The position numbers were made by a program, and so were the translations under genes. A DNA stretch of 64,000 bases. It comes from Lepidodermella squamata. Taxonomy: Eukaryota > Animalia > Gastrotricha. Positions 1 to 64,000 of this stretch are shown here, one piece after another (position 1 is the first letter of the stretch; each line of letters begins with the position of its first letter). Location: positions 1,240,001 to 1,304,000 of the forward strand of contig JBLDXI010000024.1 of assembly GCA_047495785.1 (NCBI GenBank). Reading direction: 5' to 3'. Below the pieces are notes generated by a model that made no database searches, was not told where the DNA came from, and worked only from the letters and a program-made list of their open reading frames with translations.

Positions 1-834
1 TTTTTTTTATGAATTACATTTCTTTATTTTTCAGTTCTAAAAGTTACACACGTATGGTCAAAGCAGCTTTCGCGAGAAAAATTTCTGGAAAAATTGAAAA
101 TTGAAATAATTTCAAATTTGATCCTAGTTGCAATTCGATATTCGATGTTTAAGGCGTTCCGATGTGGTGAACAAAAATGCAGACTATTATTACAATGAAC
201 GCGTCATGTTATGTAATGAATAATTGTCCGTGAGAGATCATTATAGTCAGAGGTATAGATGTACCGTGAATCACGCAGTTTTCACGTGCTTCAAGCGTGT
301 GCAGGCACGCGAGCGACCCCCAAATAAAATAGCTAGCGACCGCGTGTTTTTTGCGCGTGCTCTGACTGACTTTCATGACAAATAAAAAAAAGAGAAATCT
401 GTCACGGTATAGTATACTCTATGTTTGCCGAAATGATTCATCAGTCATAACCTACCATTCACCATTCAATTCTACGTGACTGGCTGCAAATAGGTCTTGG
501 GCTCGATTCCCAGCCGTATTCACCGACATTCAAGTTACTGTTCATGCCATTTACTTTGAATGTTCTCGAAAGAGAAATTTTACGACCCCAAGCGTAGACA
601 GCAAGTGGATCATCATGCAGGTCAGAAATATGAGGTAAAATATGGCCCTCAGGGTGCCAAATAAAATCCAAGTATTCAGCAGCAGTTGCAGCTCAGCTTT
701 TTCACTGCAGATATATATTTGCCGACGGGGACCGAGATGCTGTCAAAATAATAGTGATGATCAAAATATTACGTTATAGATTTAGTTATGCTCCATCTGG
801 GAAGACTGACGACATTATATTTTCAAAGAAATTA

Positions 835-1595
835 GAGGAGGGAGCCCTAATTTCGGCCACTTCCTAAATTCGGCCGCTGCGTCCTAACTTCGGCCATCGG
901 CCGAAATTTGGACACGAAGTGCTGTGCAGCAGTTTTATTTTCACGCAATTCAAGAAATTTGCATTTTGTTCAGCCCAGCAGTTTCATGATTTTTCTAGCA
1001 CGTGATCACAAAAAAATGTTCTAAATGCGTGCGAGCGGGCTTATGTCGCTTCTCGAGTGCTCTGTTACCGCTAATTTAATTTACCTGAAACTGGCTCTTT
1101 AAAATGTACTGCTTTCACCTCAATAATTACCAGCTTCAAGGGATTTTTTAGATATTTTTCCAGAATTTTAGAACGTCAACCGCAGTTAGACTATTAGGTA
1201 GAAAACAAGTTATCAAACATGTACCTGTCAAAACAAGTCTGAGTTTCAGGCATCACGTATCACGTCGTCAAGGATAGGCTCACAGGTGAAGCAACAAAGG
1301 CGGTTTTTATAGTCAGCTTTTTGAGACAAATCTAACGATACCAAACTTATGGTATTAGGGTACCTGCATGAGGTGGCCGAAATTAGGGCACCCCGCTTCT
1401 AATTCCGGCCGGGTGTCTGGGTGACAAAAAATCAGCGATAAATCAAGGTAAAATCGTCCGGACTTGCGGAAAGCGGCATTCGATACCCTAAGAACTCCTC
1501 TTTAATTCTGCTTTTGCCGAATATTTTCTAAAAATTTACCTGGCTGGCAAAGTAGGAAAAACCTGAAAAGCGGCCGAAATTAGGGCGGGGTGCTC
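835..1595. mobile_element. Non-autonomous TIR element (MITE, Tc1/mariner/pogo-like by its TA flanks)
   Basis: Left end GAGGAGGGAGCCCTAATTTCGGCC and right end GGCCGAAATTAGGGCGGGGTGCTC are imperfect inverted repeats, flanked by TA at 833-834 and 1596-1597. The CCTAA(A/T)TTCGGCC motif is repeated subterminally. No ORF. Confidence 0.65.
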
Positions 1596-2099
1596 TATCG
1601 ATGAATTGTATTGCATATCCCGGCCATTTCATCGTAGAATCCAGAGAAATGCTCAATCCTTATCTATCCTTACTCTCGGTGTTCCAACTGAGGAATGTCG
1701 TAGCAATGGGTGCCACGCTATATAGGAATAACAATTTCTCGGTTTTTTTCATGCGGCAATCCGACTGATTCAATTAGCTAGATGTTGCAAAGTTTTAACA
1801 CTATGAAATTTAAATTGCATTTATCAAATATTTGAAAAGCTAATCGACCGCAATAAACGAATGCTCTTTCGTTGTGAATTTTTCTAAAATATCTTACTTC
1901 AGGTCAAATAATAAGTAGTGAATTTTCTTAACATGCCGCGCCTTTTCTATCCACTTATTTGATCACCTGCTCTTAGCTATGGCTGTGAAAAAGATACAGA
2001 TTTACTACGACGCTGGTATCGCTAGCGAGTAAGGCATGAAAAAACGCAAAATTTTTCGCAATTACTTAATTACTTCTGAATCTCAGTCAGAAGCTGAAT

Positions 2100-2447
2100 A
2101 TGAAAGCGACTAAAATTATTTTAATGGTCGTTATTTCAGCGACTAGCATGATATCTGGTGCTGTTGTTGGCGGCGTAATTGGCGGCTCCATGACCCAGGA
2201 TAATGGCTGCGGAATCCCCATCGGCATAGCGGCTGGTTTATTTTCGGGTAATTTTCAAATTTCAAATTTCAAATAATAATCCGCTATTGCAGGCCATTTG
2301 ATATCTGTATCGATGTTAATTTGTTGCCGATGTTTCCTGCAACGTCAATGGTGTACTGAAGACGAGAGCGAATTCGGCAACGAGTTGCTCATCGCTGAAA
2401 ATCCTAACGCCGGGCCGGACTTTCTTAACACTCGCAATCGATTTTAA
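2100..2447 (+). CDS. Small glycine-zipper membrane protein, paralog 1 (exons 2100-2247, 2293-2447)
   Basis: Spliced ORF MKATKIILMVVISATSMISGAVVGGVIGGSMTQDNGCGIPIGIAAGLFSG|HLISVSMLICCRCFLQ...; 45-nt GT-AG intron; two paralogs in the window. Confidence 0.8.
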
Positions 2448-2840
2448 TCAAATTGCTACGATAAGTCATTTACGAGTTTTTACGGCAGTTTTTTTTAATA
2501 AAAGTTGAATGTTTCGATTTTTTGTTTTTTTTTACTTCGTTTTTTTAGCATCAAAATTCGTCTTCCCTTATTAGGCTCATTATCAGAATAGCGTGTGATA
2601 TCAGAGTTTTTTCAGCAGTTAATCAAATAGAAATTCTATTAAAAAGACGATAAAATGAGATTCGGTGGAGAGTTTGTTCCGGGGCGACTCGTCGAAACTA
2701 GCTGCAGTCGTGTATTGCACTTTCAGTGATAAAAGATAATAGTAAGAAACAAATAGTAAAATGTCGAGAGATTTAAGGATGAGTATAGGGAGAAGGCCGA
2801 TGTGTACAACTAGTACATAGATGCTAGCAAAAAGCCGTCG

Positions 2841-5284
2841 TCAAGATGCCGAGGTTGTAGCTGCTGCCGCTGCTGCCGCTTCTCTCAGCCGTTGCTTCTG
2901 CTGTTTATGAGCCAAATATTCAGATTCGTCTTCAGAATCATTACAACACAGGTAGGATGTGCATCGAGATCCGTCTGTTCGGTCTACAACGCACGCCTTG
3001 CATCGCAAAAACAGGCACTCGCAGCATAGAAAAATGCACACGGCTAATAGGTGACCTAAATAAACAAATGCAATAAAAAAATCTCACGTGAAAAAAATTC
3101 CCAGCGGATATAATATTTTTAATAAAATTGGTATGAAAATCGCTTTATTTTTTAAAATAAAAATGCCACCTTAAAAATTTTAATTTTTTTTGGGTCTAAA
3201 TAAGTGCACCACCTAAAATGAGGTTCCAGCACTAAATTTGTGAGTGCGTCCACCTAAAATGCAAACAGGCGGCACTAAATCTTCGCGCCACCTAAATAAT
3301 GAATCCAGCACTAAATAATCGGTGTGGCACTAAATAATGGCTTAAGCGCGCCGCCGAGTAATATTTAAGGCGGCTCAGTCATAATATCATCAACTGCATC
3401 ATCATCATCTCGTCATTATTATTTCTTGGTTATTATTCTGAAATGGAGGAAGTGCCCCTCTTAATCATCGATACGGCCGAAAATCTGCCGCCGCCGCAAC
3501 CAGCCAGTCGTCGACGCGGCAAGGAGCAGGTCTGGACGTGTGTTCAACAGTTTGAGGACGAGGAGGCTGCCGACGATCACGTCGCGGACACCGGCACAGC
3601 TTGGTGGTGGAATAACGGCCGCTCGTACCTCGCCAACCGCGGCATGATGCACTACTTCGACTGCTCACACCCTGGTTGCGAAAGTAAGCTCCGAAAAGTT
3701 ATTCATGCCGATTCGCTGTACGTGTCGCTGGAAGAAAACGACATCAACCATGATCATTCGCAACCATCTGCTGGTTTCATGTCACGAAAAATCTCAAGCA
3801 AGAGTATCTACCAACGATCAAAGACCCCAAGCTGCGCGATCAATTCAAGGACGACGTCTACTCCATGCAACTGTGCTGGTCGCCTGCTGTGTTCCAGGTC
3901 GTGTCTCAGTTGTTTGTCAGCAAATGGGAGGCGGTGCCGGAAGCGGCGGCGTGTTTGGCGGCTTTTAAGAAGCAGTACCTGGACAAGAACAACACGTGGT
4001 ACCAAGGCTACGCTATCGGCTCAATGGTCAACAACAACGGCCAAGAAGGCAAGAACGGCCGCATCAAGACCGATTACACCTTTCGGAGTCGTCTGCCCGT
4101 CATGCAGCTGCTTGAAGTTGCGAAAAAGATGCTCGGTCGCTGGTCGTGGGAGCGAAACAAGAAGTGCGTCAACTACAAGAAGTTCTTCACAGCGCCAACA
4201 ATCAAGGACGAAGTGTGGGAAAAGGCGCGTGTCTGGGCTCGAGATGTTGGCACCGGTCTTCGATCGCAGCCGAGCGGCAATGGAACTCTGTACGTGTGGA
4301 CGAAGCAGTCAGCTTTGGCAGAAGGTGTTGCTGCTACTGCTGCTGCTGCCGCTGTCCCAAAGGGACCCCCGCCAGCGAAGCGAGCCCGTGGTCGACCGCC
4401 GAAGCCGAATCCACCGAAGGACGAGCTGTCTCAAGCTGTCTGGGAAGCTCTCTTGGCAAGAAACAAGCCTCTAGACAAAGATGTTGGCCCTCAGGTGGCT
4501 GAAATATTCTCGAAATTCTCGTGGCCTGATTTCGACTCGTTCTCCAAGTTCAATAAGCGTTTCGGGTGAGAATTCTTTCAAGTTTTTATGGCGTATTAAT
4601 AGGTTATTTGTATTAATAGGATGGTTTTGATCGACGGTGAGCAGCAAGTGTGCAATTGCTGGAATTTTCTCAAAACTTACCACTGTTACCACGTCCTTGG
4701 TATACAGATGCGCCTGGGCGACGTTTCTTTCCCGGTCGAACTTGCCGAGCAGCTGCCGCTTGGGCCTAAAGCTAAGCGAGGCCGCAAACGAAAAGCTCAA
4801 CCCGCCCTGGTGGTCCAAGACTGAGCTATTTATTTTTAATTGTTTAATGAGCCATTCATCCGTAGCGAGTCGGATAGCTCAGCTGTAAAAGAAAGCAATG
4901 ATTTCGTAATTTTGTAAACTAATAAATGATGATCTCTTGATGGTATTCTCAGTTCTAATTAAAGCAAAATTAGGTGGTGGCTACGCATTTTTAGTGCTGG
5001 AGTTGTTGATTTAGTTGCAAATAGGATTAGTGCGAGTGACTTTCAAATTTAGTGCTGGAACCTTAAATTTAGTGCTGGAACCTTATTTTTAGTAGGTGCA
5101 GTTGGCACACCCATTTTTTTTATAATAACATTTTACCAATAAATAATCCACCAGCAATTCCGACAGGAATACCACTGCCGTCTTGAGTATTAAGAGAGGC
5201 GCCAACAAAGCCGCCGATGATGGCTCCGATAACCATGAGAGTGATTGAGATAACGGCCAAACAAGCGATGCGAATTATACGCAT
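2841..5284 (-). CDS. Small glycine-zipper membrane protein, paralog 2 (exons 5284-5137, 3055-2841); intron holds a Mutator element
   Basis: MRIIRIACLAVISITLMVIGAIIGGFVGASLNTQDGSGIPVGIAGGLFIG|HLLAVCIFLCCECLFLRC...; phase-1 intron at the same G|HL position as paralog 1. Confidence 0.8.
3192..5112 (+). mobile_element. Mutator-like (MULE) DNA transposon, internally deleted
   Basis: Imperfect TIRs (GGG...GGTTCCAGCACTAAATTT / AAATTTAGTGCTGGAACC...CCC), 9-bp TSD ATTTTTTTT at 3183-3191 and 5113-5121, transposase remnant inside. Confidence 0.9.
3443..4824 (+). pseudogene. Truncated MULE transposase (N-terminal C2H2 Zn finger, CxxH, NNxxE, AT-hook, SWIM)
   Basis: CSHPGC...HDH finger in the first frame. 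A frame change near 3765 leads straight into ICWFHV (CxxH), NNNGQEG, KRARGRPPK and, after a short intron near 4566-4619, SWIM CNCWNFLKTYHCYH. The region carrying the first two catalytic Asp is missing. Confidence 0.85.
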
Positions 5285-7067
5285 TTCGTGTTATTCGAGA
5301 AAAAAATTTATATTTTCAAAAAAATCGCTTCTTGGCTGCCGTGACATCGGCTAGCCAGGACAAACATAGCCATGAAAAGAACCGTCAGGTCAAATCGTCA
5401 AAATTTTGAGTAAAAAAAGATTTATGCATATCTAGAAGGTAACGAAAAGAAAGAATCGATTAACAAATAACAAACAAGCCGCAAGTGTGAATAAACTTAA
5501 TTTGGCAAAGTTTTTCGCGTTCCAATTACGCGCGGATTTTAAAGTAGAATGTGCGCGCGCGCGAAAAAAATCGAATCGCTTGAAAAAAATGAGCGCGCAC
5601 AGGCGCTATTTAATAGCCATGTCCTCCACGACCAAGGCAACTAGGCCAGATCGCAATATAAAAAATTATATTTCATTTGTGTATTGTGTTCGCGCGCGCC
5701 CTACAAATATTATCATTATTACTATTATTATTATGACAGTGCGCGCGCGCATCCTTCATAAATACTGTGTATAGCCAAATAATATATCGGCATCTCATCC
5801 ACCATACCGTTTTTTTGCGCTTTATCGCTAATATATATGTGTGGAGAGTGATCAACACTACGCCGGGGCCCTAAGGATATGTGTCTGACTTTTTCAGGCG
5901 ATGCGGTGCGTCAAGGAAAAAACAAAACATGATCGCAAGTGAATGGCCGAGAATTTTAACCGAGCGAAAAAAGACACAGGCGGCCTGATTAGCGGCGGCG
6001 GCAGTGCAGTAAAAATTAACAAGTTGAAAACAAAACTGTCTTCTGCTAATACTTAATAGCGACGTAGCTACATTTTAGCTTAATAGCACATGTCTTATGC
6101 GCATCACGCCGCGAATCAATCGCCAAAGCTCCATTGAGAGCGCAGTAAAAATTGCGCCGATGTTGAATAGCCTCCTATTCACAACGCGCCCGAAAAAACT
6201 GGGTACATGCCGCTCCCGGTGGCGAACATGTCTTTCTCTAGTAAGTGCGAGATAACACATGTTTTCTCGCTGTGAATATATAGGCGTCAAACAACTCGGT
6301 AATTCAGTAATCAATAGGCCAGTTTTTTCTGCTGTGAAGACGGCCCCTTTCTTTATAGATGACTGATGAATAATGAATATCGCTTTTATCTGTTGAAGTT
6401 ATTATTAGCCGCCAGCTATTACCATTAACAGCTATTCCGGCAAATTGCACCAGCGAGCGCCAAGTGGCGAGGCCCCAAAACAAAGCCTATTAAGCTGCCG
6501 GAAGAAGAGATAAATACATGGATATGTCTATACATAGAATAAATGGTAATATTATCGTAACACCCTTAAACCCAATGGCGATGGTTTATATAAAAATAGA
6601 AAAACTTGGGCGCCACGAGAGCATTTTGAGGATTTTATTGATTACAGCCTGTGTTTATGCTGATTGCTGATCGAAGCTTAGCATTATTTATATCATTTCC
6701 GTTGTAAGAAGAAATATTTAAAATAAAAGCCCGGCTTTGTAAATTAGGATTCTAGGAGGTTGCCGCGGATTAGCGAAACAAGAAAAATTCCTCTCCAGAA
6801 AATACATCAGGAAGCGGCTTTTTTACACTAATAATCGTTTCTCGATTCATGTGAAAGGGATTGACGACTGGTGACAGGAAACAGAAATTCAAGACTTGGA
6901 ACCGATGCTTCACAAACCGGGTCAAAATATTAGAAAAACAAAACCGATGAAACACGTAACATGAAACCGACATGATAGAGCATTGTGCCCTAAATTAGGC
7001 CACTTTCCAGATTTTTCAAACTTTTGCGAGCCAAGTGAATTTTTCAATAACCATATGAGTGTAATTA

Positions 7068-7219
7068 ACGCGACAAAACAGCACATTTTTTTAACTTGCG
7101 ACATAACTGCAGAAAGACGATGCATCATGGTAAATTTTCGCTGTTTTGTCGCGAAATTACAAATTTGCTGTTATGTCGCATTCGCTCTTCTGCGTACTTG
7201 CTGTTTTGTCGTCGTACCC
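7068..7219. repeat. Dispersed repeat with internal inverted GCGACAAAACAGC units (copy 1)
   Basis: Clearly similar to 30964-31120; GCGACAAAACAGC and GCTGTTTTGTCGC occur in opposite orientations. Confidence 0.7.
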
Positions 7220-7691
7220 ATAAGTCGACAAAATTCGGCAACGCTCATGACTTTTTGTAACCTATTTGTTTCATAAATAATTGCTTTTCTTCAGTGATTC
7301 AGTAATTCAGTATTCAGCCGAATTCAGTAAATTTTGTAAGCCTTTGGATAACGCTGAGGTAGCCGTTTTTCCAGAAAGAGTTGAGAGTTGGTCAAAACAC
7401 GTCAATTATCTGACAGGCTTACCTGCATCAAAAGATCACGAAAAAATACTAAGATGTCCAAGGCAAACAGGGCAAAGACAATAAAACAAACACGAAGTTT
7501 CTAGGCTATAGCGTTGCCTCGTTTTTTTTTCTCGCCAAATCAGGCAAAAAACCTGAAAAATAATGTAAACAGACGCAATAAACACCTAAAGAAAGCTCAG
7601 AAACCCACGTGATGGCTTGTTGGCACCGGCACAGACTTCTATTTTGGTTTGCAAAATCAAAAAGAAGATGTAAACAACCGCATTGACAGCC

Positions 7692-7698
7692 TATAAAT
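7692..7698 (+). promoter_or_regulatory. TATA box of the propeptide gene
   Basis: CTATAAATA about 90 nt upstream of ATG 7783; AATAAA at 8390-8395 downstream of the stop. Confidence 0.5.
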
Positions 7699-7782
7699 AC
7701 CGAATTGTTTCATGGAATAGACATCACTCCTCGAGAAACAAGTTAGAATTTCAAACTTTTCTTCTACAACTCGTATCCAGCC

Positions 7783-8250
7783 ATGAAAATCATTCTGGTA
7801 TCAATCTGCCTGTCCGCCGTGATCGTCACTGCTTTCGCAAGAGCTGTCGAATTAAGTGAATCCGGAGCCAAGCGAGTAGCCAGAGCTGCCGAATCCGGAG
7901 CCAAGCGAGTCGAGAGAGCTGCCGAATTGAGTGAATCCGGAGCCAAGCGAGTAGCCAGAGCTGCCGAATCCGGAGCCAAGCGAGTAGCCAGAGCTGCCGA
8001 ATCCGGAGCCAAGCGAGTCGAAAGAGCTGCCGAATTGAGTGAATCCGGAGCCAAGCGAGTAGCCAGAGCTGCCGAATCCGGAGCCAAGCGAGTCGAAAGA
8101 GCTGCCGAATTGAGTGAATCCGGAGCCAAGCGAGTAGCCCGAGCTGCCGAATCCGGAGCCAAGCGAGTCGAAAGAGCTGCCGAATTGAGTGAATCCGGAG
8201 CCAAGCGAGTAGCCAGAGCTGCCGAATCCGGAGCCAAGCGAGTTGCATGA
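7783..8250 (+). CDS. Secreted multi-copy propeptide (neuropeptide-type) precursor
   Basis: Signal peptide MKIILVSICLSAVIVTAFA followed by 11 peptide copies (AVELSESGA x1, AAELSESGA x4, AAESGA x6), each followed by KR and separated by VAR/VER. Confidence 0.8.
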   Translation: MKIILVSICLSAVIVTAFARAVELSESGAKRVARAAESGAKRVERAAELSESGAKRVARAAESGAKRVARAAESGAKRVERAAELSESGAKRVARAAESGAKRVERAAELSESGAKRVARAAESGAKRVERAAELSESGAKRVARAAESGAKRVA

Positions 8251-8549
8251 TCCGTGGATAAAACCTCAGGACCAACTGGAAATTCTGGTTCAATATGAAA
8301 CTCGATTAAAAAAGACAGTACTTTCAACGCAAAATTAACTTCAAAATTTTCTCATTCGATTTTCAAAATGCCTTTTGTAATTTGATTACAATAAAATTAT
8401 ATAATGCAGTTTCCGTTTTTTTTCTGGATATTTCTTGCGTTGATGTGTTCAAGTTTCGGTGCTTAAACCTCTTTGAAACATAGCATTTTGGTATCAGACA
8501 TTATCAATAGGCTTATGAGTCAACTATTCCCATGATTGATGGTCGAACA

Positions 8550-8827
8550 GAGTCATGAAAAAAGCTCAAAATTTCGGTGGGAAAGTAAACAATGAAGTTG
8601 ATTTTTCTTCGTTTGATTTTTTGAAATCAAAGCTGGTTCTCTGAAGTTTGTTGATGGTATCTAGAAGAATCATAATTTCACGAAAAATAGTAACCATCTT
8701 GTCCCTCTCAAAATTCTCTTTCTGCTTCATCAACAAAATTGAGAGTGCTGATAAAACGAAATCGATGGAAGAAAAATCAACTTCTTCGTTGACTTTCCCA
8801 CCGAAACTTTGAGCTTTTTCATGACCC
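8550..8827. mobile_element. MITE-like inverted-repeat element
   Basis: About 65-bp inverted arms GTCATGAAAAAAGCTCAAAATTTCGGTGGGAAAGT... / ...ACTTTCCCACCGAAACTTTGAGCTTTTTCATGAC; no clear TSD. Confidence 0.6.
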
Positions 8828-10073
8828 AGCGACCCATGCTGTTCCGCTATTTTCTCGTGAGTAGTCGGTCTATCTTAAATTATGTCTATGTGACATGCTA
8901 ACAGTGGATCCATTTAATTTCCTGTGACCGAGACTAAATCTCGTGTAAGCAGAACCTTTTTTCAGAGCTTCCAGAGATATTGTTGTAGACAATCCGTGCC
9001 ATACGCAGTGTTCACATTAGAAACCACTCGTTGCCTCCAATTCATTTTTGCACATCAACATTTTGACTATTGTTCCGCAAGATGCAAATTGGGTTCCGCC
9101 AAGAGATATTCTGGATGATATCGGAGCCTCGCCGTGAAATTTTATTTTGCCTGGACACGCTCGGGTAACTAAATAGAGTTGTACTTCTTCCAGCCGTACA
9201 CTTTCTTGGAAAATAGAGAGTGGACACCGATGAAGTCCGAATATATTATAAACTTCCATGTGGCGCGTACCAGAGCGAGCACTGACATATATTCTTTCCA
9301 ACATACACCAGCGATGAGATTTCACGCCCAGTCATTAAATCAGACCCTATTCGTCAAAGCATGTATGAATCAATCACGGTTCAGAATGGCATTTTCAGAC
9401 TCAGGAGAACGGCCCATCAAAATGGTAATAATTTTGTTGTTGTTATTGTGATTTGTTATTGTAAAATCAGGATGGACGTCGAAATCAATGTTTCAAACTT
9501 TGATGCCGGAGAAATTATTTTCTAGTGCTGAAAAAAGTTTCTCCAAAAAGAGCAGAATTTCACTCAAATTAAACAAATTAAACGTCAAGTTATTATTTCA
9601 AACAATCAGCGTCCTATTTATTAGAAATTATTTGAGAGGAAATCACTGTCTCGACGCCACGCGTGATAAGCCAATGGTTTGTTTTCTTGGCGTTATTGAG
9701 GCTATTTCCGAATTGTGGACAATAGCTATTGAAATTTCAACGCACGCATCGAGAATAATGAGCTTTTTTAAATTCTACCCCTGAAATACGCAACTTTTTA
9801 TTCGTCTGGTTTTGAGCTATCACGTGATATTTTTCGCGCACGCGTAATTACGAATAAATTTTACGCACGCGGTCATTAGCAGGTAATAGTAAAATTTAAG
9901 TGAATGTACTCTGCGTAGGCGAGTACCTCCACAGACATTTTCCAATTAACACCATCCAAATCCACCATCCTAGTCCAAACATGCGATATGTACTTTAATC
10001 AGGAAGCTCTTGATTGCGCGCATAACATATTTCTTCCATTTTCGCCATTAAATTGTTTTTTAGTACCGAAGAT

Positions 10074-10427
10074 ATGGCAGAAATTATTTTACAAACTTTA
10101 GTCGTAATTTTGTCTCTGATAGCGTGTGGCCTATGCCAAAGGCAGGTCAGCGGCGGCGGTTCAGCAGCATCGCACTGGATGAGAAGTGGCGGCTCTTCGA
10201 TGAATGCAGTTCCCAATCAACCGCCGACACTAACTTTCGAAAATCAACGACAATTGGCGAACAAAATCAACGATCTTTCGAGCATTTTGTGCATTCAGTG
10301 CTTCAAGGGGCAAACCGATCGCCTGCTTCGCTGCCTCGGTCAGGCTTCGGTGGCAGGCCGCGTGACGGCAATAAAACAAAGATGTCCTCAGGCGAGGAGA
10401 CTGGCTCACTTTATTCAATCAGGCTGA
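10074..10427 (+). CDS. Secreted 4-Cys family member 1 (intronless)
   Basis: Signal peptide MAEIILQTLVVILSLIACGLC; motif LCIQCFKGQTDRLLRCLGQASVAGRVTAIKQRC. Confidence 0.85.
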   Translation: MAEIILQTLVVILSLIACGLCQRQVSGGGSAASHWMRSGGSSMNAVPNQPPTLTFENQRQLANKINDLSSILCIQCFKGQTDRLLRCLGQASVAGRVTAIKQRCPQARRLAHFIQSG

Positions 10428-11716
10428 TTATATCAAATACCTTTATTCAAAAGTTCGATCTCAAAATAAAAAAAATCGAAGATAAAATCTCATTGAAACC
10501 ACGTTTTGAATTTGATGGGCTCATAACTCAGGGAAAGTCTTTGTTGACCGAGTTCGGAAGACCTTGAGGACTTTCAAGTCATTGTAACTAGTTTGCTCGC
10601 AATCAGGATGTCGCCAAGAATTATCGTTGAGGCTGACAAGCGCGCGGTACAACTTTCGTACAAGATTAGCAGCGGGATATGCTATCCCAACAGTTTTGAT
10701 TGCGATGACTTCCTCTCTGCTAGGACTGGAGAACTCGGGAAAAAGAGTTTCCAGTGAAGCTTATGAAAGTGAGAATGCCTCAATCATCAACGTGGCCTCC
10801 TGAGATTATGGAGAGTCCCAACAGTTTTTTTTTACAAAATAAGAGATTACTTGAGAAAAATCCAGCACTACTGGAATGACTATTTATGAAGCTTTTGCTC
10901 CGGTTTCTGAATTCAGTTGCAGTAAAGTCTAAAACAAGCATTTTTTAGTGGCTTTTAGCGCCCAGGGTATATAGTACAACTGAGTGACGACGTCTCGATG
11001 AGATCATCGAATAAAGTTATGTAGTACCGTTGTTGGATTAAAGTTTGCTTACGTCACTCTTAAGGTGATAGGTTATAGAAGTGAAAAGGGGCTGTTCCAG
11101 TGAATGTAGAATGTAGCGGCAAACCTTTCACTTTAGAGTTAATCAACACGACGCTAACGATTAATTTGATGAGCTCATTCTTAGCATGAGTGTAAGAGCA
11201 CCGACACCCTGACGATTCCGGCCTTAAAACTAGACAATTAAAGCGAGCGATTTAGAGTCTGCGAAAGCGAGGCGAACGCCTAACTCATGACATCATTTCA
11301 TTACTGAAATCGACTCATACCTGAACTGTTGCGACATTGACGGGCGCTTCTTTTCATATAATAGGTGGGCGAAAGCTTTAAACAGTCTATTTAGTCACTC
11401 GTCACGTCGCTGAGAACTTATAGTTTGATGTCCCGTTATTAGGATCAATTTGCTTGTTTAATTCCGGGAAATGCCGACAGCCATGGAAATATGACTTGAT
11501 GTAATTTTGTCACTCCAGGTATTCTGATACCCCTTTGAGGGGTAGGAAAGGTGCCTCTTCGAACGATAACTCAGTGTACTACTTCGACTTGTATCGCCCG
11601 CTTGAGAATAATCAAATTCAAATGCCAATAACAAGTCATCAATAGTCAGCATCTTCTATTAAAGATAGAAATATATCAAGTTCAGAATTCTGTTATGACA
11701 ATTCCTCTCTTTAAAA

Positions 11717-11992
11717 ATGAAGATAACATCTTTACTGCTTGCATCCACCCTAATCGTATCTTCGAACTCCGTGACCGCGAGGAGAGCGTCGAATTCGAAT
11801 CCAACTCTGGCTACTTTGAGCAAGATTGATAACCTCGCCCATCGAGTCGACGAGATGACGAAGGATCTTTGCGTCGCATGCTTCAAAGGACACAATCATG
11901 ACTTATTAAAATGTCTTGCCTTCGACTCGGTCTCCAACCGAATCAGAAGGATACGACAACGATGCGATCAATTTGTGTTAAACCGTTATTGA
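11717..11992 (+). CDS. Secreted 4-Cys family member 2 (intronless)
   Basis: Signal peptide MKITSLLLASTLIVSSNSVTA; motif LCVACFKGHNHDLLKCLAFDSVSNRIRRIRQRC. Confidence 0.85.
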   Translation: MKITSLLLASTLIVSSNSVTARRASNSNPTLATLSKIDNLAHRVDEMTKDLCVACFKGHNHDLLKCLAFDSVSNRIRRIRQRCDQFVLNRY

Positions 11993-12118
11993 TCTAGCAA
12001 AGCTTATTTCTGAAATGTTCAAATTGTTTAATAAACAATGAGGCATGTTATACACTGCCACAGTATATACCACATCATTAAGCAAATCGGTGGGAGAAGC
12101 AGGTGGGTAATACTTTTA

Positions 12119-12574
12119 TCATAGCATAGCAGCTTCGGAGTAGTGCTTCCAAAACAAACTGTGAACGTTATAATTAGGACAAGCATCACGAATAAGTTTC
12201 AGTCTTGAAAAAATTCTAGTTTCCTTTGTACATTGCGTGGAAATCGCACTGTTTGTCTGAAAGAAATGCGTTAAGGAGGATTATTTTAAACGAAATCCTT
12301 TTACCAAGAAACAGGATGCGCATAGATTTTTCGATAGAGAGTCGACTCGCTTAGCTAGGACGCGGATAATCTTGATTTGATTTGGCAGCTTTTGAGTGGC
12401 GGTAATAGGACTTGTAAGCTCTTTCAGCTTATCCGTAGAGTCTACTATCATCCGAGCCAGGACGTCCTGTTCAAACCGGTGTTGGTCTTCTTTCTTGCCA
12501 ACCCCATGGATAGAGACTGCATTCACAGAAAGAGCACATATACTGATAACAAAGCAGTATGATTCAGCACGCAT
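12119..12574 (-). CDS. Secreted 4-Cys family member 3 (exons 12574-12305, 12256-12119)
   Basis: Signal peptide; spliced motif LCASCFL|TNSAISTQCTKETRIFSRLKLIRDACP; 48-nt GT-AG intron. Confidence 0.8.
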
Positions 12575-13009
12575 CGCTCTGTTTCTTCCTGCTGCTAATG
12601 GTCCAAAAAAAACATTTGACGAATGATCACGCTATGTGGATCAAAATTATGCGCGTACGTGGGTGAGATTTGACAGGCGTATTTTTTTTTCATTCAGCGC
12701 ATAGCGCGTAGTGGCCGCGCCTTTCATTAATAGACACATTAACCCTGGTTGTGGCTATATCGATCTATATATTTTTGTGGCACGAGATCTCGAAATTTTG
12801 AAATAATCAGAATAGCACTCTTCAATTATCGATAAACAGATTATTCCCATCTCCATGAAAATCGATAAAAATTCAGCACTCTCATAATTTAATCTAGTTC
12901 TCAAATTAGAGTAATAAAGAAAGTATTAGGCGGAGGTTGATTAAAAACAATTGTATTTTTAGAAAATCTGCTCCCACGCTTTAAGACATGAAATTATAAT
13001 ACCTTACTT

Positions 13010-13503
13010 TTATTTCACTTCACGGTCTGTATAGTGTTCTGATAATATATTTTGTACAGGATAACTAGGACACCAATAACGAATTGTTTTCAAGCGGATG
13101 AAAATTCTCGGCTGTTTCAAGCACTCATGCATAGTTGCATGAAGTTTCAAGTCACCCTAAAAAATAAATAAATCACACTTAAACTTTAATTAAAAGAAAG
13201 CCTTACCTTAAAGCAAGCTACACACATAGATTTAGATATTCTGTTCAGCTTATAAGCTAAACTAAATAGGAACGATCGAGTATACGGGGTAAAGGGGTCA
13301 CTTTCGCTTGGATTTGTCGTTTTCGAGGACACCAACTTTATCGCCTTAGTTGCAGCCAAGGCCATTCTCGCCAACAGATCCTGTTCGACAGTGAGCTGTC
13401 TAGCTGAATTTGGTCCGATGTCGGCAACCGACGCTAGCGGTGATATCGCTTCCGCTACGACAAGATTGAGCGCGAAGACAACTGTGACAGTTGCATAGGT
13501 CAT
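13010..13503 (-). CDS. Secreted 4-Cys family member 4 (exons 13503-13207, 13156-13010)
   Basis: Signal peptide; MCVACFK|GDLKLHATMHECLKQPRIFIRLKTIRYWCP; shares EQD(V/L)LARM with member 3; 50-nt intron. Confidence 0.85.
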
Positions 13504-16500
13504 TTTGGTTAAGCAGTGTAAGCCACTGTTTTGTAAACTATTGAAAAGATATCATCGCACCTACCATATGGATTAACAGTTTCCGTTAACAATTATGCGC
13601 TTTTGATAGGAAGATGGCCCCTGCTATGCCCACTCTACGGCCAACTATTCCCATATATCCTGATTGCCTGCAATGCTCCCTCGTGGGTTGTAATGCACGC
13701 GCGCTGATATCTATTAGGCTTTACTTGAGTTTGCGATTATTGACGATGAGGAATGCGTTAAGTAAAACGCCTCTGCCGCTACTCCCATGGGGCAAGAGCT
13801 TTAAGTTCGATAAGCTTTTTATGCGCAAAAGATTTGCGAAGATTTGTTGACAGTCTAAACATAAAACGATCAGGTTATTTTAAAATTCAGCTAGTGATTT
13901 TGAGTGTTTCAAAAATAACTTTGATCTAATACCAAAATTAGAACGCTCCAATGTTTACGCTATGAGTAACATGGACGATACTTTATTCCACAGGAGAAAA
14001 ATTATATTCTATAATGGACACCAGACCCGTTAGATGAGAATGTAATCACCATGCAATCACCAATCTTGCGATTTCTGAGACAAAAGGAAGAGGACTCCAG
14101 AATTTCCATCATATGGCCATCTTGGTAAATCCTAATTGACCACTGAGCTTGACCCACAGCTATCAGAATAAGTATAAGTCGTAAGATTTGGAGCAAAATT
14201 GGAGCTGTTATGAAAAAGAGTGAACAATTATTGTTCAGTGAAATTCATGATTCTGTGATAAGTTGAATACCTCATCTACGTGTAGCGCAGCTTTGAACCA
14301 TCTAAATCACTGGTATTTTCCCTTAATTTATACAGCTATTTCATCTAAAACAAAAATCTAGTGACCATAAGTAATTTGATTAAATTGCGATTAAGACGTG
14401 GCCCCACAATTCCTAAATTGCCCTTTGCTGAAAGGTGGTCTGCAGTCTGGATCAGCAATTAGATGAAATGTGACGATTTCTAACAAGCTTCGAGACAAAT
14501 CAGGAAGATGAGTGCAGGAATAACTGTTGAAATTTGAAACGAGAAAAAATGTGAAAGCTTTTCGCGAGATCACATTGCTGCATGCTTTCTTCCGAATAGA
14601 GATGGAATTCGAAATTCCGCACCTCGTCACTTGCACATTTCGCTTATTAATTAATTTTAACTGATAGTTTGCAAATTCTTCCTAAATTTTTTGATAACTC
14701 ACGTGAATTTAGAAAAGTTCTCAAGAAAAGGTGACACAGCGATCGGAAATATGCCCACCTCCTTTTGCCTTAAAATGTCTTAAAAAGGCTTTTTGCGGTT
14801 ATGCGGCTTAGCTCGAGTAACATGGCTTCTCCCGAAATAAGCATCGTTACGATGTTATAACTGAAATTAGTCGAATGGCACGTCAAGATTTTATTTTGCA
14901 GCCTCCGTCTCTTGACGTGGTGATTAATCGAGTTGAAAATCAGTAGGAATTAGGCATTCGTTCAATGCTTTGTTTCACGCCTGAATCGTAGACGGAAATA
15001 CGTAGATATTTCGGCTAATTTTTGCCGGCTCGAGTTCACTTAAGACAAATAGGACCCAAGTTCTCGCAAAACTCTTCTTCGGTCTACGGATTTCCGACGG
15101 GGCAGCATAAGAAAATTTCTGTATTAATATGTGTATTAATAAGTAATATTCTCAGCATTACAGGTAGTCAGGATGTGGCTTTGTCGAAATAGCCAGTAAC
15201 TGCTCCAGTTTTAGGATAATATAGTTTCGATTGATTTCGATATTCCAGCGTTTTTCAAGATCTTTGGCCCGGATAAAGGAAAGTTTTAATTAATCCAACA
15301 AATTTTACACCTGCAGGTTTCAGTCCCGTAGCTAGAGAGATTTTCAATTCTATAGCGTTATTGCCGTATGAAGGTTCAACAAGATTCTCTAACGGTAGGC
15401 TGGGTGATTCACCATGATGTCGCTTGGCTGATTGGCTACGCGTTAGCACGAAACAGGAGTCGCCCGAGCATTCAACTTCGTTGTGATCGTGCTGAGATGT
15501 TATAGTAAAATGTCCCTGTTATCAGATAATTGATTAGTGCCCATCGACATTTCACCACTTTCAAACATCACCTCAACTAGAGTTAGCTTGTGTTGACTTA
15601 TCGCCTAGTACGTGACTGCTACTTTAGCTGAGCCCGTTAGTGTCCATCACGGACTTGGACAAACTTTCACCGCCTATTCAAGACTCCAATTTGCGCTTAC
15701 CCTATTTCGACTGATAGGCTAGCGCAGTGGGTTAGGGTTGTGGGCTTACTCATTTAATTGTGGGATGCTTGAATGAGAGATCGTGGTTCAACATCCGTGT
15801 GTGAGCTCCCTATTGCTTGGATAGTGCAATCCAGACAGATCGGCCACTGAAGTTTTTGACGCGCAATTCAAGGAAGACGGAAATACCTTTTGCAAAATTA
15901 TACTTTATACATGCTGTCTGAATTTTGCCGCGAGGTAGGTTGTTTAGGACAGTTTCAAGTTTAGACTTTAGACAGACGTCGAGGTATTTCCCCTGGGGGA
16001 TTGCTTCCTTGTACAAATCGAGGTGTATTAAGAGAGGGGCGTGTCCATAATTGCCGAATATTGTTACCACGCACGTCAAGGGATTAAGCATTTGGCACCG
16101 TCCATTACGTCACCTCGCAGTTGTGATGTGCCTCTCTTTATTGTAGGCGTTTCACACACAAGTTATATCTATCGCCGATAATGGCGTCATATTCTTTAGC
16201 AGCTGGTTGTCAGTTTAACAGATTTTAAGCTGCGATTCATTAGCATTGAAAGTAAAAAGAAGAGGTGGCTAGGGCGAGCTTCGAGGCAAGCTAACATCGT
16301 AAAATTTGACCGTCCGCCTTAATTAACATTTGTCCAAGTTTTGCGGTTTTTAGGGTTCAAAAAGCACAGCTTGTCCACGATCACGAGTTGAAAATAATTG
16401 AATATATCTGCAAAGGAAAATGTCCTGTAACTGATTAACTACATCATTTGTCCGTTTTTTCCAAGTCTTCCCAAACTCTATTTGTCATGGCGAATTTCCA

Positions 16501-16880
16501 TTTGATGATAAGGAACATTTCTATCGCCTGACTATGGCTATTACGTGGCAATGTGCAATAATTCCAACCTATCAATCAGTCGCAATAAAAATTGACAGTG
16601 CGACAACGGCGATTATCAAATAGGCAGAACGAATAAGGACACATAACACCTGGCTCTTCCACTAACTACGTACATCTCCGCGAATGAGGTCCGTTTTCAA
16701 TTAAAATGGCAGAAATAGAACACACGTGGAAACTTCGTGCCTTGTCTCTTGCTAAACCATTGACGAGGAAGTATCTCATTTTTTAATTGTTTATTATTGA
16801 AATTTGCGCGATATTCCGAGGAGTGCAGCTGATAGCTGAAAGGTAATTGTAGAGGTAACAGAAATGATGATAAACAAAAG

Positions 16881-17247
16881 TCAGATATCAGTTCCTGACT
16901 CTGTTGGCACCTGCGTTAGACTTCGAAGAAGATTCTTCAGAACAGCCTTGTTATTACAGGCATGATTCTGCTTGAGTATCAAAGAGACGCGGCGTTTAAT
17001 GCTCGGTTCGCCCAGGCAAGTTAGCATTGACGCCCATTTACCCTGAAGAAAACGCAAGAATAAAAATTCGAATGAAAGAAATCGTATTTCGAAAAGTTAC
17101 CTTAAGGCACGTGACACATATTTTATTAGCCATTTCGTTGAATCTGCTTTGGCGTTGAGTTGTGGAAGCCTCTTTGTTCACCGAAGATGTGAAGACTTCC
17201 GCCAATAACAGGAAGGCCAGGGAAAGCACAAGTATCAGTGTTGCCAT
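16881..17247 (-). CDS. Secreted 4-Cys family member 5 (exons 17247-17101, 17042-16881)
   Basis: Signal peptide MATLILVLSLAFLLLAEVFTS; ICVTCLK|GKWASMLTCLGEPSIKRRVSLILKQNHAC. Confidence 0.85.
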
Positions 17248-17976
17248 GATAAAACCGCAACTATAAAAAACAGTAAATCCCGTAAAAGCATCTCCTTTCA
17301 CTTCTATACTGTTGGTTTTAATCAGTGACTTTTGACCAATATTCATGCAGCAGGAGAAATGAAACGTTCATTTCGTATGACTTGGTAAATCTGATTAATT
17401 TCATCGCGGACACCTAGGAGACTTAATACCAGTGACAACATGACTGTTGGCTAATTAATTAGTAGTGACACGTCAATCAAACGAAAGGGTGTTTTTTCGG
17501 CTAAAAAAACCGACGACCTTGGATGGGCAAACCTGATGCAATTTTCGCTCCTCTATCCCAATTCTACGACAGTGATGGTGTTTCGGTTAAGGACAATAAT
17601 CCTGAATCCTTGAGATGTTAAAAAGAGAAAAAATTGGTGATTTTATGTAGCGCATCTTGTTTTGATATGCGCGAGAGGCCATGGATGACCAGAGGGCGTC
17701 AAATAAAAGCATCGCGCAATCTCTCTCAGGTGCAACTTTCTCCGCTTTTAATTTGTTTGTCAATTCGGTCCCCGCAGGGGCCTTGCAGAGTCCACTCAAC
17801 TTCGCTTTACTCACTTGATTTCTCGCACTCTTGGGATTGCTGGCGATTTTTGACAACGCATAATTTGAATCATGTGATAACACTTCATATGAGTCAATCG
17901 CTTCAATTTACTATGTTTTTCGTCAACAGTATTGAAATTTAAGAGTCAGAAGATTTGAAAAATGTAGAAAAAAAAA

Positions 17977-18338
17977 TCAGAGTTTGTATTTCACAATTTC
18001 CAACAACTTAGTGAATTCCCTGCGCTTACACGTCCGCTTATGCGATTCGATGACCAGTATCCTCCCGGCGATGTCTGGCTGGTTTAGGCACATTAGCATT
18101 GTCGGCCAATCACCCTGAATCGTAACATATAACTAAAATTTGATTTAGTCAGTGGTATAAAGCCACAAACCTGTAAGCATTTCACACAAATTCGATTCGC
18201 AGTTTCGCTTAATTGCTTCGCCAATCCTCGGATGAATTTCACCAACTCGCCCGTTGGTCTTGCTGGCGGCTGGGTCGTTTGAGCCTCGGTCAGTAGGAAT
18301 AACGCAAGACTCGAAAATATGACTATCAAAGCATGCAT
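17977..18338 (-). CDS. Secreted 4-Cys family member 6 (exons 18338-18171, 18114-17977)
   Basis: Signal peptide MHALIVIFSSLALFLLTEA; ICVKCLQ|GDWPTMLMCLNQPDIAGRILVIESHKRTC. Confidence 0.85.
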
Positions 18339-18657
18339 TCTAGAAAATATGATTATTGCATATGAATTCCGTTTTCCTCACAAAAAAGAGAACTACGTCA
18401 TCGGACACGTCAATTACGATGAGAGGGCCTAGAGTGGTTATATTTACAGCGTTTCCATCGCTCCTAATAAATCACGTATAGCGAAAAAATAACGGGAAGG
18501 TTCACACTTTATCAGGAAGCTGCAATTGATGCTCTTACTGTGTTTTGCACTTACGCCATAATTTAGAAAGCTGAATGGTCGTCAAGGCAGTAAGTAGGTG
18601 GATGTATTCGTAGGCAATAAATAAGTTGCGTGCAATCGATTTTACTACAATGCATAT

Positions 18658-19851
18658 TTACTGATCATTGCCACTCAACATAGTAATCAAGCATGCTACA
18701 GAGAAGATAATAACGGCTGAGGCTAGAGAACTGAAAAATGCCAAGTCCACCAAACGACAAAGTCGAATTTTGCCGTACAAAATGCTAACTTTTCGCTCAG
18801 TGTACGCCTGATTAGAATCACAAATAGCACAAATGACAGCAGCATAACACGTGATAAGCATAGCTGCTAGGATTTGGCTGAAAATTAAGTCGGACAGCAT
18901 GATGTTGCACGGGGTTTTCGGTATGTTTGCCAGCACTTGAGTTTGAGCGACAGTGAATGCCAGGAGGACAGTTACCGCGAAACTCGGGCGATCATTTGCA
19001 TCAGGCGGTATTAGCCCGGTAGCAAATTGAACGATCAACAACACGAAGCAAGGTGCCACAACATTCAATCCGTAATAGAATGGCTCGCGTTTTATCACGT
19101 AGCTAAATTCGATTACGTGGCTATTTGAAGACGTGAAATTAGTCACTTGAAAACTGCCCCAGTTACGCATGAGTTGCCATCCCAAGTTCTTTGAGATGGC
19201 CTCTGAAAACACAGAAGTTTCCACCGCTGTTATGTTGATAGCAGTATCCGGGAGCCATACGCCGAAAAACATTCTACAGAGCTGCTGGTCGAAAGGAAAG
19301 TGCTCGAAGCTCATGTCACAGTAATGCGAAAAAATTCCAGCATAGCTGTATTGCACTACCCCTTCCAACGGGAAAGCCGTGATTGCTACAGCCGTATGTT
19401 CTGATAGGCCGAAATCGTCGCAACTGATAAGTTGAATAATTAGAAATCAAACATTATTACATCAGCTTTCAATTAACCTATTTTCGTGCACTATGCCAGG
19501 CCTCCAGTATTCGGAAGTTTCCAGAATATTCCAAAATTCTGGAACCACTCTGGTTTGCCTATAGCGATGAGCGGCTTCCTTCACGCAATCGACGTGGAAT
19601 CGAATGAGCAATAATCCGTTCAGCGATATCGATTCTTGAAGGTCATCTACGTCGTTGAACCGAAAGTACTCCAAATGAACTTCAGTTGGAATCCGGCTGT
19701 CAGATGAGTTCAAGTATTCATTGGGATGAGTTGCTCCTGGAACAAAATTGCATTCAGTAAAAATCAGCGTTCGAATATCGTCATCTCTGCTGATAGCGAA
19801 AACGACCTCGCTTAAAGCGACAATGGAAAAGACAATTTCGAGAAAATTCAT
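18658..19851 (-). CDS. Divergent Cys-loop LGIC subunit A (exons 19851-19478, 19423-18658)
   Basis: Signal peptide, WRPG, Cys-loop CDMSFEHFPFDQQLC, pre-M1 KREPFYY, four TM helices, short M3-M4 loop. Confidence 0.9.
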
Positions 19852-20042
19852 TTTCTGCACTGCGCTGCCATTTTTATTACGAGTCTGGGGGCTGCTGATC
19901 AAACATGAGATCACGAGTCAGACACTGATTCATTTTTTATTAACAATAGGTAAATAATTGCTAGCGAACCCGGATATGAATTACACAACCTATACAGTCA
20001 CGTGCGAGACTGCTAAAGATTTTTGTCGATTAATTGAATTTT

Positions 20043-20165
20043 TCAAGTCAGCGGCGTCATGTTAACTCAAATCAGCGACACGGTGTAGATGAAAACAATA
20101 GAACAGCGAGCATGCTGAAGAAAATGATATCAGTGCATATGAAAATACGAAGACTTTTCTTGACA
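20043..20165 (-). pseudogene. Relic 3' end (M4) of an LGIC-C-like gene
   Basis: Nucleotide match to 22979-23100 (GGTGTAGATGAAAACAATA...GCTGAAGAAAATGATATC) with indels; the rest of the gene is absent. Confidence 0.7.
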
Positions 20166-20169
20166 GGTC

Positions 20170-21540
20170 TACAGGTTTTGTTGCTTCTGTCACCAAATAT
20201 TCGCTGATGAGTCGACTCTCGCTAAAATGTTCGCAATAAGTTCGACTTTTGCTTTGCTGCTCGTTACAGTCCCACCACCGCTTGATCTCAAACTCGAGAT
20301 GCCCTGCTTGCGCCGTCTTTTGTTCCGCAACTTATAGGTACGCAGCAACCTATAAAAGTTCGGATTATATAAAACTATCGCTTTTGCCTTGGAATGGCTC
20401 GCAGTCTTTACGGTTCTCATCAGCAATTAGACCAATAGTTAGATTGAGTGTATACTCCGGTTAAGAGCGCAAGCGGTTTTCGAGAAGAGCTGTTGCTGTT
20501 GAGGTCGGAATCGTTTCAGAGGCTGTGAACTCTTGGTTTGAGTCTTGGTTTGGGATTTTCTCGCTCCGATCTTCCACCAGTTTGCCAATTCGTAATGCAG
20601 CTGACTCTCAGCTTCGTAAACGGTAAAGCTTTTTAACAGCGCTGTTCAAGCTCACTTATCCTAGCGCGGCGATTCAAATGAAGAGCAGGGATAGCGTAAG
20701 GGCAGTTATTTTGAAAAACCTGTAATTGGACGAGTTGTGCCTTGGCCTCGGACGCGATTGCAACAAACCAAAAAGTGGTGAACAAACGAACAAAGGCAAG
20801 ATTGGCGGGGCGGCGCCATCGGTGAGACCAACTGGGGCGGCTTACGACTAACGACAGAGCAGAAACATTAAAGATCTGTCCATACCTTGCACAGCATCCA
20901 TATCGATTTTCCCAGCACGCGAAGAATCGAACCGACGACAGTGCCTCCAAGCTCCGAGATCGAGCCTTACGCTGGGAGGTCGACGGGAGAAACGACAACT
21001 TCACTCCTCAAGACGTTGCCGGCACATACAGGCCACGCGGCGATTAAATTCAGGCTGAACGTGCCCCTCGACTTTTGCGAACGTGCACCTGAACCGACAA
21101 CCGTCAGATGTCAGATCGCTGGCATAAGCATTAAAATTCCCTGCCAGGAGAGCTGGTTAACCTGAGGAGGTCGCTTGAGAACGTAGGCAATGAGTAGGAC
21201 GACTTCGGCGAACCTTGCGGTGCGCCGCCGCACTGCAAACGGCCTCATTTCAGTCATGTAAAATGTAACGCGATTTGTCTCCTGAGCCGCCTTTTAGATG
21301 ACCCTGAAGAGGAATACCGCCCCTCCAACGAAGCGTATTGCTAATGCCGTCCTGCATGTGGGCCTTCACCGTCTTCAATTTGTCAATTTCCTCCAGCACT
21401 GATGTGGTCGCAAAATGTCGCAAAACGATGGGCGTGAAAAGTCGGTTTCGAACTCTTTGGGCTTCACACTATGACCGCAAGCCAGTCATTCGGTAGAATG
21501 AGTGTAGAGTTCATCTGCTAACTATATCTTTTGATGTTGA
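20170..21540 (+). mobile_element. Probable decayed non-LTR retrotransposon 3' portion (restriction-like-endonuclease type?)
   Basis: More GC-rich block interrupting the LGIC duplication; broken frames with AAIKFRLNVP, a VSPEPP segment and VGFELFG, loosely resembling RLE-clade C-termini. No intact motif seen. Confidence 0.3.
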
Positions 21541-21603
21541 TGAATAATTAGCAAAGCATGTATTCGTAGGCAATGAATTGGGTTAAATCGATTTCCGTAC
21601 CAT

Positions 21604-22793
21604 TTATTGGTCGTTATCATTCATCATAGTAATCAAGCAAACCGCAGAGAACACAATTACAATTATAGCAAGGCTACCGAAAAACACCACGTCAACCAAA
21701 CGGCAAAGTCTGATTTTGCCGAACAGAATTTTAACTTTTCGTTCAGTGTACGCCTTGTGAGAATCACAAATAGTGCAAATGGTAGCAGTGTAACACGTGA
21801 TGAGCATAGCTGCTAGGATTTGGCTGAAAATTAAGTCGGACAGCATGATGTTGCACGGGGTTTTCGGTATGTTTGCCAACACTTGAGTTTGAGCGACAGT
21901 GAATGCCAGGAGGACAGTTACCGCGAAACCCGGACGGTCATTTGCATCAGGCGGTATTAGCCCGGTAGCAAATTGAACGATCAACAACACGAAGCAAGGT
22001 GCCACAACGTTGAATCCGTAATAGAATGGCTCGCGTTTTATCACGTAGGCAAATTCTATAATATGACTAGTCGTAGACGTAAAATTAACCACGAGGAATG
22101 TGCCGCTGTGGCGCTGAAGTTGCCACCCCAAATTCTTTGAGATAGCTTCCGATGTAGCCGAAGTTCCCACCGCTGTTATGTTGATAGCAGTGTCCGGGAG
22201 CCATAAACCGAAAATCATTCTACACAGTTGTTGATCGAAGGGAAAGTGCTCGAAACTCATGTCACAGTAATGCGAGAAAATCCCAGAATAGCTGTATTGC
22301 ACTACCCCTTCCAAGGGGAAAGCTGTTATTGCTAGGTTTGTGTATTCTGACAGGTCGAAATCGTTGCAACTGAAAAGCCGAATCGTCAGAAATAAAGCGA
22401 AATATCAATTATAATAAACCTGTTTTCATGAACTATGCCAGGCCGCCAGTAATCGGAAGTTTCAAGAATTGTCCAAAACTCTGGAACCACCCTGGTTTCC
22501 CTATACCTATTAGCCGCTTCCTTCACGCAGTCGAAGTTGAATCGAATGAGTAACAATGCGTTCATCGTGACAGATTCTTGAAGGTCATCCACGTCATTGA
22601 AACGAGAAAACTCCAAATGAACTTCAGTTGGAATCCGGCTATCCGATGTGTTCAAGTATTCATTTGGATGCGTGGCCCCCGGCACAAAGTTGCATTCAGT
22701 CAAAATGAGCGTTCGAATATCGTCATCTCTGCTGATAGCGAAACCGACCTCAATCAAAGCGGCAGTGATAACAAACTTTGTGAGAAAATTCAT
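21604..22793 (-). CDS. Divergent Cys-loop LGIC subunit B (exons 22793-22420, 22369-21604)
   Basis: Close paralog of subunit A; identical Cys-loop; same phase-2 intron after HEN. Confidence 0.9.
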
Positions 22794-22978
22794 TTTTTTG
22801 CTCTGCGAGGATATTTTTTATGTTTTACTGCGATACATGCGGCGGCTGATCAAACATGAGATCACGAGATTAACTGGTGATTCATTTTTTATTATCACCG
22901 GGTAAATAAATAATGGCAAAGTACGGATATGAGTTAGTCTGCCGGTATACATGTGCGAATGTCAATTTATTGCTTTTT

Positions 22979-24223
22979 TCAATTCAATGGTGTCATCATC
23001 ACTCCAATCAACGAAATGGTGTAGATGAAAACAATAACAGCGAGTATGCTGAAGAAAATGATATCTGTTAATCGGCAAATGCGAACGTTTCCCTTGCCAA
23101 TGACTTTCACGCAGTTTTCAGAAAAATATTTGCTCGTGTCGCAAATTGCGCACATGACTGATGAATAACAAGCTATGATCATTGCCGTAATAGCTTGACC
23201 GAAAATAAGATCAGCCAATAGGACATTTGATGGCGTTTTAGGAACGTTGGCCAATACCTGTCCTTGTGCGACCATGAAGGCTAGGAGAACAGTTACAGCG
23301 TAACTAGGTCGATCAGGTAAGTCAGGTGGGATGAACGCACAAGCGAATTGTACTATGGTCAGGACGAGGCTGGGGCCTAAAATGTTAAGGATAAAATAAT
23401 CCGGAACTCGTTTCATGCTGAAGTAAAAGCTGATAACGTGGTAGTTGGTGTTCAAATAAGGCTTAATTGTATAGTTCTGCGAAAGCTTGCCGATTGTCCA
23501 TCCAAGATTTTTCGACGCAAAGCTATCGGTGCCACTTAGGCTTTGCAAATCATGAATTTTAATTAAGCTGGTGGGCAGCCATATTGCGAATTGAACGGCG
23601 CAGAACTGCTCATCGAAGGGGAATCTAATCGTTTTTGAGAGATTTTAAGGAAATAATTTTTCGCTAAAGGCTATACCTCTCAAAAATCATGTCGCAGAAG
23701 AAAGAGAAAAGCCCGGAGAAACCATAGTGGACCTGGCCTTCGAAAGGCAGAGCTGTGATAGCCGGATGCACCTCCTCTGTCAAGCCGTAGTCAGTGCAGC
23801 TGTAAATAGTACATTTATGATAATTAAGTTGCTCAATTACGCAAATTGCCTGTTCTCATTAACCACACCTGGTCTCCAGTAGTCATCGGTATTCATCATA
23901 ACCCAATAAGGCGGAACTGGCCTAGTCAAGTTGTGCCTAAAGGCGGATTCTTTCACGCAGTCGATTGTGTAGACAATTAGAAAGATTCCTTTGATTGAGA
24001 CAGCCTCTTCTAGGTCATCCACCTTAATTAACCTATTGTATTGCATCATCACGTCCACCCGGCTTGGACCACTCGTTATGTTGTACTCATTAGGATGTGT
24101 AACTCCAGGCACTACGTTGCATTCTGTTAGAATCTGCGTTCGAATGTCGTCATCGCGGCTTATAGCATCGCAAAACGGAAAGCATAGGGTAGCATAAAAA
24201 ATCAAGCCAGTGGAATTGTGCAT
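22979..24223 (-). CDS. Divergent Cys-loop LGIC subunit C (3 exons; introns 23849 or 23840 to 23800, and 23676-23625)
   Basis: MHNSTGLIFYATLCFPFCDA-ISRDDDIRT; Cys-loop CDMIFER|FPFDEQFC; M2 DRPSYAVTVLLAF; four TMs. Confidence 0.88.
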
Positions 24224-26212
24224 TTTTACAGCAAGCTCTAAGCATTCAAAAAGCAGTCTAGCATTCGAAAAGCTCGCACACAGGTCGACTGTCTCAGGAG
24301 ACTTCGTAGTCGAATTTGTCAATGCGCAGAGCTTTATCGATCCATTTAATGCTTTTAGGAAAATTTTCTCTCCCGTAAAACCTCGCTTAAAATCACAAAT
24401 AACGTTGACTGATCACGCGCAACAATCATCTTGATTTTTTTACAACGAGTGATGTCTCTATCCATGTCTCTATTCAAGTGTGCGCGACCTGAAATGTAAA
24501 TTAAAGGAAGGAAGCTAATTTTTTATTGTTTAAAAATACAAAAGCACCGGCCACGTTTAGGCTTGGGCTCACTAAAATATTACAATACAATATTATTAAA
24601 AACCCAGACAATAGACATCGAAATATATCTAGGTATAAAAGCGAATGTACGTGGGCAATACTCATGACTATCACACAAGGCAGGAGAAATCATTTTTTTT
24701 TCATTTCATCTCCATGATAAGTTGATTGGAGAAGATGGATTCGGAAAGCTAATGAAGTTCGACAAAATGTGCAAATTATATACATAAACCATAAACCTAA
24801 ACCTATAGTCAAGTTCATTTTGTCCTTTATGTGCATCTTTCACTATTACCGTCATTGATTGAATGTGCATCATTGGGTATGATGATCAAAACTGTTTACG
24901 GCGAAGAGCCACTCAAGTATCCTGACATAGAAAGTATCCTTTTGCGCGCTAGCCGTGCTCACCGTGAAACTCAAACCTACAAAGTTTCGAAAAATGAGAC
25001 ACTTAAAATGGCAGTGTCGTGCCCAAATAGCAACGTTCTGTTGGCGCTGAGTCTCTGGCTTGTGCCATTAATTATTGTTGAGAACCATAACTACCTTTCG
25101 AAATAAGCACCCGAGTAAGAAGCATGGAGTAAAACCATAAACAGTGGAAATAAGCTTTGAACCGAATTCTTATGAGATACCTCTTTAATGTGGTTTTATA
25201 TAATGGATAAAAAATCGGTTTCTCAAATACCTGCGCACACCTGTCTACTTGAGTCCGTTTTTTCAGGCCATGTCGCACACCCCATTTTGTGAACAGTGCG
25301 AGTGTACGTTGAACTTTTACTTATGCGAAAAGTTGAAGATCCAGTGAGAAAAGTATCAAATGTTTTGCATGCGGAGGCACAACGTTCGGCAGCACTCAAC
25401 GACAAATCGAACATTAGTAAATCCACCTTTATTTTTTCGCTGAACATTCCCATCGCCAACGCCATGCCATGTGTTTGGTCTGTACCTATCGGCGTTAGAA
25501 TGAACCAACGTTCTAATGACCGATACCGATTAGGACAAGCGTAGGATTATGGCTTCTCGAACAGTTGTGAGCTAACAATTGATTTGTGATACGATTTCTG
25601 CTGGGGCGGCGGCGATTAGGATGAAGCAGGATTACTTTTGGGCGCGCAAAACAAGTCTTTCGATCACACTCTTGAAAATGAGAGCTTTACCCGGGCATAT
25701 TATACGTCATTGCTTGGGAATAAGAGACAAATATAAAGCTTTGTTAGTGTTTTTATCTTGTTACTGCACCAAATCAAAGTTCTCCGTAAACTTGATAGTG
25801 CGCCACGTTTTCACGTAAAATTACACTAATTTCCAGCCTCCAGCCAGATTTAATTTACGTGAATGGTGATAAATTAGGACATCCATTAGCGAATGAATCA
25901 TAAAATTTGGGAATGGTCATTTTAATAACTTGATTACTCGCCATATCAATTGCCGTCGTAGCTAACTGCGTGTCCTTGATATACTCCGAATATGACCTCT
26001 TGTTGGACCAATTTAATCAGCATCATAATTTGAATAATTAATAAAATGCCCAGTTTACCAATACTTCTCTCTCAATTAAACGTATTACGCCCTGATTGAT
26101 CAATTTCTCATTACCACGAGGCTAAGATTGGTTTTTAATCTCCTTTAATCCAGGACCCGCGCAGCCAACAACTTTTGAAATTAACCTATTTTCTATTTTC
26201 CAGAGTTTTAAA

Positions 26213-26586
26213 ATGAAATACGGACTGGTTGCTTTCGTTTGCGTTTTCTCGATCGTTGCGGAAAGGTCACTATGTTTTACTTCCCAGCATATGAATTTCA
26301 TCCCGCAAATGAGTTTCCTTATGGGTCACGTGGCATCTCTAAATACTGACTTCGGGCAAAACATGACTTCGAGTGAAGCCGGACGAAAAATGTTTCAACT
26401 TACGGGCAAATATTGCATTTCATGCTTTAGGGCAAGTTGATAGGAATTATCTTTGAATGAAACAATAATTTATGATTTCAGGGCGATTCGTCTAGAATGC
26501 TGCGATGTTTGGGCCTCGGAACTGTCCTACAACGGGTGAACACACTTATGCGATATTGCCCTGACATGTATTGGCCAATGAACTGA
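26213..26586 (+). CDS. Secreted 4-Cys family member 7 (exons 26213-26431, 26482-26586; GC-AG intron)
   Basis: Signal peptide; YCISCFR|GDSSRMLRCLGLGTVLQRVNTLMRYCP; donor AGG|GCAAGT at the family-conserved intron position. Confidence 0.8.
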
Positions 26587-27127
26587 TATAGCCGAATCAT
26601 TGATGTCATCAGGGGACAAACCCTGTCAGTCATATCATTTCTGAACTGTATCTTCGCCTAGAAAATTTTCCATTTCTTAACTGATGTTGATTGTCTCTTC
26701 GTACTTTGCGAAGGTGAAAATAAATAGATGATTATGGAAGCTTCTCTAGGATGTTCGATAATTCGCCCTGTAAATTCCTAAGTCTGCTTCTTAAGCCAAC
26801 CTACAGTCGGAAATAGCTACAACCCACGAAAAATCGCTCAAGCGATTAGATTTAACTATAAAAACCAAGTCTGTTAGCTGTGACATGTCAAAGATCAATT
26901 TTCAGCTTGCCAATCCCAATAAATGTAACTCGATTTAGTCTGCAGGTTTCCGCTAATACATGCGACGTCGGGATCATCTTATGGAGTGACTTCATTACGA
27001 AGAGGCACATGCGTAAACACCTTGATACCTTGACGTTAATTGATCATCTGGAAAGTCGTTGAGCACGTTCTCTAGTTCACATATTTTTATCTCAACCTTA
27101 CGGGTGCAAAAAAACACATTTTTAGCC

Positions 27128-27481
27128 ATGAACAATTTTGAGAAGTTAACCATCCTCGCGCTAGCGATCTCAACCGCAAGTTATTTCATCGACGCTAAGT
27201 CCGAGAATGGTGTTGATCACGCTGGATCGGCTCGAATTGACCATCTGATGAAGCAGCTCCTCGTGGCGTTGGTTACGCAAGATCCCAAGTCGAAGGACTC
27301 CATTTCGTTGGTTGAAATCGCCGAGCAAGTGCGCGAGCTGTCGGGTCGACTCTGCGTCGGTTGTTTCCGATCCGACTCCGTCAGGATGCTACGCTGTCTG
27401 AGTCAAGCGCCGTTCCCCGAACGTGTTAAAACGATCCGAGAACGCTGTCACATCGCAAGAAGACTCTCAACAATGTTTTGA
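27128..27481 (+). CDS. Secreted 4-Cys family member 8 (intronless)
   Basis: Signal peptide MNNFEKLTILALAISTASYFIDA; LCVGCFRSDSVRMLRCLSQAPFPERVKTIRERC. Confidence 0.85.
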   Translation: MNNFEKLTILALAISTASYFIDAKSENGVDHAGSARIDHLMKQLLVALVTQDPKSKDSISLVEIAEQVRELSGRLCVGCFRSDSVRMLRCLSQAPFPERVKTIRERCHIARRLSTMF

Positions 27482-28980
27482 GACTTCATCATTTCCTTAC
27501 TTAAATAGACATAAAGACTTGATTGTTTTTTCTTTATCTATTATGCTTTTTTCGATATTTTTTTGCTGGCCAATTGATTTGAAGGCTTAATTTTAATAAA
27601 ATAACTTCAAAGGGAAACAAACTTGTTTATTGTGCGAAATTCTCATTGAGATTCACAAAAATGATAATATATGCAGTAGAAGTAATCCCACACTTGATCT
27701 TTCCGGAATCTTTCATATTTCAGCCAGGTTTCATCTTTCAACTGATCTGCCAAGAATCAGCGTTGAATTTTCAACATTTTTACCCTCCATCTTTGGGATT
27801 TTTTCCCATTTAACCTCCCTAAAATGGGTACACTTTTCGGACTGATGATTGTCAGTCACCTGATACTCACTCCTTATAAGTCGATCATCTCAAAACGGGT
27901 ATAATCACTCTTCACCGAGTTTTTCTGTCAAGGATTTTGGGAATGTTGAGCATAGCGGTTTGGAATGATCTTTAAGCTTTAGGTTTTACATGCTTATAAA
28001 CTGATCATTAATATGCTGCCTCCTTAATATTTGCCATCTCCAGCGATTTTTCATTATTATTAGAAAGTTGTAATCAGCGACCAGTCAAAGCAGCAGATCA
28101 AGATCCAAGCCGAAAGGCCTGTCGTTTTTTAGCTGTTTTACCGTGTCAAATTTTGTTTCGGACTAATCCATATGCATAGACATAAAGTATGTATGTCCTA
28201 TGTCTCAACGCCCATATGCGATAGTGATCTCGAGTTCATTTTCGACGATTTTTAGACATCTCTTAGAGTTTTTGTACTTAGTACAATCAATCCTTCAATA
28301 TAAACATCATGCTCTAAATTCTAAACATTTGTAGTCTGCAACCAGTTAGCGACGAGTCAAGGCGTAATCACATAGGATAACGGACTTACCCCTCAAAATT
28401 TGATTACTAGCTTATTCCACTCTTTCAGACAAATTGATAGTTACTAGTTGATTTCGAGGCTTGAGCGAGGCATACCCGCATTTTGCAGCTCGAACAATCC
28501 AGGGCGCTTTTTTATCATGTGGGGTTTCTTCGAAATAAGGTCAACGTCTGGCATCTCAAGCGGCTCCAAAAGACGTTCCAATTAGTAACGCTTTTAAAGA
28601 GATTTTCTTACTTATTGCCATGAAATCCTTAATTGAATTAGATTGTTATATTCTTCAGCATAATCTGTTTCGATTCGCTTCCACGACCGAGCAGTCAGAT
28701 CTCCCATTTCCGGCGCCCCATGAGCCCCCAATTTGAGGACGATGGAGAAAACTTTATTAAAGTTCGTTGCTTGCGGTTTTACACTTGACACGCTCCTAAT
28801 GAGCCTAATTGATTGGGACTGTTTTATTAGATTTTTATGTCCGTTAATTGAATATAAAGAAATGCTAACCTCGCGGTCGTTTTCTTCAGCTAATCCGAGA
28901 TGACACGCAATAATTGACAAAATAAATCACTAACAAATCATTGATGAGTGCGGTGCATTGTCTCCTTACAGATATTGAAA

Positions 28981-29277
28981 TCAAATTGAGGTGGAATGTA
29001 TCGGTGGTATAGTCATCGCCGGCATTTGAAAGTCCTCCTCCGAAACTAGCAAATGATGGGACGTCTTGTTCGATGTCTTGAAGCATAGTAAAGCAGTTGA
29101 TACCGCTACGAGATTTCCGCAGAATAAACCGAGGATGATACCGAGTCCTATAGCGCCATCGCCTCGGTTTGACATGTAACCGAGGAGGCCGCCGATGAGG
29201 CTGCCTAGAATCATGGCTAAGATGGATGCCGTGATTGTGCAGAACATGCCGCCCGGAGTGTGAAATTTTATCGCCAT
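28981..29277 (-). CDS. Small glycine-zipper membrane protein, paralog 3 (intronless)
   Basis: MILGSLIGGLLGYMSNRGDGAIGLGIILGLFCGNLVAVSTALLC aligns with paralogs 1 and 2. Confidence 0.75.
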   Translation of the reverse strand: MAIKFHTPGGMFCTITASILAMILGSLIGGLLGYMSNRGDGAIGLGIILGLFCGNLVAVSTALLCFKTSNKTSHHLLVSEEDFQMPAMTIPPIHSTSI

Positions 29278-29725
29278 TTTAGCTCGCAAGTCTTTTTACG
29301 AGTTATGAGCACAGTTGTTCACATAGTTTGGGTTATATTCCAAGGATTGGTTCTTCTACTCATATTCCCCATTTTTACATAATAACGAGGCATTTTTCAC
29401 GATGTTTGAGACACAAGACAAACTAGCGAGGGGTCGTAATACCTCATTAAATTGTATTTAATCGACGCTGAATCTCGTTTTTCGAGCCTAGAAAACCACT
29501 GAACTAAAAAAATGAAAATTAGGAGGAAGGCACAAAATTTGTACTTCATATTTTGTCTCGAGTTTTATGGGGAAAAACGAAGTAATTGATGTCTCATGAG
29601 TAAATTTGGACGGTGCAGCATTTATTCGCTATTTGCGATTTTACCAAAGACACTAAAAGGTTTCTTGGGGAACCTTGAAAAAACCCCGATGTTAACTATT
29701 GTTCGGGGATTTTCGGGATTTTCAT

Positions 29726-29790
29726 GAGTGTGCCAAGTGCGCACCCTAATTTTAGGGCTCCAGCACTAAATTTGAGACTCCAGTACTAGA
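29726..29790. repeat. MULE-TIR-like fragment
   Basis: GAGTGTGCCAAGTGCGCACCCTAATTTTAGGGCTCCAGCACTAAATTT resembles the TIR of the 3192-5112 element. Confidence 0.55.
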
Positions 29791-30963
29791 TTTTCCCTAA
29801 GTATGGTTTTTCGAGTTTCTAGTCTTCACTAGAATCTCAAAATTTTAGTCATCAAGCCTAACCGATAGACCTTCATATTACGCGTATTTTGCGCTATGAG
29901 CTGTCAGGTTTCGAATTATACTTTATCTTTTAGAGCGGATATCAGCCGTCTTGGAACCCAGCATCGATAATTTTTCTACGTAGCTACGTAGAGCACCATG
30001 TAACATAAATCCTAGGATCGTGGAGGGCATCAGTATCGATTAAAAAATGAAATCGCCGAAATCGCAAAGAATCTGAAAAATGTGGTGCCGGAATCTCATT
30101 TTTATTTGTGCAAATATTTGGACCCTATTTTTAGTGGGACAAATTTCGCCGGATTATTTAATTTTATTGACATGTTCAATGGTTGATTACTATTTTCATG
30201 GCATTTTTTTAATTTTCTTTTATTTTCTTTTATCGTGTTTTTTCTTTGTTCGCGTTACTCATGGGACGCTCTGTATTTGATGGAGGTGGAGGGACGGGTT
30301 GTTGAAATGTAACCGCCGTTACCGAATGCATTTCGTTTATCGATCAAAATATTCGAAAAATTAACTACCGAAAAATATCCGAATATCAACACTCAGAAGG
30401 GCATTCCGGCAGCCGATAATTGTTGCTCCGAATATTTGGTTTAATTGCATTGTTGAGAAGTCACATAAATGTCAAGCCGAATCGCTGGCGCTCATTTCTT
30501 ACTCCTGATTGTTGTTTTAGCCGATGATACACATAATAATATGCTGAGCGCCAAATTTAAGCGCAAACACAACTTGCTGTTGTCGCCTTCTTCTCGCGAG
30601 ACAACACACCCAACAATTACGCGACTCCCCCGAAGCAACAATCGACATTGCGAGCGAACGCGCAATTCGGCAATCATTATAATGATGTGGGATGTGGGCG
30701 AAAACAGCAGATATGAAACAAGTCGATTAGCATTCGCATCCACCGCAGCGCAGTTGGATAAATTCGATAGCGCTGGAGGAAATTCATCTCGTTATATTGC
30801 TTCCAGGAGTAAAACTATGATAAATAATTCATGCGTTGCATTTCTCAAATTTTTTCCATCATTGATCCCCTTTCTCAGCCACCGCCTTATAGTAACCAAT
30901 TTTCGATTCAAATTGGAATCAGAAACTCAGAAGATCCAGAACAGCAAATACCCAAAATAACAA

Positions 30964-31120
30964 GCGCGACAAAACAGCAAATTTTTCTATTTGCGACATA
31001 ACAGCAGAAACACGATGGACTTTTTAATTAGTAAAAGTTTTCGCTGTTTTGACGCGAAATAAAAAATTGCTGTTCTGTCGCATTCGCTGTTCTGCGAAGT
31101 TGCTGTTTTGTCGCCGCACC
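30964..31120. repeat. Dispersed repeat with internal inverted GCGACAAAACAGC units (copy 2)
   Basis: Matches 7068-7219. Confidence 0.7.
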
Positions 31121-32497
31121 TTATTACGGGGTATTTTTTAGTTTATTATTTGGTTCCCATTATTATAATCGATAAAAGTAGCGATGATGATCAACAATCA
31201 GCAGCAACAAACAGTGCTGTTGACTTCCCTTTTTAAGGTTCCTGTGACCAATCGATCGCAATGCTTTCGTCACACTCCTGCTTTCGCGTAAATAGTAACC
31301 AACGTTGCCGGAATAGAAATAATTCTCTGCGCAAAAAAATTAATAAGAAATTGACGTCACTCGGGGAGTGTGTGTATATAGTAGCGCACGAGTGTTGTAA
31401 AAATATTCGCGGCCACAAATTTTTTCAATTTTTATATCGTCGTCAGATAATTATTTTCTCGATAATATATTCTCGAGAATAAAAGAAGGCCAAATCGCTG
31501 ATTGAAAAATATTATTATCGCTTTTAATGACTGTTGGCGTAAATGGCCTCTGTGACTAGGGCGCGCGGGATGAGGAGGAAGTTCACGAAAAATGCATCCT
31601 CCTTCATCCCCGTGATCGCGGCGCATAATTTCGATGGTGCCGCGCGCGCGCGCAACAACAATCCGCGCGCAAAAATCGAAACGCGCTATTTGCGCGCAAA
31701 ATTTTTCATGCGCGCGCTCGTCGTATAACTTTGTTTATTGTACTTCGCCCTGCTTTAATAGCGCCATCGTATTTTGTGGCGAAAAGGGCTTATCATAATA
31801 ATAACAACATTGTATGAGACGTTGCAATTCGCGTCGATGTTGCTGCTCGACTGCAATCGAGAGTGAGCGAGTGGGGGACAGTATGATGTGTACATCGCAG
31901 ACGCATAGAAAATGTTTTAGCTTTTATATTCTGTGCGAAATCGATCGCCGCTGACTAGTTCCGCCCTGTGCGCACATGCCGCCTGTATGTGTTTACGCAT
32001 ATATTACACGCGACATGCCTAAAATAGTCGATATTCTGCGCGCTTGCTTAATAATAACGCAACTACGCGCGCTGGTTTCACGCGAGCGAAAAAATTATTA
32101 TTATTATTATTATTATTTTTATAATTTCGCATGTCGATCCTTTTTTCGCGTGTACATACATAGTGCAGAAGAGGCGAATCCACTATATCGCACATGAATT
32201 GTTATTACAACTACTCAATGACAAAAAAATTCTAGTTGGCCAGTCGATTCTCATCGCCAATTTGAAACCTGACATTTATATGTATCTCAACAGGTGCTGC
32301 ACTTGAGTGATTTTTATTAGTATTACAGCCGCCGGCTGTTTAATCTATTTCATATTATGAAAAAAAATCGTTTATATCAAATCCTTTTCGCATACGATAT
32401 TGCCCTCGCATCCTTATAAATTTTTTACGCTATACTCACCTTTATCAATCACGCTTTTTGTCTTTGTCAAAAAAAATACACTGCTATAATAATAATA

Positions 32498-35400
32498 ATG
32501 GCAGGTCGCGCATTCGCGTTTCGTTCTGCCTCTGAGGATCGTAAACAATTTGACTACGATAATAATGATTTTAGTTACCACGCGCCGCCGGTCGCTACAT
32601 TAAGTAGTTTAAAAGCCGCTCTACTACCGAAACCGCAGTCGATCGAGATGTCGTTCTCGATGTTTAAGGAGAACTTCTCCTCCGGCATCAAGTCGATCAG
32701 CCGCCGGTTAAGTTCGTCCGACATTCCGTCGGATGTTCAGGACGATCCGAATCAACCGCAGCAACAGCCGGGCCAGGCGGCAGCGGCTGCGGCGAGGCCT
32801 TATTACCAGCAACAGGTCGCGCAGTCCGGCAGCCAGCAGCAATTATCGCAGCCGCAACAGGCGCAGAGCCAACGGCCGACAAATTTGCCGACGACACAAC
32901 AGCCGGCTCAGGCGACGTCGAAAATGGCGAGTGCACCGGCCTCGCCGCAGCAAACAGCTGTTCCGCAGTTTGCTCGCGGGCTCTTTTCAGCGGCTAGCAA
33001 TTACGTGACGGCCGCGGTGGGGTCTGGAGGACCAGGTGGGAAGGATGGTGCGAATAAGGGCGGCAAGGTCGTGCTGGTTGTCGATGATGAAGGCAACGAC
33101 TGGTCGCGGTTTTTTCGCGGCAAGAAAGTTAACGATCAAGAAATTCGCCTCGAACAGGTTGGACCTATTTCTCATTCATCGGATATTTTTTTATTGTTAG
33201 GAATAGTTTAATTTTGGGTTTTGAAGAAAAAAATATCGTCATTGGGCTAATGAAACCCGCTAAGTCTACAGGAAAAATCCTATGTACTTAGCGGGTTTCA
33301 TTAGCCCAGCGGCGATATATTTAAAATTCCTCCTTAATGAAAAAATGCGAATTTTTCCGCATCAGTGTTTTCTATGGTTCTGGTGCTCTGGGTTACTTCA
33401 AACTTTCAGGAATTTGATTTTTGATTTTTGAATTTCGATAGCAAATTAATTCTCATTCTAATTCGTCAGCATACTATTGTTTCAAAATTTTTGAAATATA
33501 GGTATGCGGCATATTTTCGTATTTTAAGGAGCATTTAAAATTCTAGTGGTTTTGAAGTACATCTCGCAAGCTGGCCGCTAATTAGCTCAATGGCGGTGAG
33601 ATCCATCGGTTAGGCATGATTAAGACAAATTGAGGCATTTCCAGGGAGCTCGAACTCGAAGCCTGATTTTTGGAAATCTCGTGTTGGAAACCAACGTTTA
33701 GGGCGTTCACTTGATACACCCAAAAATGTATTCGAATTCTCGGTCATTAATAGATGATAGCTGAAAAATGACTAGCTATAACCAGCTGATATCTATTCAT
33801 CATTTCGACGATTTTTAGACAATTTTCAACTTTTACAATTCATATTATAAATTTTATAAATTTTATAAAAAAAATCTGGTGAAAAATTTGCTCTTCAACA
33901 AACCTTCAAAAATTCTCAAAAATCATTCCACCGATTTTTTTTAGTTCCAATGTTATCCAATTTTATCCGAGATTATTTAGAGCATACCTTTTTATTATAC
34001 ATTATACCATTTATTATATTTTTCTAGGCTGAATTTCGAGAATTGCATTTGGTCAGCATGCCACGCGGTGAGGTCGTCGTTGAAATTCACGCTCAACGAG
34101 GCGGCGCGACAGTTCAGCGCTACTTCAAGCCCGATATCGTTCTAGTTCGCCAACACGTCCTCAACGACCAACCAGGCCGGTTGGCTAACGACGACAATCG
34201 GCGGCTGATTGTCGGCCTTGACACCGCTGGAATGCCCGCTGTCAACTCTCTCGCCTCGATTTACAATTTTTCCGATAGAGGCTGGGTGGTAAATTTGAAA
34301 TTGTCGGAGAAAAATCGCTTTTTTTACATGTCATTTTTTATTCAGTACTCGAACTTATTAAAAATTCAACGCCGATTTGGTGCTGAGCGCTTTCCCCTCA
34401 TCGAGAAATCTTTTTATGCAAATTATCAAGAATTGGTGAGTCAATCGTGAAAGAAAATATCGATTAACCAACCCATTCATTATTTTTAGATCGAATGCCC
34501 GCCTACATACAAGGGCCCGCTCGTGATTAAAACCGGCAATGGCCACATCGGGCTGGGGAAAATGAAATTGGACGCTGGACTGGACATACGAGAAATCGCC
34601 CACCTGTTGATGGGCAGCACAACGGGCGGCCAGTGCTACCTGACCGTCGAGCCTTTCATCGAAGCCCGAGCTGATATTTACATCATTAAAATCGGAGCTG
34701 CTTATCGTGTTTACGCGTAAATTAAAATTTGAAAAAAATTGAATTTATTTTAATAATTTTATTAATTTTTTAAGGCGAAGATCAGCGCACGGCCACTGGA
34801 AGGCGACTGTTGGTCCGCAGCAAATGGAGACATTACAGCTGAATGATCGTTACAAATTTTGGGCCGATCAATGTGCTGAGCTGTTCGGCGGCCTTGATAT
34901 AGTCGCAATTTCAGTGATGCAGGCGAAAGATGGTCGCGAGTTCATTGTCGAGGTTAAAGATTCAACTGCACAATTGTCGCAAGAGGGCATCCACGACCCG
35001 GAGCGCCAACTTATTGCCGATTTATGCATTTCGAAGCTCAGCTACTTTTCGCGAGATACTACGCTAAGGTAAGATGCGGAAAAATCTCAATTTCGCACAT
35101 CACAATAATATATAGTGAAAAATCACGCTTGACCTAATTTAATTGAATGAGGCGATGAATGAATCATAAAAAATGGGTTTAATCTATATAATAATGGCTT
35201 CATTATCGTCCGTAGAAATGCGCAGCAATTTCGAAACAGGTTTATTTGTTTGAAAAACTTAATTTGTATGCGCTTCAATAGACGCATAGTTTGCCCTATT
35301 ATTGCGACTTGATGAATTTTTTCCGAACGCTTTTCCACATTTATGATGACAATTTTTTTATTTTTTGAAATTTTTCTTCTTCTTCATCTTTAACTTTGTG

Positions 35401-37082
35401 TGTGTATTATTCAAAAAAGCATGGAGCCATTAAGCGTATCCACCGATCCAGTCGTTATCAGGCACAGGTAAAGTCCCATCTCATGCACTCTGAGCCCGCG
35501 GGACAACAAATCATATGCTTCTATGTTCTGTAATAAATTCGACTAAATTTGTGCTTGAATCCTATATATAAGAAAAAATCTAAATTTCATTTCAAATCTG
35601 AGCGCCTTGTTTTGTTCGTCTAAAACCTATATAAACCACAGCCTTCAGCTGATTTCTATGCTTCGGCTTTGCATCTTTCAGTTAATCTATGACATTCCAC
35701 AACTATCGTTGCAAAATTTGGGATTTTAATTAAAAGCTCCGCACGCTTGATATTCGGGTGCTTTCATGTCTATGTAATTTAGACTTAAATTTTGTAAGGT
35801 GCTTTGTTATGTGAGACGGATGCATGATTATTCTGTGAGGTGGGAAAGTCGTTTCCCACATATTATAAGGACGCACGAGAAAATATGTCGATTCGCATGA
35901 TTGATTTCTAGTGTAAATTGATATGTTGGGAATTTCGATTGATTTTAATTTCGAATTTTAGAACGACTAGCCAGAGCCAACAATCGTCACCTGCAGTCGG
36001 TGGACCTGGCACCCCGGTTCAAAAGCAGATTTCAGCGTCTCAGCCGTCATCAGCCTACGCATCACCTGGGCAACAACCGCCACCGCCGCCTCAACAGCCG
36101 GCTCCCCAGCCACCTCCACAGCAACCGGCGCCGGCCGCTCCGAGGCCTGTAGCCCCGCCTCCGCCTGCCCAGGTGCATCAGCCAGCGCCTCCAGCTCCGA
36201 GACCGGCTGCTCCTACCCCACCGCCACCACCCCCACAACCTGTCCATGCTCCGCAACCTCCACCACAGATTCCCCCGCCGAGTAGCCAGAACCCGTTCTT
36301 AGCTGATTTAGCTAAACCGCCAGCCCAGCAACAGCCGCCTCTGGTTCCAACGCCGGCACCGGCCCCAGTCCCACCGCCACCTGCTTCAAGGTTAGTTTGA
36401 CTATAGGCGTGTCAAGTGGACACCCTAAATTAGGGTTCCAGCTGGTTCCAGCGCTTAATTTTTCGCCATGTTAACGATATCGATTCCAAGTATCGATTTT
36501 ACAAATCAGTAATTTTTCCTATTTCGCCAGGCCAACATTAGAGAGGTTTCTATCTGAGAGTTAGCCAATCAAAAATTTAGAGCTGGAACCTTTAGTTTGT
36601 TGGTGAAATATAGGAATATATTCAACTGATTGATGAATTTATTTTTTAATTTTTAAGGAATGATTATGAGTCACCTTAATCAATTTTTTAATGGATTTAT
36701 TTTCTTCTACAGCGCGAACCTCCCACGCCAGCCTAGTTTGCAGCAAAGTGGACCTGGGCCCCAGGCGCCGGCACCGCCAGCGGTTCCAGCGCCACCGCAA
36801 CCTCAACAGCAACGACCCCCTCCGCCGGTTCCACCACCCGCTCGACAGGCTAGCGTGACCGGGTCGCAGCCGCCACCTGTCCCGGCGCCACCGGCCCATG
36901 CGGTTCCGCAACGACCGGTACCACCGCCGGGTCAACCAGCGGTTCCACCTCCGCCACCCTCGGCTGCTTCGGCCCGTGGCGGCCAGGCGATGGCTAACAA
37001 GTCGCAAAGCCTGATGGAAGACACGGAAGATACGATGAAAAATTTAAAGAAAACATTCGCCGGAATATTTGGCGAAATGTAA
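32498..37082 (+). CDS. Syn: Synapsin (exons 32498 or 32648-33157, 34028-34288, 34346-34435, 34490-34716, 34775-35068, 35962-36390, 36713-37082)
   Basis: Domain A FKENFSSGIKSISRRLSS (PKA site); C domain LEQ|AEF, FKPDIVLVRQH, PAVNSL, FPLIE, TVEPFI, WADQCAELFGGLDI; Pro/Gln-rich D region; E domain EDTMKNLKKTFAGIFGEM. Confidence 0.96.
33233..33318. repeat. Intronic hairpin (inverted repeat)
   Basis: TGGGCTAATGAAACCCGCTAAGT pairs perfectly with ACTTAGCGGGTTTCATTAGCCCA; the stem extends imperfectly on both sides. Confidence 0.85.
36406..36600. mobile_element. MULE-related non-autonomous element in synapsin last intron
   Basis: GGTTCCAGC...AATTT / AAATTTAGAGCTGGAACC motifs; internal CGATATCGATT..AA.TATCGATTTTACAAATCA shared with 62924-63190. 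Confidence 0.55.
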
Positions 37083-38177
37083 CATCAGTATATATATAGA
37101 TATCGAGGATTTGTATATATGCAACTCTAGCAGAATTTTCAAATATGATTAACGAATTCTATCACCACTGCCCTGATCATCGCATGAACGGCGTGTATTA
37201 TGAAGGAAAATTCCACCTCGAAAATTTCTCGTGTACGGTGAGTAATATTTACTAAAATTTTGCAGTAATAAAAATTACCTTTAAATTATCAAAAAATAAC
37301 TGTCTCGAAAAAATGCTTTTTCCAACCTTCTGATATAGTCTCATGGTTTCCAAATTTCACCCATACATTCGGATCCATCTATTAGCATAAATAATATCAG
37401 AAAAATCGTCTGTGATGCCATACAAAAAATCGCTCCTCTTCTCTCTCATCATTTCGTTATATATTAACTGAAGTAAATTTATACGCATAATTTTCTAAAA
37501 TAGCGCGGTTTCAATTTCAAATTTTACGTTGTCAACCACTGCCCTTCATAGTTTGAAACCGCCGCCAATACTCTGTCCTTCTTGAGTGTGAATAGCGAGG
37601 TGCGACGTATCCTTACTTGCTTTTACACGCTTTTTTGAACAAAAAACTCGTCGGTTCACTCTCTCTGATCCCCGCGCCGACGAACGTCTTGACCAGCGTC
37701 AGTTTTTTGCCGTGCGTTAACCTGTTGATAGCTTTATTTTCCGTCTGATGATTCATCAAAATTCGTATGTAAATTTCTAAACTTATCGATCGAATAAATT
37801 GCGGCATCTGTAAACAAACTATTGCTGTAATATATCAGTGAAAAAAATGATTTATTGGCAATTGCTTGAAAATAAAATGGAAAACAGAATTGCAATTTTT
37901 TGTGACAACATTTTCTTCGAATTTTTCTTCGAATTTTTTTTTTATAAATTTCAGGAGACCTTCGACTGATCGAAGTTCGGCCATTACCTTAAGGCACCCT
38001 ACTGTGAGCACCAGTGACTGATGGATCGATAGCACTCGAACGATGGCATGAATAATTTACCTGAGCTACCCATCGATTTTGTCGCGAACCACAACGCAAA
38101 TGAAATAAAGCTTAAAATCTGAGGGTTGAAAAATAGAAAAAATAATTTTTCAATAAATTTTAGTCTGCGTTGGAACA

Positions 38178-38687
38178 ATGACAGATTCCGAGGAAGACGA
38201 GAAGAAAGAACTGTCCACGGCTAACATTATTCTGCTAGCTCTTACTTGCCCTATTATTGTCATAATTTTCGCCTATGCTATATCAATACTCGTCCGGGTT
38301 GCAATGGTCCTTGCTAAGTAAGAATTTTCATCTCGAATTTTTAAATTAATTCTTTTCTTTCACAGTGGTACAAAAGCCGCAAACTCTAAAAAGACCAAAG
38401 AAAAGGAGGAAAATGAATCACCGCCGAAAAACGAAATTCGGCCGAGAGCCGGGTCAGGTCGAAGGGCTGCTAAAAAAGATAGCCTCACCTCGCTGGAACC
38501 TGGTGTTGGAGACCTCGATCGGCGTTACAGCAAGGCGGGCAGTCAGGATAATCTGCTAGTGTCAGATGCCCACAATCGGCGCCGTATTTCAGTCCTATCT
38601 ATGGTTTCACAGCGTCAAGTTATGGCCGAGGGTATTGACTTTGACCAGCCACCACCAGCGCCTAACAAAGGATTCAATTGGAAATGA
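38178..38687 (+). CDS. Single-pass membrane protein, paralog 1 (exons 38178-38317, 38366-38687)
   Basis: MTDSEEDEKKELSTANIILLALTCPIIVIIFAYAISILVRVAMVLA, 48-nt phase-2 intron, then an open hydrophilic tail ending FNWK. Confidence 0.7.
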
Positions 38688-39249
38688 TCCGTTCCTACAA
38701 CTGACACTATATATTTGCTATATTATCCTCAATAATTGACGTTAGAAAATATTAGATTCTATATTTTGCGTCTAAATGTTGAATGTAGGTTGGGAATAAA
38801 ATTTGACATGGAAATACCGAAAGGAGTTAATCCCACAATTTTCAAATTCATTGAACTTTCCTGACGAAACCATTTAAGAAAGAAAATCTGCATTAATTGA
38901 GAAAAATCAGATATTTTTACCAAAGCGGGGAAATCATCATCGGTCCGCAAATTTATGCAAATTCACGAATTTTACCTGATTGCGGGGTATTTAAATTTTT
39001 TATAATTTATAATTTTTCATATTTTTCATTTAATAATATTGTCAATTGTGAGCTGGGCGGCAATCGAGACCAGATAGCGAAATTTTCCCGGCTATCTGTC
39101 AAATTGCAAAAGAACGCAATATTTTGTTCGTAAAAAGCGATAGAAAAACCCAATACGTTTTTTTATTCTTCGAAAATATTCATTATGGTGGATTTTTTAT
39201 TTTATTTTATATTTTATTTTCCAGTTATTATTTGACTTGCTGCGGTCGT

Positions 39250-39688
39250 TCAGTAGCGGAAACAGACATTAGGAGCGTTAGGCGATGGCTTGGCCGGGGC
39301 TTCGAAAAACGACGCTGTGTTGAGCTTCGGTGCGTTCCAGAACGCCGTCATGTCCTGCTGCGGTTCTTTGAAGAAATTCCGCGGCGTGACCAACTGCTGC
39401 GATTCGCCTGAGTTGACTCGCCGGAAATCACCCACACCGGTTTGCTCGCGGCGCTGATTTTCGTCTTTCACCTCGTCAGCTGAAGAAGGTCTCACCTTAT
39501 TCGCACTATTCGCTCTGGCTTTCCTGGTCGCAGAAAAAAATTATAAAAATTACTTAAATATTTTTTGAAAATTACTTCATCGAGAGAATGACGTTAACCA
39601 TAATAGCGACGGCCAGGAAAAAAATTGCGGCAATAATCGGACAGACGATAATTAGGACGATAAGATTTGTTGAAGACACGTTCCCCAT
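39250..39688 (-). CDS. Single-pass membrane protein, paralog 2 (exons 39688-39576, 39523-39250)
   Basis: MGNVSSTNLIVLIIVCPIIAAIFFLAVAIMVNVILSM, phase-2 intron after the TM, hydrophilic tail; shares N-x7-CPII with paralog 1. Confidence 0.7.
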
Positions 39689-40282
39689 GGTTTGTTCGAT
39701 TCGATTTCAAGGCGAAATTTCGTGAAAAAAATGACTCGTACCCCTCTCGGCGTCGTGCAAAAAAACAACAAAGCGCTCTTCGACATCTGAATAATTCATC
39801 GGCGACCAGGCGCGGTTGAAAAAATGCGTTACAAAAATGCGCGATTGCTTGGTAACTTGGCGTTGGATTTTCCTGCGTCAACGCTTTTTCAATTGAAAAT
39901 AGCCCTTAAAATCGATGGGATTGCTCCAACTCCAGCGTGGTGCTTTGTTCTTGAATCCAGATAATATTTTAGTTCGACTCAGGTGCGATTTACGCGAGCA
40001 AAAACAAATTAATATTTTTAAGTGAATTTAATTGTTTGTACCACGTGATTTCTGAATGGTACAGAGGATCGCATAAACAGACTAGGACAGCTTTCATTGA
40101 CCTGATTTGAATGCCATACTAATAGTAAATAAAAATAATGAATGGCGGGGCAAAGCGTTCACAACTACCAGTGTCAATGAGAAGATGAGAATAAACTCAC
40201 ATAATTTATGAAAGGAGAAATTTGAATAAAATTTTCTCACAATTACAATCTGCCTCTAGCGAAATTTTATTTTCATCGAAAA

Positions 40283-42207
40283 ATGAGCAATAAAATGTTG
40301 ACCTTGAACGGAGTTTTCACGCGAGAAGCACCGCCATTAGCCGATGAGTCATCACTTGTTTCCCTAATTGACGGCAATGACCTGCCGCCGAGCAATGATT
40401 TCATCGAATCAGCGCAAACTGCGGGTCAATTTACGCAGCAGCGAGTTCAAGTTTTATGGCTGCTCACCGAAACGCCTGACCTAGATGATTACTCCGCACC
40501 GCCGATTTCTTGCTACACCCTGTGGCTTATCAACGAATCGTCGCAGAAATGCAAAAAATGGTCCGATGCGATAGTCGAAGCGCTGAGTTCAACATGCTAT
40601 CCAAGTAATAATTTTTCGATTTTTTTAAATTCTATTAATTTTTTTTAAACAGCTCTAGCTCTAAGCTTTTTATTTCGAAATGGAGTCTCAACCGGTATAG
40701 CTGCCGAGGAGAAAATTTCGTGGTGGCGAAATTTGCTGGGGTCACTGATAAATTTCACGGATTTATCGCGGGATTTTCGAAAAAGCATGCTCGAAAATGA
40801 TGCGGTAGGAACCCTTATCGACTACCTGTCAAACAGCTCCGTAAAACAAGCTGCCGTCAAAACCAAGGTAATATTCTTATTTTTATCAATTTTTTTAATT
40901 TTAATTTTTTAATTTTTATTATAGGCTCACGAAGATATTTTATGCATGGTGATGGCAATTCTCCTTAACCTGGCGAAAATGTCGTCAGGGAAGCAATTTT
41001 TCAACAAGGCATCAGCGGCGAAAATTCTTCAAAAATACCTCGACTACCCTGGGGATGTTTACATCAAAGCTGTGTCAGCACTTTGCATTGCCGTTACGAC
41101 GATTGACAACGACGAAAATGCGAAATGGCTGGTGAAGAATAAAATCCCGTCTATGCTCAAGTCATTCTACGAGGAAGGTGCCACATCGGCGGATAGAATG
41201 TTCGAAAAAATGATCCCATGCCACGAATTCATCGACGCCCTGAAAATACTGGCGTTAAACGAGGGTATCAAAGATCAGCTGGTTAAGGAAGATATTCTCA
41301 AAATAATTTTGGATCTCATAAATTCTAACCGATCTGGACTGGAACAATATCGAGGTATCGAGCTGCTGTGGACGCTTTGTTTCGGCAAAACTGGGGTCGA
41401 AAATTGTAAAATGATTGCTCAAAATCAAGAAATTATCGCAGGCTTGAGTCGAATTTCCGGCGATAGTAAGGCCTCAGAAGACTTGCGGGATCTTGCGAAA
41501 AGAGCGTCGGCCTTCATCGCCGATTACGAATCAAAATTGCTGAATAATATCGCGAAAATACCAGCCAATGAAACGAGTGTGGATGGTCCAATTTTTATCA
41601 GTTACGAGAGTCGGTATCAATATATGGCCGAGAGGATTCGGGATCTTTTGGAGGCAAATGACTTGGATGTTTTCATGGAAAATCAAGCCGCTATTAAGAC
41701 CAAGTAATCCTATATTTATATTTCAAAAATTAAAAATCAAATTTTTTTCAGCATTCTTGAAGAGATTTCGAAAAATGTGGAAAATGCGAGTATTGTTATT
41801 TTAGCTTTCTCGGAGAGTTATCGCAGATCGGCCTGTTGCAGAACTGAAGGTGAGTCAGAATGCCTAAAAAACTGAAGAAAATATAATAATTTTATTAAAG
41901 CCGAATATGCATCAGCCCTTAACAAGAAAATAGTCCCAGTTCGAGTTGAAAAAGGGTAATTATTATATTTTATTCCAATTTTACTTCTTTCACTCCCGAT
42001 TTTTCTACAAGGTATACAGCTGATGGCTGGCTAGGCACACTGGTCCCGGCTAAAATGACGATAGATGCGTCCGAGGAAATTGAAAGTTTGTGGATGGACA
42101 AATCTGGCTCGGATTTACTGACTCGAATCGTTGCTCTGAAAACTGGTAAAATTTCGGCGGAAGAAACTAAACCTGAGTCTGCTCAAGGTCGATGCTCTGT
42201 TCAGTGA
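40283..42207 (+). CDS. ARM-repeat + TIR domain protein 1 (exons 40283-40604, 40653-40867, 40925-41703, 41752-41849, 41901-41955, 42012-42207)
   Basis: Helical ARM-like repeats (ILLNLA, ELLWTLCF); TIR motifs IFISY, SESYRRSACCRTEAEYA, KKIVPV, YTADGWLG; ends in CSVQ. Confidence 0.88.
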
Positions 42208-42393
42208 TAAACTCATCTTTCATCTCTAATTGCTTGAGAAGCACCTTGGTTGAAATAGCGAATATCAATTTAGTTGTAAATTTATTATTCAGTATCAGTT
42301 CGTCAAGTAATAATTGTTCGATAAGTTTGTGTCAGTTCACCTGACCTCTTTTCTTCGTATGTAATAAAAACAGAGGTCAATGCGTTCAACGAG

Positions 42394-44329
42394 TTATTGC
42401 TCCTTCTCGCAATCATGTTTTTGCGAGCCATCTTCACACTCGCATAGCATAACCGAGCATTTGCCCAAATTTGCGCAGTCACAGATATCTTTTTGGAAAA
42501 AATAGAAATTTCAATGAAATCGATAGAATTTACAGATTTTTACCCCTGTCGCAGTTGGGGCCGTCGCGAAATTTGCTGAAGCAGGAACATTCATCTGGCG
42601 CCGTGCAATACTTTCCAGACGGGCATCCATTCGAGCACATGGCTGAAAGAAAAGTTATGAACTCGTTTTGAGAATTATCAAAATGGCTATATGTACGCCT
42701 GTCGCAGTAGAGGCCAGTCCATCCGGGTAAGCAATGACAAGCCGGCGAGAGGGCTGAGTAGCAGAACCCATGCGCGCAAATACTAGGGTTGCATTGAACT
42801 AATTAAGGAGTAAATAATTATTAAGGAGGTGGTTTTGCGATGCGAATTACCGAGTCCTGACACACGAAGATCTACCAACTGTTGTTTTTGAGGAAAAGCT
42901 TGGTTATCTGTAACAATCGCTAGGACCAAATCATCCCGAACTGGCAAGGCTGAGGCGAATTTTACGGTGTAAAGCGTGAAACTTGGAACAGTTGGCGAGC
43001 TGTACAACACCTTGCGAAAAGAATTGAATAGGCCAATAAATATCTTTAAATAATCGGAGTGGATATTCGTACTTAAATAAGTACGCGTTTTTTGATATTC
43101 GTACTTAAATAAGTACGCGTTATTTGATATTCGTACTTAAATAAGTACGCGTTATTTGATATTCGTACTTAAGCAGCTTTCCGCTTACGTAATATTCGAA
43201 ATTTTTCGACCATAATATTCAGCTTTTAAAACTGATTAAGAATCATATCTCACCCAGGAAGCTGAGATAACTTGGACTTGTCAAATTTGCATCCAAAAAC
43301 ATGAAATTAGTGTTGGAATGCTCAGGAAACCTAAAAGGTCCTGAACCTTAGATCCAACTTGATGAAAATAGGGAGAAACTCTAGATTTTGCCATCAAATT
43401 TGACAAGTCCAAGTTATCTCAGCTTCCTGGGTGAGATATGATTCTTAATCAGTTTTAAAAGCTGAATATTATGGTCGAAAAATTTCGAATATTACGTAAG
43501 CGGAAAGCTGCTTAAGTACGAATATCAAATAACGCGTACTTATTTAAGTACGAATATCAAATAATGCGTACTTATTTAAGTATGAATATCAAAAAACGCG
43601 TACTTATTTAAGTAGGAATATAACGACCCTTAAATAATATTGCATGCTCACCGTGACATTGGTACCATTTTTCAATGTCATCACGATATTAAACTCGCCG
43701 CTCGACATTAGAGTTCGGTAATTTCTCCCGTCATTGATAGACGTTAGTTTCCAACTTTCAGGATTACTGGTAACGGTCGGAACAGAAGTGACTAGACTCC
43801 CGATCCGGTTGTACCACAACGTGAACCATATTCCCATGCCAATGAAACTGGAGTCATTCATCGAAAATCCAACGTTTTTATAATTGAGCGAGCCTTCTGG
43901 GATGACAAGCAGCCGTAAGCCCTTTGTGCCGTTGATGCAAGTAAAACTGAATGTCGCATTGATGACAAAATCTCCGAGTCCAGAGGGAAATTTCTTAACA
44001 GATATTACTCATGTTTTGCTAGATTTTTATAGAAGGTAGACTGTTTACCATTTTAGATACCATGTAGCCGCTCTGAGTTGCTAAACACGTTTCGTTATTT
44101 CCTCCGAACAGGATATTTTTGTTGCTTTGCAACATGGGCCCAGCCCAATTGCTGCCAAGTTTCCAATCCGAGACTATTGAGTGAAATTCAGGTTCTTTTC
44201 AAGGTATTTACCTCTTCGAAATTCGAACTCACGCTTTCCATCATGAGGGTATGACAGTTCTTTGACATAGTGGCAACATGCCGAGAGTAAAAGGCTTGAC
44301 GCTAGGCTGAAATAGAGGCTGAAATGCAT
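42394..44329 (-). CDS. Secreted L-type-lectin-like + 3 EGF-like protein 1 (7 exons)
   Basis: Signal peptide; beta-rich domain (WKLGSNW, LGDFVINATFSF, FIGMGIWF, NDGRNY, LPVRDDLVLAIV); EGF repeats CAHGFC...CHCLPGWTGLYC and CTAPDECSC; stop after the third Cys module, no TM. Confidence 0.8.
43055..43629. mobile_element. Foldback/Mutator-type long-inverted-repeat element inside an intron
   Basis: Near-identical arms of about 230 bp (43062-43289 / 43395-43620) built partly of 32-bp tandem units, about 105-bp spacer, 9-bp TSD TTAAATAAT (43046-43054, 43630-43638). Confidence 0.9.
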
Positions 44330-45373
44330 TTCTTCTTCGCTGAACGTTGTTATGTCGGAAAGTAAGACATTCAGAGAAAATCGCCATAAAGAAACCTGCT
44401 ATTTTAGATCACTTCATGAAAGATGCAATACGGCAACAAGTCAACGCCATTGTTACTCACCAGGCATTTAGCAGCATTGTTCTCGCCCTTCGCTATTCTA
44501 TAGGTATATCTGGTGAGTGCTATCGGGAAATGAGCGCATCGCGCAATACCATTGTGCGTGACATAATTCCTTTAACACACGTGCGTTGAAAAATTGCAGT
44601 AATTTGTTATGCACAATACAAATATAAAAATTAACCCAATAACGTTATGGGGAAATTTTGCCAGTTGTATCTAACGGGCATATTTCCATACTAAGTATAA
44701 ATTGGGTGAAAGCCAGGCTTGCTGATGAGCCGGAGCCCTTTTTCTCATTAAAATCGATTTTGCATCTTACTCTTGGCAATCTGGAGTCAAGTTAAAGACA
44801 TTTCTAGATAAATCGCGTAACGCAGATGAACGTTTTATTTGAGAAAGACTTTCGAGCTATCACAACTTTAGCCGTGTTAATCGCGATAATAATGTGACAA
44901 CTGGTAAAGTATATCAGCCAACTTGACACTTCATTTTTTCCGCAAGGGTCAAGGATCAATATTTTTAGAGGTTTTCAAATTCTTAACCCCGATTGTTTCC
45001 ATTCAAGGTACCAGGAAAGCGAACTTTGGACATGCACTATCTGAGTTCGCATATTTCAAATAGCGCTTACATGCAAGACCCATTAAAAGACCGATCGAAC
45101 GAAAATTTATGATTTCATTGATTGAAGTTTAATAGGAAACCTATATTTATGTGCTGTTTCGAAGTGCAAAAACATCAGCCATTGAGCCGCGGGTTAATTC
45201 GTCCTTTCACACTTCAAGCTATAATAAAAGGCCATTCCTGTCATTCAAATCACCGCTCCTACGTCAATGATAGCAGCCTCCATTTTACGAGCGCAGCAAT
45301 TTCATCAAACGAAAACCCCGAGAAATTACTGCTAATAAACTGTTTCAAGTGCACTTAGCTTGTAGTCAGGATA

Positions 45374-47207
45374 ATGCCTCCGGTCATCGTAAATTGTGGC
45401 CTGTATCGTCGGGAGACTATACCGGAGAGAGAGCCCCTCATTCCGACCTCTTACGACCAAGCATTCACTCCGAATAAGGACATCAAAAGCTTGCAACAAG
45501 CTTTGAGCGTCGCTCAGTCAAGAATCGATTTCCTTACCCTAGCTGTGGATCACTGCTTCGATGCAACGGGCAGTCGAGGGATTTTACGCCAGGCGTTGTA
45601 TGTCATGTGGCAAATCAACTCTTCGCTGAACGATTTCAGCATAGACTGGTTGAAAAGCGGAATAGTTAGCAGCATCTGCTTCTCAAATTTCACGCGTAAT
45701 TCTTCCGAGGAAGGTTTAAACTGTTTATGGAGGATTTTACTTACAGAAACTTATTTGGGGTACCTTTGTTCGAGCAAGGTTTCTCAGTTATGTGACGAGA
45801 TGATCTTCCGTCTGGCTGAGAATTTCTTTAGCTTTCTAATCAATTTTTCTGATCAATTCGACAACTTTCGGGAGGTTCGATAGGCGTTTGATTATCGAAT
45901 TTTCTTGAATTATTTTTACAGGCTCTATCGGCCAATCGAATTCCCGAAGTTTTGACCAGATTCCTGAGACCTTATGACGAGTTAATTGAGGCTGGTGAAA
46001 CCAACAAGCGTTTAGAGTTCATCGTCAGTTATTCACTGGCCTTGCTCTTCAATCTAACGAAATCACCACCAGTCCGGAAGAAACTCTCAGATTCGGAAAT
46101 CCAACCCGTGCTGATTCCTTATTTGGACTGGAAGGGTTGCAACTACATTCAAGTCTTAGCTGTTCTCAGCCTTGCTCAATATGCTATCACAGAAACCAGT
46201 GTTACCCACCTTAACAACCAGGATGTGTTACCAAAAATTGTCGAGTACTTCACAGCTGCCAACTTGTGCGAAACGAGAAGATATCGGGGAATATCAATAT
46301 TAGAACTAACCTCTTGCCTGACCTCTGTTGCCTCTACTGGAGATAAGGAGGTCCTGGTCAAAGTTGGCATTCACGACGTAATCCGGCTCCTCCTTAACAG
46401 CACCATCGAAGACGAAGTTTCTTCTGGGATCGACCTCGCCAAGGCCCTAACATTCAATCCAGCGAAGGAGATGACCGATATCGTGAAGAGTTTGTTGGGC
46501 GACGAAGAATGCATGGCACCTCTAAAAGAGCTGTCAGAAGCTGTTCACACGCCAGGTGAAATTAGGGAAAAAGTCGACGACCTGTTGAATTTCATGAAAC
46601 GATGTTCTGATAAGAAGAATGAGCCAGCTTGTGTCAGGAAACGCACCAACTCAGCACCTTCCCGAGCCTCTCTAGAAATGAGAAACTGGCGAACGAGATC
46701 GCTAAACCAGCCTCCGAAGCCCCTCCAATTCAAAACAAAGCCAAGAGTTTTTCTAAGCTTTCACAAGCATGACGTGAAGGTTGTTCGAAGGATAGAGAAG
46801 CTGCTGTTCGATAACAATTTCGATGTGATAAATTCTGTGCCGGCCACTGATCACTCTCATTGGGCAATTGCTGAGGAGAATATGCCGTCATGCCACTTCG
46901 TAGCCATTTGCCACTCAGAGGCTTACAATCTGTCCCCGTCTTGCCGCAGAGAGGCTGAATTAGCGAAACGGCTCCACAAGAAGATAGTTTCAGTCCGTAT
47001 CGAAGAAGAGTAAGCTCATATTCAGCTGTTAGTGATTTACCTTGAATATTTATTTTTCTTCATAGCTATGATCCTGAAGGATGGCTAGAAGAGCTGCTGG
47101 AATACTCGGCTTTAGTGCACGTGGAAGCAGATGAGAACTTGCTTCTAAAATCGTCATCCAATGGAGTTTTACTCCTCCAACAACTAGCTAAATTATTCGT
47201 GGAATGA
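45374..47207 (+). CDS. ARM-repeat + TIR domain protein 2 (exons 45374-45874, 45922-47009, 47066-47207)
   Basis: Paralog of protein 1 (LINFSD/LINFTD, LLFNL/LLNL, YLDW/YLDY); TIR motifs VFLSF, SEAYNLSPSCRREAELA, KKIVSV, YDPEGWL. Confidence 0.88.
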
Positions 47208-47594
47208 ACAGCACAAATATCGCGTGAAATATTTATTTTCTGCCTGAGACCTCAATAAAATACCTGCTATTGTTTCCACCTTTCGAAAATGGGCTGAATT
47301 TATGTCTTATATGCCCGGAGAATATGCCGGATATGGAGAATATAATATAGTGAAAATATGACAGATTCAGACCACCAATTGAATGTAGAATTTTCCCGCG
47401 CGCTCCAAGTTTTGCCTGCAAAAATTCGAATAAAATAGCGCGAGCGAATGCTAGTTCCTTTTGGCAACATAATTCAGAATTGTTGCTATTGAAGATATTG
47501 TTATCATATGTGAAGATATGCTCTAATTACTGCAATGATTAAGCTAGTTGAACATGAGTGTCAGTAATCCTGGTATGTTATAACTTCTTGAGGG

Positions 47595-48919
47595 TTAAAT
47601 TCCGCAATCGTGCCTTGGATATCCATCTGCGCAATCGCACATCATCGCGGAACAACGTTTTGCGATGTTACAGTCGCACAATTCTGCAAGTCAAGCGTAA
47701 ATTAATTGCTCAGTTATACCAAAGAAACTTACCCTGGTCGCAGTTGGGTCCTTTCTTGAAGCGGCTAAAGCAAGAACACTCGTTCAACCCTGTGCGGTAC
47801 TGTCCAGGTGGACATTTACTACCAAGGGCTGGAAATAGAAAACTAGGTCATAATAAAAACCTTCGCTTGAAGAATTACGCAAATCGCAATAGGTGCCAGC
47901 CCAACCCGGCAAGCATTTGCAAGCCGTTAGCGAAGAGCAGAATCCATTTTTGCAGATACGTGGATCACATGCGACTGAAAAATCAAAATGTATTCAAACA
48001 GAGGATCAGCTGAATCATTTTATCTTACTAGCATCAGAAACACGTAAATCTATGACCTGATGGCGTTGGGGGAGAACTCGATTGTTGCTTGTAAAAGCCA
48101 CAACCCAATCATCGCGAGTAGGCAGTGCTGTTGTTGCCTTGTAGTTGAACGCTGTGAAGGTTGTGACGTTCCAAGATGAATAGTCCATCTGTCGAAGCAA
48201 CAATCAGATTGGTTATAAGGCGAATCTTGCAAACCAACCTTGAAGTTGATGCCATTGGTGAGGGTGATGATCACGTTGAATGTCCCGCCGGACATCAGGT
48301 CGCGGTAACTTCTTCCATCGTTCCAGGCGGATAGTACATAGCTGCCCAAATCGCTAGCGTTTGTCGGCGTTCCGGTGACTAGCGTAGCAATACGGCCAGA
48401 ATAGGGGGTGAACCACACGTTCAATCCTATGAATGCTGATTCGTTCATGTAGTAGGTAACAGCGTTGTTATCTGTCAGCATTGGCTCGGGAATTATGAGT
48501 AGACGTGATCCCCAACTTCCACCGCAACGGAAATCAAAAGTTGCATTGATGACAAGATCGCCGAGGCCGGAGGGTAGTCTCTGCAATAAAATTGTCGAAA
48601 ATTGAATGAGCCATGTGACTTTGTGGTATGATACTAACCTTCTTCGACACTAAGTAACCGTGAGTGTTTGAATTGCATTCAGTGTTGCCACCAAGCGTTA
48701 TGCGATTGTCTGGCTGTAGGAACGGGCCTGCCCAGTTCCCGCCGACTTTCCAGTTGTCAACTGAAATAGGAAATGAAGAAATATAATTAATCCGATCGGC
48801 CTGGTGATTAATTTTTTACGGTTTCCATCCCCTAAGTACGAGTAGTCGAGTTTGACGCCGCCGAACACAGAACATGAAAGCGAAAGCAGGAAAAAGATTG
48901 ACGGCAAGACGAAGTTCAT
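47595..48919 (-). CDS. Secreted L-type-lectin-like + 3 EGF-like protein 2 (7 exons)
   Basis: Paralog of 42394-44329 with the same exon layout: LPSGLGDLVINATFDFRC, FIGLNVWF, NDGRSY, LPTRDDW, CKNGFC...CLPGWAG. Confidence 0.8.
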
Positions 48920-50414
48920 CTTCAGAAAATGTTACGTTAGATTATTGATATGCTTAAGATGCGAGTGTAAGTCGCACTTCGTTTCGAAAAATTGAGACCA
49001 GCCGCATGAAATATTCATTAAAAGGTGCTATTAATGGAAAAATCAATTGACCTTTTCCGTTTGTTTCAAATGCCTTTTGTCTTCCAGCATGGCAACCAGC
49101 TTTTTCTGAACGTACAAAAAGGCGTCCAGAAAATTCTAATATCCACTGCTATAACGTGGTCGAATTTGGAGACTTCCACGGGAAAAAAGCCCTATGAATT
49201 TATCGTCCTGTCACGTGGCTTCAGTGTCGCCTCATGAATTTATTAGCGATAATTTTATGCTCACAAGGTATTTATTGAAGAATGAAAAAATAAGTTCATG
49301 GTGGTAAATTAGCGGCTCAAATTATTAATAAGGTTTTTTCTCCTCAATGAGGCAAAACATAGTGTGCATATCCTTATGAGCTGTATTGGATGCAACGAGT
49401 TCCAAAACCATTCATTTCATATTTCGCGCACTTGAGAAAATAAATTCTGTGAATTTGAATATCCCCCAGGAGATCATCCTCCACGCAAGTTTGAAGGTAG
49501 TCATAAGCCTAAGCCAAAATCGTCACTTGAATTCGTGAGACTTCTTTTCCGGTGTAGGACTTTTGACTTTGTTCATGAATGTCTCCTAAGCCTTCGTGGA
49601 TTCAAACATCGTTTAAGACACATGAGATTTTTCTTTCGGAACCAAAAGCTAAACATGAAAAGGGATTGATCCGCAGAGAATGATTTTACTTCTCCGCAGA
49701 CTTCCGCCTATGTCCGAAATTTTCAACGGTTTTCCACAGCGGTATTTATTGCTCCAAAGAAGTGCAAAAGAAAGATCGCATCGAAGACAAATACTAATCA
49801 ATACATTTCCACAAGGTCATAATTTTGTCATTGATAGTTAGCACAGCATCGTGCATTATCCTTTTGTTACATAACTTCAATGAGTCGAAATCTGAAATCG
49901 AGATCGAAGCTATCAACAGAGCACAATATTACAGTGTATATCCAACACAGCTGTTTTGTCTTTCCCGCAGTTATGGCTAATGCTTTTCCTTCGCTTGAAC
50001 GAAATTTCTGGGTGCCGACTGCGACTGGCTTCCTCTAGCAACTGTTTCTGTTTGCGAGAGTGACAATAATTTATAATCGATTGAATAAAAAACGAATGGC
50101 AGTGGTTGGATAATCGCCAATATTCGTCGTTGCATAGCATCGATCGTCCTGTTTTGTTTGTAAACGATGAACACCTAGACACATTAATAAATCGGCAATG
50201 TTCTACTTTTTTTTATAGCCGCAACAATATCCAGGGTACTAACGCATAGGGGTAAATTACATGATATATTGCGTCACAATGAAGCGTTATTGGTTTACAT
50301 TATTTACAAATTAAATTATAATCGTTACTATCGTCTATGTTTCCCGCTGATCGCCAATATTATGACCGTTGCTAATGTCTGCTTTTTCGACCTGATTATG
50401 TGTGCCCTAAGGAC

Positions 50415-50421
50415 TATAAAT
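50415..50421 (+). promoter_or_regulatory. TATA box of LGIC D
   Basis: CTATAAATA about 65 nt upstream of ATG 50481. Confidence 0.45.
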
Positions 50422-50480
50422 ACTGGAATTCGTATCGGTTAACTACATACTACATATTACACTTATTCCTTACCCTAAAT

Positions 50481-51959
50481 ATGTTAGCCACTACTGTATT
50501 CGTCTTGCTTGCAATTCAAGGTATTTCACACTCTATGAAGCAATAATCGCGTATTTACTTTTTCCTTTATTTAGACGCGTCAGCTCAGATAACAACGCCA
50601 GCAGTTGGTACGACTTTATCGACTGGTACGCCAACTCAGCCAGCTGCTCCTAGCTCTTCAAGCATTCCAACCTCAGCAGCAGGGGCTCCGACTCAACCAG
50701 CAGCGGCTCCAAATAGCTTTTCGACCATTCAGACCTCTGCGGTTACACCAACTTCTATCACTGCTTCTAGCAATCCAACTCGTACAAGCGCCTCGGTAAC
50801 TCCTGATCCTAACATCGGCGATCCATACCCGTCAACAACTTCCGAAGACTTGGTTGCGCAATGCAAGGACATTAGCCCGAAAATCCGATGCCCCCGAAAC
50901 AACGACCAGCCTAATCCTATCAACTTCGTCTTCATCATGGACAGTTTCGGCGATGTCACTGATGCAGATCAAACTGTTTCGTTCACTATGATAATGGTCC
51001 TGAGCTGGAATGTCACGACATGCAACGCTTCAACCACTGGCTCTGGTCTTACTAAGAAGGACAGGATTATGGTGTCTGACGTCACAGAAGTCTGGCGACC
51101 GATAACCTACTTCACGTCAAGCGCCGACGATACGAGATTGAAGAACGACAACATTGCTGATGACATGGACATCGTTTTCATACCCGACACTCCTAACAGG
51201 ACGCTTCAATTTTACTGGCAAAAAACCGGCCCTGCTGTTGCTAGCTGCGATCTGAATCTGAAAAATTTCCCAATGGATGTGCAAAATTGCACCTTTGAAT
51301 TCGCCCTGAAAGAAACAGTTAAATACGTGTATTTCAAAGACATCGACTTCTACCCGCCTGATTTGGGCGATGGCGATTCCTGGTACTCTTTAGGCAGTTC
51401 CTTTTACACTACCACCGAAGGCTATGCCTCTGATTCCGTGCTGAATCGACAAGGTGTTAGTCGTGCTCGTTTTTCGATTCGAATGCGCCGCCGGCCAGCT
51501 TTTTACTTCTATTCGTTGCTAACCCCTAGCTTCGTTCTCGCGACGTTAACCCTGGCATCGTGGTTGTTTGACAACTCTACAGCTGAAAGAGCAACATTTC
51601 AAGCCACCCTGCTTCTAACTCTGTTTGTGGTGCAGTCCGATTTCATCAATGCAATGCCTAAATCACCCACTCGAATTTTACTCGCTGATTATTTGTTTTT
51701 CTTAATCGTTTTCACCGGCGCTTGTACGTTGCAATCAATGTTCATGTTTTGGCTAGCAAGTGTCTACATGCCGATGGTTGAAGATAGGGATGAAGATGAC
51801 GCCAAGCCATGCATCGATGGCGAGAGAAAGTACAAATGCTGCAAAGGCCGTTTAAATATTAAGGTGGTTCGACTTTTTGACCTGTTTTGTTTTTTGATCG
51901 CTCTTATCGCTTTTACTATCTTTACAATTATTACTTTTTCTTTGACCCTGGCGCCGTGA
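50481..51959 (+). CDS. Divergent Cys-loop LGIC subunit D with mucin-like N-terminal extension (exons 50481-50520, 50575-51959)
   Basis: Signal MLATTVFVLLAIQDASA, about 85 aa S/T/P/A-rich tract, VWRP, Cys-loop CDLNLKNFPMDVQNC, RRRPAFY, four TMs. Confidence 0.9.
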
Positions 51960-52486
51960 TGTTTTTTGAAGCTATGCAATGAAAGCAACGAATGACTAAT
52001 GAATGAAGTAAGTGCATTATTCACACCCTTGAAGTTCGGTCAATATCTCATCTATTGTTCAGTGTAAAATGGGGTGAATAAAAGATCTATTGTAAAACTC
52101 GTTTTGGGTTTTTGGGAGGCTGCTACCCAGAAACAAATGTCAGCTGACTCACTCGCTGCGGACGCAATCGATCAGTGAAAAAAGTTGACATTTTCCTTTG
52201 ACAAAAAAACAAGGACACCGCGGACCGCGGAAGTCTGGCCTAATATAATGTTGAGGCAAAAACGTTTGGAAGGTCACATGCATGGTCAGATTTTTTCCAT
52301 CCGAAATGTGGTGCCAAGTTTTTTTTACACGAAACCCACTTCCGTTTTACTGATGAAGTTGAACAAGCCATGTGTGTGAGTTCGAACTCTAACAACGAGT
52401 TTCAGCTGTCAGCTTTCAGCTATGCGTCTATATACTAAGTGTGCATACTCTAGTCAATAGCCGGTTTTTCAATTCAAAAACCATCC

Positions 52487-53860
52487 ATGGCATCATCTGC
52501 TGAGACCGGTGCTGATGAAAGGTCACTGCTCATCGCGTTGGAGCGAAAAACCTGGTCGCCAGACGAGCACGTGATCATTTACGACCCTACCTCCCGCGCT
52601 CAGAGCCTCGCCCTGCTCGACTGCGCGTTTCTTGACAACGAAATCATCCGGCTGATCAAAGTCGAGGGGCGGAGTTACTTTGGCGTAACCTACGACCAGT
52701 GGCTCGTCACTAATGGGTTGTACTGCCTGGAATTCTGCGCGAAACACCCGGTAAATGTGCATGAAACCTCTCGAGTTTCTATCATCATCTCAAGCAAACT
52801 TGTCTATCGAGACTGTAAGGTCTACGAGCAATGTAACGCGAAAATGACGCCGGTTATTCGAGACCGGATGCGGCACGTCCTCGGCATGGCAAATTACTCA
52901 TTTTGCCTCCGAAACAGCGAGCATGTGTCGAACTACGTATTCCGAGGAAAATGGATTAGCAATCAAATGGGAAAAGGCCGACCGTTGTTCCAGCAGTTCA
53001 AGAAAGCCCTCATTAAAGAGGGGGAGGAAATTATAAGGAAGATCAACCGATTTCCTGGCCACGTTCAGCCGAACCCGTTCGAAGAGGCGAAGATTTTTTG
53101 CGATTTAATTAAAGATAATTTAACCGCTGATCGAATCGAATTGAGTCTGGAAAGATTGGACCCAAAGCCAAATGAGGATATTTTCAACATTTTAGTAATT
53201 GGCCCGCCTGGTATCGGAAAATTCAAACTTGTCAACGCGATCTTCAACCAGGAAATTATAGCATCGGAAGACGGCAATTCAGAGGGTGTTTATTTTGTCT
53301 ATGGGAACGGAAAAATTCACAACAGAGCGAAAACACGAGATGAATTACGGCCGGTTTTAGTCGCCGATGTTTCGCTGAGTGACCAGGTCTTCTCTGGCTG
53401 CCCCTTCCCGGAAAAATTGCGCCTGAGAATAAGCCGAGATGTCAAACACCTCGACGCTGCTATCCTTGTGTTCGACTCGAATTTTTCTGACAAATCCTGG
53501 ATAGAAAATGTCAAATTTATGCTGGAATGGATGCGATTCAGCTCGAGAAATAGCATGCGGTTCATGTTTGTCATCCTAGTGAATGAAGCCCACAGTAAAT
53601 CGGTGGATGAATCTGAAATTCGAGCGCATTTTTATAGGATTTTCAAAGAAATTGAGGAGCCTCGTTCGGATGACTACAACCTGCTGGAAATTGTCAAATT
53701 TCCACCTGAAAGGAGCGAGAAAAGTTGGCACAATATCAACACGTTTTTGCGTCGGCTAGCCGGTGTTCATCGCATTTCGCTGCCGCCTTTCCCGACGGAG
53801 GGTGAAAGCAGAATGCAGCATTTAACCGAGCTGTTTAGGAATATATTTACCACAATTTGA
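52487..53860 (+). CDS. LRAT/NlpC-P60-like domain fused to P-loop GTPase-like domain (intronless)
   Basis: NYSFCLRNSEHVSNYV resembles the LRAT/HRASLS NCEHF motif; NILVIGPPGIGKFKLVNAIF is a degenerate Walker A; later LDAAILVF and FMFVIL strands fit a TRAFAC GTPase fold. Confidence 0.75.
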   Translation: MASSAETGADERSLLIALERKTWSPDEHVIIYDPTSRAQSLALLDCAFLDNEIIRLIKVEGRSYFGVTYDQWLVTNGLYCLEFCAKHPVNVHETSRVSIIISSKLVYRDCKVYEQCNAKMTPVIRDRMRHVLGMANYSFCLRNSEHVSNYVFRGKWISNQMGKGRPLFQQFKKALIKEGEEIIRKINRFPGHVQPNPFEEAKIFCDLIKDNLTADRIELSLERLDPKPNEDIFNILVIGPPGIGKFKLVNAIFNQEIIASEDGNSEGVYFVYGNGKIHNRAKTRDELRPVLVADVSLSDQVFSGCPFPEKLRLRISRDVKHLDAAILVFDSNFSDKSWIENVKFMLEWMRFSSRNSMRFMFVILVNEAHSKSVDESEIRAHFYRIFKEIEEPRSDDYNLLEIVKFPPERSEKSWHNINTFLRRLAGVHRISLPPFPTEGESRMQHLTELFRNIFTTI

Positions 53861-54295
53861 ATTTAGTGAATCGAATGAGAGACTCTGCTTATAGAGATAT
53901 AGGTTTGAAACCTGTGAAAATAAATTATTAAGCTAGACTTTTTTTTGGAAATCTTAAACTTTTGTTATTCTTCAGCACTGTGTAATTAAATGATGACCTT
54001 CCGTGAAGAAACTAGGTCAGTGCGCCCAGCTAATTTTTATTACTTGCTGATTTTTGAAGAAAACTCATAATTTATTACTTCGCAGATGATGAGACAGACC
54101 TCGCATGATAGAGATCGATTACGATGCGTAAATAACAACAAAAATTCGCATAGTCACACCCATGGGGTTGGTACCACAATTTAAAAACAGTATTTACTTC
54201 CTTTTTATTTGCATTTTTTCTTGTTTTTCTGAGCATCTCAGAGGACAAAAATCTACAATAGAGAAAAATTCCGAGAAAAATCATAATTTCCAAAA

Positions 54296-55521
54296 ATGAT
54301 CGCTTTTCACATGCTATTTTTGTTGATATTTTACTCAAATCTTGAAATTTCGATTGCATCAATAAGCGAAGTGTTATATATCAACAAAGGCGCTAACAAT
54401 TCACGCGAAACATTCGAGCCAATTGATTTCCTACTGAAAAGATGTCCGATATCAGCGGCTGTGAGAGACCCGGGCCCGATATCACGCATCAGCCTTCAGC
54501 TAAGACTCGATCGATTCGTCGCAGTCGACGAGCAAAAATCGTCATTTTCATTCATTGGAGCGCTGATTTACACCTGGACTGTGCCATGTGTTGCTAGGGT
54601 GTCTAGAAGCCCTGAGTGGCCGTTGAACTGGACTGAAGATATCAGTAAAATCGCCGATCCTAGCCAAATTTGGACGCCTATGGATTTTCCTTTCAAAGAT
54701 GATAGATTGCTCTCAACTTCAGCTACGGTTTCGCCTTCTTCTGGAATTTTCACCTCAATTCTGAATTATCAATTTTCAGCTGATTGCGACATGAATTTGA
54801 TGAACTTTCCATTCGATACCCAGAGGTGTTCGGTTAAATTTAAACACTACCCATCGCCGAACATTGCCGTGAAATATGAACGAAATTCGAGATTCATCGG
54901 CGAAAGTGATTATTGGGACATTTTGAACATGAAATCTGCAAGCGATGCTGCATTGACTGAATTTCAAATAGTCTTGAAGCGACGATCTCAATATTTTGTC
55001 TTGCAATTCATTATTCCTAGCCTGGCGCTAAATATCCTCATGACCGGAATATTCCTTATTAGAGGTTAGAAATTTTTCAAATTTATATATAGATTTTTCT
55101 CAATTTTTATTAATTTTAAGGCGAAACTTGTGGCCGTTTATGTTTGTCCATGGGATTAATATTATCGAATATCGTCATTTTTGTGAGTTGGCAATTAACA
55201 ATATAATAAATTTTTATTATTTTTTCTGATTTGAAGGGACATGCGCTTAATTTTGCTCCCAGATCTCCGAAACCGACAGCCGGCTGCTACTATCTACTCG
55301 GCTCAATTTTCTACGATTCGTGCTGCTGCGCTTACGCCATTTTCGCAGCGTTTTTCGCGTCTAAGAATCGAGCGCAAGAGATTGTTTATTTACGACCATT
55401 TAACGGCTTCCGAGCTCGTCCTGTGACGAGAAGTTTCTACTTTGACATTATCGCTTTTAGTGTATCCTCAGCCATTCTTATAGCTTTTAACATCGTTTAC
55501 TTCTCAGTTCTCGCCTCGTAA
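54296..55521 (+). CDS. Divergent Cys-loop LGIC subunit E (exons 54296-55064, 55121-55182, 55237-55521)
   Basis: LDRFVAVDE, IWTP, Cys-loop CDMNLMNFPFDTQRC, LKRRSQYF, four TMs after splicing. Confidence 0.88.
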
Positions 55522-56647
55522 TAATCGTTAACAAAATATAACATCAATGGTTCCTAATAAAAATATCCAATAAAAATGCTGGCGAAGGGTATATGAAAAA
55601 GTTACACGGGAAACGCTCCTCTTGATATTCGACGCAGTTTTTATTATAATATTTGGTATTAATTCCAATTATTTTTTTACGAGCTCAGGTGCTATTAGCC
55701 TTGTTCCTTGGCTCTATAATACTGCCCTAAGAAATAAGGCGGTAAAATAGAGCCTAATTAGGCTCAAATGAACAGCCGCTCTGATAATAATGAGCACTTG
55801 TTATTTTGCAAAACCCCTTGATATAGGCAAATTATACACAGCTCGTTTTTTTAATATGCTCACAGCAACTTAACGCTAAAAAAAATCTAATGGTTGGAAT
55901 TTGATTATTTTCTATCAATCACCCGTTTTTTTGTAATTTTCAGGTCGCGGAAAAAAACGCGTGATTTGATCAACAAAATGGCTCGTTTCAATATCGCAAA
56001 TGCGCCATTAATCGGGATTATTTTGCAAAAAACCGCAATTTCTATTATTGTTTAGACCTCACTTCTAGTTTTGAACTTTCACCAGTTTTTATTCAATTTT
56101 TGCATGACTGGTTCTTGTATAAAAAAAAGAAAACGCAAGTCCGTAGGATATTCTTTATTCTGCACTAATTTTTCTTGATTTATCGAAAAATCATATAAGA
56201 GCCAAATGAAATAATGAGCACCTTTTCTCTGAACGCGAGTAGCGGATAATTTTTTACGAGCATCAATATTGCGATAATAAAAATATAATATTTTACGACT
56301 GCGCCCGCGCGCGAGATGCGTGTTCATTGTTATTTGAGTGCGACTCGCCAACCGGCGATTTTTGGCTTTCATCTCGCACGTTCTGGCACGCTTGCTTTCT
56401 GATACATATGCATCTTACAATAGATAAGCACTATTCTGTATAGCGCATTACTTGTAAAAATATTGGGATACTTATACAGCTCTGATTACCTAATTAAAGA
56501 ATATTCATAAATAATTCAGTTTTTTATTTTGGCTCAAAGCGAATTTTTCTAAAATTAAAAAAAAATCGTTACGGATTCTATCAATTATAGGTTTAATGGT
56601 CTTACCTCATGTAATCGCTTCCAGAATCTTTTGAAGGGTCCTATGAA

Positions 56648-58008
56648 ATGAACCGGTTACTATTTGGTACTTTTATCATTATCGGCTTTCTTTTGGCGCA
56701 AATTCCAGCTCAAATGCCATCGTATCGCCGGAATGGCGAGGCTGCTTTCGATCCTTCGGCTTACCTACTATCAAAATGCCGACTGAGCCCTAGCGTTAAT
56801 TCACCTGAGGAATTTTCCGGCTCGCGGACGAAGGTTCATTTGTTCTTCAAACTCGATCGATTCGTCTCACTCGACGAAACTCTGGAGCAAACAGTCATCG
56901 GCGGCGGTATTAGCTACCGTTGGATTGTTCATTGCGTTAAAAGGGCTGCCCACACCCAAGAATGGCCGTCGAATTTAACAACAATGCCAAATACTGCGGA
57001 TCGGGAGAAATTCTGGTCACCCCGATTCGGCCATGCTAATGCTGTTAGCGATTATTCAATGCGGAGTGAATTCCACCCGTTTCTAAGCATCCTACCTCAC
57101 GAAGGGCTGTTCGTCGGCCTTCAAACCGGGACATTTGTCTCGTTTTGCGACGTTAATCTACGCAGATTTCCGTTTGATGTTCAAATTTGTAAAATCGAGC
57201 TGTTGCTGCTGCAATCGATGAATTTTGTTGAAATAACGCGTATCGGCTTTCTTCACACCAATGCTACGTCGCCGATGGGCGATAACTTCGGGTGGACTTT
57301 TGTTGGCAATGCGACCGAGGTAGTCATCACGCATGACCCGCCAATGGGCTACTTTGAACAAGCCGTGTTTTCTTTCACGCTGAAACGGCGCCATCAGTAC
57401 TACGTCTTTATGCTGCTGACACCGAGCATTTTCATCAGCATCCTATTTCTTGGGCTTTTTCTCATCCCCGGTAAGAAAAAATCTACAGAATTAAGGAATT
57501 GAAAATTAAAATAAATTATTAGATTTATTTACATTTTATTTTATGAAATTTTAAAATTTTGAAAAAATAATCAATTTATATTTTTTGAAATTTTTTAAAA
57601 TAATTTTAGGTGACGATGCCTCACGAATACTTTACGTTGTTTCACTCCTATTGTCTCATCTCGTCTTTCAGGTCGGTTGAAGTTTTTGTTCGCAATTTTC
57701 ATGATTTTTAAATTAAAATTTTCTATTTAATTTAGGATGAACTTTTCGATGCTATGCCCAAGGCGACTCGGCCGACAATAGTTGGCTACTACGTGTTCGC
57801 GCTGAATATCTTCACGTCAACGCTATGCCTGTACACCATCATCATTTACTACCTGTTTCGAATAGACTCGAGAAATTTCACGCGAGAAGTCTACGTTGGC
57901 TCGTCTACCGTAATGCGGATAACGCTGATTGAAATCGCCGTCGGAATATTAGCCATCACTGCCTACATTTTTATAAATATTTTCATCATCTGCCTCTACA
58001 TGACTTGA
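56648..58008 (+). CDS. Divergent Cys-loop LGIC subunit F (exons 56648-57470, 57610-57671, 57736-58008)
   Basis: LDRFVSLDE, FWSP, Cys-loop CDVNLRRFPFDVQIC, LKRRHQYY; same intron positions as subunit E. Confidence 0.9.
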
Positions 58009-58358
58009 AAAAATGAAAACTACGCCGGAATTTAAACGCGCTGAAATTGGCTTCCACCAACAATTTTTCACAATTTTTATTTTTGGTTAAATAAAATTAA
58101 TAATTGACGTTAACTTTTTCACAGGATTTCAAAGCTAAACAATGATATAAAAATTGAAGCATGGAATGGTTGCCCTCATCGACTTTGCTACGTCGAAGTT
58201 TGCCAGTTATTTCTTCTGAGATCAAGAATAAGACCGTCATTATTGTTTTTTTTGCTCTCGCGATTCTTGCAATTAAACACGCGTTTCTTCGAGTCCCAGT
58301 AGAGTGACTAAAAAATGTTTATTCAAGAAATCCTTATCAAAGAAATCGCACCTTAAAA

Positions 58359-60110
58359 ATGTTTGCAAAATTTGGCTTATTTCTAGCATCGATACTCCCA
58401 TTTTTGGTCGATTGCCAAACCCGAGATCCGAACAAGTATTGTTTCGAATGTGCCGGCATGCGCAATCACAAAGATTTGTACGCCGACCCGGATGATTGCC
58501 ACGGCTTCTACCAGTGTCTGTACCTCGGCAACGGCGAGGCGCGCGGCATCAAACGCCAGTGCCAGCCTGGTACATTTTGGAACGAAGAATTCCTGAACTG
58601 CGTACCAGAGGGCGATGAACCGTGTCGGGATAAGTGCCAAGATTTGACGATTCAGTCGCGAGGGTGCCACGCTGACCCGACAAAGTGTTCCCGTTACTTC
58701 ACATGCCAGTTCAGCGTCAGCTATCCGTTTTGCTGCCCGCCAAAAACTAGCTTCAACGAAACAACTTGTCAATGTGACGACTCGGAAACTTGCGCGGATC
58801 CTTGCGATCAGGTTTTTTAAATTTTCGCTATAAATTTAAATTTAAATTTTTTAAACTAAAATAAATTGAATTTTTAAATTATTTTAATTTTTTTTAAGTT
58901 TCAGAATAAAATTAACAAGTTTAAACAAAAATTAAAATCCTACGTTGATTGAATAATTTTCATAATTCAATTTAGCCTCGTGTTAATATAATTTTTTTCA
59001 TTGTTTTTAAATTGAGCCGGAACCTCAATTTTAGTGGTGCAAATTTAATAAGGGGCATATGCAAATTATCCATTATTGATTTTTCTAAATTTATTCGATT
59101 ATATTAGAACTTCAAATCAAGCGTTTCGACAACCGTATTGCCGCCTCAAAATTACGGCACATACTGCATTGATTCATATGGCGCCAAGTTGAAACCCGCC
59201 GCCACCCCAGCGTCGTTCTACCTGGTCGATGCCGATGACGTTGCGACTGAGACACCCTGCGCCCTAGGTACCGAGTTCAGTCTAGTCGATTGCGCCTGTT
59301 CGGTGCCAGTCGCCTACGACGCCGGTCCTATTGGGCGAAATATCAAACTCTGCAATGTTTTCCTGCCATTTGAAGGCGACGCGCTTGATCGCGGCAAGTT
59401 GGGATTTTGGATTGACGTAGTCGAACCGGCTCGCCTATCGGATCAAGCGGCTGCTCATGGCAAAGGCTCTCTCCGAATTCAAGGCCCGGATGGCAGATTT
59501 GAAATTCCGGGTGGTAAAACGACTAATGACCCTGAATTCTCAGGCTGTTTCTTCTTCAGGTAAAAATATTTTGAAATTCAAACTAAAAATAACTGGAAAA
59601 ATTATAGGTGTGCTGAGCCTCCTTGCTCTTACCAGTCTGGTGGTTTGGTATCGAGGCGCTCTTGCGTAGATTGCCCAACATTCGGCTACGTGCTTTCGCT
59701 CGATAACAGCAAGTTGAAACTCGATCTATTTTGCAATTCGCCGGACCCAGCTGTCCTGGAATTTCCCTTGCCACCTGCACCATCGGACAACAATGGCTTC
59801 CACCAAATCTGTATCGCTGCTGGAAATTCAACCCAATCACTCTATGTCAACAACGTAAGTAACGTTTTTTGCTTCATTTATTGTTAATTTCTAAAGAATT
59901 TAACAGAGGTTGATCATTCAACTACCCCTAACTTGCTTGACAATGGTGAACGCCTGCCCGGCCGCTATCGGATACGACACTGTCTACGGGTCGTTTGATG
60001 GCTATGTCGACGATTTCATGCACTGTTCTTATGACATTGGAGCCGAAGGAGTGGACGCGCATTATCGCGGGGCCCAAGCTCTAATTGCAGCTGGAATGTT
60101 GAAGGCTTAG
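58359..60110 (+). CDS. Secreted chitin-binding type-2 (peritrophin-A/CBM14) + LamG/ConA-like protein, Pif-like (exons 58359-58811, 59108-59559, 59608-59854, 59907-60110)
   Basis: Signal peptide; DPDDCHGFYQC...CQPGTFWN...C, DPTKCSRYFTC...CPPKTSFN...C and a third partial module CALGTEFSLVDC; LamG-like FLPFEGD...FHQICI...LYVNN...FDGYVDDF. Confidence 0.85.
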
Positions 60111-61451
60111 TGAAAAATTTTGAGTTACATCGTATCTGAAATGTTGGGAATCTAAAAAACATGAGTTGGAAATGTTGAGAAATAAAGTGACTATTTTTCT
60201 TTTGATTAGAACGATGATTTCTGCTAACATATTGGAATTCGAAGAATAAAAAATATAAATCCATTCACTTGCTTTGGAAATTGCATTTCTTGAGAACTTA
60301 TTGCTCCATGGGCAATAAACAAAGAATCCAAAGGCACTATTTATGGTTGATTCAGAGAAAATCAGTAGCCACTTTTGATTTTCTTCCTGAAAAGATTCCT
60401 ATGCATTTTTCCATAGTTTTTTTTGGCGAAAAACAAGTCCATTTTATTAATTTCATTGATTAAATGAGGGCTGATCGACATATCGATATTTTTTGTGGCG
60501 AGATTTGGTCGCGTGTCAGGCTTTTTTCATATACGCTGAGCTCTGTTTCTCAAGTGCTAGAGTTTTTATCTTTCATTTTCCCTTTTTGCTCTGATGTTAT
60601 GTTAATGCTTAGGCTATACATTTGATTGCTGCTTAACCTCTTATCTACTGCCAGCAAACGCAAATATTTCTTGTCGGTAATAACAGCTTTCTATTAAAAC
60701 GCTCAAAACCGCCTATATTTTCGTTCTGCCCTTATCTCATATTTTCTTCTCATTGCACCGCGTGTGTTTTGCTTCTCTTATTATTGCGATTGCTCACGCT
60801 CATTCAGCCAATTATTTAACCTCGTTTGGTCTAATTTTTATTGCCCTTTTTATTACGAGCCACTTTCTATTACATGTGCTAACCACATTCGGCGGCGTAG
60901 TATAATATTACAGCAGAAACACGCCACAATAGAAGCGCAGAGAGAGGATAAAGCAATTCTGAGCAATTCTTCTGATATTCCTGCGATGTAAGTACTATGC
61001 GTTTACCATTTACAGAGCACACACACACACACACAAACATGCGAATGCACGAAATATACAGCAGCGGAAAGCTGCTATTGTGCCGCTTCTATTCTCTAGT
61101 GTCGCGGTGCATGCTTCATTCTACACATCATAAAATGCGACCCGACAGAAACATTCTGCATGTCATCGATTTTTACGTCGCGTGCTCATAGCTCATATAA
61201 GCGTAAAGCACTACAATTTCATCAGAGAGCGCACGCGGAGCAAAAGCTGCAAAAGTGCGTGTCATAACGGCAGCGGAATATCGATTTTATTTCAGCTGTC
61301 TCTCTTATATAAGCTGATGTTGTGATGCTTTCCTTTCTGTCTGCGACCATCATCCCTTTTATAAATGCACCTATCACTGCTTTACAGTAACATTATTTCT
61401 GTCAAATTCGCTTAAAAAATAATCAATTTTAAGGAGGATTTCTTAAAAAAA

Positions 61452-62790
61452 ATGGCTGCTAAATTCACGAACAGTGACGGCTCTCTCGATCTGAGCAAGG
61501 CGCTGGCTGCTGTTGCTGCTCTTGTAACATCTGCTGGGCAAAATTTCAGCAAGGAAAAAGCAACAAATTCGTGAGTAAAATTTTTTGGAAAATTTGTCTG
61601 ATTTTAAATTAAAATCCTGCTTTAGATCTGGCTCCATTGGTCTGAATTTAACTCAACCCAAATCGGTGCCGATTTCTGAACCGCCTGAGAAGAAATACCG
61701 AAGCTTTACTGAGCAAGAGTCTTTACCCTCGACAAGCCATATCGATGATATTCCTTCAACGTCAAATCACCAAACCTCAGATGACAATCTTTCTAACGAC
61801 GATTTGGAAGGTTCGTCTTCATCTTTCCCGGATCCGATGGCTGCCGATATGTCGCAGCAGCAGGGAGAAGCTGCCGATGTTGAACGGTTTGAGGTGATAA
61901 AATCGCAAAAACAGGCCGATCACTATTTGCTGCACGGATTTTGCTACATTGCGAAATACTGGGCGAAAAAGAGCGACCAGATTTTACTTCACTGCATCGA
62001 ACATGGCTGCCATGCGACGGCTTATATGACTCGGGACTTTCGACCTAAAACTTCATCGGTCGAGGGCTTCGCCTGGAAGGAGCATAGCCACGAGCCGCGG
62101 CACGAATTTTACGTCGCAAAAGCTTTGAGAAACGAAATCAAGGTATTTTATTTTTTTTTAATTTAAATTCTAAATTTTAAATTTTAAGATATTTTGATCT
62201 ATCAAATTTGAATCATTTTTTTTTAATTTTTTTTTTAAATTTCATGATTTTTTTAGATGAAGGCAATAACATCGAGTGATAAGCCTGGATCGATTATGGA
62301 AGAAATGATTTCCACAGTTCCACCTGAAGTCAAACATTTATTGAGGGACAAAAGCGCAACTCGCCAGTTGATTCTCAGAACCCGGAAAAGAGCGAGCAAA
62401 AATACGAAAAATCGCCAATCGCCGCCGTCAATGGTAGTCAAACCGCTTCCGAAGGTCGACGGGCCTGTTCCTGAGCCGAAACCAGTTACTCCTGCGCCAG
62501 CGCCTGTCCAGCGTCAAGAAAATACCGCCAGTAATGATCAAGGAAGATTCGAGGTGAGACTTTAAAAAAATGAAAAATATTTCGAAATTCTTGAAATTTT
62601 CTGCGACTTTCAGATGCCGCCTGCTTTGTTTCAACAAGTGACGATAATAAATGCGGCTGTCGGTGGGGCTGCGCTTCCGATTTTCGACCAGCTCATGCCT
62701 GGTGTTGAGGAAGCTTATTATCTTACGATTCTAGACCAAATTCGATCGCGTCGGCCTGACTTGCTCCGTCGATATAACAATTCAAGCTAA
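61452..62790 (+). CDS. FLYWCH-type zinc-finger protein (exons 61452-61570, 61626-62142, 62257-62553, 62614-62790)
   Basis: FEVIKSQK...YLLHGFCY...LHCIEHGCHATA...HSHEP; four exons splice in frame via GT-AG introns. Confidence 0.8.
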
Positions 62791-62923
62791 CCAGAAAAAA
62801 ATGTATTTGTATCGTGGAAAAATCTGAAGTAAAACGTTTTCGTGCCTCGTGCTTATTGAGACCTATTTTGTCTAAAAATAACGTTGTATTTTGTTTTTAA
62901 TTTTGGAATTTTCCAGAAAAATT

Positions 62924-63190
62924 GAGTGTGCAATGAGGACCAAATTAATATAAAGGGTTCCAGCTTCCAGCGCTAAATTCTCCTAAAATCTGAGTATTTT
63001 TTAGTTTATAGTCTATCCTAGAATCCCAGCTTTTTCTTAATTCAAGTATTAATATGCGAGTTATTCTTCAGCCTGTCAATCCGATATCGATTTCAAATAT
63101 CGATTTTACAAATCAATGATTTTTCCGTTATCGGAAGTCTTTGAAGCCGTTATGAAATTGTTTAGCTGAAGGTACCAGGTTGCTAAAATA
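62924..63190. mobile_element. MULE-related non-autonomous element
   Basis: GGGTTCCAGCTTCCAGCGCTAAATT end motif and internal block shared with 36406-36600. Confidence 0.5.
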
Positions 63191-64000
63191 AAAAATCACT
63201 CGGTCATGCATCGATGAAAAATAAAGGCCCAAATCGCAAGATTAATACAGACGCTTAAATTTTAGTGATCCAAATGTGTGGACCATTTTACTACGTCTCT
63301 TGCAGAAATAATCACAAAAAGTAACTATTTTTCGAGTTTTAGCTGTGTCGGCTGTAATTTCTCTTACATGTGAAGTTGATGTAGGAACAGAAAAGTCAAA
63401 TGATTGCTCTTCCGCCCGGTAAATTCTTATCGATTATAATTTCACGCCTCAAATCGAACGGCGGCGTTTTTTTCAACTCTAGCCTATAAAAGCGGCCAAT
63501 CTTCATCAAGTGCAAGAGGAAATAGCCGCTTTTTCGCCCTCGTTGCTCAAATCGTAAAAATCATCGCTCAGAGCAGCATAGCACATCGGGCGAAAAAAAG
63601 TGGGGCCATTTTTCTTCATAATACACTTACTTATCGCGCGCTTTTTTATGCCCTGTCCAACAAGCAGTCAGTTCCAGGTGGAGAAGTTTTATTTATACCT
63701 AGCAGCTATTCATCTTGAAGGAAAAAAACCGCAAAAAATCGTGCATTTTATGCATAACGATTATTATGATTTTGCGCGATATAGCATCAACAAAATTATC
63801 GCACCAATGTTACAAATCTTGTTATACTTCATAGATTAGCGCAATTTGTGGCAAACATCCTGATGGCATTGCGACTTGGAATTTTCGAGTCATATCGTCG
63901 TTTTATTGAGTGTATTTTCGCGATTTTTTCGGCATGAACTCATTAGGGCTAAGATTTTTTTTCACGCCCAGACGATTGAATTATCTGTTCAAAAGTGCCG

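Follow-up and report, generated by a model that had tools for sequence, protein, structure and literature searches.

The neurohormones of the CHH/ITP/MIH superfamily (Pfam PF01147, Crust_neurohorm) represent secreted helical modules of approximately 70 residues with six cysteines and three disulfides, in which a long helix ending in C-x2-C is followed by helices carrying the partner cysteines. CHH/ITP hormones are known from Ecdysozoa and are not known to occur in Spiralia. Small helical ligands held together by disulfides may form large families whose members are divergent and clustered, as exemplified by the approximately 40 insulin-like genes of C. elegans. Saposin-like proteins, such as caenopores and NK-lysin, are likewise small, secreted, helical, and disulfide-held, and form multigene families in small invertebrates, their six cysteines following another topology. 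Aplysia attractin and the Er pheromones of Euplotes are small, secreted, disulfide-fixed helical bundles of aquatic organisms, being family-specific and evolving quickly outside their cysteines, and are characterized by three disulfides. Antiparallel helices stapled by two disulfides are also found in the Tim9/Tim10 and CHCH proteins (twin CX3C or CX9C), which reside in the mitochondrial intermembrane space and lack a signal peptide. Furthermore, the Erv/ALR sulfhydryl oxidases combine C-x2-C with C-x16-C in an FAD-binding helical bundle of approximately 100 residues.

Few animal phyla have been studied as little as the gastrotrichs. The genome of Lepidodermella squamata represents the first for its phylum (PMC11660948). 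The window analyzed in this study, meaning the whole 64-kb stretch of this genome, encodes between positions 10074 and 27481 exactly eight genes of a new protein family, as determined by six-frame motif scans and explicit gene models (Table 1). A preliminary description of this DNA had reported eight genes within 17.5 kb, five of them being complete only after splicing; its coordinates were confirmed by the motif scans and gene models, and the five spliced genes were identified as g3, g4, g5, g6, and g7. Each of these requires one phase-0 intron of 48 to 58 nt, located in all five cases two codons past Cys2, i.e., directly behind C-x2-C-[FL]-x. Four of the five introns feature GT..AG borders, and the donor of g7 is GC (GCAAGT), which had been missed previously. 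Since five of the eight genes require an intron of approximately 50 nt for reading, standard annotation misses such genes.

Table 1. Family genes identified in the 64-kb window (positions refer to the window; aa, amino acids).
Gene	Position	Strand	Length (aa)	Exon 1	Intron	Exon 2	Remarks
g1	10074..10427	+	117		none		Signal peptide, variable region, and 4-Cys module; profile E 2.5e-21
g2	11717..11992	+	91		none		Gene model, profile search
g3	12119..12574	-	135	12574-12305	12304-12257 (48 nt, GT..AG)	12256-12119	
g4	13010..13503	-	147	13503-13207	50 nt	13156-13010	First Cys spacer 13
g5	16881..17346	-		17346-17101 (probable start 17247)	58 nt	17042-16881	Last spacer 6
g6	17977..18338	-	101	18338-18171	56 nt	18114-17977	Last spacer 6
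g7	26213..26586	+	107	26213-26431	50 nt, predicted (GCAAGT..CAG)	26482-26586	
g8	27128..27481	+	117		none		Gene model, profile search; AlphaFold2 module pLDDT 80

The window genes have the pattern C-x2-C-x10-C-x8-R-x3-[ILV]-x3-C in common, which was not found outside the eight genes in the six-frame motif scan of the 64-kb window. In agreement with the spacing described earlier, the first spacer is 13 in one member (g4), and the last spacer is longer (6 instead of 3) in two (g5 and g6); all of these changes add three residues, about one helical turn. Genome-wide, profile E-values reach 1e-21, and the pattern is therefore far beyond chance. An N-terminal hydrophobic stretch of at least ten residues (mean Kyte-Doolittle 2.2-3.2) was detected in all eight genes, signal peptides being called by hydrophobicity alone, and exactly four cysteines are located beyond residue 25 in each of them. 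Each gene is predicted to encode a signal peptide, behind which a spacer of 20-70 residues with little conservation leads to the conserved, basic module (approximately 60-70 residues). The family proteins are probably secreted. Consistent dibasic processing sites ahead of the module were absent from the eight gene models.

The four cysteines and the arginine had been described as invariant, which holds for the eight window genes; however, arginine is replaced by lysine in one paralogue located elsewhere in the genome (C20:1911416-1911598), and Cys4 is absent from two relatives found in metagenomes. Similarly, the N-terminal parts, previously termed highly variable, are indeed poorly conserved, except that g3 and g4 have the stretch EQD[VL]LARM in common. 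The family is defined by a signal peptide, by L-C-x2-C-[FLI] ending a long helix, by C-[LTM]-x7-R-x3-[ILV]-x3(6)-C, often followed by P, and, wherever an intron occurs, by its phase-0 position two codons past Cys2. This set of features was found in all eight window genes and, with minor exceptions, in nine intact further genomic loci and 9-10 metagenome proteins.

Transcription of the cluster was evaluated on the basis of a public sequencing run, the contigs of which map to exons only. The record of this run only guesses RNA as the source, and the intron-less joints argue for RNA. For g3, a contig with the joint 12256>12305 and CT..AC ends on the + strand was obtained, and for g6, the joint 18113>18170 (cut +1) likewise featured CT..AC. 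These exact joints indicate that the genes are genuine and that their splicing follows the prediction. Contigs of g4 stop at both exon borders with an intron depth of zero, no joint contig being seen, and g5 is covered only faintly. Several members were assembled from whole-animal RNA.

A profile search of the genome revealed 18 family loci, eight of them in the window and ten on four other contigs. The window cluster is the largest of the family clusters in this genome. One of the ten further loci, located on C20, carries an in-frame stop, and the other nine are intact. Exhaustive profile searching across 1.84 billion proteins yielded nine relatives, all of them open reading frames without names on contigs of one second animal in ENA metagenomes. 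Their genes feature the same intron position as those of L. squamata and are likewise arranged in tandem. A word-based protein search with g8 provided no match, and the corresponding search with the family alignment retrieved only the same metagenome proteins and, in addition, P0016. Among 33 pattern matches from a scan of JGI metagenomes, none was confirmed. Scanning g1, g2, and g8 as well as 34 aligned family sequences against Pfam at E-values up to 10 resulted in scattered chance matches only, and a profile search of the PDB sequences gave no match below E 0.38. The ESM Atlas, searched by features, returned no usable match for g8; it contains P0001 letter for letter, yet the best match scores only 0.75. 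The family is thus lineage-specific, as had been suggested: neither Pfam nor the PDB nor the fold searches provided a match, and no relative was detected beyond L. squamata and one second animal. Poorly sampled animals often possess lineage-restricted secreted cysteine families, and the finding is solid rather than surprising. The definition of the family is backed by checked gene models, by RNA, by the selection observed, and by a fold predicted with confidence. The family is a clean candidate for a lineage-specific signaling or defence system.

AlphaFold2 models were obtained for the module of g8 (pLDDT 80) and for the module of a metagenome relative (pLDDT 89.6, pTM 0.75), the latter with helices at residues 2-29, 33-41, 45-55, and 59-73. 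According to these models, the module would fold as a long helix and three short helices in succession. Helix 1 ends with the C-x2-C pair, which is placed to bond with Cys3, located in helix 2, and with Cys4, positioned where helix 3 ends. The pairing is probably C1-C3 and C2-C4, as deduced from the positions of the secondary-structure elements rather than from coordinates; a C3-C4 bond appears unlikely because the model sets these two cysteines apart. In both helicity and cysteine placement, the models agree with the disulfide-stapled helical module postulated initially. Searching the PDB with Foldseek gave no match with an E-value below 3 for either model. The wide search with VIA-align reached best Z scores of 5.2 (model 1) and 6.9 (model 2), all for generic helical proteins and inside the noise for helical models, and the ESM Atlas, searched by shape, yielded nothing beyond unrelated bacterial proteins that overlap in part. 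The confidently predicted four-helix module matches no solved fold in the searches made, and would represent a candidate for a compact new disulfide-stapled helical scaffold.

Mismatch of the family with saposin-like, CHH/ITP, and insulin patterns, as noted at the outset, was corroborated by cysteine number and spacing and by the absence of Pfam matches. Saposin-like proteins differ by their six cysteines from the four of the family, and a saposin match was obtained neither in the Pfam scan nor in the fold-search lists. Insulin/relaxin-like proteins gave no Pfam match, and the family does not have their CC pair. Aplysia attractin and the Euplotes Er pheromones, with spacings of their own and no detectable homology to the family, were likewise missing from the fold-search lists. 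Tim9/10 and TIM22-complex chains were among the weak structural matches (Z 4.5-5.1); however, their cysteine motifs are symmetric, whereas the family proteins possess a hydrophobic N-terminal leader and the asymmetric arrangement C-x2-C...C-x16-C, and do not match them in sequence. Regarding Erv/ALR oxidases, no match to Pfam Evr1_Alr was obtained, and the module of only approximately 60-70 residues is smaller than theirs.

Sequence variation within the family was analyzed between haplotypes and between paralogues. Relative to a second haplotype, g6 shows seven synonymous differences and one conservative difference, and g4 shows six synonymous differences and two replaced codons, both replacements being N-terminal. 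Inside the module, almost all haplotype differences are synonymous, including synonymous changes in two cysteine codons; purifying selection thus acts on the family, which is old. Between the two closest paralogues, dN/dS is approximately 0.2 in the module compared to approximately 0.5 in the N-terminal part. The distances between paralogues are large, about one change per site, and old, and the family is common to L. squamata and a second species. The attribute "rapidly diversifying", assigned in the preliminary description, is contradicted by these mostly synonymous haplotype differences, by the module dN/dS, by the old paralogue distances, and by the presence of the family in the second species.

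As a whole, the observations are best explained by a genuine, transcribed multigene family that is restricted to an animal lineage, carries a helical stapled module, and, in our preferred reading, acts as a ligand, a combination to which we assign slightly less than an even chance. Within this combination, the gene models, splicing, transcription, family range, and selection, as well as the lack of known relatives, are established, secretion, disulfide pairing, and function being inferred. Regarding function itself, we tentatively propose that the proteins are soluble extracellular binding ligands, i.e., putative hormone- or pheromone-like signals, in which the rigid helical module with the invariant arginine on helix 3 would be the receptor-binding unit. 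The main rival of this reading, which we consider rather unlikely, is that the proteins are defence or digestive effectors, namely cationic, disulfide-stabilized helical proteins acting on microbial membranes in the manner of saposin-like caenopores or NK-lysin, a multigene family allowing a bacterivorous animal to counter a broad range of microbes. The many divergent tandem paralogues and the compact fold predicted for the module are in line with such effectors, and the basic charge of the paralogues (pI 8.9-10.5 in all 17 modules scored in the L. squamata genome) would be equally compatible with a role in defence. However, the charge is not conserved in the second animal, where module pI values range from 5.2 to 9.9 and are as low as 5.2-6.7 in three of eight relatives, and a ligand therefore fits better than a membrane-active peptide. 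Furthermore, the alleles are under strong purifying rather than diversifying selection, and saposin-like proteins match in neither sequence nor fold. Structural components of the extracellular space instead of soluble effectors, for example of the cuticle or scales, the egg envelope, or the adhesive-gland secretion, are improbable. L. squamata possesses a scaled cuticle and adhesive tubes, and small, basic, apparently secreted, multi-copy proteins, several of which assemble from whole-animal RNA, would suit such a role; on the other hand, the sequences lack repeats as well as low-complexity and cross-linking motifs and have no additional free cysteines, and the globular module is predicted to be highly ordered.

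If the proteins are ligands, their relation to neighboring receptor genes and to known hormones has to be considered. Three Cys-loop channel-like genes (18658-24322, - strand) interrupt the cluster; the nearest of them shares the strand of g6 and ends 320 bp upstream of that gene. In the second animal, a Cys-loop receptor gene is followed, approximately 0.8 kb downstream and again on the same strand, by a family member. That the family proteins are secreted ligands or modulators of these adjoining channels is nevertheless very improbable: Cys-loop genes are hugely expanded in the genome (2530 first-look candidates), lie at a distance of 10 kb or less from family loci outside the window at C20 only, and are near only one of five loci of the relatives; moreover, the two neighboring channels are not related to each other (no tblastn match at 1e-3). 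Conserved linkage was rejected as being not above chance, and the adjacency looks like chance. ANF_receptor genes were observed near two loci of the metagenome relatives; in the L. squamata genome, this receptor family is likewise hugely expanded (1192 candidates), and none among those listed lies closer than 10 kb to the family loci. A new class of protein ligands for the receptors expanded in this genome, be it Cys-loop channels or Venus-flytrap (ANF_receptor) receptors, is only a slight prospect; if true, it would be a lineage-specific ligand-receptor system arising in gastrotrichs. Very improbable, too, is descent from the CHH/ITP/MIH neurohormones as a strongly diverged two-disulfide offshoot that lost the N-terminal cysteine pair. 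In both, a long helix that ends in C-x2-C precedes a short helix carrying the next cysteine and a further helix carrying the last one, the C-x2-C cysteines presumably being bonded to those of the following helices, and the precursor 5b5i_B was among the eight weak Foldseek matches of model 1 (17% identity, the highest on second look). However, with Z 3.1 and an rmsd of 4.0 A over 52 residues, this match does not rise above noise, and CHH is not among the matches listed for the better model 2. PF01147 matched none of the 34 family sequences at E-values up to 10, and its genome search yielded four sub-cut-off matches, none of them at family loci. The family has four cysteines with spacers of 2/10/16, the latter two being 12 and 12 in CHH, and the Ecdysozoan range of these hormones also argues against the offshoot. 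CHH/ITP membership was rejected given the missing PF01147 match, and the resemblance is only architectural.

Returning to the cluster itself, the neighboring genes g3/g4 and g5/g6 are sister pairs. The family would have expanded through old tandem duplications from an ancestral gene with a phase-0 intron two codons past Cys2, which has since probably been lost in some copies.

The six-frame scan of the 64-kb window detected both halves of the cysteine motif in eight places only, all within 10074-27481, and together with the gene models it recovered the eight-gene cluster with a four-cysteine pattern that the preliminary description had placed there (g1 to g8; see the table). All eight proteins feature a strongly hydrophobic N-terminal stretch and exactly four cysteines past residue 25, arranged as C-x2-C-x10-C-x8-R-x3-[ILV]-x3-C (Cys1 to Cys4). 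The three-residue insertions in some members correspond to approximately one helical turn, and the helix register would be kept. In g3 to g7, a stop codon lies two codons past Cys2 unless a short intron is spliced out. These introns are 48-58 nt long and are inserted in phase 0 at the identical codon position in all five genes; four have GT..AG ends, the donor of the g7 intron (26431-26482) being GCAAGT. GC-AG introns form a minor but regular class, and g7 would possess either such an intron or a broken donor site. For g5, the most likely start is the second Met (17247), which coincides with the beginning of the hydrophobic leader.

Features of the window, in window coordinates (exons separated by a slash)
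Feature	Position	Strand	Remarks
g1	10074-10427	+	single ORF
g2	11717-11992	+	single ORF
g3	12574-12305 / 12256-12119	-	two exons
g4	13503-13207 / 13156-13010	-	two exons; first spacer +3 residues
g5	17346-17101 / 17042-16881	-	two exons; last spacer +3 residues
g6	18338-18171 / 18114-17977	-	two exons; last spacer +3 residues
Three tandem Cys-loop channel-like genes	18658-24322	-	between g6 and g7; Neur_chan_LBD only ~38 bits, very divergent
g7	26213-26431 / 26482-26586	+	two exons
g8	27128-27481	+	single ORF
Synapsin N-terminal domain exon	32498-33211	+	
Exon matching V-ATPase subunit H Pfam model	40946-41707	+	
TIR-domain ORF	45952-47013	+	
Three further Cys-loop channel-like genes (second set)	50850-57502	+	

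Transcription was evaluated using one public run (X1, 2015, marked 'RNA?') aligned to 6 kb of the window (12210-18209), with g1, g2, g7, and g8 lying outside this stretch. Coverage was confined to the exons of g3, g4, g6 and, faintly, g5, and depth was zero in every intergenic bin. X1 contigs jump 12257-12304 and 18115-18170, segments that coincide exactly with the introns predicted for g3 and g6 and are bounded by CT..AC on the plus strand, i.e., GT..AG on the gene strand. Spliced transcripts, the absence of which the preliminary description had named as refuting functionality, are thus documented for these two genes by exact intron-skipping joints. For g4, contigs stop at both exon borders and intron depth is zero, a joint contig not being among those listed.

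Furthermore, both X1 and the DNA run X2 (2024) contained parts of g4 and g6 in a second version. Within 12210-18209, it was alignable over exons only (in g6, for example, 16 differences and three gaps in ~224 nt), the introns showing many substitutions and indels. Since the depth of each version is approximately that of a single copy and just one copy is present in the assembly, we infer that the animal is very heterozygous and that the second version represents its other haplotype, which suggests two very divergent haplotypes, one of them kept in the assembly. Compared to the reference, the second version of g6 shows seven synonymous changes and one replacement (Arg to Lys, after Cys4), and that of g4 six synonymous changes and two replaced codons, which both fall in the variable N-terminal region; each gene has one synonymous change in a Cys codon. 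For the closest paralogue pair, located on contig C1, dS was 0.85; dN amounted to 0.18 for the module and to 0.43 for the N-terminal part. The haplotype differences and the values for this pair indicate that the module is under purifying selection, a test that the preliminary description had set. Its designation of the family as 'rapidly diversifying' was wrong, replacements being scarce between the haplotypes and module dN being low relative to dS.

In total, profile searches of the genome (121.2 Mb, 151 contigs) identified 18 family loci. Eight reside in the window (three intronless, five spliced), three on contig C1 and one on C4 (all intronless), four on C9 (spliced at the same position), and two on C20, one with an in-frame TAA and one spliced, with Lys replacing Arg. 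The former (L007, C20:1967437-1967650) is nearest to a C1 copy and has retained an intact signal peptide and module, the TAA preceding Cys1 by five codons; a young pseudogene or a null allele is the probable interpretation. The module tree has very long branches (~1 change per site), with only the neighbour pairs g3/g4, g5/g6, c1b/c1c, and c9c/c9d resolved, a pattern that points to family growth by tandem duplication long ago.

When 1.84 billion representative proteins were searched exhaustively with HMMER using the family profile, ten matches were obtained, nine of them true; the tenth, a Cys-repeat protein, was rejected as false. The nine relatives (70-134 residues, none named) originate from ENA metagenome assemblies, and their contigs represent animal DNA encoding collagen IV, RB, FTCD, and receptor genes. 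At least four members form a tandem cluster on these contigs, and some relatives are intronless, whereas others have an intron at the same codon. Because FTCD of one contig is 54-76% identical to that of the present genome, the source is, by this comparison, a different animal, possibly related. Scans of JGI metagenomes for the family found nothing. In two close relatives (P0006 and P0014), Phe or Tyr replaces Cys4, leaving three cysteines; these may be disulfide-linked dimers or decaying copies.

AlphaFold2 predicted four helices for the g8 module (25 aligned rows, pLDDT 80; helices 10-28, 33-41, 46-55, and 57-63) and, in the better model, for the mature relative P0001 (74 residues, 35 rows, pLDDT 89.6, pTM 0.75; helices 2-29, 33-41, 45-55, and 59-73). 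In the models, helix 1 ends with Cys1 and Cys2, which are separated by one turn, helix 2 has Cys3 close to its end, and Cys4 directly follows helix 3, positions from which pairings of Cys1 with Cys3 and Cys2 with Cys4 would be expected. None of 34 family pieces matched Pfam, and the family profile found no match among PDB sequences. For both models, Foldseek gave no match below E = 3, VIA-align gave best Z values of 5.2 (g8) and 6.9 (P0001) for unrelated helical proteins, values that do not exceed the stated noise level of helical models, and the ESM Atlas, queried by shape and by features, gave no usable match. The nearest idea is the CHH/ITP/MIH superfamily, where a long helix likewise ends in C-x2-C, and a CHH precursor was among eight weak Foldseek rows for the g8 model (Z 3.1). 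However, it was absent for the better model, cysteine number and spacers differ, and PF01147 matched neither the 34 pieces nor any family locus in the genome. On these grounds, the family is not assigned to CHH/ITP, and a diverged CHH-like hormone is considered very improbable. The novelty, disulfide-stapled helical form and lineage restriction proposed in the preliminary description were judged correct, the relatives among the 1.84 billion proteins coming from one other animal only.

In all probability, the family proteins are secreted and compact, are held together by disulfides and have been kept by selection in many diverged copies. All 17 scored modules of this genome are basic (pI 8.9-10.5), and pI values of 5.2-9.9 were obtained for the relatives. 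Because charge differs among species, the surface-type Arg is invariant, and there are precedents for small disulfide-held ligands in large clustered families, a function as soluble binding ligands is tentatively favoured. Antimicrobial or digestive effectors are a doubtful possibility, and structural secretions appear improbable. The proteins constitute a well-supported orphan family.

A partnership with the neighbouring channels is the least probable reading. In the window, the canonical C-x13-C loop with FPFD occurs in two of the three channel-like genes between g6 and g7, and was not found in the third (22979-24322); in the second animal, a Cys-loop receptor gene is followed ~0.8 kb downstream by a family member. 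The two channels adjoining family members show no similarity to each other, a Cys-loop signature was detected less than 10 kb away from just one of the other family loci of this genome, that on C20, and only one of five relatives' loci has such a gene nearby. With 2530 first-look candidates, the Cys-loop family is very largely expanded for a 121-Mb genome. A huge expansion likewise characterizes the ANF_receptor family in this genome (1192 candidates), none of the candidates listed being less than 10 kb away from a family locus here. Linkage to either gene type is regarded as coincidental, a small probability remaining that it is not. In two places in the second animal (L018 8400-13200; L041 and L043), ANF_receptor (flytrap) genes are found at a distance of a few kb from the family cluster, and at two loci a PF04199 Cyclase gene is located 5-7 kb from family members.

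Follow-up and report, generated by a model that had tools for sequence, protein, structure and literature searches.

In a 64,000-nt stretch of DNA from the gastrotrich Lepidodermella squamata (the window), a gene for an ARM-TIR protein (A) lies tail-to-tail with a gene for a secreted EGF protein (B), and this pair is present twice in tandem (A1/B1 and A2/B2). The question arises of whether the two products act together or whether their genes are neighbours by descent only. An earlier note had interpreted the locus as a candidate innate-immune module in which an extracellular sensor of glycans or patterns is paired with an intracellular TIR effector. Its description as a tandem of convergent pairs, made up of ARM-TIR genes and genes for secreted EGF proteins, stood, but the lectin label and the sensor/effector module were not supported, and the evidence points to an ordinary old tandem duplication rather than to a functional pairing.

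Structure of the duplicated gene pair

Gene models built from the coordinates reproduced the positions, strands and features given before for the two neighbouring tail-to-tail pairs (Table 1). All four reading frames are intact: every coding sequence is a multiple of three and terminated by a stop codon, and the introns are GT-AG. The distances between the stop codons, previously put at about 190 and 390 nt, were computed to be 186 and 387 nt, and the TIR genes are indeed unequal in intron number (five in A1, two in A2). The intron before the last exon is common to A1 and A2 in position and phase; the intron positions in the N-terminal half differ. Intron sizes in the four genes range from 47 to 59 nt, an invertebrate-type length, with the sole exception of B1 intron 3 (641 nt), which carries a MITE-like insert with 32-nt subterminal tandem repeats. 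The insert has dozens of matches in the genome and, since the best of them are 95–98% identical, its insertion into B1 intron 3 was recent. No additional remnants of the two-gene cassette were found within the 64-kb window.

Poly(A) hexamers were read from the sequence of both spacers. In the A1/B1 spacer, canonical hexamers are located at 42363-42368 on the plus strand and at 42286-42281 on the minus strand, from which the 3'UTRs of A1 and B1 would overlap by ~130 nt. The hexamers of the A2/B2 spacer are located at 47254-47259 (plus) and 47237-47232 (minus), making an overlap of the UTRs possible there as well.

Table 1 Features of the two convergent gene pairs (positions in the window).
Feature	Position	Strand	Description
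A1	40283..42207	+	6 exons, 554 aa, cytosolic ARM-repeat + TIR protein
A1 exons	40283-40604, 40653-40867, 40925-41703, 41752-41849, 41901-41955, 42012-42207	+	introns 48-57 nt
A1/B1 spacer	42208..42393		convergent, 186 nt between stop codons
B1	44329-42394	-	7 exons, 339 aa; signal peptide, orphan beta-rich N-domain, 3 EGF-like modules
B1 exons	44329-44233, 44173-44049, 43993-43652, 43010-42851, 42798-42697, 42642-42544, 42488-42394	-
MITE-like insert	43063..43621		inside B1 intron 3; inverted arms 236 nt, 97% complementary
A2	45374..47207	+	3 exons, 576 aa, cytosolic ARM-repeat + TIR protein
A2 exons	45374-45874, 45922-47009, 47066-47207	+
A2/B2 spacer	47208..47594		convergent, 387 nt between stop codons
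B2	48919-47595	-	7 exons, 334 aa; exon plan identical to B1
B2 exons	48919-48820, 48760-48639, 48580-48239, 48188-48029, 47974-47879, 47828-47733, 47683-47595	-

The A genes encode ARM-TIR proteins

Protein searches and fold predictions were made exon by exon, from pieces of the genomic reference. The ARM-TIR label of A1 and A2 was corroborated by Pfam, by a comparison of the family profile with the PDB, by the AF2 fold and by Foldseek. In A1, TIR_2 (PF13676) was detected by six-frame search at window positions 41591-41950 with 33.9 bits, and exon 3 contains an ARM-like Pfam match plus the beginning of TIR_2; in A2, the same domain was found on exon 2 with 34.7 bits (curated cut-off 28 bits). 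Searches of the PDB with single pieces of A2 gave no match, and the structural relatives emerged with family profiles. For ARM, the family profile matched Vac8 (2.4e-18), besides designed ARM proteins, importin-alpha and beta-catenin, and for TIR it matched the TIR structures of Cat1 (1.9e-8), RPS4 (1.1e-6) and MyD88 (~1e-4). In the profile alignment a Glu of the family is aligned with the Glu of the "C..E" motif in RPS4 and Cat1; A2 keeps it in exon 2 and A1 where exons 4 and 5 join, and we take it to be the catalytic residue of TIR enzymes.

The AF2 model of A2 exon 2 (pLDDT 83.7) comprises an ARM solenoid, a disordered linker and the beta-alpha core of a TIR domain. Residues 7-229 are all-helical and the top Foldseek matches were all armadillo repeat proteins; the linker has a predicted length of ~35-45 aa, with pLDDT values below 50 over residues 239-269. 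A SAM domain was not matched by Pfam in any exon of A1 or A2. The genome contains 17 or more ARM-TIR genes, and five of these paralogs bear an extra tail after the TIR domain that looks SAM-like by eye, for which Pfam gave no support at E ≤0.01. Gene A is a cytosolic member of an ARM-TIR(-SAM) family that is expanded in L. squamata. As the analogy to SARM1 and to further Glu-bearing TIRs of animals suggests, its product would most likely function as an oligomerising TIR signalling protein that could cleave NAD+, with the ARM part as a putative regulatory or ligand-binding surface.

The B genes encode secreted EGF proteins with an orphan N-terminal domain

The B genes code for an N-domain of ~240 aa that is predicted to be all-beta and, behind it, for three EGF-like modules, which lie on phase-1 exons. 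Secretion is corroborated by the presence of a signal peptide and the EGF label by a match of EGF_2 to exon 5 with 22.8 bits in B1 and 24.4 bits in B2 (cut-off 22.1 bits). Exons 6 and 7 gave no Pfam match, but their cysteines are, by eye, spaced as in six-Cys EGF-like modules; in the second EGF module of B2 (exon 6) the first and third cysteines are lost, leaving four instead of six. A transmembrane segment or any other tie to the cytosolic partner was not found in the B proteins.

The designation as lectin was not borne out: Pfam gave no match, the large searches gave no homolog, and the only leads, from the ESM Atlas, are below threshold. The N-domain did not match any Pfam family even at E values up to 10, and a search of the whole genome with PF03388 (L-type lectin) found two other genes, on contigs C21 and C55, but none of the four members of the B family (B1 to B4). 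A HMMER profile built from exon 3 of all four B genes retrieved no relative from 1.84 billion representative proteins. Three matches to this profile were giant repeat proteins in which a short motif was summed over many repeats, and they were judged spurious. A word search with a 199-aa open frame that contains B exon 3 had no match, PDB sequences yielded only antibody noise (E ~0.7), and metagenome scans with the B alignment, as well as with the A alignment, were without matches. The AF2 model of exon 3 alone was all-beta, but with a pLDDT of 44 it is unusable. In the ESM Atlas, the nearest named clusters of two B paralogs were TSP_C, DUF1349, Lectin_leg-like and Lectin_legB with scores of 0.85-0.89; since all are below 0.9, the assignments to the ConA clan are leads only. 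The N-domain is possibly a sandwich of the ConA/L-type-lectin kind. As predicted, B would be a secreted, N-glycosylated protein with a lineage-restricted beta-rich N-domain, and its architecture is of a kind found in proteins of adhesion, of the matrix or of carbohydrate binding.

Divergence and phylogeny of the two families

Both pairs of paralogs are well diverged, as had been noted before. A1 and A2 are 23% identical over 277 aa, and B1 and B2 54% in exon 3 and 52% over exons 2-7. These values bear on the explanation that the second pair is a false copy arising from assembly or from whole-genome amplification. For the assembly that is the probable source, DNA of a single animal was subjected to multiple-displacement amplification, a method that can give rise to chimeras (PMC11660948), but artefactual duplicates would be nearly identical, whereas the copies described here are far too diverged, differ in intron number and content, and have each gene intact. 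An artefact is therefore refuted, its residual probability being close to nil.

The B family consists of four genes in the 121-Mb genome, all on contig C24. Identity to B1 is 52-53% for each of the other three, B2 is 75% identical to B3 or B4, and B3 and B4 share 85%; the tree is (B1,(B2,(B3,B4))). Values of dN/dS within the family are 0.13-0.21, with dS being saturated. The A tree, built without exon 2 of A1, is (A1,(C55a,(A2,P0001))), in which C55a is the closest paralog of A2 and P0001, with 32% identity the sole outside protein obtained by word search, is a foreign ortholog-like protein. The topology mirrors that of the B tree. Of the inner nodes, the cluster of P0001 with A2 has a support of 98/95 and the other one of 98/96; the grouping of A1 with the A2 clade is weakly supported (78/69), and A1 and A2 are both long branches.

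An alternative is that of independent juxtapositions, in which B1 and B2 are tandem duplicates next to which A1 and A2, as unrelated members of the large ARM-TIR family, arrived separately, or only one A was co-duplicated. An exclusive clade of A1 and A2 is nearly rejected (p-AU 0.052), the two are mutually the weakest among the matches listed in the genome searches, their N-terminal introns differ, and the unequal divergence of A and B means that a co-duplication needs A to have evolved several times faster than B. On the other hand, A1 does fall with A2, C55a and P0001 in the best tree, the A1 exon 2 omitted from that tree independently has C55a as its best match, and the intron before the last exon is shared. 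The p-AU of 0.052 is also the expected outcome if C55a and P0001 come from the A2 lineage. In a genome of 121 Mb with ~17 A genes, it is very improbable that two members of this family would arrive next to two neighbouring B genes on matching sides and in a common orientation, and since there are only four B genes in the genome, two chance juxtapositions are not credible. We consider separate arrivals of A1 and A2 improbable.

Genomic distribution of the pairing

A recurrence of the A/B pairing elsewhere in the genome, proposed earlier as a check of the module, was not observed at B3, B4 or C55a. No ARM or TIR gene is located within 34 kb or more of B3 or within ~14 kb or more of B4, and the 54 kb around both (C24:3704500-3758500) contain none at all. 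C55a has no B neighbour and is followed downstream by a gene for a P-type ATPase. Since B has only four copies, the remaining 15 or more ARM-TIR genes cannot be paired. The genes flanking the two pairs code for synapsin, Cys-loop channels and a chitin-binding protein, showing that the locus is not an immune cluster.

These observations weigh against a selected functional module, in which secreted B senses a glycan or pattern, the ARM-TIR protein is a co-regulated effector and the two are expressed jointly by virtue of shared chromatin or of 3' ends that overlap. To these add the missing link between B and a cytosolic partner and, as weak evidence that depends on gene calling there, the fact that public protein sets yield an A2 ortholog but no B relative. 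The module has in its favour that orientation and short spacers were kept despite saturated dS and the low identity of A1 and A2, that the hexamers predict overlapping 3'UTRs in both pairs, that A1, B1, A2 and B2 all look to be under purifying selection, that the TIR domain retains the Glu at the catalytic position, and that the ESM Atlas leads for B are lectin-type folds. The convergent layout and the short spacers, maintained through saturating divergence, could reflect selection on the arrangement. But in a compact genome, spacers as short as a few hundred nt offer rearrangements only a small neutral target, so that their retention needs no selection. Taken together, the module is unlikely. 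There is only a slender chance for the more specific proposal that the convergent pair is a selected unit in which overlapping 3' ends couple an orphan-fold extracellular binder with a catalytic cytosolic TIR protein, and that this unit predates the split from the carrier of P0001.

Origin and significance of the arrangement

The best explanation, to which we assign a probability of roughly 0.7, is a single old tandem segmental duplication of a convergent two-gene segment, both copies of which were retained under purifying selection, with adjacency being a matter of descent. Both trees are compatible with a single old co-duplication, after which the genes dispersed unpaired: B3 and B4, located at a distance of 2.4 Mb, would stem from the B2 lineage and C55a, on another contig, from the A2 lineage, the partner gene being left behind in each case.

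Irrespective of the pairing, A1 and A2 add to the surveys of catalytic animal TIR proteins two diverged ARM-TIR genes that bear the Glu and come from a phylum hardly studied so far. The four-gene B family has an N-domain for which very large protein collections yielded no relatives, which makes it a candidate for a binding domain specific to this lineage and possibly ConA-like. A functional pairing, if it existed, would be one of the rare cases in animals in which an extracellular binder and a TIR enzyme are linked in the genome.

Comparison with known systems

Adjacent genes, one of which encodes a TIR protein and for which joint action is proposed, are also known from the plant NLR pair RRS1/RPS4. 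Pairs of this type are head-to-head with a shared promoter and both products are intracellular, whereas A and B are tail-to-tail and one product is secreted. Further, the plant pairs are conserved across paralogs and species, unlike the A/B pairing, for which no recurrence was observed among other members of the two families. B resembles matrix and adhesion proteins that combine a ConA-like domain (L-type lectin, thrombospondin C-terminal or LamG) with EGF modules in being secreted and in having a predicted all-beta domain of ~240 aa followed by EGF modules on phase-1 exons, but without a sequence match by Pfam, PDB or HMMER searches, and its domain order is the reverse of that in thrombospondin.

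The A proteins are similar to SARM1/TIR-1, an ARM-SAM-SAM-TIR NADase, which is likewise cytosolic and has an N-terminal armadillo-type domain and a C-terminal TIR domain with a Glu at the catalytic position; a logic in which ARM regulates a TIR domain that acts on oligomerisation is likely common to both. Unlike SARM1, which has tandem SAM domains between ARM and TIR, no SAM domains were found in A1 and A2 and, therefore, the scaffold of the SARM1 octamer is missing. Moreover, the ARM part of the A family resembles the canonical repeats of Vac8, importin and beta-catenin, and SARM1 was not among the 60 best PDB matches of the family profile. To our knowledge, no ARM-TIR protein of a gastrotrich has been studied. 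Among non-TLR TIR proteins of animals, Glu-dependent production of cADPR is described in a preprint for those of a mollusc, rotifers, fish, an echinoderm and a lancelet, and its figure on animal TIR proteins that produce cADPR has ARM among the domain abbreviations (bioRxiv 10.64898/2026.04.20.719644); family 6 of the invertebrate ecTIR-DC proteins is described as having ARM-like repeats (PMC6836662). A1 and A2 differ from other invertebrate ARM-TIR(-SAM) proteins by a very high sequence divergence and by the lack of a tail after the TIR domain, but the domain combination and the lineage-specific expansion are common to the A genes and the invertebrate ARM-TIR and ARM-TIR-SAM ("ecTIR-DC") proteins.

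Two tail-to-tail gene pairs and their setting

The earlier note had described an ARM-TIR gene (A) lying tail to tail with a secreted lectin-EGF gene (B), the arrangement occurring twice in tandem (A1 with B1, A2 with B2). Gene models built from coordinates and checked by script agree with this observation in coordinates, strands, spacing, intactness and the intron numbers of the TIR genes (five versus two). Every CDS is in frame and terminated by a stop codon, and the stop-to-stop spacers amount to 186 nt (A1/B1) and 387 nt (A2/B2); canonical poly(A) hexamers suggest that the predicted 3'UTRs overlap in both pairs. All introns are of the GT-AG type and 47-59 nt long, in line with the eukaryotic window as a whole (GC ~41%, introns ~50 nt), with the sole exception in length of B1 intron 3, which was enlarged to 641 nt by the recent insertion of a MITE-like element. 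This element has dozens of matches over many contigs and, since the best are 95-98% identical, its family was recently active. The window corresponds to C24:1240001-1304000; genome-wide searches covered 121.2 Mb in 151 contigs and all protein searches and folds of A and B were run per exon.

Coordinates of the paired genes, their paralogs and neighbouring features (C, contigs of the same genome; L, stretches taken from the genome)
Feature	Location	Strand	Description
A1	window 40283-42207	+	6 exons, 554 aa
B1	window 44329-42394	-	7 exons, 339 aa
A2	window 45374-47207	+	3 exons, 576 aa
B2	window 48919-47595	-	7 exons, 334 aa
B2 exon 6	window 47733-47828		second EGF-like module
MITE-like element	window 43063-43621		in B1 intron 3; 236-nt inverted arms (97% complementary), 32-nt subterminal tandem repeats
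Synapsin gene exons	window 32498-34450		Synapsin N-terminal and ATP-binding domains; upstream of first pair
Three tandem Cys-loop receptor genes	window 50850-51959, 54296-55069, 56648-57502	+	neurotransmitter-gated ion-channel ligand-binding domains; just downstream of second pair
Chitin-binding ORF	window 58359-58820		two CBM_14 (peritrophin-A) domains
B3	C24 ~3,743 kb	+	seven exons
B4	C24 ~3,719 kb	-	seven exons
Small-gene copies	L001 3179-3523 and 6460-6906	-	near-identical, on both sides of B3; hydrophobic N-terminal leader, Ser/Gly/Asn-rich product
Small heat-shock (alpha-crystallin-type)-like ORF, by eye	L001 7986-8612		beyond small-gene copy near B3
Two intronless long ORFs	L002 6790-9223	-	338 and 471 aa; adjoining B4
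ARM-TIR array	C19 ~1,129-1,140 kb (L009/L010)		five genes
ARM-TIR array	C33 ~1,138-1,142 kb (L012)		two genes
ARM-TIR array	C20 ~755-760 kb (L008)		two genes
Near-identical ARM-TIR copies	L015 4265-5104 and L014 4428-5456		on C33 and C28; branch lengths 0.003-0.04

The B genes encode secreted EGF proteins

The description of B as a secreted lectin-EGF protein holds for secretion and EGF, while the lectin part is unproven. B1 and B2 carry a hydrophobic signal peptide at the N-terminus and lack any transmembrane segment thereafter. Exons 5, 6 and 7 (~96 nt, phase 1) each encode one Cys-rich module; exon 5 of B1 and of B2 passed the EGF_2 cut-off, and exons 6 and 7 have a six-Cys EGF-like spacing as judged by eye. 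In exon 6 of B2 the first and third cysteines are gone, whereas B1 and the paralogs B3 and B4 retain all six. Since these two cysteines form a disulfide pair in EGF modules, this looks like a coordinated loss.

Exons 2-4 encode ~210 aa, predicted to be all-beta, with conserved sequons for N-glycosylation and, in exons 2 and 3, a single conserved Cys each. The N-domain of B, at about residues 20-240 of the mature protein, had no match in Pfam, even at E 10, none in a word search and no sequence relative in the PDB when the B profile was used. When 1.84 billion representative proteins were searched with a profile, three matched, all of them giant repeat proteins aligned via a short repeated motif; these were rejected, which left no usable relative. 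A Lectin_leg-like model run over the genome found two bona fide genes, the B genes not being among them, and the AF2 model of exon 3 alone was poor (pLDDT 44). Sub-threshold leads from the ESM Atlas (0.85-0.89), obtained with B2 and independently with B1, were TSP_C, DUF1349, Lectin_leg-like and Lectin_legB, all families of the ConA-like clan. Because the Pfam, PDB and lectin-model searches gave no match and these leads are below threshold, "lectin" is no more than a plausible guess at the level of the fold.

Distribution and phylogeny of the two families

The genome contains exactly four B genes, all on the contig of the window (C24) and all with the seven-exon plan. Over exons 2-7, B1 is 52-53% identical to the rest, B2 75% to B3 or B4, and B3 85% to B4, and the tree is (B1,(B2,(B3,B4))). 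The dN/dS, taken from pairs with unsaturated dS only, is 0.13-0.21. No ARM or TIR gene was found near B3 or B4 in the 54 kb examined, which cleared at least ~14 kb on each side of B4 and at least 34 kb on each side of B3; the nearest TIR_2 match on the contig is ~157 kb away. B3 is flanked by copies of a small gene, and the two intronless ORFs beside B4 may be parts of a mobile element.

At least 17 A genes were counted, spread over eight contigs. A1 and A2 are 23% identical and are each other's weakest among the matches listed. The maximum-likelihood tree is (A1,(C55a,(A2,P0001))), where C55a is the closest A2 paralog, on another contig, and P0001 is a 436-aa ENA protein of another organism. 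P0001 is encoded on ENA contigs of 75.6, 15.3 and 3.0 kb and, within this genome, matches A2 best. The inner nodes are supported with 98/95 and 98/96 and the inclusion of A1 with 78/69; A1 exon 2, which was left out of the tree, likewise matched C55a best. Since P0001 groups with A2, the split of A1 and A2 would, if the tree is right, predate the speciation from the organism of P0001. Several other members form tandem arrays, and the near-identical copies on C33 and C28 suggest either a dispersed duplication of very recent date or haplotypes left uncollapsed.

The A and B trees are mirror images, consistent with one old duplication of the A-B segment followed by dispersal of unpaired genes. 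The earlier note had proposed a candidate innate-immune module, in which B would be an extracellular glycan or pattern sensor and A an intracellular TIR effector; it took the long retention of both pairs to suggest selection and allowed for a chance segmental duplication. Within this genome, that proposal is not supported. The same pairing was not seen at B3, B4 or C55a: B3 and B4 are without an ARM or TIR neighbour in the 54 kb examined, and C55a has a P-type ATPase gene downstream and no B gene. Pairing is confined to the places at which it is expected from common descent. The flanks (synapsin, three Cys-loop channel genes and a chitin-binding protein) are not an immune cluster. The retention of both pairs could speak for the module, but the short convergent spacers leave little room for a neutral breakpoint, so that retention by itself does not prove a selected arrangement. 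In public protein sets an A2 ortholog was found and no B relative, a weak argument against the module given the uncertain gene calling in the assembly of P0001; metagenome scans with the A and B alignments were both empty.

We favour, with a probability of about 0.7, a tandem duplication of two neighbouring genes long ago, each retained for its own function. The segment would have been duplicated once, and single genes would then have dispersed, leaving their partners behind. A may have been kept as an ARM-TIR signalling protein, possibly catalytic, and B as a secreted EGF protein whose beta domain is lineage-restricted.

The A proteins compared with known TIR proteins

The assignment of ARM and TIR domains to the A genes was confirmed by Pfam, PDB profile searches and AF2/Foldseek. 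A2 exon 2 matched TIR_2 with 34.7 bits (cut-off 28); in A1, exon 3 matched TIR_2 over its first strand as well as an ARM-like model, and the A1 TIR scored 33.9 bits in a six-frame genome search. The profile of 17 A members matched Vac8 (2.4e-18), designed ARM proteins, importin-alpha and beta-catenin in the PDB and, further, the TIR domains of Cat1 and RPS4. The AF2 model of A2 exon 2 (mean pLDDT 83.7) has a helical solenoid at residues 7-229 and a beta-alpha TIR core, with a linker of pLDDT <50 at residues 239-269; its top Foldseek matches were all armadillo repeat proteins.

No SAM domain was found in A1 or A2 by Pfam on the exons or in the AF2 model of A2 exon 2, and because it is absent they were rejected as SARM1 orthologs. 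Five paralogs within the C19, C33 and C20 arrays bear an extra post-TIR tail that is SAM-like by eye; Pfam at E <=0.01 gave no SAM confirmation for it.

With a TIR-only family profile, a Glu conserved in the A family and retained in A1 and A2 aligned to the "C..E" motif Glu found in RPS4 and Cat1; this Glu is the catalytic residue in NADase-type TIRs. MyD88 is without a Glu at this position. Many non-TLR animal TIRs are reported to produce cADPR in a Glu-dependent manner, and ARM is among the domain abbreviations in the figure of cADPR-producing TIR proteins (2026 preprint, bioRxiv 10.64898/2026.04.20.719644), which makes NADase-type signalling a reasonable putative function of A1 and A2.
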